Source: Candidatus Bathyarchaeota archaeon
GTDB taxonomy: Archaea; Thermoproteota; Bathyarchaeia; Bathyarchaeales; Bathycorpusculaceae
Length of the DNA stretch: 64,000 bases
Direction of reading: 5' to 3'
Assembly: GCA_963828195.1 (NCBI GenBank)
Contig: CAWHDT010000005.1
Coordinates: 448,001 to 512,000, forward strand
Shown: positions 1 through 64,000 of the stretch, piece by piece
How positions within the stretch are numbered: position 1 is the first letter of the stretch
Layout of the letters: every line of letters begins with the position of its first letter
Position numbers and translations under genes: made by a program
Notes under the pieces: model-generated
What the model was told of the DNA's origin: nothing
Seen by the model: the letters and a program-made list of their open reading frames with translations, nothing else
Database searches by the model: none

Positions 1-318
1 GGAAACGCCTCCATAACGGTTAAGCCGTCTGGCAGAGCAAACATTTTGACGGCTGAAGCTAAAGGACAAGATTCTCTTTTTAAACTGCGCAACATTCTGC
101 GCAGTGACAGGATTCGTGATGCCTCCCGAAGGGCGCTTTTTCACAGTATAAGAGGGAACACCATTGGTTTCTGCTTAAACAAGCAAGTCGCGTTTGCGGG
201 GCACGTCTCCTTTTCGGAAGAAACCGCGGAATCACCCTTAGGTCCTATACAGGTAACGATTGAAACTGACGATCCGCTGCAGCTTATCGAGTGGCTGGCA
301 GAAAAAACCGAGAGATAG
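1..318 (+). CDS. UPF0201/DUF54 family putative RNA-binding protein (5' truncated by window)
   Basis: Frame is open from base 1; motif LNKQVAFAGHVSF...ESPLGPI is typical of the archaeal DUF54 family. Confidence 0.75.
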   Translation, partial: GNASITVKPSGRANILTAEAKGQDSLFKLRNILRSDRIRDASRRALFHSIRGNTIGFCLNKQVAFAGHVSFSEETAESPLGPIQVTIETDDPLQLIEWLAEKTER

Positions 319-330
319 AAGGCACACGGC

Positions 331-1347
331 TTGTCTGCTAGGGCTCAGGTAACGAAAAACGGCGCGGTTTTGCTTGGCGACAGCGTCGCCTGCGACGCTT
401 TCAGCGAGAGGCCTTTGCGGATTGTAACTCATGCACACGCGGACCATCTCGGTGGACTGCGGAAGAGTTTGAGTTGCTGTGAGAAGGTTTTGATGACTAA
501 AGCCACCCGAGACCTCGCGGAGACGCTTGATGACTCGCTCAAGCTTCGGGATGCCGCAGTTGAAACGTTGGAGTACGGAAAAAGCATGAGGTTCGGCGAA
601 GAGCAAATTACGCTGCTAAAGGCGGATCACATTTTGGGTGCAGCGCAGGTGCTTGTTGAGGATGCTGGCGGAATACGGGTTGCTTACAGCGGCGACTTCA
701 GAATTGACGATACTCCGGTGGTTGAATGTGATGTTTTGGTTGTTGACGCAACTTATGGGAGCCCCTCTTTCAGGCGCTCTTTTGATGTTGATGTGCGGGA
801 GCTTTTAGTCAGCATGATTGAGAAGCGTTTACGCGGCGGCACAGTGTATGTTTTTGGTTATCACGGCAAACTGCAGGAAATCATGCAGCTCCTCAGAAAC
901 GCGGATGTTTCTGTGCCTTTTGTTATGCCGGAGCGGGTTTATCAAGTTACGAAGGTTTGCGAGCAACACGGGATGCAGTTGGGTTGCCTGTCCCTCTCAA
1001 CTGATGATGATGGGCGCGAACTTTTAGGCGGGAACCTTCCATGCGTCGCGTTTTACCACATGAATTCCCGCGGGTACGTTGGCTTGAATAATTCTCGCAT
1101 CTGCGTCAGCGGCTGGGAATTCAATTCGGCGTGCAGGCAGATTGGCGACCGAGAATACTTAGTTGCCTTAAGCGACCACTCAGATTTTGACGGGGTACTA
1201 GAATATGTTAAACGCACAAAAGCCAAAAAAGTCATCACAGACAATTACCGCGGGGGACATGGCACAATTTTAGCTAAAGAAATTCATAAGCGCCTCGGCG
1301 TTTCGGCAGTGGCAATGCCAAGAGCCAAAGGGCAAACCACACTGTAA
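331..1347 (+). CDS. MBL-fold metallo-hydrolase (beta-CASP-like nuclease)
   Basis: THAHADH motif, HILG, YSGD, SDHSD. Confidence 0.8.
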   Translation: MSARAQVTKNGAVLLGDSVACDAFSERPLRIVTHAHADHLGGLRKSLSCCEKVLMTKATRDLAETLDDSLKLRDAAVETLEYGKSMRFGEEQITLLKADHILGAAQVLVEDAGGIRVAYSGDFRIDDTPVVECDVLVVDATYGSPSFRRSFDVDVRELLVSMIEKRLRGGTVYVFGYHGKLQEIMQLLRNADVSVPFVMPERVYQVTKVCEQHGMQLGCLSLSTDDDGRELLGGNLPCVAFYHMNSRGYVGLNNSRICVSGWEFNSACRQIGDREYLVALSDHSDFDGVLEYVKRTKAKKVITDNYRGGHGTILAKEIHKRLGVSAVAMPRAKGQTTL

Positions 1348-1413
1348 GCCACCAAGTTTGCCTTAAAGCTTAAAAGCGAAAAATCAGACTAATCATTCTC
1401 AACTTACAGGTAA

Positions 1414-2700
1414 ATGAAGGAAGGAAATATGGCTAAAACATCAGTTATTTCAGGTTTCTACAAGCTTTCGGCGAAAGAGCGGTTAGCGATAGTGAAGGAT
1501 TTTGCAGGCTTAACCGACGAGGAAGTCCACTTGCTTGAGAACACGGGTTCAGTGCCCTTCGAACTGGTTGATCACATGGTGGAAAACGTTATCGGCGTCC
1601 TCCCTGAACCTTTGGGTCTTGCAGTCAACTTTCAAATTAACGGTAAAGACTATTTGATTCCGATGGCTACGGAGGAGCCAAGCGTTATCGCCGCTGCCTG
1701 CTACGCTGCTAAAATGGTTCGCGACGGCGGAGGATTCCACACCAGCAGCACAACGCCGATTATGATTGGTCAAGTTCAAGTCGTCGGCTTAAAAGACCCC
1801 AAGCTTGCTCAAAAGAAAGTTTTAGATGCAAAAGCTGAAATCCTAAAGAAAGCAAACGACCAAGATCCAGTTTTGAACTCTTTCGGCGGCGGAGCCAAAG
1901 ATTTGGGTGCGAAAATCATCGATACGTCGATGGGGCAAATGTTGATTGTTGAATTGTATGTTGATTGCCGTGACGCTATGGGCGGCAACGCGGTTAACAC
2001 TATGGCTGAAGCAGTAGCGCCGATGCTTGAGCAGCTAACAGGCGGACACGTTTACCTGCGCATCATCTCTAACTTAGCGACTAAACGGATGGCGAAAGCA
2101 TGGTGCACCGTACCCAAAGAATCTCTTGGCGGAGAAGCAGCTGTGGACGGCATCGCTTACGCCTCGGCTTTTGCGGAAGCTGACCCGTACCGCGCTGCAA
2201 CCCACAACAAAGGCGCAATGAACGGCATAATCGCTGTGGTTTTGGCAACAGGCAACGACCACCGCGCCATCGAAGCCGGAGGACACGCCTACGCTGCGCT
2301 GAATGGACAATACACGAGCTTTTCAAAGTGGACAAAAAACAAAAACGGAGACTTAGAAGGCGTAATCGAGTTGCCGATGGCGGTAGGCTTAATCGGCGGC
2401 GCAGTAAAAACCCATCCCATAGCAAGAATCGCAATGAAAATCTTAAACGTCAAAACAGCCAACGAATTCGCAGAAGTCCTGGCGGCAGTCGGCTTAGCCC
2501 AAAACCTAGGCGCCCTACGAGCGCTGGCAAACGAAGGAATCCAACGCGGCCACATGAACCTGCACGCAAGAAACATAGCCATCACCGCAGGCGCCAAAGA
2601 CGACATGGTTGACAAGGTTGCAGCACAGATGGTTAAAGAACGCAAAGTCCGAGTGGACAGAGCCAAAGAAATCCTAGAAGAACTAACAAAAAAACAATAA
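1414..2700 (+). CDS. mvaA: Hydroxymethylglutaryl-CoA reductase, class II
   Basis: ENVIG, PMATEEPSV, DAMGGNAVN, ATHNKG and EGIQRGHM motifs. Confidence 0.93.
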   Translation: MKEGNMAKTSVISGFYKLSAKERLAIVKDFAGLTDEEVHLLENTGSVPFELVDHMVENVIGVLPEPLGLAVNFQINGKDYLIPMATEEPSVIAAACYAAKMVRDGGGFHTSSTTPIMIGQVQVVGLKDPKLAQKKVLDAKAEILKKANDQDPVLNSFGGGAKDLGAKIIDTSMGQMLIVELYVDCRDAMGGNAVNTMAEAVAPMLEQLTGGHVYLRIISNLATKRMAKAWCTVPKESLGGEAAVDGIAYASAFAEADPYRAATHNKGAMNGIIAVVLATGNDHRAIEAGGHAYAALNGQYTSFSKWTKNKNGDLEGVIELPMAVGLIGGAVKTHPIARIAMKILNVKTANEFAEVLAAVGLAQNLGALRALANEGIQRGHMNLHARNIAITAGAKDDMVDKVAAQMVKERKVRVDRAKEILEELTKKQ

Positions 2701-2800
2701 CCCCCTTTCTTTTCCACTAGCCTGATTAGTCGAGTACCAGAAACCAGAAGGCGGGTTACAACCAACATACCAGCCTCCTAAAACGTAAAATACTTTGTAA

Positions 2801-3176
2801 TTAGACGATTCTTATGTTGTCTTTGCCAACATTGGCGAGTTTTTGATCCCTCGTTAACAATACTTCATCGTGTGCCAGTGAAATGCCCGCGATAAGCAAA
2901 TCGTTCTCATTGACCGTTCTTCCAGCATCCTGTAATTTTTCAAAAAGGAGGGCGGCTTCTTTGGCGGCGGCTCTGTCGAAAGAGTAAACCGCTGCTCCAG
3001 ACAGGAACCTTTCAGCCGCTTGTTTCTTTATTTTAACCTTGTGCCTGAGCAATTCATACTCAGTTATCGTTGTGGTTTTGACGTCTTCTTTCGTGGAGAG
3101 TTCTCTCATTAAAGCAACAATTTTTTGGTCGCCAGTCAAAGAAATCTATTATGACGCTGGTATCGAGAAGTGTCAC
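2801..3176 (-). pseudogene. vapC: VapC PIN-domain toxin with a +1 frameshift near 3140 (pseudogene or sequencing error)
   Basis: GTG at 3176 overlaps the antitoxin stop and reads VTLLDTSVIIDF; one extra T shifts it to the frame of LTGDQK...ENDLLIAGISL...LTRD. Confidence 0.75.
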
Positions 3177-3400
3177 TCAAATGTCCGTCCGTAATTTGCT
3201 TCTCTTTCTGCGGCTATTTGGGCTTTCAACCGCTCAAGTTCTTCTTTATCATCCTTTAAGATGCCCGCTAAGCTCATAATATCAAATTTTTCTTCTTTGT
3301 GACAGAGGCTTTCTTTAATTACCTGCGAAAAACTCTTCTTGCCTTTTCGTTTTAAGAGCAGTTCGTAGACTTCGTTTGAGACTGAAATCTGTCTTGCCAT
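3173..3400 (-). CDS. vapB: VapB antitoxin (RHH-like)
   Basis: QISVSNEVYELL...KSFSQVI; directly upstream of and overlapping the PIN gene. Confidence 0.8.
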   Translation of the reverse strand: MARQISVSNEVYELLLKRKGKKSFSQVIKESLCHKEEKFDIMSLAGILKDDKEELERLKAQIAAEREANYGRTFE

Positions 3401-3488
3401 AACTCCACTGATACATAAATGTATACATGCTTCCGATAAATCTTCCCGGATGAAGCCTCCACCTAAAGGGAGAATAAAATTAACTCTT

Positions 3489-3905
3489 TCAGGTACCCCT
3501 GTTTTTTAAATAATCTTTAATCATTTTGTCGTGTTCAAACGCCAGTGGGGAAGGAAGCTCGTTTAGATTGAAAATTTGGATTTCTTGTATTTCGCTTTCC
3601 TGCCGCTTTATTTCTCCGCCGACCATTTTAACAAGAAAACACGCTGGGTAATACTCGTAATCCACGTCGTCTTTGACTCCTTTCTCAATGTACTCGCCGA
3701 TTTTGCGGACAATGGTTACGTCAAGACCCGTTTCCTCTTTGACCTCGCGGACGATGGTTTGCTCGACGGTTTCGCCTGGATCCATTCTGCCGCCGGGCAA
3801 AGCCCAGTAACCCTTGAAGGGCACAGTGTCCCTTTTGACAAGCAGAATTTTATCGTTGGGAAACGGTATTATTGCAGTTGCGGTTTTACCAGTATATTTC
3901 TTCAT
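3489..3905 (-). CDS. NUDIX hydrolase
   Basis: Nudix box GGRMDPGETVEQTIVREVKEETG. Confidence 0.92.
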   Translation of the reverse strand: MKKYTGKTATAIIPFPNDKILLVKRDTVPFKGYWALPGGRMDPGETVEQTIVREVKEETGLDVTIVRKIGEYIEKGVKDDVDYEYYPACFLVKMVGGEIKRQESEIQEIQIFNLNELPSPLAFEHDKMIKDYLKNRGT

Positions 3906-4002
3906 AACTCCACCGACTAAACAGTTAATTCAGGCTCTTGGGTAGCAATAAGTTTTTTGAAATGGACATTTGGGGATTTGCCGAAAAAAAGAAAAGGGTG
4001 GT

Positions 4003-4881
4003 TTATGCGTTTTGGTCTTGTTTCAATGTGCTTGTAAATGTATCAACAATGTTTTCGCTGGCGGTGCCGACGTTAAATGGGATGGTTACCTGTAAGTTGC
4101 TTTGGATCTGTTTGCAGGTGCCGTATTCCAAGTATGATTGTCCTGAAAGATTCAAGCTTTCATCTGAGAGGGGGGTTGAGTTTTGTGTCGCTGAGAAGTC
4201 GATTCTGAAGACTTTGTAGGTTCCTGCTGGAACAGTTAAACTTTGAATGTCTTTGAAGGTGACTGTCAAGTTTGTAGGTGGAACAGAGCTTGATGCTTCA
4301 GTATTTAACGGAACTTGCCATGTGTCTCCAACTTTGGCTTGTGACTGATCAAAGGCTGCCGACATCACTGGACTTGTGCTGGTAGAGTTCAAAGCCAAAT
4401 CTGTTAACTGTAGTCCAACAGGTAACAAAGCGAGAACAGTGACCATCTCACTGGATTTCACCGCTATAACTTGTGAACTTGTCATGGAGTAGCCGCCCTC
4501 GGACGTGACGCTTGTGTAGTTCAGCGTATAGGTTTGCCCATCAAAACTAACTACATCCACAGTTAAGGTGCTTTGTGAACTTACGTTGGAGGAGGAGTTT
4601 CCAGTTTGAGTAGACATGGAATTTGTCACGTCGTAAGTCAGTTTTTCGCCGGCAGAATATTGCACCCCAAGAGATATTACATCAGCAGTGCCCTGGGGGA
4701 TAAGCAGCACCGATGCAACAAGAATAACTGCGATGGCTGCGATTGCAGCGATGGTGATGTACAGTTTCTTTCCAAATCGCTTCTTAGATGGCGCTTGCGC
4801 CGTCGGCTGTTCCGGAGGCAGAGAAGTTGGTGGCGCTTCTGAAGCAGCAGAACCAAAAAGTTGTTTTATCATTTGATTCAC
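4003..4881 (-). CDS. Membrane-anchored S/T-rich extracellular hypothetical protein
   Basis: KKRFGKK followed by a hydrophobic helix, then a beta-rich S/T-rich domain ending in TVPAGTY. Confidence 0.65.
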   Translation of the reverse strand: MNQMIKQLFGSAASEAPPTSLPPEQPTAQAPSKKRFGKKLYITIAAIAAIAVILVASVLLIPQGTADVISLGVQYSAGEKLTYDVTNSMSTQTGNSSSNVSSQSTLTVDVVSFDGQTYTLNYTSVTSEGGYSMTSSQVIAVKSSEMVTVLALLPVGLQLTDLALNSTSTSPVMSAAFDQSQAKVGDTWQVPLNTEASSSVPPTNLTVTFKDIQSLTVPAGTYKVFRIDFSATQNSTPLSDESLNLSGQSYLEYGTCKQIQSNLQVTIPFNVGTASENIVDTFTSTLKQDQNA

Positions 4882-4953
4882 ATCGTGTTCTTCCAGTTTG
4901 TTTGTCTATTCTTATAAGACTTTTCTTAAGTTTTATTCGGGCAAGAATTGCGT

Positions 4954-6576
4954 TTATAGCGTGTCGTTTAAAACCTGATATTCTTTGTCTGAGAGCCAAC
5001 CTTCACGGTTCAAGTAAACCAAGCCTTTAGCTACGTTGTCATGGGCAGCTTTTGTGTTTAAGAAGTTATTTTTTTCTCCTAAATTTTTGATTTCACCATC
5101 TAATAAGCTGTCTTGTTTAGCAAGCACTTGAACCTTGACAATAAGAGCTGTTATCTCTTTGAACCGCGGGATAAAAAGTTCTTTAATTTTTGACCTGCCG
5201 AATGCACCCTTAAGTTTGGCGGCTAAACTGATGGGGCTTATCATTGATGGCGGCAAAAAAATGTAACGTCTGCTTAATCCTGCTTGATAGCAAGCAACGT
5301 AGAAGGGCACATAAAACAACGCTGGGCTCTTTAACTGCTGCTCCTTAGTGCCAACCATTTCAAACCTTGCGTTAACTGCTTCGCCCATTTTGATGACGCT
5401 GCTAAGACCGTCTTTTACGGGTTTTTCCAGTTTAAGCAAAGTCTCAGTTTTCTGTTTAAAAACAAGCACTTTAGCGTCGCGGGCAGCTTCAAGGTCAAGC
5501 AGAGGTTGACGAGCCAACTTGATTTCTGCGTCAAGGTCAAGCTGCATCTTCGATGTTTTCTTAGTTTTTTGCGTGTTTAAGTTTTTGATGCTGTTTTCAA
5601 TGCGTTTTAGCTCTTTTTTTAGTCCGTCAAGTTCTTTTTTTGCGTGACGGCTTTTTTCTTTCCATGATTTTTCATAAATTGAATGGTTTTTTTCTGCTTG
5701 GACCTTTGCTTCTTTGTTGAAAAGCTTGATTTTTTCTTCGTTGTCTTCCATGAATTTTGTTGTTTTGGCTTTTAATTTTTCGAGACTTTCAAGTTCTTCA
5801 TTAAAGCTTCTGGTAACCTGCGCGATTTGCCGTTTGTACTCGCTGTTTAGCTTGGCAATTTTGGGGTTGACAAGTTCCTCTTGAGCGTTGATTTTTGCGT
5901 TCGCCTCGTCCCTTACCGCTTCAGCTGCGTAATCAAGCTCGGTCATGTATTGGCTGGTTGTCTTATTTACGAATCTTTGGCATTCTGAAAGCTCCTCAGC
6001 GTCTTCCTTGAGGAACGATTGTAACTTACCCATTTCATCTAACATCGAAGAAACAGTTGCCGCTTCCAATGTTGGGGATAGCAGAGTTAACTTTGCCGCC
6101 TGATCTGTTACCTCTACTGCTTCTTTGCGGTAAACGCTGAACTCTTTTTTAAAATTCAAATCTGCAATTATGCTTCTCAGCAGGAACGTTTTCTCTTTTT
6201 GAGGCTGCTTAAAGTAACTGTTGTGGTCAGACAAAAAAGCCATGTAATCTTCCATAGTCTTCGAGTTACTCTCAAGGCTCTCCAGAAACGCTTTAGCCGG
6301 GGGCAAATCAGCATAGTTCAGGTTATAATTGTAACTGTCTAAGCCGTCGAACATATAGGCGGTTTCGCTCTTGGGAAACAGCCACAGCGGATAACCCATT
6401 TTCACGATGAAAAGAAGTTTCTCTTCCGGCTGCTTCACTATTAAGCCGCCGCCTTTCGCTCGTTCAAACTTAGCAAGCGCGTAAACAGCAGCCGCTTCCA
6501 CTTCAGAACCAAATGTTGCTGTGCTTTTCTCAGGAGAAAAAGTTAAGATGTATCGTTTAACTGCAGAGTTTAACAT
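4954..6576 (-). CDS. Hypothetical protein with long central coiled coil
   Basis: 540-aa ORF; E/K-rich heptads at about aa 170-380 between globular ends. Confidence 0.7.
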   Translation of the reverse strand: MLNSAVKRYILTFSPEKSTATFGSEVEAAAVYALAKFERAKGGGLIVKQPEEKLLFIVKMGYPLWLFPKSETAYMFDGLDSYNYNLNYADLPPAKAFLESLESNSKTMEDYMAFLSDHNSYFKQPQKEKTFLLRSIIADLNFKKEFSVYRKEAVEVTDQAAKLTLLSPTLEAATVSSMLDEMGKLQSFLKEDAEELSECQRFVNKTTSQYMTELDYAAEAVRDEANAKINAQEELVNPKIAKLNSEYKRQIAQVTRSFNEELESLEKLKAKTTKFMEDNEEKIKLFNKEAKVQAEKNHSIYEKSWKEKSRHAKKELDGLKKELKRIENSIKNLNTQKTKKTSKMQLDLDAEIKLARQPLLDLEAARDAKVLVFKQKTETLLKLEKPVKDGLSSVIKMGEAVNARFEMVGTKEQQLKSPALFYVPFYVACYQAGLSRRYIFLPPSMISPISLAAKLKGAFGRSKIKELFIPRFKEITALIVKVQVLAKQDSLLDGEIKNLGEKNNFLNTKAAHDNVAKGLVYLNREGWLSDKEYQVLNDTL

Positions 6577-6627
6577 TGAAAGTCAGCACAAAGTATAGGA
6601 GACTACTTTTTTAAAATTTGTCCTTGC

Positions 6628-7968
6628 CTAAGCCTTAAAAAAATCCGATATTTTCTTTTGGAACAGCGCACGCTTTAAAAGTTCGCTTTGCAGTATCCAT
6701 CTTTGAATCGGGATTTCGAATCTTCCGCTAATGAACTGCAAGGATTCAGCGAGGTTTTTGAAAAGAAACGGTTTTTGCCGCATTGCGTTCCTCACGTTTT
6801 CCCGCACTTGCCAGACGCCAATGGGCATAATGTACCCCGGTCGAGCTTCTCTGAGCACGATGGCGGTTGCTTGGCGCTGCTCTTTGACTAATTGCTCGCA
6901 AACTGCAAGACGCGCCGAATAGTAGCAGCCGCCTATCTGCGCGTAAGTGGTTCTTCCAGCGTTGCCTTCCCAATCAGAAAAAATCGCTACGCTTTTCCCA
7001 TTAGGGTTCCAAACGGTGCCTGGATACCAAGCTTCCATAGACTCGTAGCTCCACTGCTGCGGAATCATCAAAATCTCAAAAACGTTATCCATGTAGATTG
7101 ACTCGTAAACTCTGTACTCGTTGATTTCGCGAAAAGTCTTCACTTTTTCCCTGAGGCTTTTGGAGATGGTGTCATCGACAGCTGTTATGCTCCACCTTGT
7201 AGGAACCAACCGCCTGTTTTTTTCCAGTCCGAAGGCGCCGACGCTGAAGGCTTTCTGAATCTTCGTAACCATGACTCCGCGGTCGTAGAGTTCCAAAACT
7301 GCATTCTTAGCCCGCAAATCCGTATCATAATACGCCTTCTCAATCTTGTCATCGTACCGGGCGTTGCCCACGTGCAGGTCTCGGATGGGGGCTGAAGGAC
7401 CAAAGGGTTGAACATTATCGTCAAGAAAAATTGACCCCCGAGGCTTTTTTGTAAGGTTCAATTCTATGTCTACGCTGCTGTCTGCAAGGGCTAACTCCCG
7501 CGTTTGATCCAGGATTTTCCCCGCATCCATAAACTTCTGCACGTTAACCCGATGTTTACCGCGCACAAGCATGCTTCGGAAGCCAACAATTTCATCCATA
7601 GATTTCCCAAACCAACGTTCAGGCAAATCGTAGATGCTGGTGTCTTCATGTATAGGCGGCACAAGGGGTCCCGCGTAAACGTTGGGGTAGCCGATTCGTC
7701 CAATGAAAACGCTTGGCGGAGACATGCCGTTGATGTCTTCGGTCGCCATCAGCGGCACGCTTTTGAGGAAATAGTTGACTTTAACCATGATTGGGCAACG
7801 GGTTTTTCCGCATAGATTCCTGGCGCCTTTGCACAGGACACATAAGCTGTCGTCTCTGGCTCGGGTAACAATTTGGTCATTAACCTGCGAGTTGCTGTTT
7901 TTCAGGATGTCTTTTAACCAGTTTTCTGAGGCATGAATGCTTTGGGGGAGTTTTGAAGTAATGGTCAT
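6628..7968 (-). CDS. nreA: Nre family archaeal DNA repair protein (PCNA-interacting)
   Basis: CxxCKGxxxLCGxxxCP, SPPSVFIGRIGYP, RLVPTRWSITAVD; C-terminal PIP box QKKISDFF. Confidence 0.9.
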   Translation of the reverse strand: MTITSKLPQSIHASENWLKDILKNSNSQVNDQIVTRARDDSLCVLCKGARNLCGKTRCPIMVKVNYFLKSVPLMATEDINGMSPPSVFIGRIGYPNVYAGPLVPPIHEDTSIYDLPERWFGKSMDEIVGFRSMLVRGKHRVNVQKFMDAGKILDQTRELALADSSVDIELNLTKKPRGSIFLDDNVQPFGPSAPIRDLHVGNARYDDKIEKAYYDTDLRAKNAVLELYDRGVMVTKIQKAFSVGAFGLEKNRRLVPTRWSITAVDDTISKSLREKVKTFREINEYRVYESIYMDNVFEILMIPQQWSYESMEAWYPGTVWNPNGKSVAIFSDWEGNAGRTTYAQIGGCYYSARLAVCEQLVKEQRQATAIVLREARPGYIMPIGVWQVRENVRNAMRQKPFLFKNLAESLQFISGRFEIPIQRWILQSELLKRALFQKKISDFFKA

Positions 7969-8055
7969 TTACATTTTCATGATGAATGCTTCAGCTTGAT
8001 ATGTTTTCCGCATAGCAAAATGTAAAAAAGACACAAATCCAACCTGCAGGCTTTC

Positions 8056-8640
8056 TTAACTTCCTCTAACGGAGGCTATCAACCGCGTTTTTCTTATTGC
8101 TTTTCTGATGGGCGGCGGCAACCCTAGCTTAATGACATCAGCGGTTTTCCATAGCCCATAAAGCCCCGGGGGCGCGGTGCTGGCGTCGATGATTTTCAAG
8201 TTACCGTTCACGACTCTTATGTTATCGCAGGTGATATCCAGCAAACCGTATTGGTAAGCTATGGCTCTAAGCTGAGCAATGTCTTCAGCTGGAACATCTG
8301 CTTCAACGCCGTATTCCTGCAGAAGACAATACTTGGTGTGCCAAAATAGCCTCGCGAAATAGGCATGTCTGATGCTCGGAGGCATTTTCTTGTAAGCTTC
8401 GTGGTCACGCTCTATTGAATCGGATCTCCCAACCTTTAACGCCAACTCATGGCTCTTATGCCGCAGAAAGAAAACAAGTTTATGCAAACCATAATTGCTC
8501 AAATGAGCCTCAGGAAAAATCGCTGTCACAATCTGCTCCAAATCTTTCATTGGGGCAAAACTGCCATTTTCTTTTTTTATGTACTCATCTATTGAGGCGT
8601 CCACAAGCTTGGCTTTTTCATGCAGCGATTTGAATTTCAC
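8056..8640 (-). CDS. Hypothetical protein with minimal protein-kinase-like motifs
   Basis: LALKVG, LLQEY, DITCDNI, KIIDA. Confidence 0.55.
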   Translation of the reverse strand: MKFKSLHEKAKLVDASIDEYIKKENGSFAPMKDLEQIVTAIFPEAHLSNYGLHKLVFFLRHKSHELALKVGRSDSIERDHEAYKKMPPSIRHAYFARLFWHTKYCLLQEYGVEADVPAEDIAQLRAIAYQYGLLDITCDNIRVVNGNLKIIDASTAPPGLYGLWKTADVIKLGLPPPIRKAIRKTRLIASVRGS

Positions 8641-8761
8641 GCGTAACTCAAAGTTCTTGACGTAATTTTAGATATGTGACTGCTAAAACACAGCCACAAC
8701 GCAAAGACATGGCGTTACTCAGATTTGTAAAAACTCTTTTTGTTGCCACCAGATGTGGTTT

Positions 8762-9325
8762 TCAATGAAAGGTTTTGCCTTCCTCAAGCATATCAATAAT
8801 ATACTTTATCTTCGCACGCCTACTCTCAGCGCTTTTTGCGTTTTCAATCCTGAAAATAATTGCGTACCTGTTTAACTTGTTTATTGTTTTAAAGAAAGCT
8901 TTAGCTTTCAGATTTTTGTTTAGCTCTTTTACAAAATCTTCAGGCAACAGCGCATTTTTCTGTGGTTGATATGCCCTGTCCCACCTGCCATCTCGTTTTG
9001 CCTCTTCTATTTGTTTCATACCCTCAGGCTTCATTCTTCCTGCTCTGACTAGTTTTTCCGCGAGCTCCGTATTACGCTTTGACCATATGCTGTTTGGTCT
9101 TCGTGGAACATACTTTGCAATCCACGATTTATCATCACATGGTTTAGCCTGACCCGTTATCCAACCGTAGGAAAGGGCCACTTCAAGTGCTTCAAAGGTA
9201 GTTACTGACGCTACTCCAGAATCCTTCTTAAAATGGCGTATCCAAATGCCTTCAGAACTTGGATGGTTATCAGATAGCCAGTCTTCCCATTCTTTAGCCG
9301 ATTCGAACGTTAAAATATCGTCCAT
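8762..9325 (-). CDS. YdeI/OmpD-associated family protein
   Basis: WEDWL...ALSYGWI...PRRPNSIWSKRN...GRMKPEG. Confidence 0.88.
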   Translation of the reverse strand: MDDILTFESAKEWEDWLSDNHPSSEGIWIRHFKKDSGVASVTTFEALEVALSYGWITGQAKPCDDKSWIAKYVPRRPNSIWSKRNTELAEKLVRAGRMKPEGMKQIEEAKRDGRWDRAYQPQKNALLPEDFVKELNKNLKAKAFFKTINKLNRYAIIFRIENAKSAESRRAKIKYIIDMLEEGKTFH

Positions 9326-9676
9326 ACATTAATCATGATTTGGCTTTAAAATATTAAGGTGCTTGACCAAACTCAAAGAGAAAGGTTTTGCGTAATTATA
9401 TAGTTAAATCGGTATATTGGAAAAATTTAAAATTCCAAGTTTCAAATTGTGATGAAGCCTTTTGCTGTTTGATTTCAGCTGTTATTTGCAACTCATCTAA
9501 AACTACTTCCTGCATAAGGTCTACGCGTTAATTTTCAAGTAGAGATAGCCATGTTCACCACCGTTTCATTCATTATTTTGGAAAGAAAAAAATTACCATA
9601 ATAAGTCAAAGCTAAATACGGTTTAATCCTTTAATATTTAAGCTGAAACCTCAATAAGAATAATGGTGAGAGTTAA

Positions 9677-9976
9677 ATGCAAAAGCTTGAAGACATAAGA
9701 GCCAAACTGGAAAAGCTCAAGCCAGTCCTAAAAGAGCGATACCAAGTGGAAACCATAGGGTTCTTTGGTTCCTATGCCCGCGGAGAGCAAAACAAAAAAA
9801 GCGACGTGGATGTTCTTGTGGAGTTTTCTCAGCCCAACACGATTGACCTCTTAGACTTCATTGAGCTTGAAGAATTTTTAAGCAAAAAACTCGGGATCAA
9901 AGTAGATCTAGTTACGAAAAATGCTCTTAAGCCAATGATTAAAGACCAGATATTGAAAGAGACGATTTATGCTTGA
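9677..9976 (+). CDS. mntA: Minimal nucleotidyltransferase antitoxin (MNT)
   Basis: GSYARGEQNKKSDVD (GSx10DxD). Confidence 0.9.
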   Translation: MQKLEDIRAKLEKLKPVLKERYQVETIGFFGSYARGEQNKKSDVDVLVEFSQPNTIDLLDFIELEEFLSKKLGIKVDLVTKNALKPMIKDQILKETIYA

Positions 9977-10323
9977 AGCGAACCTATCGGCTTTATCTAA
10001 ACGATATTTTGGAAGCCATAGAAAGAATAGAAAACTATGTAGAAGGAAGGACTTTCGAGGAATTCTCGAAGAATACTCTTGTTATAGATGCCGTGGTGAG
10101 GAATTTTGAAATTATCGGCGAAGCAACAAAACACATACCTTCAGAAGTAAAGTCAGAACATCCGCTTATTAAGTGGAAAGAAATGGCGGGGATGCGAGAT
10201 AAATTGGCTCACGAATATTTTGGGGTAAACATCGAGATTCTGTGGAAAACAGCAAAGAACCGTTTGCCTGTTTTAAAGCCCTTAATCGAAGAGCTTTCAA
10301 AAAATAGTGAAGAAACAATGTAA
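9973..10323 (+). CDS. hepT: HEPN/DUF86 RNase toxin
   Basis: RDKLAHEY (Rx4HxY); overlaps the MNT stop. Confidence 0.9.
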   Translation: MKRTYRLYLNDILEAIERIENYVEGRTFEEFSKNTLVIDAVVRNFEIIGEATKHIPSEVKSEHPLIKWKEMAGMRDKLAHEYFGVNIEILWKTAKNRLPVLKPLIEELSKNSEETM

Positions 10324-10371
10324 GGACAATAATTGGATTATAGTTCTGGTTTAATCATTCGAAATGACTGT

Positions 10372-11541
10372 TTAATGTTTCGCATAATAATCTGCTACAG
10401 CCTTAAACGACTCTTTAGGCTCCCACGGCAGATCCGGATATGTCACTCCGTGCTCGCCCAGCGGACCTGAAAAAACATCCAGAACGTGAGGGTCGAGGTC
10501 CACCCCCAATATTTCCTTAGCCCCGCGAATGGCCTGTCTCCTGAACTCCGCCTCAGTTTCTGCCTCGGGGAAGCTCTTCACCAAGCTAAAGTTCGCCATG
10601 TCGGCATCGTACCTGGGGTCCGAGCGGTATGGGGAGTTAGGAACCACGAAGGTGTGCACGAAGGCACCTTCAACCCCCGCTGCGTCAAGCACCCCCAACT
10701 GATCAGCTATCTCCCGTGCCTGGAGCTCCTCGTCACGGATGTAGTGCCCGTCAGCTCGGGGCGGAACATGCGCCATATTCAAGAACAACTTAGGAAACTT
10801 CTGGTTTGGCCCGAGGAGACCTTCCATCATCCCGAAGGTTATCATGAAGCCGCTGCCGCCGAGCAGGTCCGCGCCCCGGAAAGTGCAGCACCCGAACTCT
10901 CCTATGACGACAGGCTTGCCGAATGCTTTGTACTTGCTTATCATCTGCCCATAGGAGTCTTTGATCCGCGCGTCCCTGTAATGGTCTACTCCGACGAAAT
11001 CGAACGGTTTCCAGTTGACAGCTTCGAACGGTACGGAGAAGTAGGTCAGCGGACCACGGAACAACTTCGCGGCCTCGCTCAGACTCGACAGGTACGCATT
11101 AAGCGGGCTGTTATGCTTCCCAGCCATTATATCTCCCCAGAACGAGGGACGCAACATCCGGTCAAAGACGCTCTTGCCCTCGATAATCCCCTGAGAGAAG
11201 AGGGTCAGCTCAGAGCCCACACTGAAGACCAGCTTTCCAGGCCATTTTTGCCTCAACTCTTCTGCCGCCGCAGCAGCTTTAGTGATGTATTGAAGTGTTT
11301 CCTCTTGGCTTTTGTCCCACATTTCTGGCGAAAGCCACACTTCCAGACCCTGTTTTAAAGCGTCCTCGCCAGCAATCATCAGCCGGTCGATGTCGAGGCC
11401 ACAGATCCTTACGGCATTGCAGTGCAGGTCATTCTTGATGATCTCAAGTTCGCGGTTCACAACTCGTGCATCAAAGTTAGGGCGCCAATTAACTCCAAGC
11501 AAGACACGCCCCACATCATAGCAAACTCCTTTTCGTTTCAT
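10372..11541 (-). CDS. Glycoside-hydrolase-like TIM-barrel protein (family often labelled 'abortive infection protein')
   Basis: KGVCYDVG, DLHCNAVRI, GSELTLF, EFGCCT, WEPKESF. Confidence 0.65.
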   Translation of the reverse strand: MKRKGVCYDVGRVLLGVNWRPNFDARVVNRELEIIKNDLHCNAVRICGLDIDRLMIAGEDALKQGLEVWLSPEMWDKSQEETLQYITKAAAAAEELRQKWPGKLVFSVGSELTLFSQGIIEGKSVFDRMLRPSFWGDIMAGKHNSPLNAYLSSLSEAAKLFRGPLTYFSVPFEAVNWKPFDFVGVDHYRDARIKDSYGQMISKYKAFGKPVVIGEFGCCTFRGADLLGGSGFMITFGMMEGLLGPNQKFPKLFLNMAHVPPRADGHYIRDEELQAREIADQLGVLDAAGVEGAFVHTFVVPNSPYRSDPRYDADMANFSLVKSFPEAETEAEFRRQAIRGAKEILGVDLDPHVLDVFSGPLGEHGVTYPDLPWEPKESFKAVADYYAKH

Positions 11542-11542
11542 A

Positions 11543-12160
11543 TCAGCTGCTCTCCTTCGTGTCGGGTTTGAGCATCCGCAAAATAATTTTTGCTTCAGGA
11601 AAATGCTTTTTTGCGTCCTCAGGGTTAAGCATGGTGGCTCTTTTCATTAATCCATTAATGCACGCCATTAGAGCAACCATTAACTGGTCAGGATCGTCAT
11701 TGGTGATTTCGCCCGTAGCTTGACCTTCAACGATAAGTTGACGAATAATGTCTTGGATAATTTTGCCATTCTTTAGAACAAGTTGTCGTAGTTCGCTAGG
11801 CGTTTTGTCGTCAGCTAAAACTTGGCTAAAAATTTGGGAAAATCCAGGGTTAGTTTTGTTTTCTGCTAATATGTATGAAATCAAGAGTGCAAGGCGCGTT
11901 CCTGGCGTCCCTTGTATTTGCTTAATACGTTCGGCTGGTCCGCCGCTGGATTCTGTCGCCTGCTTTATCAGGATGGTGAAGATTTCTTCTTTGCTTGCGA
12001 AGTACCGATACGCTAATCCTTGGCTGACGCCGGCTTCGGAAGCTACATCAGCTATTGTGGCGGCGCTGCCTTTTCTTGCAAAGACGTTTCGGGCTGCTGT
12101 GAGGATTTTTGCTCGCTGTTCTTCGCGGATTTGTTGGTTTGTTTCTTCTGTTCTCGGCAT
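11543..12160 (-). CDS. TetR/AcrR family regulator
   Basis: N-terminal HTH ATIADVASEAGVSQGLAYRYFASKEEI. Confidence 0.92.
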   Translation of the reverse strand: MPRTEETNQQIREEQRAKILTAARNVFARKGSAATIADVASEAGVSQGLAYRYFASKEEIFTILIKQATESSGGPAERIKQIQGTPGTRLALLISYILAENKTNPGFSQIFSQVLADDKTPSELRQLVLKNGKIIQDIIRQLIVEGQATGEITNDDPDQLMVALMACINGLMKRATMLNPEDAKKHFPEAKIILRMLKPDTKESS

Positions 12161-12177
12161 TTTTCAATGACCTTGCA

Positions 12178-12207
12178 GATGAATGAATTGTTCATTCATC
12201 TTATAAG
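12178..12207 (-). promoter_or_regulatory. TetR operator palindrome GATGAATGAA-TTG-TTCATTCATC adjoining a TATA box (CTTATAA)
   Basis: Perfect 10-3-10 inverted repeat about 18 bp upstream of the tetR start and abutting a TATA-like element. Confidence 0.75.
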
Positions 12208-12265
12208 GGTATCGCAACTTCAAAAATCAAAAAAAGAAACAAAACAGGAACTCAAGAGCCCAAAA

Positions 12266-12538
12266 CTAAGCAGGGTACACCCAATGCACTGACCTGTGCT
12301 GTCGGGTTCCCCAAATTACCCACATTAAACCGATCAGTAACCCAGCGATGGCCAATGAAACTATCGTCACTATAACGTTCTGAAATAGGCTGTAGCCTCT
12401 TGACCAGAAGAGGGCGTAGAAAAGGATGAATAAAAGCCAAGCTATTACGCCGACGAATGTAGATATGATGGGTGCGATGGGGCCTGCGTGCCTCCATTGA
12501 GGTTGGGAAGGTTCGGCGCTGGAAACATGATTTGCCAA
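12266..12538 (-). CDS. Small two-TM membrane protein
   Basis: Two hydrophobic helices linked by YSLFQN. Confidence 0.6.
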   Translation of the reverse strand: MANHVSSAEPSQPQWRHAGPIAPIISTFVGVIAWLLFILFYALFWSRGYSLFQNVIVTIVSLAIAGLLIGLMWVIWGTRQHRSVHWVYPA

Positions 12539-12609
12539 TTTCGTTCACCTAAGGGTAAATGTCGATTTTTCGCTTATAAAACCATCGTTGGCTAAACCCT
12601 TCATCGCGA

Positions 12610-13614
12610 TTATACTGATTTGCTTTTTCTTAATGTCTCAACTGCTTTTTCCGCCCACTGATAATCTCTCCAAAACGCTCTGCCTACAGCCACCAAATCA
12701 ACTTTTCCCTCACTCACCAACCTATCTGCGAGTTCCGCCTCCCTGATTCCGCCCACACCAATTACGGGAACCATCACCGCCTTCTTGACCTCAATTGCCT
12801 GCGGAACAAAATAGCCCTTAATTTGACGCAGCTGCCTTGGTTCACTTCCGCACATGCCCCCTGACACGTCAACGATGTCCACGTCGGATTGCTCAAGCTT
12901 CTTTGCAAAAATAACGGAATCCTCAATATGAGTTCCATTAGGAGCCAAATCGTCAGAGCCTAATCTGTAGAGTAAAAGTTTGCCCTTGAGCCGTTCATGC
13001 ACCTTTTCAACCACAAGCAGGGGAAAACGCACCCGATTATCCAAAGAACCCCCGTATTTGTCATCTCGCTTGTTAAAAAGGGGCGAGTAGAACTGGTTAA
13101 GCAAGTAGCCGTGAGCTCCATGAACCTCAACCCCGTCAAACCCAGCCTTAACCGCACGTTCGGCAGCCAAAGCAAAGTCGTCGGCTAACGCTTCTATTTC
13201 GCTTATTTCTATCATTCGCGATTTCTCTCTGGGGGAGGGACCGGCGGGTTCGGCGCCGATGACTTTTTTGTTTGTAACCGCGCCGGCATGAGATATCTGT
13301 ATAACCGCAGTAGCATCGATCTCATGTAAAGCCTTTGCAAGCTTCTCAAGACCACCAATTAACGAGTCATCGTGGATTCCAAGTTGTTTTGGACCGATCT
13401 TTCCAGTCGGAGAAACATAAGCGTGCTCAACAATAGTTAAGCCTAAAGCAGCGGCACGTCGAACGTAAAAGTTGATCAGTTTGGTGGTTACGGCGCCTTC
13501 AAAATTTGCCCTGCCAGTCTGCATAGGAGGCAAAACAATGCGGTTCCGAAGAGTATACCCCTTCACTTTCAAAGGATCAATCAGCCCAGGCAAACACGAC
13601 ACCGTTTCAATCAA
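12610..13614 (-). CDS. NADH:flavin oxidoreductase (Old Yellow Enzyme family)
   Basis: LRNRIVLPPM, QISHAG, GFDGVEVHGAHGYLL, NKRDDKYGGSLDNR. Confidence 0.92.
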   Translation of the reverse strand: MIETVSCLPGLIDPLKVKGYTLRNRIVLPPMQTGRANFEGAVTTKLINFYVRRAAALGLTIVEHAYVSPTGKIGPKQLGIHDDSLIGGLEKLAKALHEIDATAVIQISHAGAVTNKKVIGAEPAGPSPREKSRMIEISEIEALADDFALAAERAVKAGFDGVEVHGAHGYLLNQFYSPLFNKRDDKYGGSLDNRVRFPLLVVEKVHERLKGKLLLYRLGSDDLAPNGTHIEDSVIFAKKLEQSDVDIVDVSGGMCGSEPRQLRQIKGYFVPQAIEVKKAVMVPVIGVGGIREAELADRLVSEGKVDLVAVGRAFWRDYQWAEKAVETLRKSKSV

Positions 13615-13747
13615 TGGGTGATACAGCGCTATAATAACATATCAATTAACCTGAATTTTTCTGTCACCCGTTGGGCAGTTAAATTGAATAAGCAAAACAA
13701 CGTGTCTTTGCTCAAAAAGTTTATTTTGCTTGTCAGTTTAATGATGA

Positions 13748-14524
13748 GTGATTGTTATGGATATTCTCGAGGTTAAAGATTTGAGCGTTAAGGTTGAGGG
13801 AAAGCATATTCTCGAAGGAGTAACTTTCAACCTTAAGTGTGGCGAAAGCCATATTCTTTTCGGGCCCAATGGTTCTGGAAAAACAACCCTCATAAGCGCG
13901 CTTATGGGTCTTCCAACTTACGAAGCAACTGGCGGAACAATAAAGTTCGATGGAACCGACATCACAGCTAAGACTGTAGAGGAAAGAGCAAAGCTCGGGA
14001 TGGCTGTCAGCTTCCAAAATCCTCCTGAAATCACGGGTGTAAAGCTCGTGGACCTGTTGAAGCTTTGTCTTGGCAAGAAAACGGACGATTCCTTCAGCGC
14101 GGAGGAACAGCGGCTTATTGAAGTTTTCAGGTTAACCGACTTCTTAAACAGGGACCTCAACGTTGGATTCTCGGGCGGCGAAAGAAAACGCTCTGAAATT
14201 CTTCAGTTGATTTTCCTCAAGCCTAAGCTGCTGCTTCTGGATGAGCCAGACTCGGGTGTGGATGTGGAAAGCCTGAAGTTGATTGCCACTGAAATCGAGC
14301 GTTACGTAGAACAAAGCAAAAGCTCAGCGTTGATTATAACTCACAAAGGCGATATTTTGGAATATATTAAAGCGAAGTATGGATGCATCCTTTTAGATGG
14401 AAAATTTCACTGCTTTACTCATCCCATGAGCATCTATGAGGACATCAAAAAAGTGGGTTACGAAGAATGCGTAGCCTGCAGAAGAAGAACAGTAGGAGGC
14501 TGGAAAAATGACAGAAGAGAGTGA
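13748..14524 (+). CDS. sufC: Fe-S assembly ABC ATPase SufC/SmsC
   Basis: GPNGSGKT, FSGGERKR, LDEPDSGVD, C-terminal CxxC. Confidence 0.9.
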   Translation: MIVMDILEVKDLSVKVEGKHILEGVTFNLKCGESHILFGPNGSGKTTLISALMGLPTYEATGGTIKFDGTDITAKTVEERAKLGMAVSFQNPPEITGVKLVDLLKLCLGKKTDDSFSAEEQRLIEVFRLTDFLNRDLNVGFSGGERKRSEILQLIFLKPKLLLLDEPDSGVDVESLKLIATEIERYVEQSKSSALIITHKGDILEYIKAKYGCILLDGKFHCFTHPMSIYEDIKKVGYEECVACRRRTVGGWKNDRRE

Positions 14525-15632
14525 ATTAACAAGACTTCCGCATAAAATTCTTGAAGAAGCACAAAGGGCCGGCATTGAATCAGACGACAAGAATCGTTCA
14601 GGCACCTTTTTGCACTTAGACCAAACAACCGTGCAGGCTACAGTCAACGAGCTTTTTGAAGGAAAAATCGAGCTTATGGACATTAAGGCGGCGCTGAAAA
14701 AATACTCCTGGCTTAGCGATTACATGTGGAAAGTAGTTGACAAGAATAAAGACGAGTACACCAAAAAGGTAGCTGAAGACTACAGCGGAGGTTACTTCAT
14801 TCGGATTCTCCCAGGCGCTGAAGTCGCGTTTCCTCTCCAGTCATGCCTCCTTATAACGCAGAAAAATCTTGAACAAAAAGTTCACAACATAATAATAGCA
14901 GAGGAAAACTCAAATGCGCACATAATCACCAGCTGCCTCCAACACTCAACCGTTGCAAGCGCATCGCATCTGGGCATATCCGAAATCTACGTTAAAAAAG
15001 GAGCAATGCTCAACTTCACCATGATTCACCAATGGAGCGAGAACACGCTGGTGCGACCCCGAAGCGCCGCGGAAGTAGCTGACAAAGCCACGTTCGTATC
15101 CAACTACGTGTGTATGCGTCCTGTTAGGGATATTCAAATGTATCCTGCCGCATTCTGCAAAGGTGAGGATTCGCGGGTTAGCTTCAACAGCATCTTGTAT
15201 GGGCACAAAAATTCGCAGCTAGACATTGGATCAAAAGCTGTTCTGACGGGGAAAGGAAGCAAAGCGGAGATGGTTAGCCGCGCCATCTCGCGTGAAGGCT
15301 CAAAAATGATAATCAGAGGTATGATAGAAGGTGACAGTTCAGACTGCAAGGGTCATTTGGAATGCCGCGGCTTGCTGATGGATGACGAATCATTTATGCA
15401 GTCTATACCGGAGCTAATCGCAAAAAGGAAGGGTGTAGAGATCACCCATGAGGCAGCGGTTGGGAAAATCTCAGAAAAAGAAATCACCTATCTCATGACA
15501 CGCAAACTGTCGCGTGACCAAGCAGTTTCAGTGATTATACGCGGCTTCATGGATGTAGGCATACTTGGCTTGCCAGATGCATTAAACGCTGAGATTAAGA
15601 AAATAGTGGAAGCCTCTACGGAAAACACATAG
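14508..15632 (+). CDS. sufB: Fe-S assembly scaffold SufB/SmsB
   Basis: PLQSC, HNIIIAEE, GHLECRGL, THEAAVGKI; overlaps sufC. Confidence 0.88.
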   Translation: MTEESELTRLPHKILEEAQRAGIESDDKNRSGTFLHLDQTTVQATVNELFEGKIELMDIKAALKKYSWLSDYMWKVVDKNKDEYTKKVAEDYSGGYFIRILPGAEVAFPLQSCLLITQKNLEQKVHNIIIAEENSNAHIITSCLQHSTVASASHLGISEIYVKKGAMLNFTMIHQWSENTLVRPRSAAEVADKATFVSNYVCMRPVRDIQMYPAAFCKGEDSRVSFNSILYGHKNSQLDIGSKAVLTGKGSKAEMVSRAISREGSKMIIRGMIEGDSSDCKGHLECRGLLMDDESFMQSIPELIAKRKGVEITHEAAVGKISEKEITYLMTRKLSRDQAVSVIIRGFMDVGILGLPDALNAEIKKIVEASTENT

Positions 15633-15786
15633 CGCACAAAGGTATGAAGTAAACCGAAACGGGCAAAGCGCAGAAGCCTGCCCACCCATATTTTATTCCC
15701 TAAAGTGGCCGCTAACGTTTGTTGTTCTTGGTTGAGACAACAAGTTTTCATATAGTTTAACTGGCATAATAAGCAAGTTGACTTTC

Positions 15787-15936
15787 ATGATTTCGTGTTG
15801 CCACAGAGTGCATTGCTCAAAATGCGGAAATGAGCTTACTAAACCCGACAAAAAACTGGAAAACTCCGTCTTCTACGTAGCGATTTACACATGCAATAAG
15901 TGTGGAACATCAGTTAAGTATTCTAAATCTTTTTAA
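15787..15936 (+). CDS. 49-aa zinc-ribbon microprotein (below the ORF-track cutoff)
   Basis: MISCCHRVHCSKCGNELTKPDKKLENSVFYVAIYTCNKCGTSVKYSKSF; two CxxCG knuckles. Confidence 0.6.
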   Translation: MISCCHRVHCSKCGNELTKPDKKLENSVFYVAIYTCNKCGTSVKYSKSF

Positions 15937-16147
15937 CTATTTTGAATCATGTTTCACTAACTCGTGTTCTTGGCTGTAAAAACCGGGGTTCCATAAATAA
16001 CAGGGTTTCGGGCACCAAATAAATAGATTAAGGGGCGAGGACTCAGAAGCTAGCAATTTTGTGCTTTGTTGCTTCAGGTTGCGACAACATTAATTTTTAT
16101 TCCATGAAAACAATGATTTGATGAACACAGAAGGGCGCACCCATTTT

Positions 16148-16237
16148 AGGTGGGTCTGGCTGCTAAAACCGATAAGGTTTTTCTTGTCTCCTTCAAGTTT
16201 TTTCCTTATCGATTTCAGCACTCGGCTAGACCCACTT
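16148..16237. repeat. Long imperfect inverted repeat (~90-nt hairpin)
   Basis: GGTGGGTCTGGCTG..CGATAAGG pairs with CCTTATCG..CGGCTAGACCCACT. Confidence 0.65.
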
Positions 16238-16302
16238 AACCAAACTTTTTGCCTAAGCCAATTTTATTTAAAACCGCTTAGCTTTGGAAAATAGAAAGGT
16301 TT

Positions 16303-16380
16303 TGGCGCCCAGGCCGGGATTTGGACCCGGGTCCTGCGGGCGACAGCCGCATATACTGGACCAGACTATACTACCTGGGC
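16303..16380 (-). tRNA. tRNA-Asp(GTC), CCA encoded
   Basis: Acceptor GCCCAGG/CCTGGGC, anticodon arm TGCGG-CTGTCGC-CCGCA, T arm CCGGG-TCCAAAT-CCCGG. Confidence 0.93.
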
Positions 16381-16500
16381 ATAAGCGCCGCATCAATACA
16401 CGATAATTTAACTAATTAATCTTTTCTAAAAATTGATTTAAACACTAATTAAGAAACCGCTCTCCTGCCGTTCACCAATTGAAAAAAACTTTAAACATGA

Positions 16501-17778
16501 CTAAACGAGGACGTGGACGTCGGGGAACTTGTTGATTGCAATGACGCCCCAGGCGTTAACTACTATTCCAAGGATGATGAGGACTTTATGGTACCATTTG
16601 AGTTTGGTGCCCATGCCTTTAACTGTGAGGACAAACAGGAACGGGTAGAAATCCATTGCGTAGCGGTAGCCGAAGCCCCATCCTGTAGCGGCATTCGTGA
16701 AGATGACAGCGGCTATCGAGAAAACTGCGGTCCAGCTCCACCACGTAACAGGGTCTTTTATCTTAGATTTTAACGCAAAAATGAACGCGGGCGTTGTAAG
16801 CCATATTGCTATCCCCTCCATTGGAACTTGAATGTAAGGTGCGGTGGCTGTGAGCGATGGGAGCCCCAGAAGGAACGGGTGCAGATTGGCTGGTATATAC
16901 AAGAGGCTGAATCGTCCATGACTGAACCATGACTCGCTCATTAGGCCAGGAATCAGCCAGTAAGCGACATCAAAAATCGTGCCGAACCGAACATAATTGT
17001 AGATGAAGTCAGCTATCACAAAGACCCCAGCGCCCGCCGCCATTTTCGCAAGCGAAGGCAAAGATGACTTAAACTTGCCTGTCCAGTCAACGTTCTCTTG
17101 TTTAGAAATGGTTAATCCTGCAAAGAAAAAGATGCCCAGCATCGTTGGAAGCCTGCACCAATATGAACACCCAACAAGCAGACCTACAAGCAGCGGACGG
17201 TTCTTATTGAAAGCTTCGTAGAGTGCAAGAAACAGGAAGAAAGCAGAGATGACTTGAGCGATAAGCCAAACAGAACCTATGCTTGCCAAATACCAGAAAA
17301 GAGTGCTAAATCCAAAAAGCACTGCAAACCAAACATATGCGATATCAAATTTAGGCTGAGTTTCTTTCGGTTTTTTGCTGACATCCATGGCGACAAGGTA
17401 AGCAAGGGGCACGGTGGCTGCGGCAAAGAAGAACCCGAAGAGGGTTTGGTTAAAGTTTAAACCCCATATGGCAACAAAGGGAGCCATTAGAAAAGCGGGC
17501 AGCGGTGGGTAAACCACGTACCATCCCGGTCCATGAGGGTTAGGTATAAGCTCGTTCAGCCAACTGGGATTTGAAAGCAAATAGAGGCGTCCATGAAGAA
17601 AAGCGTCCGAAAGCCGCACATAATAGTTGTAATAGGTTGCGTATCCTTCACTTGTAGCCCAATAAACAACGAACGCAACTATGAACAAAGCAATAAGTAT
17701 CAGCGCTGTTTTGTTCAAGTTGAAAGGAAGCTTTCTGCTTTCCATATACTTTCCAATTGCTACCTCGTAGCAAGCCAT
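16501..17778 (-). CDS. Polytopic membrane protein, GT-C-like glycosyltransferase candidate
   Basis: About 10 TM helices; YPPLPA, YNYVRFG, GFGYRYAMDFYP. Confidence 0.6.
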   Translation of the reverse strand: MACYEVAIGKYMESRKLPFNLNKTALILIALFIVAFVVYWATSEGYATYYNYYVRLSDAFLHGRLYLLSNPSWLNELIPNPHGPGWYVVYPPLPAFLMAPFVAIWGLNFNQTLFGFFFAAATVPLAYLVAMDVSKKPKETQPKFDIAYVWFAVLFGFSTLFWYLASIGSVWLIAQVISAFFLFLALYEAFNKNRPLLVGLLVGCSYWCRLPTMLGIFFFAGLTISKQENVDWTGKFKSSLPSLAKMAAGAGVFVIADFIYNYVRFGTIFDVAYWLIPGLMSESWFSHGRFSLLYIPANLHPFLLGLPSLTATAPYIQVPMEGIAIWLTTPAFIFALKSKIKDPVTWWSWTAVFSIAAVIFTNAATGWGFGYRYAMDFYPFLFVLTVKGMGTKLKWYHKVLIILGIVVNAWGVIAINKFPDVHVLV

Positions 17779-17864
17779 TTAAGAGTTTCCAAAAAACAAC
17801 GGAAAACACAGGGAACCGCAAAGAAAGAAGAAATCTTTTGCAGAGGCTGCTAAAGAAGGTGTTT

Positions 17865-18356
17865 TTAGGAAGCAGCTGTTTTAGGGCTCTGATGCTTTTT
17901 GCCCGACATGTAATCAATATCGATTCTGCCCATCGTTAGCGACGCGAGTTTTTCTGGCTTAATCTTAGAAAGCTTTGCCTCTGGATTAAATGCAACCTGC
18001 CGCACCAGAACTTCTATGGCATGTTGCTTCTCGCTTAAATCGTCAATTAGCATGATTTTACCCGAGAAATGAACTGATGTGTAAGCATAGTCACATTCGT
18101 CGGTTACCCCGAAATCCAGAACTGCTTGACCCCAAATCTTGCTGTTGGCTTTTAGGTAGACTAGTTTTTTGCCTTCAGGTGCACAGTGAAAGTAAAGGCA
18201 ATTCTTGGCTTCGTCGTAGCCATAGTTTAATGAGACAAGGTATGGCTCATTGTTCATGCAGAGGGCAACGGTAATGTACTTGGTGGTTTTTAGAATTTGC
18301 CTTAGCTCGTTTGGGTCAGTGATTTCTCGGTCTTTGCGTCTAACATGAAAAGACAT
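17865..18356 (-). CDS. Pyridoxamine 5'-phosphate oxidase-like (NimA-type) flavin-binding protein
   Basis: RRKDREI, PYLVSLNYGY, LYFHCAPEGKK, MSGKK. Confidence 0.85.
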   Translation of the reverse strand: MSFHVRRKDREITDPNELRQILKTTKYITVALCMNNEPYLVSLNYGYDEAKNCLYFHCAPEGKKLVYLKANSKIWGQAVLDFGVTDECDYAYTSVHFSGKIMLIDDLSEKQHAIEVLVRQVAFNPEAKLSKIKPEKLASLTMGRIDIDYMSGKKHQSPKTAAS

Positions 18357-18520
18357 GCTTACAAGTAAGCAACCAAAACAATATTAACTTTTTATCTTTA
18401 GAACCAACCCAAAAAGCTGAAGCTCCAGCGTAAACCAAGTTAACGCTCAGCAACGCTTAATATTCAAATAAAAGAGTTATATGTAATAATTTGGGCATTA
18501 ATCTGAGGATGTGAGGTTGT

Positions 18521-19792
18521 ATGGTGGAATCATTTGATGTTGATAAAACTGTCCTCGAAATGATTTTAGAGGATGATGTGGCTAAAAAAAGATCAATAGC
18601 TAAAAAGGTTTTAGAAGCTGCCTCTGCGCGGGGGACTTATCCTGCAAGTATTTATGATTTTTATATGGCTCGTGGAAGAGGAGAATTCTCGGGTTTCACG
18701 GTTCCCGCCATAAACTTGCGGAGCATGACTTATGATTTGGCTCGTGCAATATTCCGTGTGGCGGAAAAAAATGATTCTGGCGCCTTTATTTTTGAGATTG
18801 CCCGCTCAGAGATAGGTTACACTAATCAGCCGCCTGTTGAATTTGCAAGCATGGTTTTGGCAGCTGCAGTAAAAGAGAACTATTCTGGCCCAGTCTTTAT
18901 TCAAGGAGACCACTTTCAAGCCAACCCAGCAAAGTACAAAGAAAATCCGACTAAGGAAATTGAAAGCTTACAAGCTTTGATCAGCGACGCCGTAAATTCG
19001 GGTTTTTTCAACATCGACATTGATTCATCAACCCTTGTCGATTTAACTAAGCCAACCTTCAAAGAACAACAGCTTCTCAACTACGAAGTCTGCGCCAAGC
19101 TCACGCAGTTTATCCGCAATGTTGAGCCAAAGGGAACCACGATTTCGGTCGGCGGAGAAATCGGCGAAATCGGGCATCAAAATTCAACTCCTGAAGACCT
19201 GCATGTCTTTATGGATGGGCTTAAAGAGAAGTTGCCGAAGGGTTTAGTTGGGATTAGCAAGATTTCTGTTCAGACGGGAACCACTCACGGCGGCATAGTC
19301 CTTCCAGACGGGTCAATCGCGCAAATCAGCTTGGACTTCGACACACTAAAAACGCTGTCCCACGTTGCCCGAAGCAAATATGGGTTGGCGGGGGCGGTTC
19401 AGCATGGAGCGTCAACGTTGCCTCCCCAAGACTTCCACAAGTTCGTCGAATGCGAAACCGCAGAGGTACACTTAGCCACTGAATTCCAAAACATGATCTA
19501 CGAATCAAAACATTTCCCAGTTGACCTGAAGAAGAAAATTTATGCGTGGCTAAAAGTCCACGCGGCAAACGAGGCGAAACCGGGCGAAACTGAAGATCAA
19601 TTCATATATAAAACCCGCAAAAAAGGTTTAGGTCCCTTCAAGAAAGAAATCATTAGGCTGCCGCAGGAGACGCGCGATGCAATTGCAGCTGAAATTGAGG
19701 CAAAGTTTGATTTCCTCTTTAAACAACTAAATGTTGTAAACAAGAGAAATCTGCTGAATAAATACGTACAAGCCTCAGCTGCTCCATCATGA
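18521..19792 (+). CDS. Class II fructose-bisphosphate aldolase family protein
   Basis: VPAINLR, QGDH, GGEIGEIG, GTTHGG, VQHGAS. Confidence 0.85.
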   Translation: MVESFDVDKTVLEMILEDDVAKKRSIAKKVLEAASARGTYPASIYDFYMARGRGEFSGFTVPAINLRSMTYDLARAIFRVAEKNDSGAFIFEIARSEIGYTNQPPVEFASMVLAAAVKENYSGPVFIQGDHFQANPAKYKENPTKEIESLQALISDAVNSGFFNIDIDSSTLVDLTKPTFKEQQLLNYEVCAKLTQFIRNVEPKGTTISVGGEIGEIGHQNSTPEDLHVFMDGLKEKLPKGLVGISKISVQTGTTHGGIVLPDGSIAQISLDFDTLKTLSHVARSKYGLAGAVQHGASTLPPQDFHKFVECETAEVHLATEFQNMIYESKHFPVDLKKKIYAWLKVHAANEAKPGETEDQFIYKTRKKGLGPFKKEIIRLPQETRDAIAAEIEAKFDFLFKQLNVVNKRNLLNKYVQASAAPS

Positions 19793-19890
19793 TTCGACGG
19801 GCACTCGACAGCAAACCTTTTTTTTAAGAAATCTTCTGAGTTATGGAAAGTCAGTTCAATGGCAATAAAGAAAAAGAAAGTTAGGAAAGT

Positions 19891-19977
19891 TTATTCTTCT
19901 TCGTCTTCGCAGTCTTCACAGTCGCAGTCTTCTTCGCAATCCTCTTCTTCTTCGCTAACAAATTTGTACATTACCAT
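19891..19977 (-). CDS. 28-aa acidic Cys-rich microprotein
   Basis: MVMYKFVSEEEEDCEEDCDCEDCEDEEE; upstream TTATAT box and downstream oligo-T tract. Confidence 0.6.
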   Translation of the reverse strand: MVMYKFVSEEEEDCEEDCDCEDCEDEEE

Positions 19978-20120
19978 CTTAAAAACCAAAATAGGTTAAC
20001 AAAGGCGACATATAAGTCTTTACAACATAGGCGAATTTTTACCCCTAAACAGCCTTCTTCTGAAAACGTGCTGCCGCTTTGCCTATATCGTTAAGTAGAC
20101 GTCTAACTTATTTTATTTTT

Positions 20121-21719
20121 ATGTCAAAAGCTGGTTCTCCAAAGATAACTTACGTAACTTTGTCCACTGATGAGAGCATTCACCCCAAATATGAGGCTGC
20201 TCTTAAAAAATTTGAGAAGGCACTTGGGCAGCATTACCCAGTGTACATCGGGGAAAAAGAAGTTTGGTCACAAGAGGGAGAGTTCGAGCACCATAGCCCC
20301 TTTGACACATCAATAACAGTTGGTTTCTTCCAAGTCGGCACTTCAGCCCACGCCAAACTTGCTATAGCGGCAGCCAAAGAAGCGTTCCCATTGTGGAGTG
20401 AAAAAAGCTGGCGGGAAAGAATCAGCATCATGAACAGAGCCGCTGATCTTATTGACGAACGAAAGTTTGACATTGCAGCAGTCGTCACCTATGAAGTCGG
20501 GAAGAACCGACTCGAAGCCTTAGCTGAGTGCTGGGAAGCCATAGATGCCATAAAGTTTTACTCAAAAATCATGGAGAAAAACAATGGATACGTTGAAAAA
20601 ATGAGGCAGGGCGGCCCCGGCGAGGACTGCACGGTGGTTTCGAAACCCTTCGGCGTCTGGCCAGTGATTCCGCCTTTCAACTTTCCCTTCATGCTCGCAA
20701 ACGGAATGGCCCTCGGCGCTCTCCTCACCGGGAACACCATCATACTGAAGCCAACCAGCGAAGCCCCACTTACAGGCTTGTTACTGTACAAAGTTTTCAG
20801 GGATGCCGGAGTCCCAGCGGGAGCAATCAACTACGTTACGGGTCCAGGAAACAACTTCGGGAAGGAATTTGTTTCAAACAGGGATGTGGCAGGCATTGCC
20901 TTCACAGGCTCCAGAGACGTGGGGATGAACCTGTTCCACGAGTTCTTGACTCAGCAGCCGTACCCTAAGCCGATTGTGCTTGAGTTGGGAAGCAAGAACC
21001 CAGTGGTTGTGACCGCCTCAGCAAACCTCGATAAAGCTGTTGAAGGCACGGTCAGGTCGGCTTTTGGCTACGGGGGACAGAAGTGTAGCGCAACATCAAG
21101 GATCTACGTGCAGAGCACAATCCGAGACAAATTCCTGAAAACTCTCAAAGAACGCGTCGAAAAAATAGTTGTCGGTGATCCAAGAGAAAAAGACGTTTTC
21201 ATGGGACCTGTAATCAACGAAGTGGTGCTGAAAAAATTCATTGTGGCGAAGTCAGATGCAAGCAAAGCTGGTGGAGAGGTGATTGCGGGCGGGGAGGTGC
21301 TTAAGACGGGCAAATTCAGTAATGGATACTTCCTTTCGCCAACAATTATCGTTGGATTGCCACAGGCTAATCGGCTCTTTAGAGAAGAGCTGTTTATGCC
21401 GCTTGTCGTGATTGGTGAATTCAAAACCATGGCGGAAGCCGTCGCCAAAGTCAACGATACGGAGTTCGGATTGACCGCAGGCATCTTCTCAGAAAACCCA
21501 GAGGAAATACAAACTTTCATGAATCAAGTGCAGTTCGGCGTTCTCTACGCGAACCGAAGCGGCGGAGCAACTACGGGAGCTTGGCCAGGCGCTCAATCCT
21601 TCACAGGCTGGAACGCAAGCGGCGCAACAGGGCGAGGCATAGGAGGGGAACACTATCTCCTCAATTTTCTACGCGACCAATCCCAAACACTGGTTTCTGA
21701 TCAATCGCTGAAAAAATAG
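20121..21719 (+). CDS. Aldehyde dehydrogenase (P5C dehydrogenase-like)
   Basis: PFNFP, FTGS, ELGSKN, GQKCSA, EELFMP; ATG at 20121 is the more likely start. Confidence 0.88.
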   Translation: MSKAGSPKITYVTLSTDESIHPKYEAALKKFEKALGQHYPVYIGEKEVWSQEGEFEHHSPFDTSITVGFFQVGTSAHAKLAIAAAKEAFPLWSEKSWRERISIMNRAADLIDERKFDIAAVVTYEVGKNRLEALAECWEAIDAIKFYSKIMEKNNGYVEKMRQGGPGEDCTVVSKPFGVWPVIPPFNFPFMLANGMALGALLTGNTIILKPTSEAPLTGLLLYKVFRDAGVPAGAINYVTGPGNNFGKEFVSNRDVAGIAFTGSRDVGMNLFHEFLTQQPYPKPIVLELGSKNPVVVTASANLDKAVEGTVRSAFGYGGQKCSATSRIYVQSTIRDKFLKTLKERVEKIVVGDPREKDVFMGPVINEVVLKKFIVAKSDASKAGGEVIAGGEVLKTGKFSNGYFLSPTIIVGLPQANRLFREELFMPLVVIGEFKTMAEAVAKVNDTEFGLTAGIFSENPEEIQTFMNQVQFGVLYANRSGGATTGAWPGAQSFTGWNASGATGRGIGGEHYLLNFLRDQSQTLVSDQSLKK

Positions 21720-21906
21720 AGGAAACAGGGCAAGTTTTTGCGAAGAATTTTAGCCTTAACTTCTATGTTGCGTTGACGTATTAGAGCTCAAGTGCCGCCC
21801 CGCATTTTGCCCAGTTCTGTTTATGAACGGGAACCGCTTGTTTCTTATTGTGCCCCAAAAAACGTTCTTTAGGGGAGAATCACAGAGAATGTAAGCTTAA
21901 AAAGAA

Positions 21907-21958
21907 AAATAAACCTGAATGAACAATAATAAGCATAAATAAACTGTTATGAACAATA
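21907..21958 (+). promoter_or_regulatory. Imperfect 22-bp direct repeat with 30-bp period upstream of the secreted protein gene
   Basis: AAATAAACCTGAATGAACAATA / AAATAAACTGTTATGAACAATA. Confidence 0.4.
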
Positions 21959-22025
21959 TTATACTAAAAGAAGCTCAGAAACGCTTTTATTTATCTGGGA
22001 ATTATGAAGTGTTCAGAAACTTGAG

Positions 22026-22853
22026 ATGATTAAAATGAAAACAACCATTGCAGCAATAATCTTAACCGCAATAGCGGTAATGGGCTTAAGCTTCGCGGGA
22101 GCATTCGCAAGTGTGACACCAACAGTCGCTTCACCGACACCAGCCTGCTCAGCTGTACCTCCAATATCCATAATTCCGATCCAAAGCAACTGGGTAAGAA
22201 TAGACGGCAACATAAACTCATTTGGATCCCAAGTGTATCCAGCAGTCAACGGCACCCTAACAGTAATGTCGGCGACCACAAGCAAAAACGGGGTTCCGTC
22301 AACCTGGGTTGACTCAGCGACTGCACTCTGGACTAACACAACCAACTATAGACAGGACGGCAACATCTCCTACAGCTACTATGCAGCTAGGCTTGTGAAA
22401 TCCAACTTCACCGCGACTAACTTCCAAGGAAACGACTTCTACCTCAACGGCACGTGGAGCGTCGCGAACATCACAATCACACGAACAGTAATCAAAGAAG
22501 ACGGTAGCACAAACATCCAATCCAACACCAACATTACGCCCCTTGAAGTCAGAGTGTACGGCGAACTGAACGTAACCGACTCATGGACTCAGTTCACGCT
22601 AAACATCACCGGAGTGCCTCTACTTGACGGCACAGTACAGCGATCAGTAGAGAGACAGGTGATGCTAAACAGATTCGACATAATCAACGGTGGAACAAGC
22701 ACAACAGTTACACGGGCAGACCTGACAACCATAGAAAACGCCTATGGAGCAGTACCCGGCAATGCGAACTATCAAGAAAGCATGGACTTCCACGGCACAT
22801 ATCAAATAGACATCTGTGACATATCAACTGTAGCAGCCAACGTACAACCCTAA
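22026..22853 (+). CDS. Secreted glycoprotein with degenerate C-terminal dockerin-like domain
   Basis: Signal peptide, many NxS/T sequons, C-terminal AYGAVPGNANYQESMDFHGTYQIDICDISTVA. Confidence 0.65.
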   Translation: MIKMKTTIAAIILTAIAVMGLSFAGAFASVTPTVASPTPACSAVPPISIIPIQSNWVRIDGNINSFGSQVYPAVNGTLTVMSATTSKNGVPSTWVDSATALWTNTTNYRQDGNISYSYYAARLVKSNFTATNFQGNDFYLNGTWSVANITITRTVIKEDGSTNIQSNTNITPLEVRVYGELNVTDSWTQFTLNITGVPLLDGTVQRSVERQVMLNRFDIINGGTSTTVTRADLTTIENAYGAVPGNANYQESMDFHGTYQIDICDISTVAANVQP

Positions 22854-22959
22854 ACTTTTACCCTTCTTTTTCTTTTTTCTACCATCTGAAACCAGCGTAG
22901 CTAGCATGAATGGCAAATTAATTTCATTCCAAGTTGCCTATGAGCCTTGGGTTCTCAAT

Positions 22960-23553
22960 TCATTTTAAAGATTTCACTGTTTTTAGCCAATCCAAAAAAT
23001 TTTCTCGTAGTTTCTGCAGGTTTTCCAGCACATGCACGTCTTCTGTTTTTTCCAGTTTTCTGACCTGCTCTGCCTCTTCTTTGCGTACCCTTAGTTTCAT
23101 TTCTTTGCCGTTGGGAAGTTTCGTATAAACTATGCTCTCCCTATAGTCTGTGGGTAGGATGTAGACGGGTTTGAAGGCTTTGAGGCTCATTATTGCGGCG
23201 TTTGTTAGCATGGTGTCGCTTATGCCGTTGACGATTTTCGCGACGGAGTTTGATGAGCACGGGGCGATGAGCAGGAACTCGTATTTTCCGCTTTGCATCC
23301 AAGCCGCAAGAAACGGTGAATTCGCGTTAACTTCAACCATTACCTTGCCAAAGCTCTTTTTCACATCTTCATCTAACCTGTAGAACTTGAGCATTGTGTC
23401 GGCGGCTTTGGATATGTAGACGTCAATGTCAACCACATCCTCAGACTGCTTCTTCAGTTCCTTCATAACCTCAACAATTTCAGCAATTTTGTCGCCGGCG
23501 CCCGTTATACCCCAGGCAACTTTAATTTTCTTAACTTTAACTTCTTCAGCCAA
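22960..23553 (-). CDS. afpA: Archaeoflavoprotein AfpA
   Basis: AWGITGAGD, APCSSNSVAKI, ILPTD, TKLPNG. Confidence 0.85.
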   Translation of the reverse strand: MAEEVKVKKIKVAWGITGAGDKIAEIVEVMKELKKQSEDVVDIDVYISKAADTMLKFYRLDEDVKKSFGKVMVEVNANSPFLAAWMQSGKYEFLLIAPCSSNSVAKIVNGISDTMLTNAAIMSLKAFKPVYILPTDYRESIVYTKLPNGKEMKLRVRKEEAEQVRKLEKTEDVHVLENLQKLRENFLDWLKTVKSLK

Positions 23554-23563
23554 CCATACTCAC

Positions 23564-24160
23564 CTATTTTTCTCCATATTTCTCAACATATTCAGCAAAC
23601 CGCTTCACGGTCTTCTTAAGGCTCCTGAAGCCTTCCTCATCCAACTTGACACCTTCCAACGTGTCCTTGCTCCAAAAAGTTGCCCCTAAATTTCCTCCAA
23701 AAAACCCGCCGCTCACAGGAATAGCGCCGTTAAGAATGTAGAATGTATGAATCTGCGTCAATGCAGCTTCTTGCCCGCCTGCTCGGTCGCCGCCGCAAGC
23801 GATGCCCATGCCGATTTTGCCCTTGAAAAAGTCTTTGTTACCGGCAACAGCAGCTCTGCAACGGTCCATTATTGCTTTTGTTTGTGCGCTGACACCGCCA
23901 TTGTAAACTGGTGTCGCAAAAATTATTCCTGTAGCGTCTTTTAGCAGTGCGTAGACTTCTTGCATGTCGTCTTTGTACACGCATTCCTTGTGTGTGAGGC
24001 AATAGTTGTTGTGTGTGCAAAAACTAATGCGTTTTCCCCTGATTGCCCAAAATCGAGTTTGAAACCCTTTTTCCTCCAGCATTCGCAGGGCTTCTTTCAA
24101 AACATAATCCGTAGCTTGCTCTCTTGGGCTCCCGCAAATTCCAACTATCATAATCGTCAA
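23564..24160 (-). CDS. Iron-sulfur flavoprotein (Isf)/flavodoxin family
   Basis: GICGSPR, CxxNxxCx5C, ATPVYNG, GGDRAGGQE. Confidence 0.85.
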   Translation of the reverse strand: MTIMIVGICGSPREQATDYVLKEALRMLEEKGFQTRFWAIRGKRISFCTHNNYCLTHKECVYKDDMQEVYALLKDATGIIFATPVYNGGVSAQTKAIMDRCRAAVAGNKDFFKGKIGMGIACGGDRAGGQEAALTQIHTFYILNGAIPVSGGFFGGNLGATFWSKDTLEGVKLDEEGFRSLKKTVKRFAEYVEKYGEK

Positions 24161-24215
24161 TGAAAGTTAACTGTTAATTTGCATTAAAGCATTACGCAAA
24201 CTGCCAATCTCCGGC

Positions 24216-25679
24216 TTACATGGTTGCGCGGAATCCCCTGAGCACTTCCCTGATAGATTGTGCAAGAGGATGCTTGACCTGTACGGGCTCGTTTAGTTTT
24301 TCTAGTCGGTTTACTCGCCAGTATATGGGCGGGTGCGCGTCTAATTTGAGCCATTCTTGGAAACGGTAACCCGGTATGCGTTCATATAGGAGGCGCCGGA
24401 AACCGATTTTTTCCAGTGCGTTCGCCAAGATTTTGGGTTGCCCCATCATTATGGCGGACGTTAGGTCAGCTCGGGCTTCAAAGAATTTAGCTATCAAGAA
24501 TATAAGCGTCATAACTGCGAAGAAGTAGACGAGGAACAGTAAAGAGAATAAGAAAGAGGAAAGTATCTCGGGGAATAGTGCGAGTAGGACGTAGAATCGA
24601 AATATGAATTCGGCGCTTAATAATCCAAAGAGAATGAGGGGATCTCTGCCTTTGAGGTGCCCGAATTCGTGCCCTAAGACGCTTACGACTTCGGGTTCAT
24701 CAAGCTGCACAAGCAGCCCAGTGGTTATAAGCACTATTCCCCGTTTAGGGCTTGGTCCAGAAGCGGCGGCGTTAGGAACCATAGTGTTTGAAATAACTAT
24801 TTTTGGCACCTTATAGCCGAAGCGGTCAGCCACCTTTTTCACCAGTTCGTAGACATTGATTTTTTTAGCTACCAAACTGCCTTGCCTGCAAGATACGTTG
24901 TATTTGTAGAAGACGCTTTCGGCTTCAGTGCAGTCGATTTGGCCGTTTTTAGCTATAATTTTGTCGTAGATTTCCTTTTTGAGTGCTAAGAGCTGTTCAG
25001 GCGGGATTTGTTGGTAGTCGTCAATGGTGCCAAGTGAACCGATTGGCGGCTGGTACTCTAAGAAGTGTATCGTGGGGTTGTCTTTAGTGATGACCCAGTC
25101 AGCCGATCTAGCTATAATTCTGCCCGAGTAGAAAAAGAACACGGATTGTGACGCGATTAGGATTATCGGTGCGATCCAGAAATACGGATGGTAATACTCG
25201 TAAAATACTATGAATAAGCCCAAGCCTAAAACTATGAATACGAAGATGAGGAGAACTTGAGTTTCCAAAAAGATGCGTTGGAAACTTTTTGGGCGAAGCG
25301 TAGCTTTTTCAGGAACGATTTTTTCTCCCTCCTGCCACGCGAAGAACCATGTGGCATTGCGGGCTTTTTCCTCAAACGTCCGCGTAGCAATAACCACGTC
25401 CTGTCGAGCCTCGGCTCTCGCATCTTCAGACACCTGCGGGTCCAGAGGCGTTATAGTCATGTTCACGGAGTCAATACCCACAACATCCACTTGTAAACTC
25501 TGCTTTCTATGTTCGTCTAGGATAACGTATGAGATGCGGTTGCTGTTCGGAGTTATTTCTTTGGTTAGGTTGGAGAACCGTTGTTGCTGAGGATCCAAAA
25601 AAAGCCAGTAAATGTAGTCAAATAGTTTTTCGTAGTAACTGGGCGGAACTTGAGTGTCAATCTTGTAAGAAACAGCCAA
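24216..25679 (-). CDS. M48/HtpX-like membrane zinc protease with N-terminal extension
   Basis: PNAAASG, HEFGH, EARAD, HPP. Confidence 0.85.
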
Positions 25680-25819
25680 TGAATACCTTCTAAAAAATTA
25701 AAGCGCTTCAACTTAAAATATGCTCTGTTTAACCAAATAACCCCGTAAATATTGCGTTCAAAAGTACTCACTAACGCTAAACCTAAGTTGTTTATTCCTA
25801 AAAATAAAAGAAAAGATTT

Positions 25820-27031
25820 TTAGATGCTGGGATTTTCACCTGCATTTTGGTCGGTTTTTGAGCGCTTACCTGCATTTTTCGGAGCACTTTCAGTGGTATT
25901 GGAGCTCTCAATTAGGGATGCCGATTCTGAGATTGTGGAACTACCGGCTTGAGGGGCGTGGATTTGTGATCCGTCCTTCAAGATTTCACCTTTGAAACCA
26001 ATCTTTTCGTATCCCTTATGTCGATAATACAACATAGCAACAATCCAAGCAGTCAAAAACGTCCCAATCACCACGTAGCCAATCTGCCCGAAATCAAGCG
26101 CATTCAGAACAGCCCAAAAGCCAGTCGTGTAACCTAGTTCACTTCCAAACACCTGAAGCATTTCAATTCCTCCAATGACAAAGGCGACAAGCACCGAAAT
26201 CACTGTAATCGTCAAGTTATAGTAGACCTTCCTAATCGGTCTCAGAAATGCCCAGCTATAAGCAGACCGCATGACCACGCCGTCAGTTGAATCAACAGTA
26301 ACCATTCCAGCAGTGAATAAACAAGGCAGCACAATAATTGTCCACAGGGGGACTGTACCGGAAACACCGACAGTAGCAGCTATAAGAGCAACCTGCGTTG
26401 CAGTATCAAAACCTAAACCGAACAATATGCCTATAGGAAATATTTGCCAGGGTTCATTAATGAGTTTAAATAATCTGCCAGCAACCCTTCCTGTAACAGT
26501 TTTCTCGTTCAGATTTTTATTCATTTCCTCGTTAGAAATGGTACCTGCCTTGCATTGTTTAAATGTTTTATAGACGTCTCGTACGATAAACAAGTTAAGC
26601 AGCCCAATAATGAACAGGAACAAACCGCTAAGTCCAGTGCCCAATACGTTACCGCCTGACTCAAATCCAGGTACAGCACTTACTATTTCTTTAGCTGCAA
26701 CAACCAAACCCAGCGTGATCCCAATGACAATAACTGAGTGGCCCAAAGAAAACCACATACCAGTAGTTACAGGCCGTTTCCCCTGCTGAAGCAACTTCCG
26801 CGTAGTATTATCAATCGCAGCAATATGGTCAGCATCGACGGCATGCTGCAACCCCAAGATATAGGAATAGAGTGCAAGACTGCCGATCAAAATATATTTG
26901 AATCCTATCATAGTTGCGGAAATGAAACAGAACACAGTGAAAGCTGCAAGAGCGCCATAAAGGCTGGCTATCTTTATTTTCTCTCGTCTGGTATAACCTA
27001 ACCGATCTTCTTGTTCATTTTTATCTGCCAT
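25820..27031 (-). CDS. HoxN/HupN/NixA (NiCoT) nickel/cobalt permease
   Basis: HAVDADHIAAIDN, FSLGHS, GLGFDTAT signatures. Confidence 0.93.
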   Translation of the reverse strand: MADKNEQEDRLGYTRREKIKIASLYGALAAFTVFCFISATMIGFKYILIGSLALYSYILGLQHAVDADHIAAIDNTTRKLLQQGKRPVTTGMWFSLGHSVIVIGITLGLVVAAKEIVSAVPGFESGGNVLGTGLSGLFLFIIGLLNLFIVRDVYKTFKQCKAGTISNEEMNKNLNEKTVTGRVAGRLFKLINEPWQIFPIGILFGLGFDTATQVALIAATVGVSGTVPLWTIIVLPCLFTAGMVTVDSTDGVVMRSAYSWAFLRPIRKVYYNLTITVISVLVAFVIGGIEMLQVFGSELGYTTGFWAVLNALDFGQIGYVVIGTFLTAWIVAMLYYRHKGYEKIGFKGEILKDGSQIHAPQAGSSTISESASLIESSNTTESAPKNAGKRSKTDQNAGENPSI

Positions 27032-27166
27032 TTTATACCAACCCTTTGCCCGTTAATGTTAAACCCAATCTACCGCATTGTTCTCGTAGTCTTTGATGTT
27101 CTTCTGCCGACACCCTGCCCATTCCCCTTTAACTTTGATGGATGGATTATCCTGCCCAGGAACATA

Positions 27167-27210
27167 TTAACTTTAGCTTAACTAAAGTTAAGTGCAGGTT
27201 GAATTAAATT
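27167..27210. promoter_or_regulatory. Palindromic operator array upstream of NiCoT (TTAACTTTAG-CTTAA-CTAAAGTTAA...CAGGTTGAAT)
   Basis: Perfect 10-5-10 palindrome; the motif recurs at 29579-29607. Confidence 0.6.
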
Positions 27211-27382
27211 TTGGTTAAAAATTCGTTAACGTTGTTCAGAAGTATGCCTTTGATGATGATTTTCGCCGTCAGCCTTTTCATCGCTCATCACTCACCTTAC
27301 CCGTTACACAAAAAGTTTAGCAGAGACAAAAAAAGTTCATTCACATGCTCATAGTCAGAAATGTTTATGAAGAGCGTATCCC

Positions 27383-27399
27383 ATCCCCCCTGAGGGGAT
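27383..27399 (+). promoter_or_regulatory. CsoR-type operator ATCCCC-N5-GGGGAT
   Basis: C-tract/G-tract inverted repeat 6 bp before the csoR start. Confidence 0.7.
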
Positions 27400-27405
27400 A
27401 GGTTT

Positions 27406-27678
27406 ATGCACAAGGCAGAGCACAAAAGGCGAAAAGAAGTTTTAGACCGTTTAGCCAGAATAGAAGGCCATGTTCACGGGCTCCGAAAAATGGTCGAGGA
27501 AGACAAATCCTGCCCAGAAATTCTCCTGCAAGTTGCCGCAATACGAGCAGCACTAAATAAAGTGTCCCGCATAGTTCTGGAGGACCATATGGAAACCTGC
27601 ATGAAAGATGCAGCCTCGTCAGGAGACACAGAGCAACACCTCGAAGAACTCAAAGACGCACTATCCAAACTGATATAG
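27406..27678 (+). CDS. csoR: CsoR/RcnR family metal-sensing repressor
   Basis: RLARIEGHVHGL, CPEILLQ, HMETC (C-H-C ligands). Confidence 0.9.
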   Translation: MHKAEHKRRKEVLDRLARIEGHVHGLRKMVEEDKSCPEILLQVAAIRAALNKVSRIVLEDHMETCMKDAASSGDTEQHLEELKDALSKLI

Positions 27679-27689
27679 CCCAGTGAAAA

Positions 27690-29531
27690 ATGAAAATGCA
27701 AATATCACCCAAGCCTGCCCTTATTGCCGTTTTCGCCACTTTGGCTTTAGTAGGCTATATCTCAGCAACATTCGGACTTCTGCATTCGCCAATACCTCTT
27801 TATCTTCAGCTTTCAGGCGCCATTCTCGCATTATGCACTATCGGGGGTAACGCGGCTAAGAGCCTTCACGAACGATCTTTGAGTATGGACCTTTTGGCAA
27901 CAGTAGCCATATTAGCGTCGATTGTCAGCGGGGAATATTTACCTGCAACCATAGTGGGCATAATGCTGCTTGGCGGGGAAATGCTGGAGGATTACGCTCA
28001 GCAACGAAGCACAAGAGCTATACAAAAACTCATGGAAGGGCAACCTCAAACCGCAACGGTTTTGAGAAACGGCCAAGAAGTCCAGATTAAACCCGAGGAC
28101 GTGAAGCTTGGAGAGACAGTCATTGTTAAACCTGGCGCAAAAATCCCCGTGGATGGGATTATCCAAAAGGGTCACGCGTCAATCAATCAGGCTTCGGTAA
28201 CGGGCGAATCGGTTCCTGCTGAAAAATCGGAAGGAGCAAATGTTTACAGTGGAACCATAGTTCAGCAAGGTGCAATTTATTTAACCGCAACGGCAGTCGG
28301 CGAAAAAAGCACCTACGGCAGAATAATCACGATGGTTAAGGAAGCTGAAGAGAAAAAAGCGCCGATAGAACGTACAGCAGATAAATACGCAAAATACTTC
28401 ACACCAACCATATTGATAATAGGTTTAGTTGTATTCGCTTTAACACAGAACATGCTAAGAGTCGCAGCAGTATTCATAATCGCTTGTCCCTGCGCACTAA
28501 TATTATCGACACCGTCCGCCATTGTAGCGAGCATTGGAAATGCGGCGAAAAAAGGAATCCTGATTCGAAATGGAGAAAGCTTGGAAAAAATGGCTAAAAC
28601 CGACGTACTTGTTGTAGATAAAACCGGGACGATCACGAAGGGGAAACTTGAAGTTACAAACATAAAGAGCTTCAGCAATTACTCGTCTAAAGAAATTCTG
28701 CAGTTTGCGGCCACAGCCGAAAAATGTTCGGAACACCCCTTTGCGAAAGCCATTATAGAAAAAGCTCTTCAAGACGGATGCAATCCGCTGGATTCGGAAT
28801 GTTTTGAGCATTATCCAGGTTTGGGGGTTCATGTAGGTAACGGTGCAGCAGGCATTACCGCTGGAAACGAGCGCCTTCTCCAAAAATACGCAGTTCCAAT
28901 GACTCTCGAAGTCCAAAGTTACATTGCGGAACAAGAAATGAATACCGTTGTTTTAGTCGCAAAAGAAAGCTCCCTTGTCGGCGCCATAAGTTTGGCGGAT
29001 CAACCGAGGGATAACGTTAGGAGTATAATGGCGGATGTAAGGGCAAATGGGGTTCCGCGGGTCATAATGTTAACTGGGGACAACAAAAACGTGGCGGAAA
29101 AAGTTGCTGCAGCCTGCGCAATCGACGAGGCCGTATCCAACATGATGCCAGCTGACAAAGTTGATAAAATCAGTGAGCTGAAAAGCCGAGGTTTAACGGT
29201 TGCAATGGTTGGGGATGGAATTAACGATGCTCCCGCTCTTGCTAAGTCGGATGTTGGGGTCGCTATGGGGTTGGGTACGGATGTGGCGATTGAAACCGCT
29301 GGCGTAGTCTTGGTTTCGGATGATTTGGCACGGTTGCCTCAAATGTTTAAGATTGGAAAAACAACGATGTCTGTGATTAAGCAGAACATCGCGTTTGCCT
29401 TGACAGTAGATGCGATCGGCATAGTTTTGTGCAGTCAAGGGTTAATATCGCCTCTGTTTGCTGCCATCATCCATGAAAGTAACGCGCTGATTGTGATGGC
29501 GAACTCGCTGAGGCTTCTCAGAGTCAAATAG
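27690..29531 (+). CDS. P1B-type heavy-metal ATPase without an N-terminal metal-binding domain
   Basis: TGES, CPC, DKTGT, SEHP, GDGINDAP, HESN. Confidence 0.93.
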   Translation: MKMQISPKPALIAVFATLALVGYISATFGLLHSPIPLYLQLSGAILALCTIGGNAAKSLHERSLSMDLLATVAILASIVSGEYLPATIVGIMLLGGEMLEDYAQQRSTRAIQKLMEGQPQTATVLRNGQEVQIKPEDVKLGETVIVKPGAKIPVDGIIQKGHASINQASVTGESVPAEKSEGANVYSGTIVQQGAIYLTATAVGEKSTYGRIITMVKEAEEKKAPIERTADKYAKYFTPTILIIGLVVFALTQNMLRVAAVFIIACPCALILSTPSAIVASIGNAAKKGILIRNGESLEKMAKTDVLVVDKTGTITKGKLEVTNIKSFSNYSSKEILQFAATAEKCSEHPFAKAIIEKALQDGCNPLDSECFEHYPGLGVHVGNGAAGITAGNERLLQKYAVPMTLEVQSYIAEQEMNTVVLVAKESSLVGAISLADQPRDNVRSIMADVRANGVPRVIMLTGDNKNVAEKVAAACAIDEAVSNMMPADKVDKISELKSRGLTVAMVGDGINDAPALAKSDVGVAMGLGTDVAIETAGVVLVSDDLARLPQMFKIGKTTMSVIKQNIAFALTVDAIGIVLCSQGLISPLFAAIIHESNALIVMANSLRLLRVK

Positions 29532-29578
29532 TGTAGAGCTTGTTTGAATCGGAAAAACTGAAAGTTTATAAATATTCA

Positions 29579-29607
29579 TTTAACTGAAGTTAAAGTCAGG
29601 TTGAATA
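29579..29607. promoter_or_regulatory. Palindrome TTTAACT-GA-AGTTAAA plus CAGGTTGAAT between the TATA box and the regulator start
   Basis: Follows TTTATAAATA; matches the NiCoT upstream motif. Confidence 0.6.
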
Positions 29608-30449
29608 ATTTGCCCAAGAAAAACCAAACCCTTCTGTTGCGAAACAAAGGTGAATTTACTAAATTCCAAATCCTCCTCGAAGTCATGCACAACCAGCCCC
29701 ACATAAAACAAAAAGAAATCGCTGACACAATGGGAGTCACCATACAAGCCATCTCAAAATACTTTAAAAAACTCACTAAAGAAGGATTTCTCGAAGCTGG
29801 GTCAGGGCGTGCGGATTACCACTTGACTCCTAAAGGCGTAGGTAAACTTCATGATGACCTAAAGAGTCTGGAACGCTACGTTACTTCAGTTAAAAGCGAG
29901 ATAAAGGTTGAACACGCTTGGCCCGCCATAGCTACTCAACCAGTCAAAGCAGGGCAAACAGTTGGTTTAATCGTCAAAGAAGGCGTGATGCATACTGTTG
30001 ATCTGGGGAGTCCAGATACGGAATTAAAAGGGGTAGCCTTGACAGATGCTGAAGTTGGAGAAGATTTGGGGTTAAGTAACCTTCAGGGCAAAATGAACCT
30101 TAAACATGGCAAAATCCTCATCGTTAAATTGCCAAGCATCAGGCAAGGCGGCTCCAGAGCAGTGGACATCGCAAAAGTAAAAGCACTCTACAAAGAGTTC
30201 AAGCCTGATAGGGTAGCGGTGATGGGTGCGGTTGGCAGAGCGGTTCTGAACAAGCTGGGGGTGAAGGCGGACATCGAATTCGGCATCAGCCGAGCCGTCG
30301 CCATAGCAGCTTCTCGCGGGTTAAACGTGTTTGTGCTTGTTGTTGGCAGAATGACCAATCGCATGACCCAAGAGATAGATAATGTGAACATGAAAAGCGC
30401 AGCCAACATAAGCTACGAAGTAAGAGACGCAAAAAATCTCACAGCATAG
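29601..30449 (+). CDS. Winged-HTH (MarR-like) archaeal transcriptional regulator with C-terminal effector domain
   Basis: QKEIADTMGVTIQAISKYFKKL...YHLTPKG; PSIRQGGSR. Confidence 0.8.
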   Translation: MNNLPKKNQTLLLRNKGEFTKFQILLEVMHNQPHIKQKEIADTMGVTIQAISKYFKKLTKEGFLEAGSGRADYHLTPKGVGKLHDDLKSLERYVTSVKSEIKVEHAWPAIATQPVKAGQTVGLIVKEGVMHTVDLGSPDTELKGVALTDAEVGEDLGLSNLQGKMNLKHGKILIVKLPSIRQGGSRAVDIAKVKALYKEFKPDRVAVMGAVGRAVLNKLGVKADIEFGISRAVAIAASRGLNVFVLVVGRMTNRMTQEIDNVNMKSAANISYEVRDAKNLTA

Positions 30450-31205
30450 CTCACATATGAAAAGGAATGAAATGCTGATTTTTTATGAGTCCTTGGCATT
30501 TTCTAGTTAAAAAAGAGTTTTTTCTGCATCTTAATTTTTAAGCTATCGCCCTTGCATAGATACGCACTATCCGCAAGTTTCGATGAAACAATCTATTTAT
30601 TTGCAACTTAACGGGATCATGGCAGGCACGAATAATTCAATAGTTTCTGCATCAGATCTTTTCGTTTGTTTTCTTTGCTGCAGTTGTTCTGCCAAATCTC
30701 GAGTTTGGTGATTTAGTAGAGAGCACATGGTTGTGATTTGGGGCTTTATCTTATTAGGGTTTATGAATTATTGATATACTAAAACCAACAGTCAAATCCT
30801 TGATTTAAACCCTAAACCAGAAAAACAACCGCAAACAAGCCCTGACCAAAAACCGCGCCTACCTATAGACCTACCTACTATTTGCGCCAAAAAACCAACA
30901 CAAATATGGAAGGCGGAAGAAGAAGAAGAAAAATTGTTTTCATCAGCTTCTTCTTCTTCTTTTGAAATATTGCCAAGAAGAACAACAGTTGCTCTCCGGG
31001 TGTTGTTGTTCTTTCAAAATTTAAAATCGGTAAAAAAATTCAGCCACAAAAAACATTAAGGCAAAAATAAGCCCATCAGAAAAGGGAGAGAAGAGAGCTA
31101 CTTACCGTTGAAATAACCATGTTAAAGGCGTAAGGGCTACTATTTTGGATTAAAGCGTCAGATAACTGCATTACAAATTAAGAAAAGGGATGTGGGGGAG
31201 GTTGT

Positions 31206-33431
31206 TTATTCTTTCTCGAAGTATTCTTCTGGTTTTGGCGGGGTTGGTGGTAGACCTCTGCGCTCGCGAATCTTCTTAATTGTATCAGCTTGCATCTGCT
31301 CTGGAACTGGTGCCCAGCGACTAAACTGTGTTGCCCAGAAAGCTCTACCCGAAGTTGAACCTCGCAATTCATCAGCGATGCCGAAGCTTTCGGAGACGGG
31401 CATTTCAGCTTTTACAGTGATCATGTCTTCTTCAGATGGCATGTCAAGGATTTTTCCTCGCCTTTTGTTAAGCATTGTGATGACTGCGCTGACGAATTCG
31501 CTTGGAACTTTACATTCGAAACTCATGAGTGGTTCAAGTATTTTTGGGTCGCTCAGCAGTATACAGCAGTATATTGGTCGCCAGGTCATTGGAATAGCTT
31601 GTGCTGGTCCACGGTGGACTGGGTCTTCATGCAGCACTATGTCTTCTAGGTTGATTTTCAAGCCGTAAGCTGGTTCTTTAGCTAATGGCGATGTATGGAC
31701 TGCTTCACGGAACCCACCTTTAATGTGGTCTAAAATTTCCTCGACATATTGTCTTCCATGAATGCGATTGACAAGGATGCAGTTTTCTTCTACAGCAACT
31801 GCGCCTTTTGCTTCGTCTGCTTCCCATCCTAAAGCCCGCAAGGTTTTCGTTCTCTCATCTTTGCTCTGCATATCACTAATTTTATCAGACTTTATAGCTT
31901 CAATCACTTCATCTGATAACTTCTCAATAGTTATCCAAAGTTTGTTATGTTTGTTGGGGCTTTTACCCATGATCGCTGGACCGCGGTAGTCATGACTGAT
32001 GGTTTCTCGGTAGATGACGATTGGCTTGCTAAGTTTTACTTTTAAGCCTGCTTCCTGCATACGGTAAGCTGTGATTTCAAGGTGGAGCTCACCCATGCCT
32101 GATAAGAGGAATTCGCCGCTTTCTTTATTCATGACGAAATGCAGGTTAGGGTCTTCCGTTGTAAGCTTATGCATGACTTTATCGAATAAAGGCAGGTCTT
32201 TGACGTCTTCAGGCTCGACAGCTACGGTTACAACCGGGTCAGAAACGTATCTTAAGCCCTCAAACGAATGTACATCTGCACCTTCTTCAGCAACAGTTTC
32301 GCCTACATGTATTGATGGTAAACCTGAGATTGCTCCAATGTTACCTGCTGGAACACGGTCAATAAGAACACGGTCAGTTGCCATACTCATGAAAACCTGT
32401 TGAATAGTGCCTTTCTGGTTACTGCTTAACAGTTGGACAGTTTTTCCTCGCTCAACTGAGCCGCTGAAAATTCTGCCAATCGCAACAGTTCCGCTATGTG
32501 GATCAACTTCAATGGTTGATATGCACATTAGCAAAGGAGCTTTAGGATCAACTTTTGCCATTCCTTGACCTGTCGGACTGTCAACGTCTCCTGGCCAAAT
32601 CTGTGGCTGTCTATACGGTTGTGCTTCGTAGGGATTAGGTAAGTGTTTGCAGAACATATCCAAAATCGGTTCTGGCAGCGGCGCTTTTTTACTTAATTCA
32701 TCAACTTTTCTTCCAACTTCTATTGGATCGCCAGTGTATGCGTCGATAATGTCTTGGAAAGTGACTTTCTTTAATTTCATATGATCAAGATTTAAACCCC
32801 ATTTGTGCAGTGCAGAGCCGAACGCAACGCGGCTATCTTCTATTTTGACTTGCCAGTCTTGTTTGTGCTCTTTAGGCGCATACCGCTCAATTAAAGTGTT
32901 TATTCTCAAGAGAATCTTAGCAAATTTCTTTTGGATCTCTTGAGGTGTAAGTTTGATTTCTTTTATTAACCGATCAACTTTATTGATGAATAGAATTGGT
33001 TTAACACGTTCTCGAAGGGCCTGCATCAAAACGGTTTCTGTTTGAGTCATGGGTCCTTCCACAGCATCTACAACCACAAGTGCACCGTCGACTGCTCTGA
33101 GACTTCTTGTTACAGCACCGGAAAAGTCAATGTGTCCGGGTGTGTCGATGAGGTTTATGAGGTAATCTTGATTATTGTATGTGTGGACTAAGCTGACGTT
33201 TGAGGCGAAAACGGTCATTTGACGTTTCTGCTCAAGATCCCATGAGTCGAGGAAAAGTTTTTGCCCAGCAGTTTGGGTGCTTATTATTCCTGCGGCTGCA
33301 AGTAAACTGTCGGCAAGTGTGGTTTTTCCGTGGTCCACATGTGCGATGATGCTGGTGTTCCTGATGAACATTGGAGTTTCCATCAACTTCACAATTTCGT
33401 CTGTTTGCCTATAACGCGCCATACTACTCAA
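31206..33431 (-). CDS. fusA: Archaeal elongation factor 2 family GTPase (stand-alone, possibly the aEF-2 paralog)
   Basis: AHVDHGKTT, DTPGH, NKVD, GMGELHL, KSPNKHN, HEDPVHRG. Confidence 0.9.
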   Translation of the reverse strand: MSSMARYRQTDEIVKLMETPMFIRNTSIIAHVDHGKTTLADSLLAAAGIISTQTAGQKLFLDSWDLEQKRQMTVFASNVSLVHTYNNQDYLINLIDTPGHIDFSGAVTRSLRAVDGALVVVDAVEGPMTQTETVLMQALRERVKPILFINKVDRLIKEIKLTPQEIQKKFAKILLRINTLIERYAPKEHKQDWQVKIEDSRVAFGSALHKWGLNLDHMKLKKVTFQDIIDAYTGDPIEVGRKVDELSKKAPLPEPILDMFCKHLPNPYEAQPYRQPQIWPGDVDSPTGQGMAKVDPKAPLLMCISTIEVDPHSGTVAIGRIFSGSVERGKTVQLLSSNQKGTIQQVFMSMATDRVLIDRVPAGNIGAISGLPSIHVGETVAEEGADVHSFEGLRYVSDPVVTVAVEPEDVKDLPLFDKVMHKLTTEDPNLHFVMNKESGEFLLSGMGELHLEITAYRMQEAGLKVKLSKPIVIYRETISHDYRGPAIMGKSPNKHNKLWITIEKLSDEVIEAIKSDKISDMQSKDERTKTLRALGWEADEAKGAVAVEENCILVNRIHGRQYVEEILDHIKGGFREAVHTSPLAKEPAYGLKINLEDIVLHEDPVHRGPAQAIPMTWRPIYCCILLSDPKILEPLMSFECKVPSEFVSAVITMLNKRRGKILDMPSEEDMITVKAEMPVSESFGIADELRGSTSGRAFWATQFSRWAPVPEQMQADTIKKIRERRGLPPTPPKPEEYFEKE

Positions 33432-33640
33432 TCTCCATTTTCATGATGTTGGTAACTTTCAATGTATGTTTTTTAATTATATCTGGCATTTAGTGAACAC
33501 TCAAATGTGATAAACTACATGGAAAGCGAATTTGTAGCCTATTAACCTTATGGCAAACTTTCACAGAACCTTTCGGAAAAAAACAGGTGTGAATCGGGCT
33601 TTTTCGGGGTTTTTTCAAGGTTGATTTTTGCGCGAATTTT

Positions 33641-33771
33641 TAAGTTGCGACTTTTGCCCTGTGAAAGTTGCGACTTTCCGCTCTGGGTCTTTGCGTTTTG
33701 GGTTGCTTTTTTGGTTTGGGGTTTGAAGGGCTTGGCGAGCTGCGACTTTGGGATGGGCGGAATGCGACTTT
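33641..33771. repeat. Dispersed repeat copy 1 (four TGCGACTTT motifs)
   Basis: Motifs at 33646, 33669, 33741, 33763; aligns with 50824-50954. Confidence 0.85.
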
Positions 33772-33931
33772 GAATGTTGACTCTATGTAGGCGACATTGT
33801 CGGATATGGGCGAATTCTCAGCAGCAACCCAGAACCCAAACGTCACAGCTAAAACACCCAACAAACCTGCAGAGGCTTCATCGGAAAACTTGAGCACTCA
33901 GTGCGGATTTAGATTCACACTATAGAATGCA

Positions 33932-33979
33932 CAGCCTCCTAAGTTGGGGTCAAGGGTTCAAATCCCGCCTTGCCCGCCA
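33932..33979 (+). other. Orphan tRNA-Arg(CCT) 3' portion (anticodon loop to CCA)
   Basis: CAGCCTCCTAAGTTGG...GGGTTCAAATCCC...GCCCGCCA without a 5' acceptor or D arm. Confidence 0.7.
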
Positions 33980-34152
33980 AGAGCCAATTTAGGCAATTTC
34001 AGCCAATTATGCGGCCTTCAAGTCCTCAACGAAATACTAAGAGCATCCATAATGTTTCCTGGCAACTATTTCTTCAACGTAATAATCCTTAACAAATCTA
34101 GGCTTAAATACCCGAAAATGACATTCCATAAACAACAGAAGATGAAGACCGG

Positions 34153-35019
34153 GTGCCTGCTTTAGAACTGAATAATATTTCTTCAGGTTATAATAAGCAG
34201 TTAGTGTTGCATGATATTAGCTTTAAACTGCAAGAGCCATCAATCTACGTTGTTTTAGGGCCAAACGGCGTGGGCAAGACAACTTTGTTTAGGACAATCG
34301 CGGGTATTCTGGAGCCATTTAGCGGCAATATTCTCCTTGACGGACAAAACCTAACTAGCTCACGTGAAGCCCGAAAAAAGCTGAGTTTCTTCTCCCAGAA
34401 CGCAATGCCTGAAGAGATGACAGTGTACCAGGCACTCAAGTTCTATTCCAACATGGAGGGCGGAGACCCAGACAAGGCAATTGAATTGCTCGACCTCGGC
34501 GAACTGAGGGATAAACGATTTTCAGATCTTTCTCAGGGACAAAAGAAGAGGGCGTCACTAGCGAAAGTGTTTTTGTGCGAAAGAGACCTCTACCTATTAG
34601 ATGAACCCACGGCAAATCTGGACCCCGTAGTTTCAAAAGAAATTCGTGATATTATATTAAAGCTAAGCAAGGACAAAATGATTCTGTACTCATCCCATAA
34701 TCTTTATGAAGCCACCGACATCGGCACTTACCTGATCCTAATCAAAAATGGCTCAGTTTCAACGTTTGATAAAATCTCAAACATCAAACCCAAGAATTAC
34801 CGTGTAGGCATCAAAACCCAAACGGACATAACAAAAATTGTCGATGCCAAACGCGAGGGCGACTACTACGTCTTAAGCGTATCCAGCCCTCAAGAAGCAG
34901 GACTTACCCTCAAAAAACTCGTTGAAAAAGGCGTCTTAGTTACCGAAATGCGCCAATTAGATAATCCATTGCAGGAACTATTTGAAACACCCAGCACTCA
35001 AAACACAGTGAGGGCATGA
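34153..35019 (+). CDS. ABC-2 type exporter ATP-binding subunit
   Basis: GPNGVGKT, LSQGQ, LLDEP, SSH. Confidence 0.9.
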   Translation: MPALELNNISSGYNKQLVLHDISFKLQEPSIYVVLGPNGVGKTTLFRTIAGILEPFSGNILLDGQNLTSSREARKKLSFFSQNAMPEEMTVYQALKFYSNMEGGDPDKAIELLDLGELRDKRFSDLSQGQKKRASLAKVFLCERDLYLLDEPTANLDPVVSKEIRDIILKLSKDKMILYSSHNLYEATDIGTYLILIKNGSVSTFDKISNIKPKNYRVGIKTQTDITKIVDAKREGDYYVLSVSSPQEAGLTLKKLVEKGVLVTEMRQLDNPLQELFETPSTQNTVRA

Positions 35020-35022
35020 GAA

Positions 35023-35704
35023 ATGAACAATACGTTGGTTTTTGTAAAGCGTAGCCTCAACCTAAGTAAAATACTGGCGGGGGTGGGAGTGGGTCTTGCA
35101 GGCCTCGGGATCTTTGTGATATTTACCCTATCTCTTCTCGTGGGAAGTTCAAGTGCGGCGGTCTTTGTCCTTCCGGTCTCATTTATGTCTCTTGCGCTTC
35201 TAATTTTTGCAACCCCGGTTACACTTCTTTACGTTTATGATAAGAACAACGGTGTGTTGGAGTATTTGCTTTCTCTCGGGTGGAATCAAAGCGATATCTT
35301 CAAGCAATACCTGAAAGCCGCTCTCCTCCTTGCACTAATCCTCTTCACAGGCGAAGCCGCCGCGATTCTGATTGCAGGTGCCATTGCGGGGTTAATGGCG
35401 GTCTTTGCTTTGGATTTGTTGATGATGTTTCTAACGGCATTTATGGGTTTTTCAGTGGTTTCGTTGGTTACTGTGGCAATGATGGCTTTTAGCACGTTAC
35501 AGAAGCAACGAGTGGGCGCTAACACTCCTCTCGGCATGGCGATTGGCGTCCCGTTCATATTTCCCACCTTTTACCTTTCTTTCCCTCGGATTCAGCCCAG
35601 AACTGATAATTTACCTATTGCTTTGCACTTTAGCCGCTGCCCTGTCAGTTGCGTTGCTGCTTCTCTCAAGCAGGCTTATTAGAAGAGAAAAAATGCTACC
35701 CTGA
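35023..35704 (+). CDS. ABC-2 permease, frameshifted near 35584
   Basis: Multi-TM with DKNNGVLEYLLSLG; removing one C continues as LGFSPELIIYLLLCTL...IRREKMLP* ending 35704. Confidence 0.7.
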
Positions 35705-35789
35705 AAAGTTACTATTGAATTTCTTGCGCTTCACCAACTATGACGGTAAATATTCTGGCCACTTAGCGCATACCTACCCGAGGGTTAAG

Positions 35790-35818
35790 CGAGGGTTCAT
35801 AGCTATCCCCGCCCGCCA
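35790..35818 (+). other. Degenerate tRNA-Arg T-arm/acceptor remnant
   Basis: CGAGGGTTCA...TCCCCGCCCGCCA matches the end of 36741-36789. Confidence 0.45.
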
Positions 35819-35860
35819 TTGCCTTTTCGGCTGCTTTCCTTTTGTAAAAGCGCTTAGAGT

Positions 35861-36352
35861 TCATTTAATGATGGAATTGAGGTAACTATGGTATTCTTTA
35901 ACGGCATCATCCGGAAAAGGGGTGACTACTACGATTTCTTTAACTTTGGCAAGTTCCCTGTCCAGCGAGTAGACAACGGTTGTACCTAGGCTTCTAGCAA
36001 GCGAAATCAGGTATCCGTCCCAAGATTCTACGTCATACGTCGAGGCGTAATCTAGAGCGTCTGTAGCCAGATGTGTCGAAATATGAGGATAAAGAGCGGC
36101 TGATCCAGATGTGAGGATTCCCTCCATTATCTTCTTGGCGGTTAATCTTGGAACTCTTAAGTATCGAGTAGTTATGTGGTAAGCTCCCAGAATGGAGGAA
36201 ACTGGAATTACCGCTCTCCTTTTTTCCTTTAATGCTTCTGAAAGAAAGGTTATGCTGTAATCTTTGAGAGGGTTCTCGAAACAGCAGGGAACCACAACGC
36301 CAATATCGACGACGCCTTCAGGACAAGCCAAGCTTTCTTCTCGCGTATTCAC
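35861..36352 (-). CDS. PIN-domain (VapC-like) toxin
   Basis: VVDIG, ESWDGYL, YSLDREL; true start probably near 36330. Confidence 0.75.
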   Translation of the reverse strand: MNTREESLACPEGVVDIGVVVPCCFENPLKDYSITFLSEALKEKRRAVIPVSSILGAYHITTRYLRVPRLTAKKIMEGILTSGSAALYPHISTHLATDALDYASTYDVESWDGYLISLARSLGTTVVYSLDRELAKVKEIVVVTPFPDDAVKEYHSYLNSIIK

Positions 36353-36593
36353 GGCTCATCCACTTCCAGCTTTCTGTAGACTGTTCAGTGAAAGCTTGTG
36401 CTTTAAAATTCCTTGAAAGGTTCTCCCAATCTTGCACTTTTTTTTCTACATCTTTTTTCAGTGGTTCAAGTATGACTCGTTGGCCATCGATTCGCAGTGT
36501 TATTTGTCCCCCTTGCTTAATTCCAAAAGTTTCTCTTACTCGGGCAGGCAACACCATCCTTCCCTGTTCAGCCACTTTTATGGCATTTTCCAT
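36318..36593 (-). CDS. AbrB/MazE/SpoVT antitoxin
   Basis: EQGRMVLPARVRETFGIKQG. Confidence 0.85.
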   Translation of the reverse strand: MENAIKVAEQGRMVLPARVRETFGIKQGGQITLRIDGQRVILEPLKKDVEKKVQDWENLSRNFKAQAFTEQSTESWKWMSREYARRKLGLS

Positions 36594-36740
36594 CTTTACC
36601 ACCACAAACAATATCTTTCCTCAGGGCTATAAACTTTTTAACTCAGCAGTAACACCTTTTGGTTACTACATAGTCATTGCCGAATCGCTGTCATTTGATA
36701 TGGTAACGATATTGTTCGGCTTTTGAGATTAAATTGCATT

Positions 36741-36789
36741 CAGCCTTCTAAGTTGGGGGTCGAGGGTTCAAATCCCTCCCCGCCCGCCA
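36741..36789 (+). other. Orphan tRNA-Arg(TCT) 3' portion (anticodon loop to CCA)
   Basis: CAGCCTTCTAAGTTGG-GGGTC-GAGGG TTCAAAT CCCTC-CCCGCCC-G-CCA; no 5' half adjacent. Confidence 0.75.
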
Positions 36790-36913
36790 CGAATACACCA
36801 CGCCCAGTGAGAGGGTTTTACATGCGTTTTCTGGAAGAGTAGATTTTTCTATGAAATGCCTCTGTTAATCCTTCATCTTTTTATAGTTATGTGTCGAGTA
36901 GAACGCGATACTC

Positions 36914-38938
36914 TTGTCTGTTAAGTTCAAAGCCAATAGCGAGGGTCAACAACCCGATTCATTAATTTTCAATTCTAATGATAATATTTGTGAAAAATGC
37001 ACTCCGAATAAAGCTGTCGAATCATTCACAAAAAAAAGTGACACACCCAAAACGCAGCCGCCCCCCGCAAAAAACGTTGAGAAGAAAATGCGGAAAAGGC
37101 GCTTGTCCGAATTATCAAATGCAGGTTCGACCCAAAGTTTTGAGCTTGAAGAGGATACAACAAATGGAAAAGTTACGCACAAGTATTTTTGCAGTTTTTC
37201 CGATCCTTACGACATAAAACGACTAATTGAAACTAAGTCATTTTCAAATTTTGAAAGTTTCAGGCTGCATTTGGAAGCCCGCGAAATGAAGCGCTCCGCC
37301 CAAATTGATAGATTAATTTCTGCGGACTCTCTGCGAGCGAAAATAGTGCCATACAGTTTTCAGATGCAAATTGCTCTTCAAGTGATAAACGAAATGAAGG
37401 GAAACGCTATACTTGCTGATGAAGTTGGCCTCGGCAAAACAATCGAGGCTGGCCTTATCATGAAAGAACTGATTTTAAGAGATGAAATAAACTCAATTCT
37501 AATTGTAGCTCCTAAAAGTCTGTTGTCGCAGTGGAAAACTGAAATGACTGAGAAATTTGGGGAAAACTTCTCTATAGCCAATAACCATAAAGTGGATCTG
37601 TGTACCGCCAAGAGAATAATTTGTTCACATAACCTTATTGCAAGGAAATATGATGAGTTTGCAAGTAGAACTTGGGATTTAATTGTAGTAGATGAAGCTC
37701 ACGCTTTTAGAAATCCTCACAGTAAGGGACGAAGCTGCTTGGCGGGGCTTAGCAAAAATCATTTCTTGCTTCTTACCGCCACACCCTTATGCAATAAACT
37801 AACCGACTTGTACAGCATTGTGGATTTAATTCAACCAGGCATCTTTGATAGTGAACGCTTGTTCGTTTCTCGATTTGCTGAAGACTCAAAGAGCCGGGTG
37901 GTAAAGCCGGAGGGAGCATTGCAGTTAAGGCAAATACTTCAAAATGTCATGTGCCGCACTCGAAGAGAACAAACCGGCATGTCGTTCACAAAACGATACG
38001 TTGACTCCAGAACACTCGAGGCCGACGAAAGAGAACGCGAATTCATTGACAAAGCCACCGAATACCTAAGAGACATTTACAAAAATAATTTCAAAACAAT
38101 TGAAACCTTAATGAGGGAAAATCCAACCAGAAAAATAACCGATTCCCAAAGCAAAGCAATCCTAGTCTTTCAGGCAATTGCTCTTCAGCAGTCATTTTCA
38201 AGTTCCCCCGAAGCCTCAATCGAATCATTACTAAGGAGACAGCAGCGCTTCCCTTCAGAAATCCAAGCTACAAATAAACTGATTGAAATTGCAAAACAGG
38301 CCAAAAGCTCAAAAATTAAACTCCTAAAACAGGTCCTCAATGAAATCCCAAATGAGCAAGCGCTAATATTTTGTCTAAGGAGAATTACAGCTCACAAGCT
38401 TAAAGAAATGCTATATCAGGAATTCGGCAGAGCCGCCGTCTTTTTAGGTGATATGAGCCAATGCGAAAGAGACAGCGTGATTTCATCATTCAAAAAAGGC
38501 GAAGTCAAATACCTCATCGCCACTGACTCTGCAGCAGAAGGATTGAACCTTCAGAATTGCTGTGTAATGTTCAATTATGATTTGCATTGGAACCCCATGA
38601 AAATCGAGCAGAGAATCGGGCGAATCCACAGATACAAACAGGACCGCGACGTCACTGTCTTCAACCTGAGCATAAAAGACACCATCGACGACTATGTCCT
38701 TCATATTCTATACCAAAAAATCGACTTATTCACCATGACTATCGGCAAAATGGAAACTGTTTTAGCTGAATTGAAAGAAGGGTCGCAGGACATTCAAAAA
38801 ACAATCATGGCCATTTTACTAAGAAGCAATTCCCACATTGACATTAGACGAGACCTCGAAAAACTTGCTGCCGACTTGAGCGTTTCGCGGAAAAATCAAG
38901 AGTTAGCAGAAAAATTTTCGCAAGGCGTTCTTGATTGA
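36914..38938 (+). CDS. SNF2-family helicase/translocase (YqhH-like)
   Basis: ILADEVGLGKTIEA, DEAH, TATP, AEGLNLQ, DLHWNP, EQRIGRIHR. Confidence 0.92.
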   Translation: MSVKFKANSEGQQPDSLIFNSNDNICEKCTPNKAVESFTKKSDTPKTQPPPAKNVEKKMRKRRLSELSNAGSTQSFELEEDTTNGKVTHKYFCSFSDPYDIKRLIETKSFSNFESFRLHLEAREMKRSAQIDRLISADSLRAKIVPYSFQMQIALQVINEMKGNAILADEVGLGKTIEAGLIMKELILRDEINSILIVAPKSLLSQWKTEMTEKFGENFSIANNHKVDLCTAKRIICSHNLIARKYDEFASRTWDLIVVDEAHAFRNPHSKGRSCLAGLSKNHFLLLTATPLCNKLTDLYSIVDLIQPGIFDSERLFVSRFAEDSKSRVVKPEGALQLRQILQNVMCRTRREQTGMSFTKRYVDSRTLEADEREREFIDKATEYLRDIYKNNFKTIETLMRENPTRKITDSQSKAILVFQAIALQQSFSSSPEASIESLLRRQQRFPSEIQATNKLIEIAKQAKSSKIKLLKQVLNEIPNEQALIFCLRRITAHKLKEMLYQEFGRAAVFLGDMSQCERDSVISSFKKGEVKYLIATDSAAEGLNLQNCCVMFNYDLHWNPMKIEQRIGRIHRYKQDRDVTVFNLSIKDTIDDYVLHILYQKIDLFTMTIGKMETVLAELKEGSQDIQKTIMAILLRSNSHIDIRRDLEKLAADLSVSRKNQELAEKFSQGVLD

Positions 38939-40398
38939 GCACGGAATATTCGAACTCAAAGATTCGTACATTTATTGGATCGTTCGTTAAATCCAAAAAT
39001 GGAGAGTTAACTGAGCAGTCAAACGAAGTTTTTAGAGTAAAATACCCAAACCAAACAAGCAGCACAGAGTACACTTATGAGCCTTCAGTAGCACGAGAGA
39101 AAAAAATTCTTTTAATGGCGCCGGGAAGTCCAACGTTCCAGCACATTTTGGATGAATGTTTAGAAAACGGTGTTCTATGCCAAATTAAAGTAAACCCGAA
39201 AGGCGAATTGGAAACACTACTCAAAAACAACTTTAAAGATTCACCTTTTGATTGCCAAGATTGCCAAAAAGTGACAGCTGGCGATAAATCGTTTAGTGTT
39301 TGCGAGAAAACCCAACAGTGTTACCACCAAATAAACAATGGAAAAATCGTTTCAATAAAAGTTATTAAAAAAGAGCCAGCGAGATATTATCGACTTTATT
39401 TCTCCGCAGCATTCCGCAACAAATCGAGGCCAAGGAATGAAGAGTTGATTACATTTTTGATGGATGAAGCTGGAAATATTGTTGACGCTGAGGATTTTTA
39501 CGGAAAAAATATTTTGGATAATGAAGCGTTAGAGATTCAAGATTTTAAGGCGAAGCTTAACCCAGAGGTGTTTGATGAGTTAAAGTCTGTTGCAGACAAA
39601 AAAATGGCGGAAATTATAAAGGAAAAGTTGGTTCTCTTTGATTTACCTCTCAGTAAGGAGAAGGATGCTAAACTAAGAAGCTTCGATAAAAGACTTCGGC
39701 GGGAACGTCTTGAACAGGCAATTAATAGTAAATACGATTTTGACTCGCAGAAGTGGCAAGCTACCTACGAAGCGCTCATGAGAAAAGAAGAAGAATCACT
39801 AGCAACCTGCATAGACATAAAATTCATCAATCTGCTTGTAATCAACACAAATAAGGTTACCTTTGAAATAAGCCTTGATAACAACGCAACCGTACATTCA
39901 TCAATCATCTTAGGCATTAATCATACCGCGGAAGTTAACTGCCCAATCTGCCGAAATGATTTCTCTGAAGGTTATGCAACCGAAGATTCGTTCTACTGTT
40001 GCGGAAACTGCATTAGACAATCCATTGAGACAGGAAAAATTTATTCAAAAAAAGTGGCCCTAAAACTGGACGAAACATTGAATGAATATTTTGAGCAAGA
40101 CGAAGGTTTTGTCTGCTCAGTCTGCGGCAAGAGACACAGTCGCTTACTGGAATTCAAATGCAGCTATGACGATTCAAGCGTATGCATTTTTCATTATGAT
40201 TATTGCGATTTTTGTGGTGAAATTTTCTCAAAACTTAACTTAACTTCCACGCATGAATTCCAGCGAAAACTATGTCCAAAACACACCGTCAAATGTGAAA
40301 ACTGCAAAGCAGTTATTGGAGTTGACGAAGTCAAGGTTTGTCAAGTCACTGGCGAAAGACTTTGTGTCAACTGCATGGATAAGTCGAGGATGCATTAA
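38935..40398 (+). CDS. YqhG-like protein with coiled coil and multiple C-terminal Zn-finger motifs
   Basis: Overlaps the helicase stop; CQDC, CPIC, CCGNC, CSVC, CDFC, CPKH, CENC, CVNC. Confidence 0.7.
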   Translation: MSTEYSNSKIRTFIGSFVKSKNGELTEQSNEVFRVKYPNQTSSTEYTYEPSVAREKKILLMAPGSPTFQHILDECLENGVLCQIKVNPKGELETLLKNNFKDSPFDCQDCQKVTAGDKSFSVCEKTQQCYHQINNGKIVSIKVIKKEPARYYRLYFSAAFRNKSRPRNEELITFLMDEAGNIVDAEDFYGKNILDNEALEIQDFKAKLNPEVFDELKSVADKKMAEIIKEKLVLFDLPLSKEKDAKLRSFDKRLRRERLEQAINSKYDFDSQKWQATYEALMRKEEESLATCIDIKFINLLVINTNKVTFEISLDNNATVHSSIILGINHTAEVNCPICRNDFSEGYATEDSFYCCGNCIRQSIETGKIYSKKVALKLDETLNEYFEQDEGFVCSVCGKRHSRLLEFKCSYDDSSVCIFHYDYCDFCGEIFSKLNLTSTHEFQRKLCPKHTVKCENCKAVIGVDEVKVCQVTGERLCVNCMDKSRMH

Positions 40399-40399
40399 G

Positions 40400-41333
40400 A
40401 TGGGGACTTTGAGGTTTAACGGGGTTTTAGAAGAAATTAAAGAGCGATACCCAAACATCGATTTAATGCAGTTTCTACAACAGAAACTTCAGATTCCCGA
40501 CTACAAGGCAGAAAAATTGGCTGCCCGTATAGAAAAACAATTCTTCCAAAAAGAAACAAACAAAACTGAGCGAAAATATGTAAGAACAGTGTCGCAAAAA
40601 AACAGTAAATCCATGATTCCTTCAGAAACACGCGCTTATTCAGTTGATTGTCTTTCGGGGAAGGAATTTGAGTTTTTTATTGAGTGGCTGTTTGAAGAAC
40701 TAGGGTACGAGGTCCATTCGGAAAAGCATTCAACTTGTTTCGGGGTTGACTTTGTGGCTGCAAAGGATGGCGAGATTGTTGCCATTCATGCCCGAAGGTA
40801 TCCTAAAACTTACATGGTATCCGATTCTATTCTTTTAATGTCGCAGAACGCAAAGTGTACCTTTGGGTGTCAGAGGTCGATTGTATTAATCACCGCATAT
40901 TTTACGCCCCAAGCAATAGATGACGCTAAAAGGTTAAATGTCGAACTTTGGGACAAAGATAGCCTTACATGCAAAATTGATGAGGTAAGGAAAAAAGCTA
41001 CAGTGAAAGGGCAGTCTCGTTTTCCCCAGTTTACGGGGTCGCTTGCTCAAACTCTTTTAAAGTTTGAAGAAGCAGGAGATTTCATTATAGAACCCAAGGC
41101 AGCGGGAAAATTCGATTTGCATTTGACGGGAGTAAAATTTCCCTCTTTTAACCTTTCAAGTCCATGCTAATGAAGTCACTCGATGCGTCTACAGAATTAA
41201 AAACAACGGACCAGTTGGAGAACATGACGGCACAGTTTTGATTAACAGCGAGCGCGACAACAAAAGAATCGGCCCAAATGACACCAATGCATACGCATCA
41301 ATAATTCAGTATCTTGAGACATTTTTCACCTAA
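40400..41333 (+). CDS. Mrr-like restriction endonuclease domain protein, frameshifted near 41142
   Basis: LSGKEFEFFIEWLFEELGYEV...GVDFVA...FTPQAIDDAKRLNVELWD; removing one C extends the ORF to TAA at 41333. Confidence 0.75.
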
Positions 41334-41460
41334 CCACCGATCACTGTAGCGGAGCTCAAATCTCTTCGTGCGCTTCCGTTTGCTCAATTTTGCCCATTGA
41401 AATTGTAAAATGCGGTGAAGGCTCTGCAAGGTTTTTATTTGCTCCTTGCAATGTAAAGTT

Positions 41461-42349
41461 GATGTCAGCTAAACAGTTTTTCATAGACCGCTACGCGGAG
41501 CTCGGTTGGGCATTTCGGGAAGTTAACCTGAAGCAGTCAATCCGAATAAACCAAACCAACGTTAAAGGAAAAAATCTTCCCGACAGGCTCCGCGGCTTAG
41601 GCGTCGAACTTGAGAAAATCCCTTTTCTGGCGGCGGGGTGGTGGGTTGGAGAATCCAAAGTTTCCGTCGGCGCCACAGCCGAGTACCTACTGGGCATGTA
41701 CTCTGTTCAGGAGGCAGCAGCGCAGATTCCCGCCGCGCTCTTCACTGCTTTAAGAGGCAAAACGGTGCTTGACGCTTCAGCGGCGCCGGGCGGAAAAACC
41801 GTTCAGCTGGCGGACTTGATGGAGAACAGCGGAGCCATAATTGCTTTGGATGAAAACAAGCAGCGGTTGGTGGCAATGGCGAACCATTTGGAGCGCTGCC
41901 ACGTCAGCAACACAATCGTTTACAATCTGGATGCCAGGCAAGCTGCAACACTGAACCGCGTCTTTGACCGCATACTTTTGGATGTTCCCTGCTCGGGCAA
42001 CTTTGCCTCTGACAGCCAATGGCTTTACCGCAGAACCCTCGCGGACGTGGAGCGGAACGCGAAGGTGCAGCGGGAAATTCTCTCTGAAGCTACAAAATGT
42101 TTAGCGGCTGATGGCGAAATGGTTTATTCTACTTGTTCACTGGAGCCTGAGGAAGACGAGTTGAACATGGATTGGGCTGTCAAAAACTTGGGGCTACAAA
42201 TTCAACCCATTGACTGCATCGGGGTAGAAGGGTTAACTGAGGTTTTCGGCAGAAAACTTGACGCTCAAATTGCAAACTGCAGAAGAATCTGGCCACAAAA
42301 AACACAGGGCTTCTTCGCGTGCAAACTGAAAAAGGCGGCGGCGAAATGA
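41461..42349 (+). CDS. RsmB/NOL1/NOP2 RNA m5C methyltransferase
   Basis: AAPGGKT, ILLDVPCSG, YSTCS, GFF. Confidence 0.9.
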
Positions 42350-42822
42350 GACCTTACGAAGTTTTTGCTTCCCGTTTCGGCGGCAGAGTCCAGTTTAACC
42401 CAGAGTTTATTCTTGAAAAAAATCAACGCTTCTACCTTTTGAATCCGCGCCTGAAAAAGGTTGGGCAAGAAGACTTTTTTTACGCTGGCTTGTACCTTGG
42501 CAAAGTGGGCAAAAACGGGGGTTTCTTTCCGAGCTTCAACCTGCTGAACTTGCTTGTTGATGTTGCGGCGAACAAAATTGTCGTCGATCGGAAGGCAGCT
42601 TGGCTTTTCATCTGCGGAAGAGATGTTTTTAGGGAGGGGATTGTGAAGGTGATGGGTTCTAAGCGGAGAGGCGAGGCGGTTTTGGTTCTGAATGAGTTTG
42701 GTGAGTGTCTTGGATTTGGCTCTTTAATGGATGGCTTAAATGAAGGTGGTGGTAAGGTTGCTGTCAGGAATGTGCTGGATGTCGGCGATTTTCTGCGGAG
42801 AGAACGAAGAGGAAACTTCTAA
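42346..42822 (+). CDS. NIP7/PUA-like RNA-binding protein
   Basis: AGLYLG, AAWLFICGRDVF, DVGDFLRRE; coupled to the m5C methyltransferase. Confidence 0.75.
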   Translation: MRPYEVFASRFGGRVQFNPEFILEKNQRFYLLNPRLKKVGQEDFFYAGLYLGKVGKNGGFFPSFNLLNLLVDVAANKIVVDRKAAWLFICGRDVFREGIVKVMGSKRRGEAVLVLNEFGECLGFGSLMDGLNEGGGKVAVRNVLDVGDFLRRERRGNF

Positions 42823-42979
42823 CTCTATAAGCTGGTTCGGCTGAACGCAAAAAAAATTGGGTGACAGCTTGATTGCCCCAGAAATTTTTGTTTTGTGTAG
42901 TGAACGTTTATTCAAACAATTTAGGGATAAACTTATATATGTTTATGTTTTAAGTGGATTCTCAAACATATGATTTAAT

Positions 42980-44452
42980 ATGGTGAAAGTCATGGATGAA
43001 CAAGTAAAGAAAGCAATTGAAACCCTCAAATCAAACAATATTCGATGGGTGCACTCTGCATTCGTCGATGTAAGAGGAATACTTCAAGACATGGTTCTGC
43101 CCGCCCGAGAATACATAAGCGGCTCAGCATTCACCGACGGCATCGGCTTCGACGGATCTTCAGTACGCGGCTTCAAATCAATCGAAGAATCCGACATGAT
43201 CTTTATGCCTGACGCCAAAACCTTATCGATAATGCCCTGGGTAACTGATGAGGCGCAGAAAAGCGCAATCGTACTCGGCGACGCATTGGAAGCTTCAGGG
43301 GGAAAAGAACCCTCCGTTGCTTGCCCAAGAGGCTACGTTGCAAAAAGAGCAATTAAAGCGGCCAAGGACATGGGGTACACTGGAATTTTCGCTCCTGAAC
43401 TTGAACATTTCGTGTTTACGTCAATTGACCCCACCAAAATGACCTGGGACCTTTGGGCAGCTCCAAAAAGCGGAGAAGGAGATGCTTGGGGTGCGCCAAG
43501 GGTTGTGCCAAACTCGCCAGAAGTAACTCCCGGCGGCTTCATACTCAGACCTAAAGAAGCTTACTATCGAACTCCGCCCGAAGACACAACGGTTGAGTAC
43601 CGGAACGAGGTTTCACAGGTTTTGGAAGATAACTTTGGCTTAACAATCGAGAAGCATCACCACGAAGTAGCAACTGTCGGCCAAGTAGAAATCGACTACA
43701 AATACGGTGAACTGCTGGAAACCGCTGACCGAGCACTCTTCTTCAAGTTCGTCGCCAAAAACATCGCTAAGAAACGCGGCTTAATCGCCACTTTCATGCC
43801 GAAACCCATCTACCTTGACAACGCCAGCGGCATGCACGTTCACTCAAGCATATGGAAAGACGGGAAAAACGCAATGTATGACGCAGAAGATGACTACTGT
43901 GAACTCAGCCAAACTGGCAGATACTACGTCGGAGGCATACTTGCCCACGCTAAAGCTTTAACTGCAGTGTGTTGCCCAACTGTGAGCAGCTACAAACGCT
44001 TAGTGCCAGGCTTTGAAGCGCCAATTTACGTTATGTGGTCCAGAGCCAACCGATCTGCACTTGCCCGCATCCCTATGTACTATAAGGGTCCTTCTCATCA
44101 GGCGCAAAAAAGAGTTGAGTACCGAGGCGTTGACCCATCATGCAACCCATATCTGGCATTCGCATGCATTATGATGGCTGGTTTCGACGGAATCAAAAAG
44201 AAACTTGATCCAGGCGACCCAGTTGACGAAGACGTTTACAAACTAAGCAAAGCAAAACGCAAAGAACTAGGCATAAAAGAGCTCCCCACCACGCTCAAAG
44301 GCGCGCTAGATGAAATGGAAAACGACGACGTCATAAAAGAAACCTTAGGCACCCACGTGTTCGACGCATTCATTGAACTTAAAACAAACGACTGGAACCA
44401 ATACTGCCTCTACGTTTCGCCTTGGGAAATAATGAAGTACCTCGACTACTAA
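42980..44452 (+). CDS. glnA: Glutamine synthetase type I
   Basis: FDGSSV, HHHEV, FMPKP, NASGMHVH, KRLVPGFEAP, NRSA. Confidence 0.95.
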   Translation: MVKVMDEQVKKAIETLKSNNIRWVHSAFVDVRGILQDMVLPAREYISGSAFTDGIGFDGSSVRGFKSIEESDMIFMPDAKTLSIMPWVTDEAQKSAIVLGDALEASGGKEPSVACPRGYVAKRAIKAAKDMGYTGIFAPELEHFVFTSIDPTKMTWDLWAAPKSGEGDAWGAPRVVPNSPEVTPGGFILRPKEAYYRTPPEDTTVEYRNEVSQVLEDNFGLTIEKHHHEVATVGQVEIDYKYGELLETADRALFFKFVAKNIAKKRGLIATFMPKPIYLDNASGMHVHSSIWKDGKNAMYDAEDDYCELSQTGRYYVGGILAHAKALTAVCCPTVSSYKRLVPGFEAPIYVMWSRANRSALARIPMYYKGPSHQAQKRVEYRGVDPSCNPYLAFACIMMAGFDGIKKKLDPGDPVDEDVYKLSKAKRKELGIKELPTTLKGALDEMENDDVIKETLGTHVFDAFIELKTNDWNQYCLYVSPWEIMKYLDY

Positions 44453-44642
44453 GTCAAGGTTTTCCATTCTTTTCTTTTTTAATTGCATCTATGAGATAAA
44501 ATAAAAGTTAGTATTTTTCGAAATGAAGTTGATTTTTCTCTAAAAAAAGTTTTACACTAAATGTTTAGTGCTGAGTGATACTTCGTATTTGACTCCGCAA
44601 AAGCTGTGAAGTTTTTTGGAAAAAGCAAAATAAGAAAAAATT

Positions 44643-44960
44643 TTAGGTTGCGGGCGTCTCTTTGAAGACTTCTTCTACGTCATGTTCCGGTTCTGTTTTC
44701 TCTTCAGGCATTTCAGGTTGTTTTTCTTCTTCTTTTTCTGCGTCTATGCTAAAAATATAGACGACAAACGAGACAACTGCGAGTACTAAGTACGGCAACA
44801 TTGCAACTATGATGGTGTAAGCAATGAAGGCTGCGGGGGCGGATGACGTATACTGCAGCTTATCTAACTCGTAGCTTATCACACCGGCTAAAGCTGTAAA
44901 AACAATGAATACTAAACCAAATATCAATGCAATTTTGTTAATTATTTTCCAGCTGTTCAT
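44643..44960 (-). CDS. Small membrane protein with acidic tail
   Basis: Two TM helices and an E/P-rich C-terminus. Confidence 0.6.
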   Translation of the reverse strand: MNSWKIINKIALIFGLVFIVFTALAGVISYELDKLQYTSSAPAAFIAYTIIVAMLPYLVLAVVSFVVYIFSIDAEKEEEKQPEMPEEKTEPEHDVEEVFKETPAT

Positions 44961-45252
44961 TTTTTTGCCTCAATATCTATTTGCCTTACGCTTGCTTACC
45001 TTTTAAAGCATTGCTTTTCGAAAAACAAAGCCAGATTCAGCATAATTTTAGGTTGCTATGAATTCAAGTTCAAACCAGCGGTTCAAGGCAGGGAGCGCAG
45101 CGAAGCAGGTTAAATTTTAGAATACCAGCCCATTGCCCGATTAAACAATCAGCCATTTCCAGCGGCACAATCGTTTAAACGTTAAATATATTTATGCTTA
45201 AACATCTATTAAATAAACAGTCAATCAAAAGCTGATTGACAGGTGAAATTAA

Positions 45253-46617
45253 ATGAGAAATTTCAAAGATGCTGTTTGGAAAGAGAGCGTAACAAAAGTA
45301 ATTCAGGAATTACGTGAACAAGAAATCAAGTTCATCAGACTTCAATTCACCGACATAAATGGCATGTTAAAGAATTTGGCTGTAAGCGCAAAAAATATTG
45401 AAGCAATATTTGAAAATGGCCAATCTTTTGATGGATCCTCCATAACAGGTTACAGGCCCATCGAGGAGTCAGACATGGTGCTGTACCCTGACCCCACTAC
45501 CTTCGCGGTTCTGCCTTGGAGACCGAAAGAAAAGTCTTCTGCTAGGCTGCTCTGCGACATTTACACTCCGCAAAACAAGCGTTTTGAAGGGGATCCAAGG
45601 TACGTTCTTGAACGAGCCATTGAAAAAGCGTCCAAAGCAGGCTTCACATTCATGTGCGCGCCTGAACTTGAGTTTTTCATAGTTGAAGAAAGCGAGACCG
45701 GCGGCTTGCCAACACCCATTGACATGGCTGGCTACTTTGACTTTCATCCTGGAGACTTAACAGACGACCTCAGACGGGAAATCGCTGACACGGCGGAGGC
45801 TTTCGGTATTGAAATCGAGATTTCGCATCATGAAGTTGCGTTGGGGCAAAATGAAATTGACTTCAAATACGATGAAGCCTTGAAGACGGCTGACAGAACC
45901 CTTACAATGAAAATGTGCGGGAAAGTGGTTGGTGCACGAAACGGCTACATAACCACGTATATGCCTAAACCGTTCTCAGGCATAAATGGTTCAGGAATGC
46001 ATACTCACCAAAGCCTCTGGAACAAAAACGTGTCGCAAAACCTCTTTTACGAAGACAACGAAAAGAACGGCTTCCTATCAGACCTAGCAAGAAACTTTAT
46101 AGGTGGACAATTAGCACACGGACGCAAAATGTGCGCAATACTTGATTCATGGCCAAACAGCTTCAAACGTTTAGTCCCAGGCTACGAAGCACCAGTTTAT
46201 CTTGCTTGGGCACACAAAAACCGTTCACCGCTTATCCGAGTGCCAAACTTCGGCGGAAGAAAAAACGCTGCCCGATGTGAAATCCGCTGCCCCGACGGAG
46301 CAGGAAACCCGTACCTGCAGTTTGCAGTGCTTTTAGCCGCGGGTTTGGATGGCATCAAGAACAGGATTGACCCAGGCGACCCAGTGGAGCTAAATGTTTA
46401 TCAGATGACCTATGAAGAACGAAAAGAACGAAACATCGTTTCACTACCAGAATCCCTGCAAGAGGCGCTCGATGAGCTTGAGACCAGTGATTTGATGCGT
46501 GAAACACTTGGCGAAACCGCATTTGACAATTTCCTGCGAGAAAAACGCAGAGAATGGGACCTCTACCGCACACAAGTCACAGAGTGGGAAGTCAACCGCT
46601 ACATAAAACGGCTTTAA
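45253..46617 (+). CDS. glnA: Glutamine synthetase type I, second paralog
   Basis: FDGSSI, HHEV, YMPKP, NGSGMHTH, KRLVPGYEAP. Confidence 0.92.
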   Translation: MRNFKDAVWKESVTKVIQELREQEIKFIRLQFTDINGMLKNLAVSAKNIEAIFENGQSFDGSSITGYRPIEESDMVLYPDPTTFAVLPWRPKEKSSARLLCDIYTPQNKRFEGDPRYVLERAIEKASKAGFTFMCAPELEFFIVEESETGGLPTPIDMAGYFDFHPGDLTDDLRREIADTAEAFGIEIEISHHEVALGQNEIDFKYDEALKTADRTLTMKMCGKVVGARNGYITTYMPKPFSGINGSGMHTHQSLWNKNVSQNLFYEDNEKNGFLSDLARNFIGGQLAHGRKMCAILDSWPNSFKRLVPGYEAPVYLAWAHKNRSPLIRVPNFGGRKNAARCEIRCPDGAGNPYLQFAVLLAAGLDGIKNRIDPGDPVELNVYQMTYEERKERNIVSLPESLQEALDELETSDLMRETLGETAFDNFLREKRREWDLYRTQVTEWEVNRYIKRL

Positions 46618-46754
46618 GCCCTAGCGGCTGTTTGCCTTTTTTTATCTTTGATTTTTTTGTGCCTTAAAAGCATCTATGCTTTTTATGAACAAAGAAGTTT
46701 CTGTATTTCTAATTCATAAGAGCTATTATCGGGGTTGCAGATGCATGCATGTGA

Positions 46755-47057
46755 TTGATTATGCGACGGTCCAAGCTTGAACTTTATGTTGCCGTTCTGA
46801 ACGTTGTTGCCATCCGTGGACCTCTTAATATTACTGGGTTGCTGCTTAGAGCAAGGCTGAACCATGTGCAGCTAAAACCCATCTTAAACAATTTAATAAA
46901 TAAAGGGGTTATTCAAGAGCAACATCTGGAAAATGACTCTATTGTTTATGTATTAACCTCTTTGGGGCAGCGGCTGTCAAAGCAGTTTAAACAGGTAGAA
47001 GAATCCAAATGGTCTCTTGATGATCTGCCAGAACAAACCATCGCTGCCCTTATTTGA
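46755..47057 (+). CDS. Winged-HTH domain protein
   Basis: RRSKLELY..L...YVLTSLG pattern of archaeal wHTH proteins. Confidence 0.75.
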   Translation: MIMRRSKLELYVAVLNVVAIRGPLNITGLLLRARLNHVQLKPILNNLINKGVIQEQHLENDSIVYVLTSLGQRLSKQFKQVEESKWSLDDLPEQTIAALI

Positions 47058-47166
47058 CCTCCTAAAAGTCGGGTTAACGTGGATTTGACGCTGATTGTGA
47101 ATTCAGATTTTGGCGCAATAAATTAATTAAATTACTTTGTTCGTATCGTTTTTGAAGGAAAATTGC

Positions 47167-47382
47167 ATGAAGGAAAATTTAGATTCGAAAAGCAGGAAAG
47201 AACTTGCAAATAAAATCGTAGCTCTTCTTGGCAAAGAAATGCAGCCCTTACCCAAAGAAGTTCAGATCATACTGGCAGACGATTTAGTTACCGTTTTTGA
47301 AAGCAGACTTAAAGTTCTAAACCGTGCACAGTCTCCAGTTGACTTCTATGTTGAACTGCCTCAGAAAGTAAGCATCAACTAA
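47167..47382 (+). CDS. Small hypothetical protein
   Basis: ORF with ILADDLVTVFESRL. Confidence 0.5.
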   Translation: MKENLDSKSRKELANKIVALLGKEMQPLPKEVQIILADDLVTVFESRLKVLNRAQSPVDFYVELPQKVSIN

Positions 47383-47433
47383 CAAGCCTAAAGTCCCCCA
47401 AGCATCAACCCATAATACAAAATGGCTAAACTG

Positions 47434-47904
47434 TCATGTCACGTGTAACCAACCGCGTCCGCCCTTCTTGGGCTGCTTAACAGACCGCTTCACAGGAACA
47501 TCCTGCAGGGTGCGCGTGTTCTTTTGAGACCTGGGACCGATGATTTCGGTTTTCACGAACTTACTCCAGCCGCCCACCTGGACATTGGGTTGAATGACGC
47601 GGTCAAGATTTTCAACCACATTTTGCTCAACAATCTCCTTAAAACTTAGTGCTTTGAAATCTTTTGTTGCGTGAATAACAGTGCCTCGTTCTACCTTCAA
47701 AGTTGCGTAGTCGCATACTGAAACGCCTTCGGCCAAAACCTTATCGTTAAACCGCTCGCTCCACAAAAGCTTCCATTGAGTCTTAAGCTTCTCAACCAGT
47801 TCCTTCTGAGCGTTAATTCTATCTTCAAAAGAATCTTTAGCCATAACCTCTGGCGAATCATTAGGAACCTGCAATTTGCTCTCCCTACAGCACTGTATGC
47901 GCAC
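47434..47904 (-). CDS. Hypothetical protein
   Basis: QWKLLWSERFND..., C-terminal KKGGRGWLH; start probably near 47844. Confidence 0.55.
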   Translation of the reverse strand: MRIQCCRESKLQVPNDSPEVMAKDSFEDRINAQKELVEKLKTQWKLLWSERFNDKVLAEGVSVCDYATLKVERGTVIHATKDFKALSFKEIVEQNVVENLDRVIQPNVQVGGWSKFVKTEIIGPRSQKNTRTLQDVPVKRSVKQPKKGGRGWLHVT

Positions 47905-48009
47905 ACTTGAACCTCGAACTATTTAACAGTTATTCCCCATGAAAACAAATCAAACTTGCACTTAAAAATTCAAAACTCGACCTTACAAAAATAAAAAAAG
48001 TGGTTTAAA

Positions 48010-48294
48010 TTAAAGAGGAGTGATTTTCACTATGTTTCTTTTTTCAAGTCTTCGCAGCGCATCTAGACACTCATCTTTTTTCTCGCCGGTAATGTTTAGG
48101 TTGAGCATTATGTCCCTAACTGAAACTTCTGCTTTACCGAAATTTTCGTGTCGCTTGTACAGATGTTGAACAATGGATTTTTCAAGTTTCCCGCATCGCC
48201 AAGTAGTGTTGCGAATTAAAACGACGATGGTTCGGACAAGTATCTGCTCCTTTGATTTTCTTCCTCGCGGATCGCCCATCTCTCCCCACCGCAA
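48010..48294 (-). CDS. Small hypothetical wHTH-like protein
   Basis: Basic ORF ending ALRRLEKRNIVKI. Confidence 0.55.
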   Translation of the reverse strand: MRWGEMGDPRGRKSKEQILVRTIVVLIRNTTWRCGKLEKSIVQHLYKRHENFGKAEVSVRDIMLNLNITGEKKDECLDALRRLEKRNIVKITPL

Positions 48295-48359
48295 TAATTA
48301 AGCTACATCATGGTTTTTAAACATTGTTACCTCTTGGGCTTAAAGTTGTAGACACGAAT

Positions 48360-48809
48360 TTACAGGGTTTTTTTAAGGTAAAAACCGTGCTTTTTGCCGT
48401 AGTATTTTTCTAGTTTACTTATTTTCTGGTACCCAGTGTTTTGATAGAGCTTCAACGCGGATGCATTGTCTTCGCGAACTTCCAAGTGGCATTCGCCAAT
48501 GCTTTTTTGTTTAAGAATTGTTTCTGTTTCTTTCAGCAACTTGCTAGCGATACCTTTTCGCCTATAGTTCGGCGCCACATTTATTGTTATTATATGCCCG
48601 TAAACTGTATTGTTTTCTATTTCTACCTGCGCTATTATAAATCCTGCTATGTCATTGTTTGTTTTGGCTGCCAACGCAATTGTGTTGTAATCCGTGAGCA
48701 AGTAGGCTATTTGCCGTTTCGTGAAGGCTTCCTCGTCAAAGCAAAGCGCTTCAATTTCACATAGCTTATCAAGTAGCTTAAGGGAAGCGGTTTCAATTTT
48801 TATTTCCAT
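48360..48809 (-). CDS. rimI: RimI/Ard1-like N-acetyltransferase
   Basis: HIITINVAPNYRRKGIA, LEVREDN, YY. Confidence 0.88.
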   Translation of the reverse strand: MEIKIETASLKLLDKLCEIEALCFDEEAFTKRQIAYLLTDYNTIALAAKTNNDIAGFIIAQVEIENNTVYGHIITINVAPNYRRKGIASKLLKETETILKQKSIGECHLEVREDNASALKLYQNTGYQKISKLEKYYGKKHGFYLKKTL

Positions 48810-48829
48810 TTTTTATTATCTTAGAATAA

Positions 48830-49978
48830 TTACGGCAGAGGGTCAATTTTAATTTTTTCTGTGTTAATTGCTGAAGACACTGTTGGCTTCAGTTCGAGCC
48901 ACTGCTGTGCTCCAAGGCCTATGCCGAAGAATAACCATAATGTTATGATTCTTGTAAGTATAGTAGCAGTGGCAGCCAATGCTCCTGGGACACCCATTGA
49001 AATATACAAGGTAGTCATCACGGCCTCTGGAAGCCCAACTTCAAACGGTATGCCTACAGGTATTGATTTGACAGCTAAGAAAATGGCTGAAGTTACAATA
49101 ATTATGCTCCACGAAATCGTGTGACCAAGCGACATAAAGACGAGGTACGGTATGCTGAGACTAAAAACCCAAGATGCAAGCAAATAGAACAGGGAGTAAC
49201 TGATGGTTCGGGGGTTATGCCGGAACTCTTTCATCGCATCGTGAAAATGCGCTGTAATTTCAACCGCTTCTTCTTTTAATTTTTCCAGTTTCATTTTTCC
49301 AAAACTGATTTTTTGCGCAAACCTTGTTACCCAATTGATGACTTTTAACGTCCATTGCTGCTTGTAAGACAAAACAAACATTAAAACAAGTATAGCAATA
49401 ATCGCTGCTGCAACCAGTAAAATGAGGTTAAAGACCAGTGGGTCAACGTTCCCCCCAAAGGTAAGCAACACCAGTCCAATGATTAATGCGAAAGCGTTTA
49501 TTGCGGTTCCAATAAACCTATGAGTATAGAGTGAAGCCACCACTTTTCCAAATGACCCGCATCCATCTCTAGTAAGCAGATATGTTCGAGTTACTTCCCC
49601 GCTGATGGATTGTGCTGGAACAATAGTGTCAACGTACATTCCATACCACACGTAGAGGTACGCTCGAACCACGGTCATTTTGATGGCTAAGCGATTAGTT
49701 AACACGCGCCAAGAAACCGTAAAGAATAGCACTTGGAGTAAACCAAAGATTATAGCTATAGAATAAAGAAGCGGATTAGCGGTTTCCGCCGTGGCAAATA
49801 TACCTAAAATGTTTACATTAAACAAATAAATATACATAAAAAAACCGACTAAACCTAACAGTGGAAAAAGCACTGTCCTCCACGATAATTTCAATTTAGG
49901 CGGCTGCATTTCGGTTCTTTGCACCCAAGGCAAACGGTGAAATGTCATTTTGCCATTATATACTTTGCCTAAATCCAC
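48830..49978 (-). CDS. UPF0104/lysylphosphatidylglycerol-synthase TM domain (flippase-like) protein
   Basis: Multi-TM; SGE, GLPEA, ATILTR; start probably near 49908. Confidence 0.8.
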   Translation of the reverse strand: MDLGKVYNGKMTFHRLPWVQRTEMQPPKLKLSWRTVLFPLLGLVGFFMYIYLFNVNILGIFATAETANPLLYSIAIIFGLLQVLFFTVSWRVLTNRLAIKMTVVRAYLYVWYGMYVDTIVPAQSISGEVTRTYLLTRDGCGSFGKVVASLYTHRFIGTAINAFALIIGLVLLTFGGNVDPLVFNLILLVAAAIIAILVLMFVLSYKQQWTLKVINWVTRFAQKISFGKMKLEKLKEEAVEITAHFHDAMKEFRHNPRTISYSLFYLLASWVFSLSIPYLVFMSLGHTISWSIIIVTSAIFLAVKSIPVGIPFEVGLPEAVMTTLYISMGVPGALAATATILTRIITLWLFFGIGLGAQQWLELKPTVSSAINTEKIKIDPLP

Positions 49979-50133
49979 GCTGAGGTTTCAAAAAAACACT
50001 CCCCGCTAAATTAGTCACATTAACAAAACACTGTCGAACTGTCAATGCGCAAACAAAAGTCTGCGCTCAATAAACATTAAGTAAGAATTATAAAAAGAAC
50101 AAAAAAGGATTAGATTTTTTTTAGACTTTAAGC

Positions 50134-50730
50134 TTAGTATCTTGGTCTGTAGCCGCCGCCGCTTCCGCCAGAACCTCTTCGGTCTCTGTCTCTGCCGCCG
50201 CCGTAACCGCCGCCACTGCCGCCGCTTCCGCCTCGTCTATCTCTTCCGCCGTAGCCGCCTCCACCGCCTCCGTATCCTCTGCCTCCGCCTCTTCCGCCGC
50301 CGCCTCTGTATGGTCGTCTTTCTTGTTCGTATGCTTTGCTGGATACGTTGTTTTCTGTGTTTACTTCTACGGTGAGTGGTTCTTTTGCGGGTTCGAGTTT
50401 GCCGTATTTGCCGATGTTTAAGCGTATGTTGCCTTTGAATAGTGTGACGTAGCCGTTTTCCACGCGGATTGTGTCGTTTTCGTTTACTTTTTCGATGTTG
50501 TCATCCCAAAGTGTAACGTATACTACGCCTGTTTCGTCGCCGACGAGTGCGTCGCTTACTTTGTGGGGTGAGCCATCTCTGCCCATGGGGATTTCGCGGA
50601 TTTCTGTTTTAGATACTACTTTGGCCGTAACGTTAACCGCTTTTGATTGTGGGGTTAAGTCTCCGACTTTTGCTTCTACTGGTGTCTTTTTGTTTTCGAA
50701 AAAACCTTCAACAGCCAATCTGTTCAACAT
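50134..50730 (-). CDS. ssb: Single-stranded DNA-binding OB-fold protein with Gly/Arg-rich tail
   Basis: VGDETG...TLW, ENGYV..FKG..RLNIGKYG, RGG tail. Confidence 0.88.
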   Translation of the reverse strand: MLNRLAVEGFFENKKTPVEAKVGDLTPQSKAVNVTAKVVSKTEIREIPMGRDGSPHKVSDALVGDETGVVYVTLWDDNIEKVNENDTIRVENGYVTLFKGNIRLNIGKYGKLEPAKEPLTVEVNTENNVSSKAYEQERRPYRGGGGRGGGRGYGGGGGGYGGRDRRGGSGGSGGGYGGGRDRDRRGSGGSGGGYRPRY

Positions 50731-50823
50731 CCTAGATTTGTGGTTCTAAGGAAAGGTACATGTTCTCTGCACTTAAGTTTTTCGCTTTGCGGATTTTTTG
50801 AGTTGCGTTTTTTTGGGGATTTT

Positions 50824-50954
50824 TAAGTTGCGACTTTTGGGCTGGCGTAAGTTGCGACTTTCCGCTCTGGGGCTTTGTGTTTTGGGTTGTTTTTTTGGTT
50901 TGGGGTTTTAGGGGCTTGGCGGGTTGCGACTTTGCTACGGGCGGTTGCGACTTT
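50824..50954. repeat. Dispersed repeat copy 2 (four TGCGACTTT motifs)
   Basis: Motifs at 50829, 50853, 50925, 50946; aligns with 33641-33771. Confidence 0.85.
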
Positions 50955-51096
50955 TTCGGGGTTTTCCGGCTAGTCCTGGCGGTCGGCACAAAGTGTCGGG
51001 GGTTGTTTGGGTTTGTTGGCAACGTTAACCATTTCTATTAAATGTGAGAAGTCTTATATCATAGTCGATTACAAACTAACATAACGGTGACTGACG

Positions 51097-51389
51097 CTGA
51101 AATCAGCTGCAGAAATAAAAACTCAACTAAACGCGCTTATGCCAATTCTTAAAGAAAAATATGGCGTAGACACAATAGAAATCTTTGGATCTTACGCACG
51201 CACAGAACAAAACAAAAAAAGCGACTTAGACATCCTAATCACCTTCTCAAAACCCTACAACCTTTGGGAATTCATAGATGTAAAAGAGTTCCTGACAAAA
51301 AATTGCGGATGAAAGTGGATTTAGTACCCAAAGACTCTATAAAACCCCTGATCAGAGACCAAATTCTGCAAGAAGCAACGTCGATATGA
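51097..51389 (+). pseudogene. MNT antitoxin, frameshifted in an A-run near 51300
   Basis: CTG start after GGTGA; IFGSYARTEQNKKSDLD; continues LRMKVDLV...QILQEATSI in the shifted frame. Confidence 0.75.
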
Positions 51390-51744
51390 GAGATACAGGC
51401 TGTATCTTAAAGAAATTTTTGACGCAATAGATGAAATTGAGGAATTCACAAAAGGGTTTTCTCTGAAAGATTTTGTGGGCAATAAAATGGCTGTTAGGGC
51501 TGTAATTACAGACCTGATAATTATCGGTGAAGCTGTAGATAAAATTCCTAAAAACATCAAATACAATTATCGGCAAATTCCATGGCGGACTTGGGAAAGA
51601 ATGAGGGAGACCCGAAACGAGCTTGCACATGAATACTATAACGTAAAACCCGACGTTCTCTGGTCAATAATAAAATATGAACTGCCGCCCATAAAACCGA
51701 TAATCAAAAAAATATTAGACGACGAAGCACCAAGCACTGAATAA
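51386..51744 (+). pseudogene. HEPN/DUF86 toxin with a frameshift just after the start
   Basis: ATG at 51386 is out of frame with YRLYLKEIFDAIDEIEEF...RNELAHEY. Confidence 0.7.
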
Positions 51745-51779
51745 AGTAATCAACAAAAATTTTGTTGGCAACCCACTGC

Positions 51780-52184
51780 TTAGAGCCATTTTGTTTTGGT
51801 TTCTTTTATTTGCCTGATGTGTCTGTCGTCAGTTAAGATGTAGTCGCTGGACGATGCGATTGCCGTTGCCGCTATGATGGCGTCGGCTGTGGGCAGCTCA
51901 GCGTATTTGCAGCGGAGTTTTGCAGCTTTAATTGCGATGGGCACATCAAGACAGGATAGTTTAAGGTCTAATTTGAGTAGAGAGCTGACTCTTGATTCGG
52001 CCACGGCTTTTCCAAGATTTTGAAGCTGGAACTTGTAAAATTCATGTATTACTATTGATGGAACAACACCTAAATTTTCTTTTCTTTGAAGAGTTTCAAA
52101 GGTTACTCTTAACCATTTTTTGAATTGCTCGTCAGGTGTTGCCAAACTTTCGATAAGAAGCCGCGTGTCAATAACAGCTTTCAT
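51780..52184 (-). CDS. vapC: VapC PIN toxin
   Basis: AVIDT, IHE, ADAIIAATA, TDD. Confidence 0.85.
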   Translation of the reverse strand: MKAVIDTRLLIESLATPDEQFKKWLRVTFETLQRKENLGVVPSIVIHEFYKFQLQNLGKAVAESRVSSLLKLDLKLSCLDVPIAIKAAKLRCKYAELPTADAIIAATAIASSSDYILTDDRHIRQIKETKTKWL

Positions 52185-52411
52185 CAGTATCTGTCTTCTG
52201 AACGCATTTTATCAAGCTGTTCCATGGCTTTTTTTAAATCTATTTTTCCAGCATCTACACCGATAAGGTCTTCAAACCTGGGCACAACTGAGAACTTTGC
52301 CTTCGCCCGAGTACTGCACAGTCATTTTCACGCCCTGTTTTATGCCGTATTTGCGTCTGAGGGCGACGGGAATTGTGATTTGCCCTTTGCGGGTTACAAG
52401 CACTTATCCAT
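52184..52411 (-). pseudogene. AbrB antitoxin with two frameshifts
   Basis: MD / VLVTRKGQITIPVALRRKYGIKQG / VPRFEDLIG...SEDRY* fall in different frames. Confidence 0.7.
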
Positions 52412-52503
52412 GGTTCAACTTCAACCTTCAAGTAGAACAAAGTACAAGGGTACAACTTTGTTCTTTTGGCGGGAAAAAAAGGATGTGCCACGCGACCGCT
52501 TTG

Positions 52504-53880
52504 CTATTTGAGGAGCGTTTTTTCGTCTGGGGGCTGCTTGATTAAGCCGTGCTTCATAAGCAGCTCAGTTGATTGCCTCGCGTTTTGGATTATGGCTGTG
52601 GCTCGCTCAAAAAGTTCCTGTCTTGAAGGCTTTACCCTTGCGACGCCATCATCAATCGATTTAAGAGCGCATGCCACGGCTTCCCGCGGAAAAACTTCCC
52701 ACTCATCCATCCTCGGCAAAATATCCGTCTCACACATACCCCGCTCCTCAGCGTACCCCGCAAGCTCCAGCGCAGCAGCAATACACATGCCATCCGTCAC
52801 GCCTCGGGCTTTCACGTCCAGCACCCCCCTGAAAATCCCCGGGAACCCCAAGCTGTTGTTCACTTGGTTTGGGAAGTCGCTTCTGCCAGTAGCCACAATT
52901 TTAGCTCCTGCCTCTTCCGCATCCCACGGCCAAATCTCAGGAATAGGGTTGGCGCACGCAAAGATTATCGCGTCGTTAGCCATCGTTTTAATCCATTCTT
53001 TCTTGATAGTGCCTGGACCCGACTTGGAAGCAGCCACAACCGCATCCACCCCTTTGAATGCCTCGGCTATGTCGCCGGTTCTGCCTTCGCCGTTGGTTTT
53101 CTGTGTTACATCAAACTTCCATCGGTCATCTTCCTTGACGATGTCCACTCTGCCCCTGTGAACGACGCCTTTGCTGTCAGCAAGAATAATGTTGCCAGGC
53201 TTGACTCCCCACTGCATAAGCACATACGCCGTGCGGATGTTTGCCGCTCCCGAACCCACCAGCGTGATCAAGCTGTCTTGCGGTTTTTTCCCGACGATTT
53301 TAAAAGAGTTAATTAGCCCAGCCAAAATCACGGTGGCTGTTCCCTGCTGGTCATCATGCCAAACAGGAATTTTGAGTTGCGCACAAGATTTCTCCAGAAC
53401 CTCAAAGCACTTCGGCTTCTCAATATCCTCAAGATTAATGCCGCCAAACGACGGCTCCAAAGCGCTGCAAATACGAACTATTTCATCTGGGTCTTTGGTT
53501 CTTAAGCAAATTGGAAACGCATCCACCCCGCCTAAATACTTGAACAAAAGCGCTTTCCCCTCCATCACGGGCAAAGCCGCTTCAGGACCAATATCGCCGA
53601 GTCCCAAAACGCGGGTGCCATCCGAAACCACCGCCACCGAATTCCAGCGATTAGTGAGTTCGAAGGATTTGTCGGGGTCAGCTTGGATTTCCCTGCATGG
53701 CGCCGCAACGCCCGGAGTGTACCAGATGGCGAAGTCGTCAACGCTTCGAATCGCGCATTTGGGAATAACCTGCATTTTACCTTCATAGAACCTGTGCATC
53801 GGCGGGGATAGTTGCGCGGGTTTCTTGGCTTTTGCTAGCAGTTCATCCACGGTTGGTTTAGGCTTATCTGACGAATCCAA
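52504..53880 (-). CDS. NAD(P)-dependent malic enzyme
   Basis: YTPGVA, VSDGTRVLGLG, PVMEGK, HDDQQGT, SDFPNQVNN. Confidence 0.93.
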   Translation of the reverse strand: MDSSDKPKPTVDELLAKAKKPAQLSPPMHRFYEGKMQVIPKCAIRSVDDFAIWYTPGVAAPCREIQADPDKSFELTNRWNSVAVVSDGTRVLGLGDIGPEAALPVMEGKALLFKYLGGVDAFPICLRTKDPDEIVRICSALEPSFGGINLEDIEKPKCFEVLEKSCAQLKIPVWHDDQQGTATVILAGLINSFKIVGKKPQDSLITLVGSGAANIRTAYVLMQWGVKPGNIILADSKGVVHRGRVDIVKEDDRWKFDVTQKTNGEGRTGDIAEAFKGVDAVVAASKSGPGTIKKEWIKTMANDAIIFACANPIPEIWPWDAEEAGAKIVATGRSDFPNQVNNSLGFPGIFRGVLDVKARGVTDGMCIAAALELAGYAEERGMCETDILPRMDEWEVFPREAVACALKSIDDGVARVKPSRQELFERATAIIQNARQSTELLMKHGLIKQPPDEKTLLK

Positions 53881-53986
53881 AACATATTTCTCCTGTTCAA
53901 CCGCCTAAATACGAGCGGATGGTTTTAAGCGTTCCGCAGATCAAAATATCAGCACAAAATGAAGGTGGAATAAGCAGTAAGTATTT

Positions 53987-54012
53987 AAGTGTAATTTTCT
54001 ACTTTTACACTT
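53987..54012 (+). promoter_or_regulatory. Inverted repeat AAGTGTAA-N10-TTACACTT, candidate TA autoregulatory operator
   Basis: Between a TATA-like element and the antitoxin start. Confidence 0.5.
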
Positions 54013-54021
54013 TGATTCTAA

Positions 54022-54303
54022 ATGACTGTAAGCATAAAAATAGACGATTTAAAAAAACAAAAACTCGATCGTTTCCTAGCTCAGCTGCTACTAACGGAAG
54101 GCAAAAAAGTAACGCTTCAGGAAGCAGTAGGGCTTATGATTGACCATGCACTGGAAAACCAGGATGAATTCATTCAAAACCTAAAAGACTTACCACCACT
54201 TGAAGATGATCCAATCTGGAAAATGATGGAAAATGCAAAACATTTAGGTATTAAAGACTTATCGACAAATATTGATGAATATCTCTACGGAAGCCAAACT
54301 TGA
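54022..54303 (+). CDS. Antitoxin (VapB-like)
   Basis: RHH-like N-terminus; C-terminal DLSTNIDEYLYG. Confidence 0.75.
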   Translation: MTVSIKIDDLKKQKLDRFLAQLLLTEGKKVTLQEAVGLMIDHALENQDEFIQNLKDLPPLEDDPIWKMMENAKHLGIKDLSTNIDEYLYGSQT

Positions 54304-54710
54304 TGGCGATTTTTATCGATACAGGAGTCTTCCTTGCTCTTTATAATGTTGACGATCATTATCACCAAAAAAGCAAAGAATTGATCAAAAACGCCTTAAC
54401 GGGAAATCTCGGAAGATTGTATACCTCAGATTACATAATAGATGAGGCTATAACAACCCTATTGGCAAGAACGAGACAACACAAGATAGCGGTAGAGCTA
54501 GGAAAATACCTGATTGAATCACCAAGAATAACAAAGCTAACCGTAGACCAGGACGCATTTATCGTTGCATGGTCAAAATTCAAGAGTATGGAAGACAAAG
54601 GTCTAAGCTTCACAGATTGCACCTCCATAGCGCTAACAGAGAAACATGGGATAAAACAGATAATGAGCTTCGATTGCGGGTTCGACGGCTTAACCCAAAG
54701 AATATGCTAA
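54300..54710 (+). CDS. vapC: VapC PIN toxin
   Basis: IFIDTG, IIDE, LSFTDCTS, SFD. Confidence 0.88.
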   Translation: MMAIFIDTGVFLALYNVDDHYHQKSKELIKNALTGNLGRLYTSDYIIDEAITTLLARTRQHKIAVELGKYLIESPRITKLTVDQDAFIVAWSKFKSMEDKGLSFTDCTSIALTEKHGIKQIMSFDCGFDGLTQRIC

Positions 54711-54885
54711 CCCGACATCGCTCTCAAGCCTTACTTATGGAATTTCTTGGATAGAACTCAGTTTACTTAAGATGGTACCCGTGAACCTTCTGTGGGGTTC
54801 AAATTCTATCGGTGAAAAATTAAATCAGAATATTTAAGAACACTTGTACACACAGTTTTTTTAGAACTTGTTAGGATGTTTTGTG

Positions 54886-55479
54886 ATGCCTGAAAATAAG
54901 ACGGAAAAGAGTTTAAAAAACAAGGTTGACCTGGGAGCGAAGGGTGCCTCGTACCCGATGCCTGTGACTTTAGTCGGGGCGACTGTTAAGGGGAAACCGA
55001 ATTTCTTGGCGGCTGCGTGGTTTACGTTTGCTGGATTGAATCCGCCCAAAGTGGCTGTCGCACTCAACAAAGCACATTATACTAATCAAGGCATAAAAGA
55101 CAACAAAACCTTCAGCCTCTGCATACCCTCCGAGGACATGGTGAAAGCCACGGATTACTGCGGAATAACTTCGGGATTTAAAGCAGACAAGTCAAGTGTT
55201 TTCGACGTATTCTACGGCAAACTAAAAACCGCCCCAATGATAACAGAGTGCCCCGTCTGCCTTGAATGCAGCCTCGACAAAGTTGTCGATAACGGCTCAC
55301 ATGAACTGTTCATTGGAGAAGTCATATCCACTTTCACAGAGCAAAAATACTTGACAGATGGAACCCTCGACACCAAAAAAATGAAGCCAATCATTCTATC
55401 ATTGAGCGACAGGCTTTACTACGGATTGGGTGAGGCGAAGGGAAAGGCGTGGGAAGCGGGCAAAAACTACAAGCCGTAA
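54886..55479 (+). CDS. Flavin reductase/flavoredoxin family protein
   Basis: YPMPV, DYCGITSG, APMITECP, HELFIGE. Confidence 0.88.
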   Translation: MPENKTEKSLKNKVDLGAKGASYPMPVTLVGATVKGKPNFLAAAWFTFAGLNPPKVAVALNKAHYTNQGIKDNKTFSLCIPSEDMVKATDYCGITSGFKADKSSVFDVFYGKLKTAPMITECPVCLECSLDKVVDNGSHELFIGEVISTFTEQKYLTDGTLDTKKMKPIILSLSDRLYYGLGEAKGKAWEAGKNYKP

Positions 55480-55701
55480 ATTAAGTCCAATTGTGTGCAA
55501 GTATGTGCACTTTTTTTCTCCAGGGAGATAATTATGAATTGCCTGAAACTCTATAGGCCCTGAAATGATGGGTTGTAATATTTTGCTCAAAATTGTGAGT
55601 AAATCGTTTAACAAAACACTTAAAACCAAGCGGTAATAATAATTAATTTGTGTGGTGCGTCATGAAAGGCGCGAGCGCTTTTTTAGAAAAAATATTGAGG
55701 A

Positions 55702-56832
55702 ATGTTTATGAACGTTAAAGTTTGGAAGATTTTAGGTTTATTAGCCATTGTAATTTTTGTTTTGTCAGCAGCAAACACAGCACATGCCATTGGAGTAACT
55801 GCCTCGATAAGCGTAGGGTCCGGTCCTTGGGGCATAGCGTATGATTCTGGTACAGGCCAAGTATTCGTGGGTGTTTCTGGCGCCAACTCTGTTTCAGTCA
55901 TATCAGCCAGCAACAACGCCATTGTCACGTCAGTGGCGGTGGAGGAGTCACCTACTACATTAGCTTATGATTCGGGTAAAGGAGAGGTATTTGTTTCTAA
56001 CTCTGGATCGGACACCGTGTCAGTTATATCGGATAGCTCAGACGCCGTGGTTAAAACCGTGTCTGTGGGAAGCGCCCCAGGAGGATTAACATACGACTCA
56101 ACCAAAGGCGAGGTCTTCGTGGCCAATTCTGGAGGTCACACCGTCTCAGTCATATCAGACACAACCAACGCCGTTGTGGATACCGTTACTGTGGGAACAA
56201 ACCCTTTTGACTCAACTTATGATTCTGCCAAAGGAGAGATTTTCGTATCTAATTACGCATCGGGCACAGTCTCAGTGGTATCGGACAGCACTGACAACGT
56301 TGTTGCAACAGTTACAGTGGGGGCACACCCCTTGGAGTTAGCATATGACTCTTCAAAAGGAGAGGTCTTTGTGGTCAATTCTGCCAGCGACACAGTCTCA
56401 GTCATATCAGACAGCAGCAACAAAGTCGTCGCAACCATACCAGTGGGAGATAATCCTTCAGCCATAGCTTATGATTCTGGCAAAAGCGAATTATTTGTGA
56501 ATAGTAGAGACACAGCATCTGTCTCAGTCATATCAGCTAGCACTAACAAAGTAGTGTCAACCGTCACTGTGGGAAACGACCCCTACGGCGTAGCGTATGA
56601 CTCCAGCAAAGGCGAGCTCTTCGTAACCAATTTTGACGATAGCACAATCTCAGTCATATCAGACTCCACAAGCACCTCCACGTCGCCAAGCCCAACCACA
56701 TCTACAGCCCCCAGCCCAACAATACCAGAGTTCAGCAGTGCAGCACTCATTTTAGTGGTGGTAGCCGTTGTGTTAGTAACTTCGGTTGCATTGGCAGTGA
56801 AAAAACAGAAAAAATCGACGAATCAGCTCTAA
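55702..56832 (+). CDS. YVTN/YncE beta-propeller surface protein with PEF-CTERM-like sorting signal
   Basis: Signal peptide; 7 repeats of AYDSxKGEVFVxN...VSVIS; S/T/P linker; IPEF-TM-KKQKK. Confidence 0.88.
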   Translation: MFMNVKVWKILGLLAIVIFVLSAANTAHAIGVTASISVGSGPWGIAYDSGTGQVFVGVSGANSVSVISASNNAIVTSVAVEESPTTLAYDSGKGEVFVSNSGSDTVSVISDSSDAVVKTVSVGSAPGGLTYDSTKGEVFVANSGGHTVSVISDTTNAVVDTVTVGTNPFDSTYDSAKGEIFVSNYASGTVSVVSDSTDNVVATVTVGAHPLELAYDSSKGEVFVVNSASDTVSVISDSSNKVVATIPVGDNPSAIAYDSGKSELFVNSRDTASVSVISASTNKVVSTVTVGNDPYGVAYDSSKGELFVTNFDDSTISVISDSTSTSTSPSPTTSTAPSPTIPEFSSAALILVVVAVVLVTSVALAVKKQKKSTNQL

Positions 56833-56925
56833 TTGCGCTGGTGCGTCGCCAATTTAACTTTTTTTTTAATTTCTGCTCGTTTTTTTCAAGTAAAGCTGGC
56901 ATGCTGTAAAGTTTGTACTTTGTTT

Positions 56926-57276
56926 TTACCAATCAGATTTTCTCTTCCAAATGTTAAATGTACATTGACCCCAACAGTAAGAACCCGCCTTGTATTGACA
57001 GCCATTACAGCTGGCGCCAGTAAATTTAGGCACCGACACCTGCGTTGAATGAACACGAACAAAAACCTTCTTCGGCTCCACAGTTTGATTCACAGACACA
57101 CCCTCCTTTAGAAACTTCAAACGCAGCGGACATTTTTCATAGATTAACGGATCAGAAAAAATAGATGCAGGACAAGTCTGCCCCCCACATTCACGAACAC
57201 TCACCTCAAACTCCCCAAAACCGCCCTCAACCTTAGCATACTCACAACAAACCACTTTCACGTTTCTCCCAACCAC
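56926..57276 (-). CDS. Cys-rich hypothetical protein
   Basis: 9 Cys including CNGC...CWGQC. Confidence 0.45.
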   Translation of the reverse strand: MVGRNVKVVCCEYAKVEGGFGEFEVSVRECGGQTCPASIFSDPLIYEKCPLRLKFLKEGVSVNQTVEPKKVFVRVHSTQVSVPKFTGASCNGCQYKAGSYCWGQCTFNIWKRKSDW

Positions 57277-57330
57277 ACACTACACAAACAAGTATAAAAC
57301 ATAAACAAACCTCGTTTAATTATTATTTTT

Positions 57331-57365
57331 GGAAATAATGAAGTACCTTGACCACTAAGTTAAGG
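57331..57365 (+). repeat. Copy of the glnA 3' end (32/35 identical to 44425-44459)
   Basis: GGAAATAATGAAGTACCTTGACCACTAAGTTAAGG vs GGAAATAATGAAGTACCTCGACTACTAAGTCAAGG. Confidence 0.8.
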
Positions 57366-57592
57366 AATTTCAAACCAAAGGCCCCGTCTGTAAAGTTTGG
57401 TATTACCTTATACTTTTCTTTTTCTATCTTAGTTCATCTAAAATAGAGGAACTTACGCTTCTATATATGTCCACACTCGGTCAGTTGATGTCTATTTAAA
57501 TTTGCTAGTAATAGAATGCAAAGTTGTCCAAGATTATTTATATTGAGATTTAACTATTAGTTAAGCGTGAGCAAATCAAGGTTTGATTAACG

Positions 57593-58648
57593 ATGCCAAT
57601 TCAAAATCTCACGATAAGAAATTTCAAATCAATAAAGAACATGGAGCTGAACTGCAAAAGAATCAACATATTTATTGGAGAACCAAACACAGGAAAATCA
57701 AACATCTTGGAAGCAATCGGTCTGCTATCACATGCAGAATACGGACATCTGAGCAGTTTTGTGCGATTTGAAAGTTTGTTAGACATATTTTACGACAGGA
57801 GCCTAAGTGACCCTATCAGTATAATATTTGACGAGAATGCTTTAACAATAGAATTTAAGGACGGATGTTTTGTAGGAAATTTTCTTAATTCGTTGCAAAC
57901 GCCAGGAGCTCATCCCGTTAAACAAAATATCCATATTTTTAATTATGATTATTCCGGAAACCCACGTCCAAATTTAAGTTCACCAGGGCAAATACAATGG
58001 CATATGCTTAATGGAGAACGCAAGAAAGTTCTGGCACAGTTCAAGTATTATCGTTTCAGCAGAAAAGAGTCTTTTGTCAACCAAAGTTCTGATTTTCTCT
58101 TGCCTCCTCAAGGAGACAACTTGTTGCATATTATCTTAACCAAAAAAGACCTGAGAGGCGTAATTTCAACATTATTTAAAAAATATGGATACCGAATTGT
58201 TTTCAAGCCCCCTGAAGGCAAAATTGAAGTTCAAAAAGAGCAAGAGGATGTAATTGTTTCAATTCCTTACGCTCTGTCCTCTGAAACTCTTCAAAGAATA
58301 ACCTTTTATCTTGCTGCCATTTACTCCAACAAGAATTCGATAATAAGCTTTGAAGAACCAGAAGCTCACGCTTTTCCATATTACATGAAGTATCTGGCAG
58401 AAAAAATTTCAATGGACAGAGTCAATAATCAATACTTTATTGCAACGCATAATCCCTATTTTCTGATGTCAATTATTGAGAAAACTCCAAAAGAGGACAT
58501 CGCAACTTTTGCAACCTATTTCGAAGAATACCAAACAAAAGTCAAACCACTCACTCAAGAAGAGACTGAAAATGCTTTGTCCATGGGAGCTGACTTGTTC
58601 TTTAACATTGACCAATTTCTAGGCAAGATTGAATGCGAAGGAAATTGA
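57593..58648 (+). CDS. OLD/AAA_15/AAA_21-type ABC ATPase
   Basis: IRNFKSI, GEPNTGKS, FEEPEAH, ATHNP. Confidence 0.88.
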   Translation: MPIQNLTIRNFKSIKNMELNCKRINIFIGEPNTGKSNILEAIGLLSHAEYGHLSSFVRFESLLDIFYDRSLSDPISIIFDENALTIEFKDGCFVGNFLNSLQTPGAHPVKQNIHIFNYDYSGNPRPNLSSPGQIQWHMLNGERKKVLAQFKYYRFSRKESFVNQSSDFLLPPQGDNLLHIILTKKDLRGVISTLFKKYGYRIVFKPPEGKIEVQKEQEDVIVSIPYALSSETLQRITFYLAAIYSNKNSIISFEEPEAHAFPYYMKYLAEKISMDRVNNQYFIATHNPYFLMSIIEKTPKEDIATFATYFEEYQTKVKPLTQEETENALSMGADLFFNIDQFLGKIECEGN

Positions 58649-59141
58649 TGCTATGATATTTGTTGAATGCATACCAGACTACACGTTAGTATGCAAATTA
58701 AGGTCAAGCCCAACTAAGAAAGTTGAACATTCTTTCGGCAAAACATCGGTTCTCAACAAGCTCATTAGAAGAACGGGAGTTCCCAATTATGAAAACTCCA
58801 TCGGGATGATTGATGAAGACCCGCTTAGTAATCAGCCCAAAACAATCAGAAGTTTTGTTGAAAAAGCTCAGATTCCTGAATGTCAAATAAAAATACTCTA
58901 TTACGAATTTCTAAATAACCATATTTTGGTTTTAAGCCCCAGACTTGAAGAGTGGTTGATAGCTTCTGCGAATGAAGCGGGGATAAGCATGTCCGATTTT
59001 GAGTTACCCAACAATGCCGAGCAACTCCATCAAATAATAAACTTGAACGTTGACAAGTTAACTCTACTGATTGATGCTTTGCTGGAAAAGAGTAATAGAA
59101 TGAAGGAACTCAAGAAGTGTATCCTTGGACTGTATTTTTAA
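58629..59141 (+). CDS. TOPRIM-like partner of the ATPase
   Basis: IFVECIPD, GK..V, GMIDED, PRLEEW; overlaps the ATPase. Confidence 0.6.
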   Translation: MNAKEIDAMIFVECIPDYTLVCKLRSSPTKKVEHSFGKTSVLNKLIRRTGVPNYENSIGMIDEDPLSNQPKTIRSFVEKAQIPECQIKILYYEFLNNHILVLSPRLEEWLIASANEAGISMSDFELPNNAEQLHQIINLNVDKLTLLIDALLEKSNRMKELKKCILGLYF

Positions 59142-59260
59142 GTAATCTTAATTAAAAGATTCGAATACCAAGTTTTCCTTATCTACCGATTTAGCCCAAA
59201 GTTTTCTCGATAGAAACTAAAATTTTGGAAAACTTTAGCTTGAATAACAATGCTGATTTG

Positions 59261-59377
59261 TTAGTGACCTTTTAATCTGCTCGCTACCTGACCTAAAAAA
59301 GAGTAACGTGAATTTAACGAAGTCAAATGTTCAAAACCGCAGTGCGACAAGTTCAGGGCAATAAGTGGGTTAGCGCT
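59261..59377 (+). repeat. Degenerate duplicate of the glyS promoter and first ~20 codons
   Basis: TTAGT.ACCTTTTAATCTGCTCGCTAC...ACGAAGTCAAATGTTCAAAACC.CAGTGCGACAAGTTCA...GTTAGCGC also at 60002-60119. Confidence 0.85.
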
Positions 59378-59461
59378 CTGGCTTATCTCGAAATAAAAAA
59401 AGTTTATTTTAAGATGGGTGCTCGTGTTTTTAAGTACGCTGGTGCTTAGGGTGCGTGTTGA

Positions 59462-59830
59462 TTAAGGTGTCTCTTCTTTCTTGCTTTCTTTCAGTTTGCT
59501 GATCTCCATATTTATGTGTTCTAGAACAGCCTCAAGTTTTTCTTTTTTGTGCTCCAGCATCTCCAGGACTTGTTCTTTGCTTGGTTGAATCATGGGTTTG
59601 CCGCATGCTGGGCACTGCATTCCGGGTCCAGAGCTCCAAGGCATGCTCATAGGCATTTGTCCGCCCATCATACCGTGGCCTCTCCATGGACTCATTCCGC
59701 CCCAGGGACCCATCCAGCCCATCCTGGGTCTCCACTCCTTTGCCGCAGTCATTAAATTTTCGTTCAGCTCAATTTCAATGGTTATCTTCGCTTTTCCACT
59801 TTTATCTTCACTCATCAAAATCACCTCCAT
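59462..59830 (-). CDS. Small Met/Gly-rich protein with CxxC and C-terminal coiled coil
   Basis: GMMGGQMPM, CPAC, LEMLEHKKEKLE. Confidence 0.6.
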   Translation of the reverse strand: MEVILMSEDKSGKAKITIEIELNENLMTAAKEWRPRMGWMGPWGGMSPWRGHGMMGGQMPMSMPWSSGPGMQCPACGKPMIQPSKEQVLEMLEHKKEKLEAVLEHINMEISKLKESKKEETP

Positions 59831-60052
59831 CTACGCGCGCTTTTCTGGAGTATTACCTATTTTTCAATCAAGTCAAGGTAATAATTAAATGTGATAGTGG
59901 GCTGTCCAGCAACATCGAAAGCAGACGGCGTTCTCGGCGTGTGCGCAATCACCAACCGACTTAAACACGCAAATTAGTCATAGACTTTGCAGCGTCATTG
60001 GTTAGTAACCTTTTAATCTGCTCGCTACAATAGGCTAAAAAGGTAACCTGAA

Positions 60053-61825
60053 TTGAGCGACGAAGTCAAATGTTCAAAACCACAGTGCGACAAGTTCACA
60101 GCCATTAACGAGTTAGCGCGCCGAAGAGGATTTTTCTGGCCGTCCTTTGAGATTTACGGTGGCAGCGGCGGCTTTGTAACTTATGGTCCCCTTGGGGCAA
60201 GGTTGAAGCAGAATATTGAGGCTAAGCTCCGCGAGCTTTTTGTTAAGAAAATCGGGATTTACGAGATGGAGTCATCGGTGATTGCGCCCGGCAAAGTTTT
60301 TGAGGCGTCGGGGCATGTGGATCATTTCAAGGAGCCGATGGTGGAGTGCCAAAACTGCCATACCCGTTTTCGGGCTGACCATTTGCTTGAGGAAAAAGGC
60401 ATCACTTCGGCGCAGGCGGAAAAGATGGATTTAGCTGAAATTAATCAGGAGATGGAACGCCACGAGGTTGTTTGTCCGGACTGCAAGGGCAAATTCGGGG
60501 AACCCCAGCGTTACTTGACCATGTTCCAAACCACCATTGGCCCGTACTCGGGCGCGGTCGGCTACGGGAGACCTGAGGCTGCACAGAACATTTTCGTTGA
60601 GTTCAACCGCCTCTACACCGTTGCGCGGGAGAAGCTTCCCTTCGGAGCCATCCAGATTGGGCACGCTTTGCGCAACGAGATTTCGCCGAGGCAAGGCTTG
60701 ATTCGGCTGAGGGAGTTCACGATTTCCGATTTAGAGTTTTTCTTTGATCCTGAAGAGCCCTGCTGCCATTTGCTGGGCGAGGTTGAAAATGAGGTTTTGC
60801 CCATTCTGCTTGGGGAAACAAGGCTCAAGGAAAGTGAGGAAACAGCAGATTTCACGGTTCGGGAAGCGCTTGACCAAAAAATAATCCGCTCGGAGTGGCA
60901 GGCGTTTTTCATGGCTATGGCGAAGAAGCTTCTGGTTGACTTGGGGGTTCCAGCGGAGAAACAGCGGTTTATAGAGAAACTCGCTTGGGAAAAAGCGCAT
61001 TACTCCAGCCAAAGCTTCGACCAAGAAGTACTTGTTGACCGCTGGGGCTGGGTAGAAGTCTCGGGGCACGCGTACCGTACAGATTACGATTTAACTTGCC
61101 ACATGAAGGCAAGCGGCGTGGACATGACGGTTTACAAGGAATACGCCAATCCAGTCGAAAAAGAGGAGCCCACGGTTAAGCCCCTTATGGCTAAGTTGGG
61201 TCCAGTTTACAAGAAAGAAGCTGAGAAAGTGGCGGCGCTGCTGGCTAAAATCCCCGCGCAGGAAGTTGCCGACGCCATGCAAAAACAGGGTTTCTTTATG
61301 GTGGAAAACTATAAAGTAACACCTGACCAACTGGACATCAGCAAGCAAAAAACGACTGTTCGAGGCACCCGCTTTGTTCCGCATGTTGTGGAGCCAAGTT
61401 TCGGCTCAGACCGCCTCTTTTACGTTGCATTGGAATACGCTTACGGCATCAAAGACGACCGCGTGGTCATGAGTTTTCCAAGAAGCATCGCGCCGATCCA
61501 AGTTGGCATTTACCCTTTAATGGGCAAAGACGGCTTAGACACCAAAGCAGCACAGGTGCAGAAGATGCTGGCGAACGAGGGTTTCATGGTTGAACTGGAC
61601 GAAGCAGGCTCCATTGGACGCCGCTACGCGAGGGCTGACGAGGCAGGCGTGCAGTTAGGGGTAACTATAGATTACGACACGTTAAAAGACGGCACAGTAA
61701 CCATACGAGACCGCGATAGCTGGCGGCAGGTGCGAACCCAAGTCAAAGCGCTCCCGGAACTTTTACGCAGTTACTTCCAAGGAAAAATAAACTTCGGGGA
61801 TTTAGGTGCACTAGTGGAGAACTAA
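60053..61825 (+). CDS. glyS: Glycine--tRNA ligase (alpha2 type)
   Basis: ARRRGFF, ASGHVDHF, RNEISPRQGLIRLREF, EPSFG, GRRYARADE. Confidence 0.95.
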   Translation: MSDEVKCSKPQCDKFTAINELARRRGFFWPSFEIYGGSGGFVTYGPLGARLKQNIEAKLRELFVKKIGIYEMESSVIAPGKVFEASGHVDHFKEPMVECQNCHTRFRADHLLEEKGITSAQAEKMDLAEINQEMERHEVVCPDCKGKFGEPQRYLTMFQTTIGPYSGAVGYGRPEAAQNIFVEFNRLYTVAREKLPFGAIQIGHALRNEISPRQGLIRLREFTISDLEFFFDPEEPCCHLLGEVENEVLPILLGETRLKESEETADFTVREALDQKIIRSEWQAFFMAMAKKLLVDLGVPAEKQRFIEKLAWEKAHYSSQSFDQEVLVDRWGWVEVSGHAYRTDYDLTCHMKASGVDMTVYKEYANPVEKEEPTVKPLMAKLGPVYKKEAEKVAALLAKIPAQEVADAMQKQGFFMVENYKVTPDQLDISKQKTTVRGTRFVPHVVEPSFGSDRLFYVALEYAYGIKDDRVVMSFPRSIAPIQVGIYPLMGKDGLDTKAAQVQKMLANEGFMVELDEAGSIGRRYARADEAGVQLGVTIDYDTLKDGTVTIRDRDSWRQVRTQVKALPELLRSYFQGKINFGDLGALVEN

Positions 61826-61895
61826 GCAGCTAACTTTTTTAATGAACGCTCAAATAATAACATAAGAAATTATCGATATTTAAGGCGGGGAACAA

Positions 61896-62555
61896 GTGGT
61901 ACTTCCATCAGAAACAGAAGAGCGTGTGAAGCGCAGAGCTCTCAACGCTTGCCAAGATAACTTACGTAAGGTTGTTGATGTGTCAAGAAAAATTCCTCAG
62001 GTGGCGGAGTGTTTTGCAAGCGGCGACAAAGAAGGCGTGAGGAAACTCTTCAGCGAAATCAGGATGGGCGAAGAAGAAGTTATTAAGGCTAGGCGCATGG
62101 TTTCGCAGGAGCTGGCGGAGATAGGCGCCATTTTGATTGCCCGCGAAGACTTCTTGAGATTTACGAATTTGTCAAGTGAAATAGCCGACTTCTCCGAGGG
62201 CATAGCGTATTACCTCGTTGAGATAATGGAGCACAACTGGACTATTTCGCCAGACGTCAAAAAAGACCTGCTTAAGCTGTCCTTAGCCGTCTTGGACACG
62301 GTGCTTAAGCTTCGGGAAACAATGATGGTGCTAAACTACGGGTCACTGAAAACCTTGGAGAGGGCCAAAGACGTGGAAATCGCCGAGCGCATAGTTGACG
62401 AACAATACCGAGCATTAACCATCAAAGTACTCAGCGGCAAACTCGAAGTTCCAGTGATGCTGCTTCTAAGAGATGTTCTGCAACTACTGGAAAACAGCGC
62501 TGACAAAGCCGAAGACGCCGCGGACGCCGCACGAATGCTATCCTTCATCATGTAA
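61896..62555 (+). CDS. DUF47/PhoU-like phosphate transport regulator
   Basis: REDFL, ERIVDE, LENSADKAED. Confidence 0.75.
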   Translation: MVLPSETEERVKRRALNACQDNLRKVVDVSRKIPQVAECFASGDKEGVRKLFSEIRMGEEEVIKARRMVSQELAEIGAILIAREDFLRFTNLSSEIADFSEGIAYYLVEIMEHNWTISPDVKKDLLKLSLAVLDTVLKLRETMMVLNYGSLKTLERAKDVEIAERIVDEQYRALTIKVLSGKLEVPVMLLLRDVLQLLENSADKAEDAADAARMLSFIM

Positions 62556-62570
62556 AAGAGCCGAACTGCA

Positions 62571-63125
62571 ATGCCGAAAACAAAAGTTGAACTCATCGAT
62601 AACTTTTTAGTTGTTTGGGATTCTGCGGAAGGCTCACAGCTGTACAAAGCAGGGTACTATGGGAAACCCGTTGGGATCCCTAAACCCAAAATTCCCGAGT
62701 TTGATGCGCCCCTTATTTTGGATTTAATGGAAGGCTTGTACCTTTTTGAGAACAAGAAAATAGAGATTTACGAGGATCCCGACGAGGCCAAGGTTAGCCT
62801 AAAAAAGCTCAGGCAAAAAGCTAAGCAGTTGTACGATGAATTTGAAGAAAAATACGCTGTTTACCGCGACCTGCGAGAAAGCGGGTTAATTGTTACGCCA
62901 GGCATAAAGTTCGGCTGCGACTTCGCCGTCTACAAGTACGGTCCAGGCGTTGAACACGCACCCTACATGGTCTCGGTGAAGAAATCGGGCTCAGACATTT
63001 CCGCCACAGAAATCGTCAAGGCAGGACGCTTAGCCACGACTGTTAGGAAACGGTTTATTATTGCGGTTCCCGATTTGGCCGCGGAGAAAGTGAAGTACGT
63101 GATTTTCAAATGGTTTAAGGCTTGA
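62571..63125 (+). CDS. endA: tRNA-splicing endonuclease catalytic subunit
   Basis: PGIKFGCDFAVY, EHAPY, GRLATTVRK (Y-H-K triad). Confidence 0.92.
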   Translation: MPKTKVELIDNFLVVWDSAEGSQLYKAGYYGKPVGIPKPKIPEFDAPLILDLMEGLYLFENKKIEIYEDPDEAKVSLKKLRQKAKQLYDEFEEKYAVYRDLRESGLIVTPGIKFGCDFAVYKYGPGVEHAPYMVSVKKSGSDISATEIVKAGRLATTVRKRFIIAVPDLAAEKVKYVIFKWFKA

Positions 63126-63131
63126 ATTTAA

Positions 63132-63530
63132 TTATTCCCAAATTCGCCTAACCCAATCTACTCGTTCAAAGTCTTTATCGTGCGAATATATTTCGCTTAT
63201 GTTAGCTTCGTTCATTACTTGTAATGTTAATGAATCGACAAAATCAATCTGTTTTTCATACATTTCTGGAATTGAAGGAAGAAAATTTTCCCATATTGCG
63301 CTAATTTTTTCAAGTGAGGCATACGAGTTTACTGCCATCAGAAATCCCCCTATTTCTTTTCTCCGATTATTGTATTCTAACCAGTCAACAACTTCCTGAA
63401 TAACAGCTGAACTCGTTGCGGTCGCTTCACCATTTTCAATTCGTTTGAGAATTTTTTTTGAAATTTCATAATCCTCTTTAGGAGATTGCCTGATGGCATA
63501 TATGAAAACGTTTGCATCAACGAACCTCAT
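63132..63530 (-). CDS. vapC: VapC PIN toxin
   Basis: FVDANV, IQE, FVDS, SHDKDF. Confidence 0.88.
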   Translation of the reverse strand: MRFVDANVFIYAIRQSPKEDYEISKKILKRIENGEATATSSAVIQEVVDWLEYNNRRKEIGGFLMAVNSYASLEKISAIWENFLPSIPEMYEKQIDFVDSLTLQVMNEANISEIYSHDKDFERVDWVRRIWE

Positions 63531-63797
63531 CTATTTTGCCCTCGATAGCTTCTTTTCTATTCTTGCCGCGGACGCTTTTATTAGCTCTTGTTTTACTGTT
63601 CCCCTAATTTTCACTCCTTTGGCTAAACCGTCAAGCAGTTCTGTCGGGTTTGGAACGGTATTGGGAGGCAAAATAACTAGCCTATTATTCATTATTTCAA
63701 ATGTTACGCAATCCCCTTCATTAATCCCCAGTTTTTTTCTGAAGCTTGCCGGGATTGTAACTTTACCTTTTTGGAGCACCTTAGCTTGTTCACCCAT
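63531..63797 (-). CDS. AbrB/MazE antitoxin
   Basis: KGKVTIPASFRKKLGINEGD. Confidence 0.88.
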   Translation of the reverse strand: MGEQAKVLQKGKVTIPASFRKKLGINEGDCVTFEIMNNRLVILPPNTVPNPTELLDGLAKGVKIRGTVKQELIKASAARIEKKLSRAK

Positions 63798-63886
63798 AAT
63801 GGTTACCCATATTAAGGTATGTTTAGATTACCTAATAAGATTACCTTATTTTTCAATCAAAACAAAAAGAAAAAAGCGCCAAGTTG

Positions 63887-64000
63887 TTAGTTCGCGATTA
63901 TTGTTTGGTTTTGGAATTCTCCTCGGATGGTCTGATGGGGATAAATTTTTGATGTTGCAAGGGAGCAGCCTTCGTCTAGTTTTACGTCGTCTGCTATGAC
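63887..64000 (-). CDS. C-terminus of a probable NDP-sugar pyrophosphorylase (hexapeptide repeat), truncated by the window
   Basis: VIADDVKLDEGCSLATSKIYPHQTI...*. Confidence 0.45.
   Translation of the reverse strand, partial: VIADDVKLDEGCSLATSKIYPHQTIRGEFQNQTIIAN

Follow-up and report, generated by a model that had tools for sequence, protein, structure and literature searches.

How three closely adjoining genes of a soil archaeon, encoding a SNF2 ATPase, a Cys-rich partner and an Mrr_cat protein, might act together is the question raised by this locus, which lies in a 64,000-nucleotide stretch of DNA from Candidatus Bathyarchaeota archaeon that was analysed as a whole and is called the window here (Table 1). 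The original prediction proposed a translocase, a sensor and an effector acting against mobile genetic elements. The genes are coupled as it described, with the start of the partner ORF overlapping the SNF2 stop by 4 bases and the ATG of gene 3 at 40400 lying 1 base past the partner stop (40396-40398). Gene order is identical in all 15 trio loci of one Bathyarchaeia genus, including the third gene, on whose linkage in homologous loci the prediction had staked itself, and five of the six genus loci whose junctions were checked preserve both the 4-bp overlap and the 1-bp gap. All three genes occur together in 9 of 12 sampled genus genomes, the other three having none of them. In addition, the partner and Mrr_cat proteins are naturally fused in some relatives, clearly in P0052 and P0152 and weakly in P0169 (E 7.7e-4, 20 bits where the cut-off is 21), and a Bacillota MAG carries the same three genes with order and coupling retained and gaps of 7 and 4 bases. 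Our comparisons support the trio as one conserved, translationally coupled unit.

Table 1. Positions of the features discussed, numbered from the first base of the window.
Feature	Position	Strand	Source or remark
Variable 8-kb segment between conserved aEF-2 and NOP2 genes	33432..41389		comparison with genomes G295 and G268
tRNA-Arg(CCT)-like 3' fragment, from the anticodon arm through CCA, without 5' half	33930..33979	+	read from the sequence
tRNA-Arg(TCT)-like 3' fragment with terminal CCA	36737..36789	+	ends 124 bases before SNF2 start
Possible archaeal TATA box, TTTATA	36880..36885	+	about 30 bases 5' of start codon; read from the sequence, inferred only
Gene 1, SNF2-family ATPase, 674 aa	36914..38938	+	Pfam; PDB sequence search; NCBIfam all below cut-off
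Gene 2, partner protein, 487 aa	38935..40398	+	alignment, structure model, Foldseek, VIA
Gene 3, first 256 codons: N-terminal helical domain then Mrr_cat	40400..41170	+	Pfam; model of intact relative, fold search
Approximate one-base frameshift site in gene 3	41136..41143	+	junction of the tblastn pieces in frames +2 and +3
Gene 3, out-of-frame remainder, about 65 codons (NFPLLTFQ...YLETFFT, then stop)	41136..41333	+	most conserved C-terminal domain of the family

Gene 1 belongs to the SNF2 family, as both of its Pfam domains score above the gathering threshold (SNF2-rel_dom, E 3.2e-36, 125.4 bits against a cut-off of 24.9; Helicase_C, E 4.1e-26, 91.8 bits against 23.5) and motifs I-VI are intact. 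The predicted integrity of these motifs is confirmed by GLGKT, DEAH, TATP and QRIGRIHR, all of which are present with motif residues invariant across 17 aligned sequences. The N-terminal ~95 residues are of low complexity, and residues 1-674 are conserved over their full length (82-89%) in four close relatives. In a PDB sequence search, the core aligns to RapA 123-637 (E ~1e-31), and the protein also aligns to SsoRad54 (E 1.6e-33). The best PADLOC and NCBIfam neighbours of the module are DrmD, BrxH, HmaA, DpdE and ZorD, with DrmD of DISARM the top-scoring family for gene 1 (E 1.5e-76; 257 bits for DrmD_b against a cut-off of 950, and 235 against 610 for the other model); since all SNF2 family scores fall far under the curated cut-offs, this likeness to defence helicases is only clade-level. 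Taken at that level, there is strong support for assigning gene 1 as the ATPase core of a SNF2 translocase in the RapA/DrmD clade.

The partner encoded by gene 2 matched no Pfam or NCBIfam family and had no credible match in PADLOC. Its alignment contains four invariant Cys/His clusters, namely C107/C110/C123/C129-H131, C336/C339/C356/C359, C394/C397/C409/C417 and C424/C427/C447/H450, while the C-terminus bears a fifth set of CxxC pairs and the model places a long helix at residues 210-288, which together bear out the Cys/His-rich, coiled-coil protein that had been predicted. In the model, residues 1 to ~310 fold like the RapA Spacer/CTD, into which a Zn site is inserted, and include the long coiled helix; residues ~330-487, in both alignment and model, form an array of three to four predicted Zn ribbons. 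The modelled residues 1-308 match RapA 706-968 both in Foldseek (E 3.5e-6) and in VIA (Z 8.9, rmsd 7.8-8.9 A, 232-234 residues aligned), where the next unrelated row has a Z of 4.2. Complex prediction for the SNF2 protein and its partner gave a score of 0.70 (best control, 0.48), a mark that 58 of 80 solved complexes attained, as did 2 of 110 mismatched pairs, with three runs sharing at least 62% of contacts and a partner pLDDT of at least 70, although this pass may reflect memory because a like structure, that of RapA itself, is already solved. Given the modelled Spacer/CTD fold of the partner and the alignment of the SNF2 protein to RapA 123-637, genes 1 and 2 look like a split RapA-like enzyme, colinear with RapA, and the models strongly support gene 2 as the equivalent of the RapA C-terminal Spacer/CTD region on a separate polypeptide.

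This colinearity, which the original prediction had missed, opens a reading in transcription or repair. The prediction had instead called the partner YqhG-like, a label that survives only in part. Pfam YqhG (PF11079) matched neither the window partner nor two of its relatives at E<=0.1, and matched nothing in this whole genome at E<=1, a search in which the B. subtilis control did match. What speaks for the label is that language-model features of the N-terminal part lie near YqhG clusters (0.91, 12 of 30 matches; a lead only), together with the RapA C-terminal fold, which we infer YqhG itself to have.

The third gene was predicted to encode an Mrr-like nuclease effector. The Mrr-like domain is present, with Mrr_cat (PF04471) scoring 54.6 bits in the window against a cut-off of 21 and matching 32 of 32 gene 3 relatives at E<=1 (best E 8.4e-20), but no single open frame runs through the gene to 41333, as the frame from 40400 ends early at a stop at 41168-41170. 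In a model of an intact relative, the closest fold is AF1548 (Z 11.5, rmsd 2.5 A, 109 aligned), followed by the catalytic domains of AspBHI and MspJI (Z 9.6-10.0, rmsd 3.2-3.7 A, 123-129 aligned), which strongly supports a restriction-endonuclease (Mrr-like) fold for the modelled protein. Aligned to the E-C-K motif of AF1548, the 32 sequences do not keep the conserved Asp ... (Glu/Gln)-x-Lys signature of an active PD-(D/E)xK nuclease. The helix Glu is present in all 32 and the Asp in 25, whereas the Glu/Gln position is occupied by Q (17), L (11), H (2), S (1) or I (1), and the Lys position by R (27), I (4) or T (1) and never by K. A register shift of one residue puts K/R at the Lys position, yet Ala at the acidic position. 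In addition, 30 of the 32 sequences match NA-iREase1, an 'inactive REase' family. With these matches and a catalytic signature that is non-canonical and not conserved, a nuclease effector is not assured, and that part of the prediction is doubtful. The N-terminus has a weak match resembling TFIIS domain II (E 0.036), for which Pfam gave no backing in any of the 32 members, and a fold search with the C-terminal domain returned no usable match.

The composition of the trio was predicted to be unlike that of named systems, and no match above any curated cut-off was found in PADLOC or NCBIfam. E. coli RapA (HepA), a SNF2 ATPase that associates with RNA polymerase, resembles the trio in its ATPase core and in the fold of partner residues 1-308, with the parts in colinear order. 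However, RapA is a single chain of seven domains, among them an N-terminal domain, the Spacer and the CTD (PMC8501970), whereas here the core is in gene 1 and the Spacer/CTD-like fold in gene 2, a Zn site is inserted, three to four Zn ribbons are appended and a REase-fold third gene is obligatory; the score against the RapA equivalog (NCBIfam PRK04914) is 181.6 bits, against a cut-off of 576. The Bacillus yqhH-yqhG pair likewise joins a short SNF2 ATPase to a ~260-aa YqhG partner (PF11079) in two genes, but the trio partner is twice as long, with Zn ribbons, and a third gene is added. HmaA and the ZorD of type I Zorya share with the trio a SNF2 motor joined to a PD-(D/E)xK/Mrr-like REase-fold domain. 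HmaA is a SNF2 protein with a C-terminal PD-(D/E)xK nickase, and T4 defence that needs the nickase domain has been reported for it (PMC11232893). Gene 1 matches the HmaA model at E 3.7e-57 over only positions 73-416 of 1176, and the ZorD model PDLC00631 is matched colinearly, by gene 1 at 409-888 and gene 3 at 913-1060; the score against the ZorD equivalog is 77 bits, where the cut-off is 1500. The trio differs from both in that its three proteins are encoded separately, the middle subunit is novel and the catalytic site is non-canonical. No companions of these systems were found nearby: Pfam gave no MotA/MotB-like or ZorC-like family in the annotated flanks, PADLOC gave no HmaB or HmaC in the flanks at E<=1e-10, and the annotated flanks of the loci held no DISARM DrmA, DrmB (DUF1998), DrmC (PLD) or methylase. 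We conclude that the module is a novel variant on the HmaA, ZorD and RapA/YqhH-YqhG kinds.

The surroundings of the trio indicate that it moves. Besides the trio, the variable segment contains both tRNA fragments along with an ABC ATPase, a 219-aa ORF and a PIN gene, and genomes G295 and G268 have the same EF-2 to NOP2 backbone but ~3.4 kb at this position, which in G295 is a single 932-aa ORF with weak P-type-ATPase-like matches; in both, this site is empty of the trio, which is located elsewhere. The flanks differ among all trio loci, in agreement with the prediction that the module is not vertically fixed at a core locus. A tRNA-Arg remnant had been placed 125 bp upstream, and the TCT-type fragment is there, with a spacing of 124 bases. 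This fragment is 87% identical to the CCT-like one and has a 98% identical copy on contig C1, an intact tRNA-Arg(TCT) lies at C5:745681-745730, and neither ARAGORN nor Rfam, searched down to E<=1, called a whole tRNA at either fragment. The module is present in 66 of 120 genus genomes, or 46 of 73 among those of good quality, and the partner was not found with this query in 17 genomes of the family's other genera. The Bacillota SNF2 protein, at 44% identity, groups with the genus clade with support of 99/99, to the exclusion of the SNF2 proteins of other Bathyarchaeia families. No relatives were found on viral contigs. What lies at this locus is a SNF2/REase-fold module that moves horizontally, between genomes and between archaea and bacteria.

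The flanks are mostly housekeeping genes. Enrichment in defence islands, proposed as a check on the prediction, was not seen: the window and 13 related loci together gave 89 flanking proteins, with no recognisable defence genes among them, and the nine that matched PADLOC at E<=1e-10 were generic housekeeping proteins (Hel308, two cysteine desulfurases, UvrA and ABC ATPases). The module was also said to lack a methyltransferase, which holds for DNA methyltransferases, none being found by Pfam, although an RNA methyltransferase of RsmB/NOP2 type follows directly (41390-42349); this is a core gene, unlinked to the trio elsewhere.

With a probability of roughly 0.45, our reading is that this mobile three-gene module builds one DNA-acting machine whose likeliest role is an accessory conflict function; a defence role is plausible but unproven. 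There is strong support for gene 2 docking on the helix immediately before the ATPase lobes, carrying the Zn-ribbon array and tethering gene 3, a pair that is fused in some relatives. The Zn-ribbon array and REase-fold subunit may select or hold a DNA target, after which the SNF2 motor would translocate along duplex DNA, ending in DNA cleavage or nicking, or in the stripping of bound proteins. Such a machine would most likely serve against viruses or plasmids, in the manner of HmaA and ZorD, and is perhaps disabled in this genome by the gene 3 frameshift. Of the translocase, sensor and effector first proposed, the coupled, mobile trio with no named match has thus stood, but the effector is doubtful and a defence-island context was not seen.

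It is possible, if rather doubtful, that the module instead serves genome maintenance in the manner of RapA or YqhH-YqhG, with the split motor binding complexes on DNA, such as stalled RNA polymerase, to clear or remodel them and the REase-fold subunit acting as a DNA or structure binder, or as a nickase, in transcription-coupled or UV repair. The colinearity with RapA, extending into its C-terminal region, fits such a role, as do the housekeeping flanks and a degenerate catalytic site suited to a non-destructive function, and the proximity to YqhG clusters is a lead in this direction. Knock-out of yqhH reduces UV survival in Bacillus thuringiensis (PMC10054049). Neighbours of the trio include a Hel308-type helicase in 1 of 15 loci, uvrABC in 2 of 15 and a TFB paralogue in 4 of 15, the last of these spanning the two main clades of the SNF2 tree. 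Both uvr-adjacent loci, however, fall in one small clade of that tree and are therefore not independent. Against maintenance, the module is not found in 27 of 73 good genus genomes nor, with this query, in other genera, and it moves between loci and between domains. The RapA equivalog and Pfam YqhG results also count against it, as does the lack of Pfam backing for the weak TFIIS-like match. Furthermore, we saw no counterpart in the trio of the RapA N-terminal domain, which in E. coli is described as being engaged by RNA polymerase to activate the ATPase (PMC8501970); because the host is an archaeon, the bacterial RNA-polymerase contact elements named in that account are not directly applicable.

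A modification-dependent (Type IV-like) restriction system, in which the Mrr-fold protein would recognise and cut modified foreign DNA while the SNF2 protein translocates, is quite improbable. Membership in Mrr_cat and a module free of DNA methyltransferases suit it, and the folds nearest after AF1548 include those of the modification-dependent AspBHI and MspJI, but that likeness spans only the generic REase core. The aligned Lys is missing from every sequence, the Asp and Gln positions vary, the C-terminal domain gave no usable fold match, and no modified-base reader domain was identified by Pfam in the gene 3 family. Nothing points to the modification dependence originally suggested. Whatever its ancestral role, the locus could also be a decaying relic in this genome, non-working because the frameshift takes away the conserved C-terminal domain from gene 3. 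Among relatives, an intact gene 3 protein measures 305-322 aa. Family-invariant columns concentrate at 248-305, and the translation of 41136-41333 is 38-55% identical to 9 of 9 relatives, so the shift cuts off the most conserved part of the protein; decay is also seen elsewhere, with copies in G177 and G270 broken by many stops and several others split. However, the shift lies in a run of short homopolymers in a 9-contig assembly and may be a sequencing error, no public contig spanning 41119-41157 was found, and neither gene 1 nor gene 2 is broken, both sharing 76-89% identity with their counterparts in the closest relative. We consider a relic unlikely.

A bolder proposal is conceivable, though we hold it with considerable doubt: a three-component system not described before, passed between Bacillota and Bathyarchaeia and composed of a split RapA-type motor, an adaptor and a remodelled REase-fold protein, which may be a new anti-virus type or the first archaeal RapA-like polymerase-clearing factor. 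If true, a C-terminal RapA domain would have been turned into an adaptor that, with its Zn-ribbon array, recruits a catalytically remodelled REase-fold protein, and, in the anti-virus version, defence would proceed by translocase-driven eviction or nicking, unlike classical restriction.

The trio encodes an SNF2 ATPase (gene 1), a Cys-rich partner (gene 2) and an Mrr_cat protein (gene 3), each of a known kind in its component parts. As the original prediction held, the three genes are tightly coupled on one strand, with a 4-base overlap followed by a 1-base gap, and the SNF2 motifs of gene 1 are intact. The nearest solved structures to gene 1 are SsoRad54 and RapA, the E. coli RNA-polymerase-associated SNF2 ATPase, and its nearest curated families are DrmD, DpdE and RapA, all with scores far below cut-off. 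Gene 2 matches no Pfam, NCBIfam or credible PADLOC family and is marked by a long helix and four invariant Cys/His clusters, with a fifth at the C-terminus of long forms. RapA was the sole confident fold match of the gene 2 model (mean pLDDT 76.6), residues 1-308 aligning to RapA 706-968 (Foldseek E 3.5e-6; VIA Z 8.9, rmsd 7.8-8.9 Å, 232-234 residues aligned, against Z 4.2 for the next unrelated row). By the RapA domain list in PMC8501970, this segment is the Spacer/CTD end. Since gene 1 aligns to RapA 123-637, genes 1 and 2 are colinear with RapA, but the ATPase core and Spacer/CTD that form one protein in RapA are here divided between two genes. A predicted complex of SNF2 residues 100-674 with partner residues 1-335 scored 0.70 against 0.48 for the best control. 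Of 80 solved complexes, 58 reached that mark, as did 2 of 110 mismatched pairs. At least 62% of contacts were shared between runs, partner pLDDT was at least 70, and the predicted interface lies at SNF2 residues 100-145, although the score may reflect likeness to solved RapA rather than independent evidence. Matches of the Zn-ribbon region of gene 2 to RING/B-box structures in the PDB were too weak to be used (E 0.028-2.9). Language-model features place gene 2 near clusters of YqhG, one of the Bacillus YqhG/YqhH pair (0.91, a lead only), whereas the Pfam YqhG family does not match it.

Positions of the trio, its surroundings and neighbours of related trio loci (window coordinates unless a locus, L, or genome and contig, G000:C1, is prefixed)
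Feature	Position	Strand	Remark
PIN-domain (VapC-like) genes	2801-3139, 35861-36352, 51780-52184, 54300-54710, 63132-63530
HepT-like RNase gene	9973-10323
aEF-2	31206-33431	-
tRNA-Arg 3' fragment (CCT type)	33930-33979		5' half absent
tRNA-Arg 3' fragment (TCT type)	36737-36789		5' half absent
tRNA-Arg fragment, 98% copy	G000:C1:424906-424952		5' half absent
Gene 1, SNF2 ATPase, 674 aa	36914-38938	+	SNF2-rel_dom + Helicase_C (Pfam)
Gene 2, partner, 487 aa	38935-40398	+	no Pfam family
Gene 3, Mrr_cat, 256 aa	40400-41170	+	Mrr_cat (Pfam)
RsmB/NOP2-type RNA methyltransferase	41390-42349
Glutamine synthetase paralogues	42980-44452, 45253-46617
AAA_15/AAA_21 ATPase	57593-58648
ORF of 170 aa without family	58629-59141		overlaps ATPase gene
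TFIIB (TFB) paralogue beside trio	L084:14642-15616, L085:13242-14216, L086:6640-7614, L088:7144-8109
Bacterial-type uvrB/uvrA/uvrC directly beside trio	L024:1132-7662, L027:12637-19957		two genomes, one clade
Pvc16_N and T4 gp19-type tail-tube genes adjoining trio	L087:7003-8044

The predicted Mrr-like character of gene 3 stands, although the ORF once drawn to 41333 is broken and its frame ends at 41170. Relatives are 305-322 aa long compared with 256 aa in the window, and their last ~60 residues are encoded here at 41136-41333 in a different frame. The switch falls at ~41136-41143, within short homopolymer runs. Public contigs from three runs show zero differences over parts of 40300-41450 and miss 41119-41157, so the switch may be either a true lesion or an assembly error. 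No RNA run was listed among the public reads. The part out of frame is exactly the C-terminal domain, the best-conserved portion of the family, for which the ESM Atlas gave no usable match. Gene 3 has a restriction endonuclease (REase) fold, resembling AF1548 (Z 11.5) and the catalytic domains of AspBHI and MspJI (Z ~10). Judged from an alignment of 32 family members, its catalytic signature is non-canonical: no Lys occurs at the catalytic Lys position, the Glu/Gln position is occupied by Gln in 17 sequences and by Leu in another 11, and 25 retain the Asp. NA-iREase1, an 'inactive REase' family, is also matched by 30 of the 32. A likeness of the N-terminus to TFIIS domain II (PHF3, E 0.036) found Pfam support in 0/32 members, and the gene 3 model matched Rpb5 over the generic REase-like domain alone; both were set aside.

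Within its genus the trio behaves as a unit. Among 201 genomes sampled across the class and searched for all three proteins, the complete set was present in 9 of the 12 other members of the genus, and none of the three was found in three genus genomes of 97-100% completeness. With the window query, the partner was not found in 17 genomes from other genera of the family or elsewhere in the sample, bar one 51-residue Zn-ribbon match. Across the whole genus, 66 of the 120 genomes carry it, including 46 of the 73 good-quality ones; several copies are split and those of two genomes (G177 and G270) are riddled with stops. The third gene is linked in homologous loci, the order SNF2-partner-Mrr holding in 15/15 related loci fetched from other genomes, and five of the six whose junctions were read repeat the 4-base overlap and 1-base gap. 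Among partner homologues from a clustered protein search of 1.84 billion representatives, in which 51 clusters at E<=0.001 make up a very small family, partner and Mrr_cat are clearly fused in P0052 and P0152 and weakly in P0169, just below the Pfam cut-off. The remote long forms P0148 and P0156 showed no BLASTP similarity to gene 3, their extra length being further Cys-rich repeats. In two other Bathyarchaeia families, SNF2 genes (33-38% identity) are followed by genes whose Cys-rich products are distantly homologous to the partner (hhalign 92.7%, E 4.3e-7), a relation seen by profile comparison and insignificant in pairwise BLASTP. No Mrr gene lies beside these pairs where the contig continues, indicating that the SNF2 and Cys-rich pair is older and wider than the trio.

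The window's genome (G000; 2.83 Mb, 9 contigs; window at C5:448001-512000) places the trio among archaeal housekeeping genes, including those for a PUA protein, two glutamine synthetases, Nre and a tRNA splicing endonuclease, with PIN and HepT toxin-like genes interspersed; the named relatives of window proteins are Bathyarchaeia/Bathyarchaeota MAGs. Five PIN genes and one HepT gene in 64 kb is a high density of toxin-antitoxin-type genes. The AAA_15/AAA_21 ATPase, with PADLOC matches to AriA, GajA, OLD and AbiL-type ATPases (E ~1e-19), and the 170-aa ORF form a possible two-gene defence pair. The glutamine synthetases are about 36-38% identical to one another, and four relatives retain both, identically ordered, at 91-95% identity.

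The trio does not occupy a core locus. Its flanks differ in all loci, and the window backbone GlnA-GlnA-PUA-NOP2...EF-2 is retained without it in two genomes of the genus, G295 and G268, which carry their own trios on other contigs. Their NOP2-EF-2 interval is about 3.4 kb (in G295, one 932-aa ORF with weak P-type-ATPase-like matches), compared with an 8-kb trio-carrying segment in the window. The window trio thus lies in a variable, tRNA-fragment-flanked segment with no detectable integrase. Of the tRNA-Arg remnant originally described, an Arg-type 3' fragment ending at 36789 was confirmed; neither it nor the second window fragment belongs to a whole, split or intron-containing tRNA by ARAGORN or Rfam (including E<=1), and an intact tRNA-Arg(TCT) lies 233 kb away. 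Together with the variable EF-2/NOP2 segment, the three orphan 3' fragments look like old integration scars. Because the 64-kb window holds no detected integrase and no third fragment repeat downstream of the trio, an integrated element containing it cannot be delimited. Synteny around two TFB orthologues in the window's genome differs from the TFB-linked trio loci, giving no second empty site, and none of 46 pattern matches in viral contigs is a trio relative.

One remote partner member led to a Bacillota MAG encoding an SNF2 protein (614 aa), a partner homologue (671 aa) and an Mrr_cat protein (340 aa), separated by 7- and 4-base gaps and surrounded by metabolic genes. Its SNF2 is 44% identical to that of the window over 583 residues and, in a midpoint-rooted maximum-likelihood tree, sits on a long branch that joins the genus clade with 99/99 support, excluding SNF2s of other Bathyarchaeia families. 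This phylogeny suggests that the whole cassette was transferred between domains, in one direction or the other.

We tentatively favor a role for the trio in defence or genetic conflict, at a probability of about 0.45. Its patchy presence, decay, shifting location and inter-domain transfer count for this role, as does its likeness to SNF2-nuclease defence proteins: in PADLOC, genes 1 and 3 match one ZorD model colinearly, and the HmaA model is matched too. HmaA is reported to act in nickase-dependent T4 defence (PMC11232893) and ZorD is described as carrying an Mrr-like domain (PMC11890865); SNF2 and Mrr_cat are separate genes in the trio. The doubtful nuclease site of gene 3 counts against defence. 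Modification-dependent restriction specifically, as first proposed, appears improbable. Enrichment in defence islands did not emerge, as no recognisable defence genes adjoin the trio and the PADLOC matches of 9/89 flanking proteins are all generic.

A maintenance role like that of RapA or YqhH, which we consider less likely, would fit the colinearity of genes 1 and 2 with RapA and the UV phenotype reported on knocking out yqhH (PMC10054049). It would also fit the uvrABC genes adjoining the trio in 2/15 loci, both of one clade, the Hel308-type helicase in one locus and the TFB paralogue in four of the 15, but the accessory, mobile distribution of the trio argues against it. The window copy is possibly already dead, which overlaps the defence, maintenance and modification-dependent restriction readings alike. 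In two of its four loci the TFB paralogue lies 146 bases upstream of the trio on the same strand, and L085 and L086 have a large-terminase-like gene ~1.6 kb further off. The window's genome also encodes this TFB twice at other sites, as 84% identical copies without a trio. The tail-tube genes in a further locus (L087) are of a contractile-injection-system or phage-tail-like type.

Prokaryotic immunity repeatedly pairs SNF2 motors with nuclease-fold domains, as in ZorD, HmaA and DrmD-containing DISARM, and RNA polymerase is recycled by motors of the RapA type; to our knowledge, how accessory domains steer the motor is poorly understood for both. In agreement with the original prediction that no named system matches, HMM-level scans of PADLOC 2.0, Pfam and NCBIfam gave no counterpart of the three-gene architecture with its RapA-CTD-like, Zn-ribbon adaptor. 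Open-access literature on SNF2, Mrr, archaea and defence, and on YqhG/YqhH, yielded no description of the trio, which is not proof of absence. The trio distributes such parts over three small proteins that could be separately expressed and mutated, namely an ATPase core, a RapA-CTD-like Zn-ribbon adaptor and an REase-fold protein, and would be a clear case of a whole cassette passing between domains. If it is a defence system, it would add an archaeal and bacterial type unmatched at HMM level in PADLOC 2.0; were it instead a RapA-like factor, it would inform how stalled transcription complexes are cleared in archaea.
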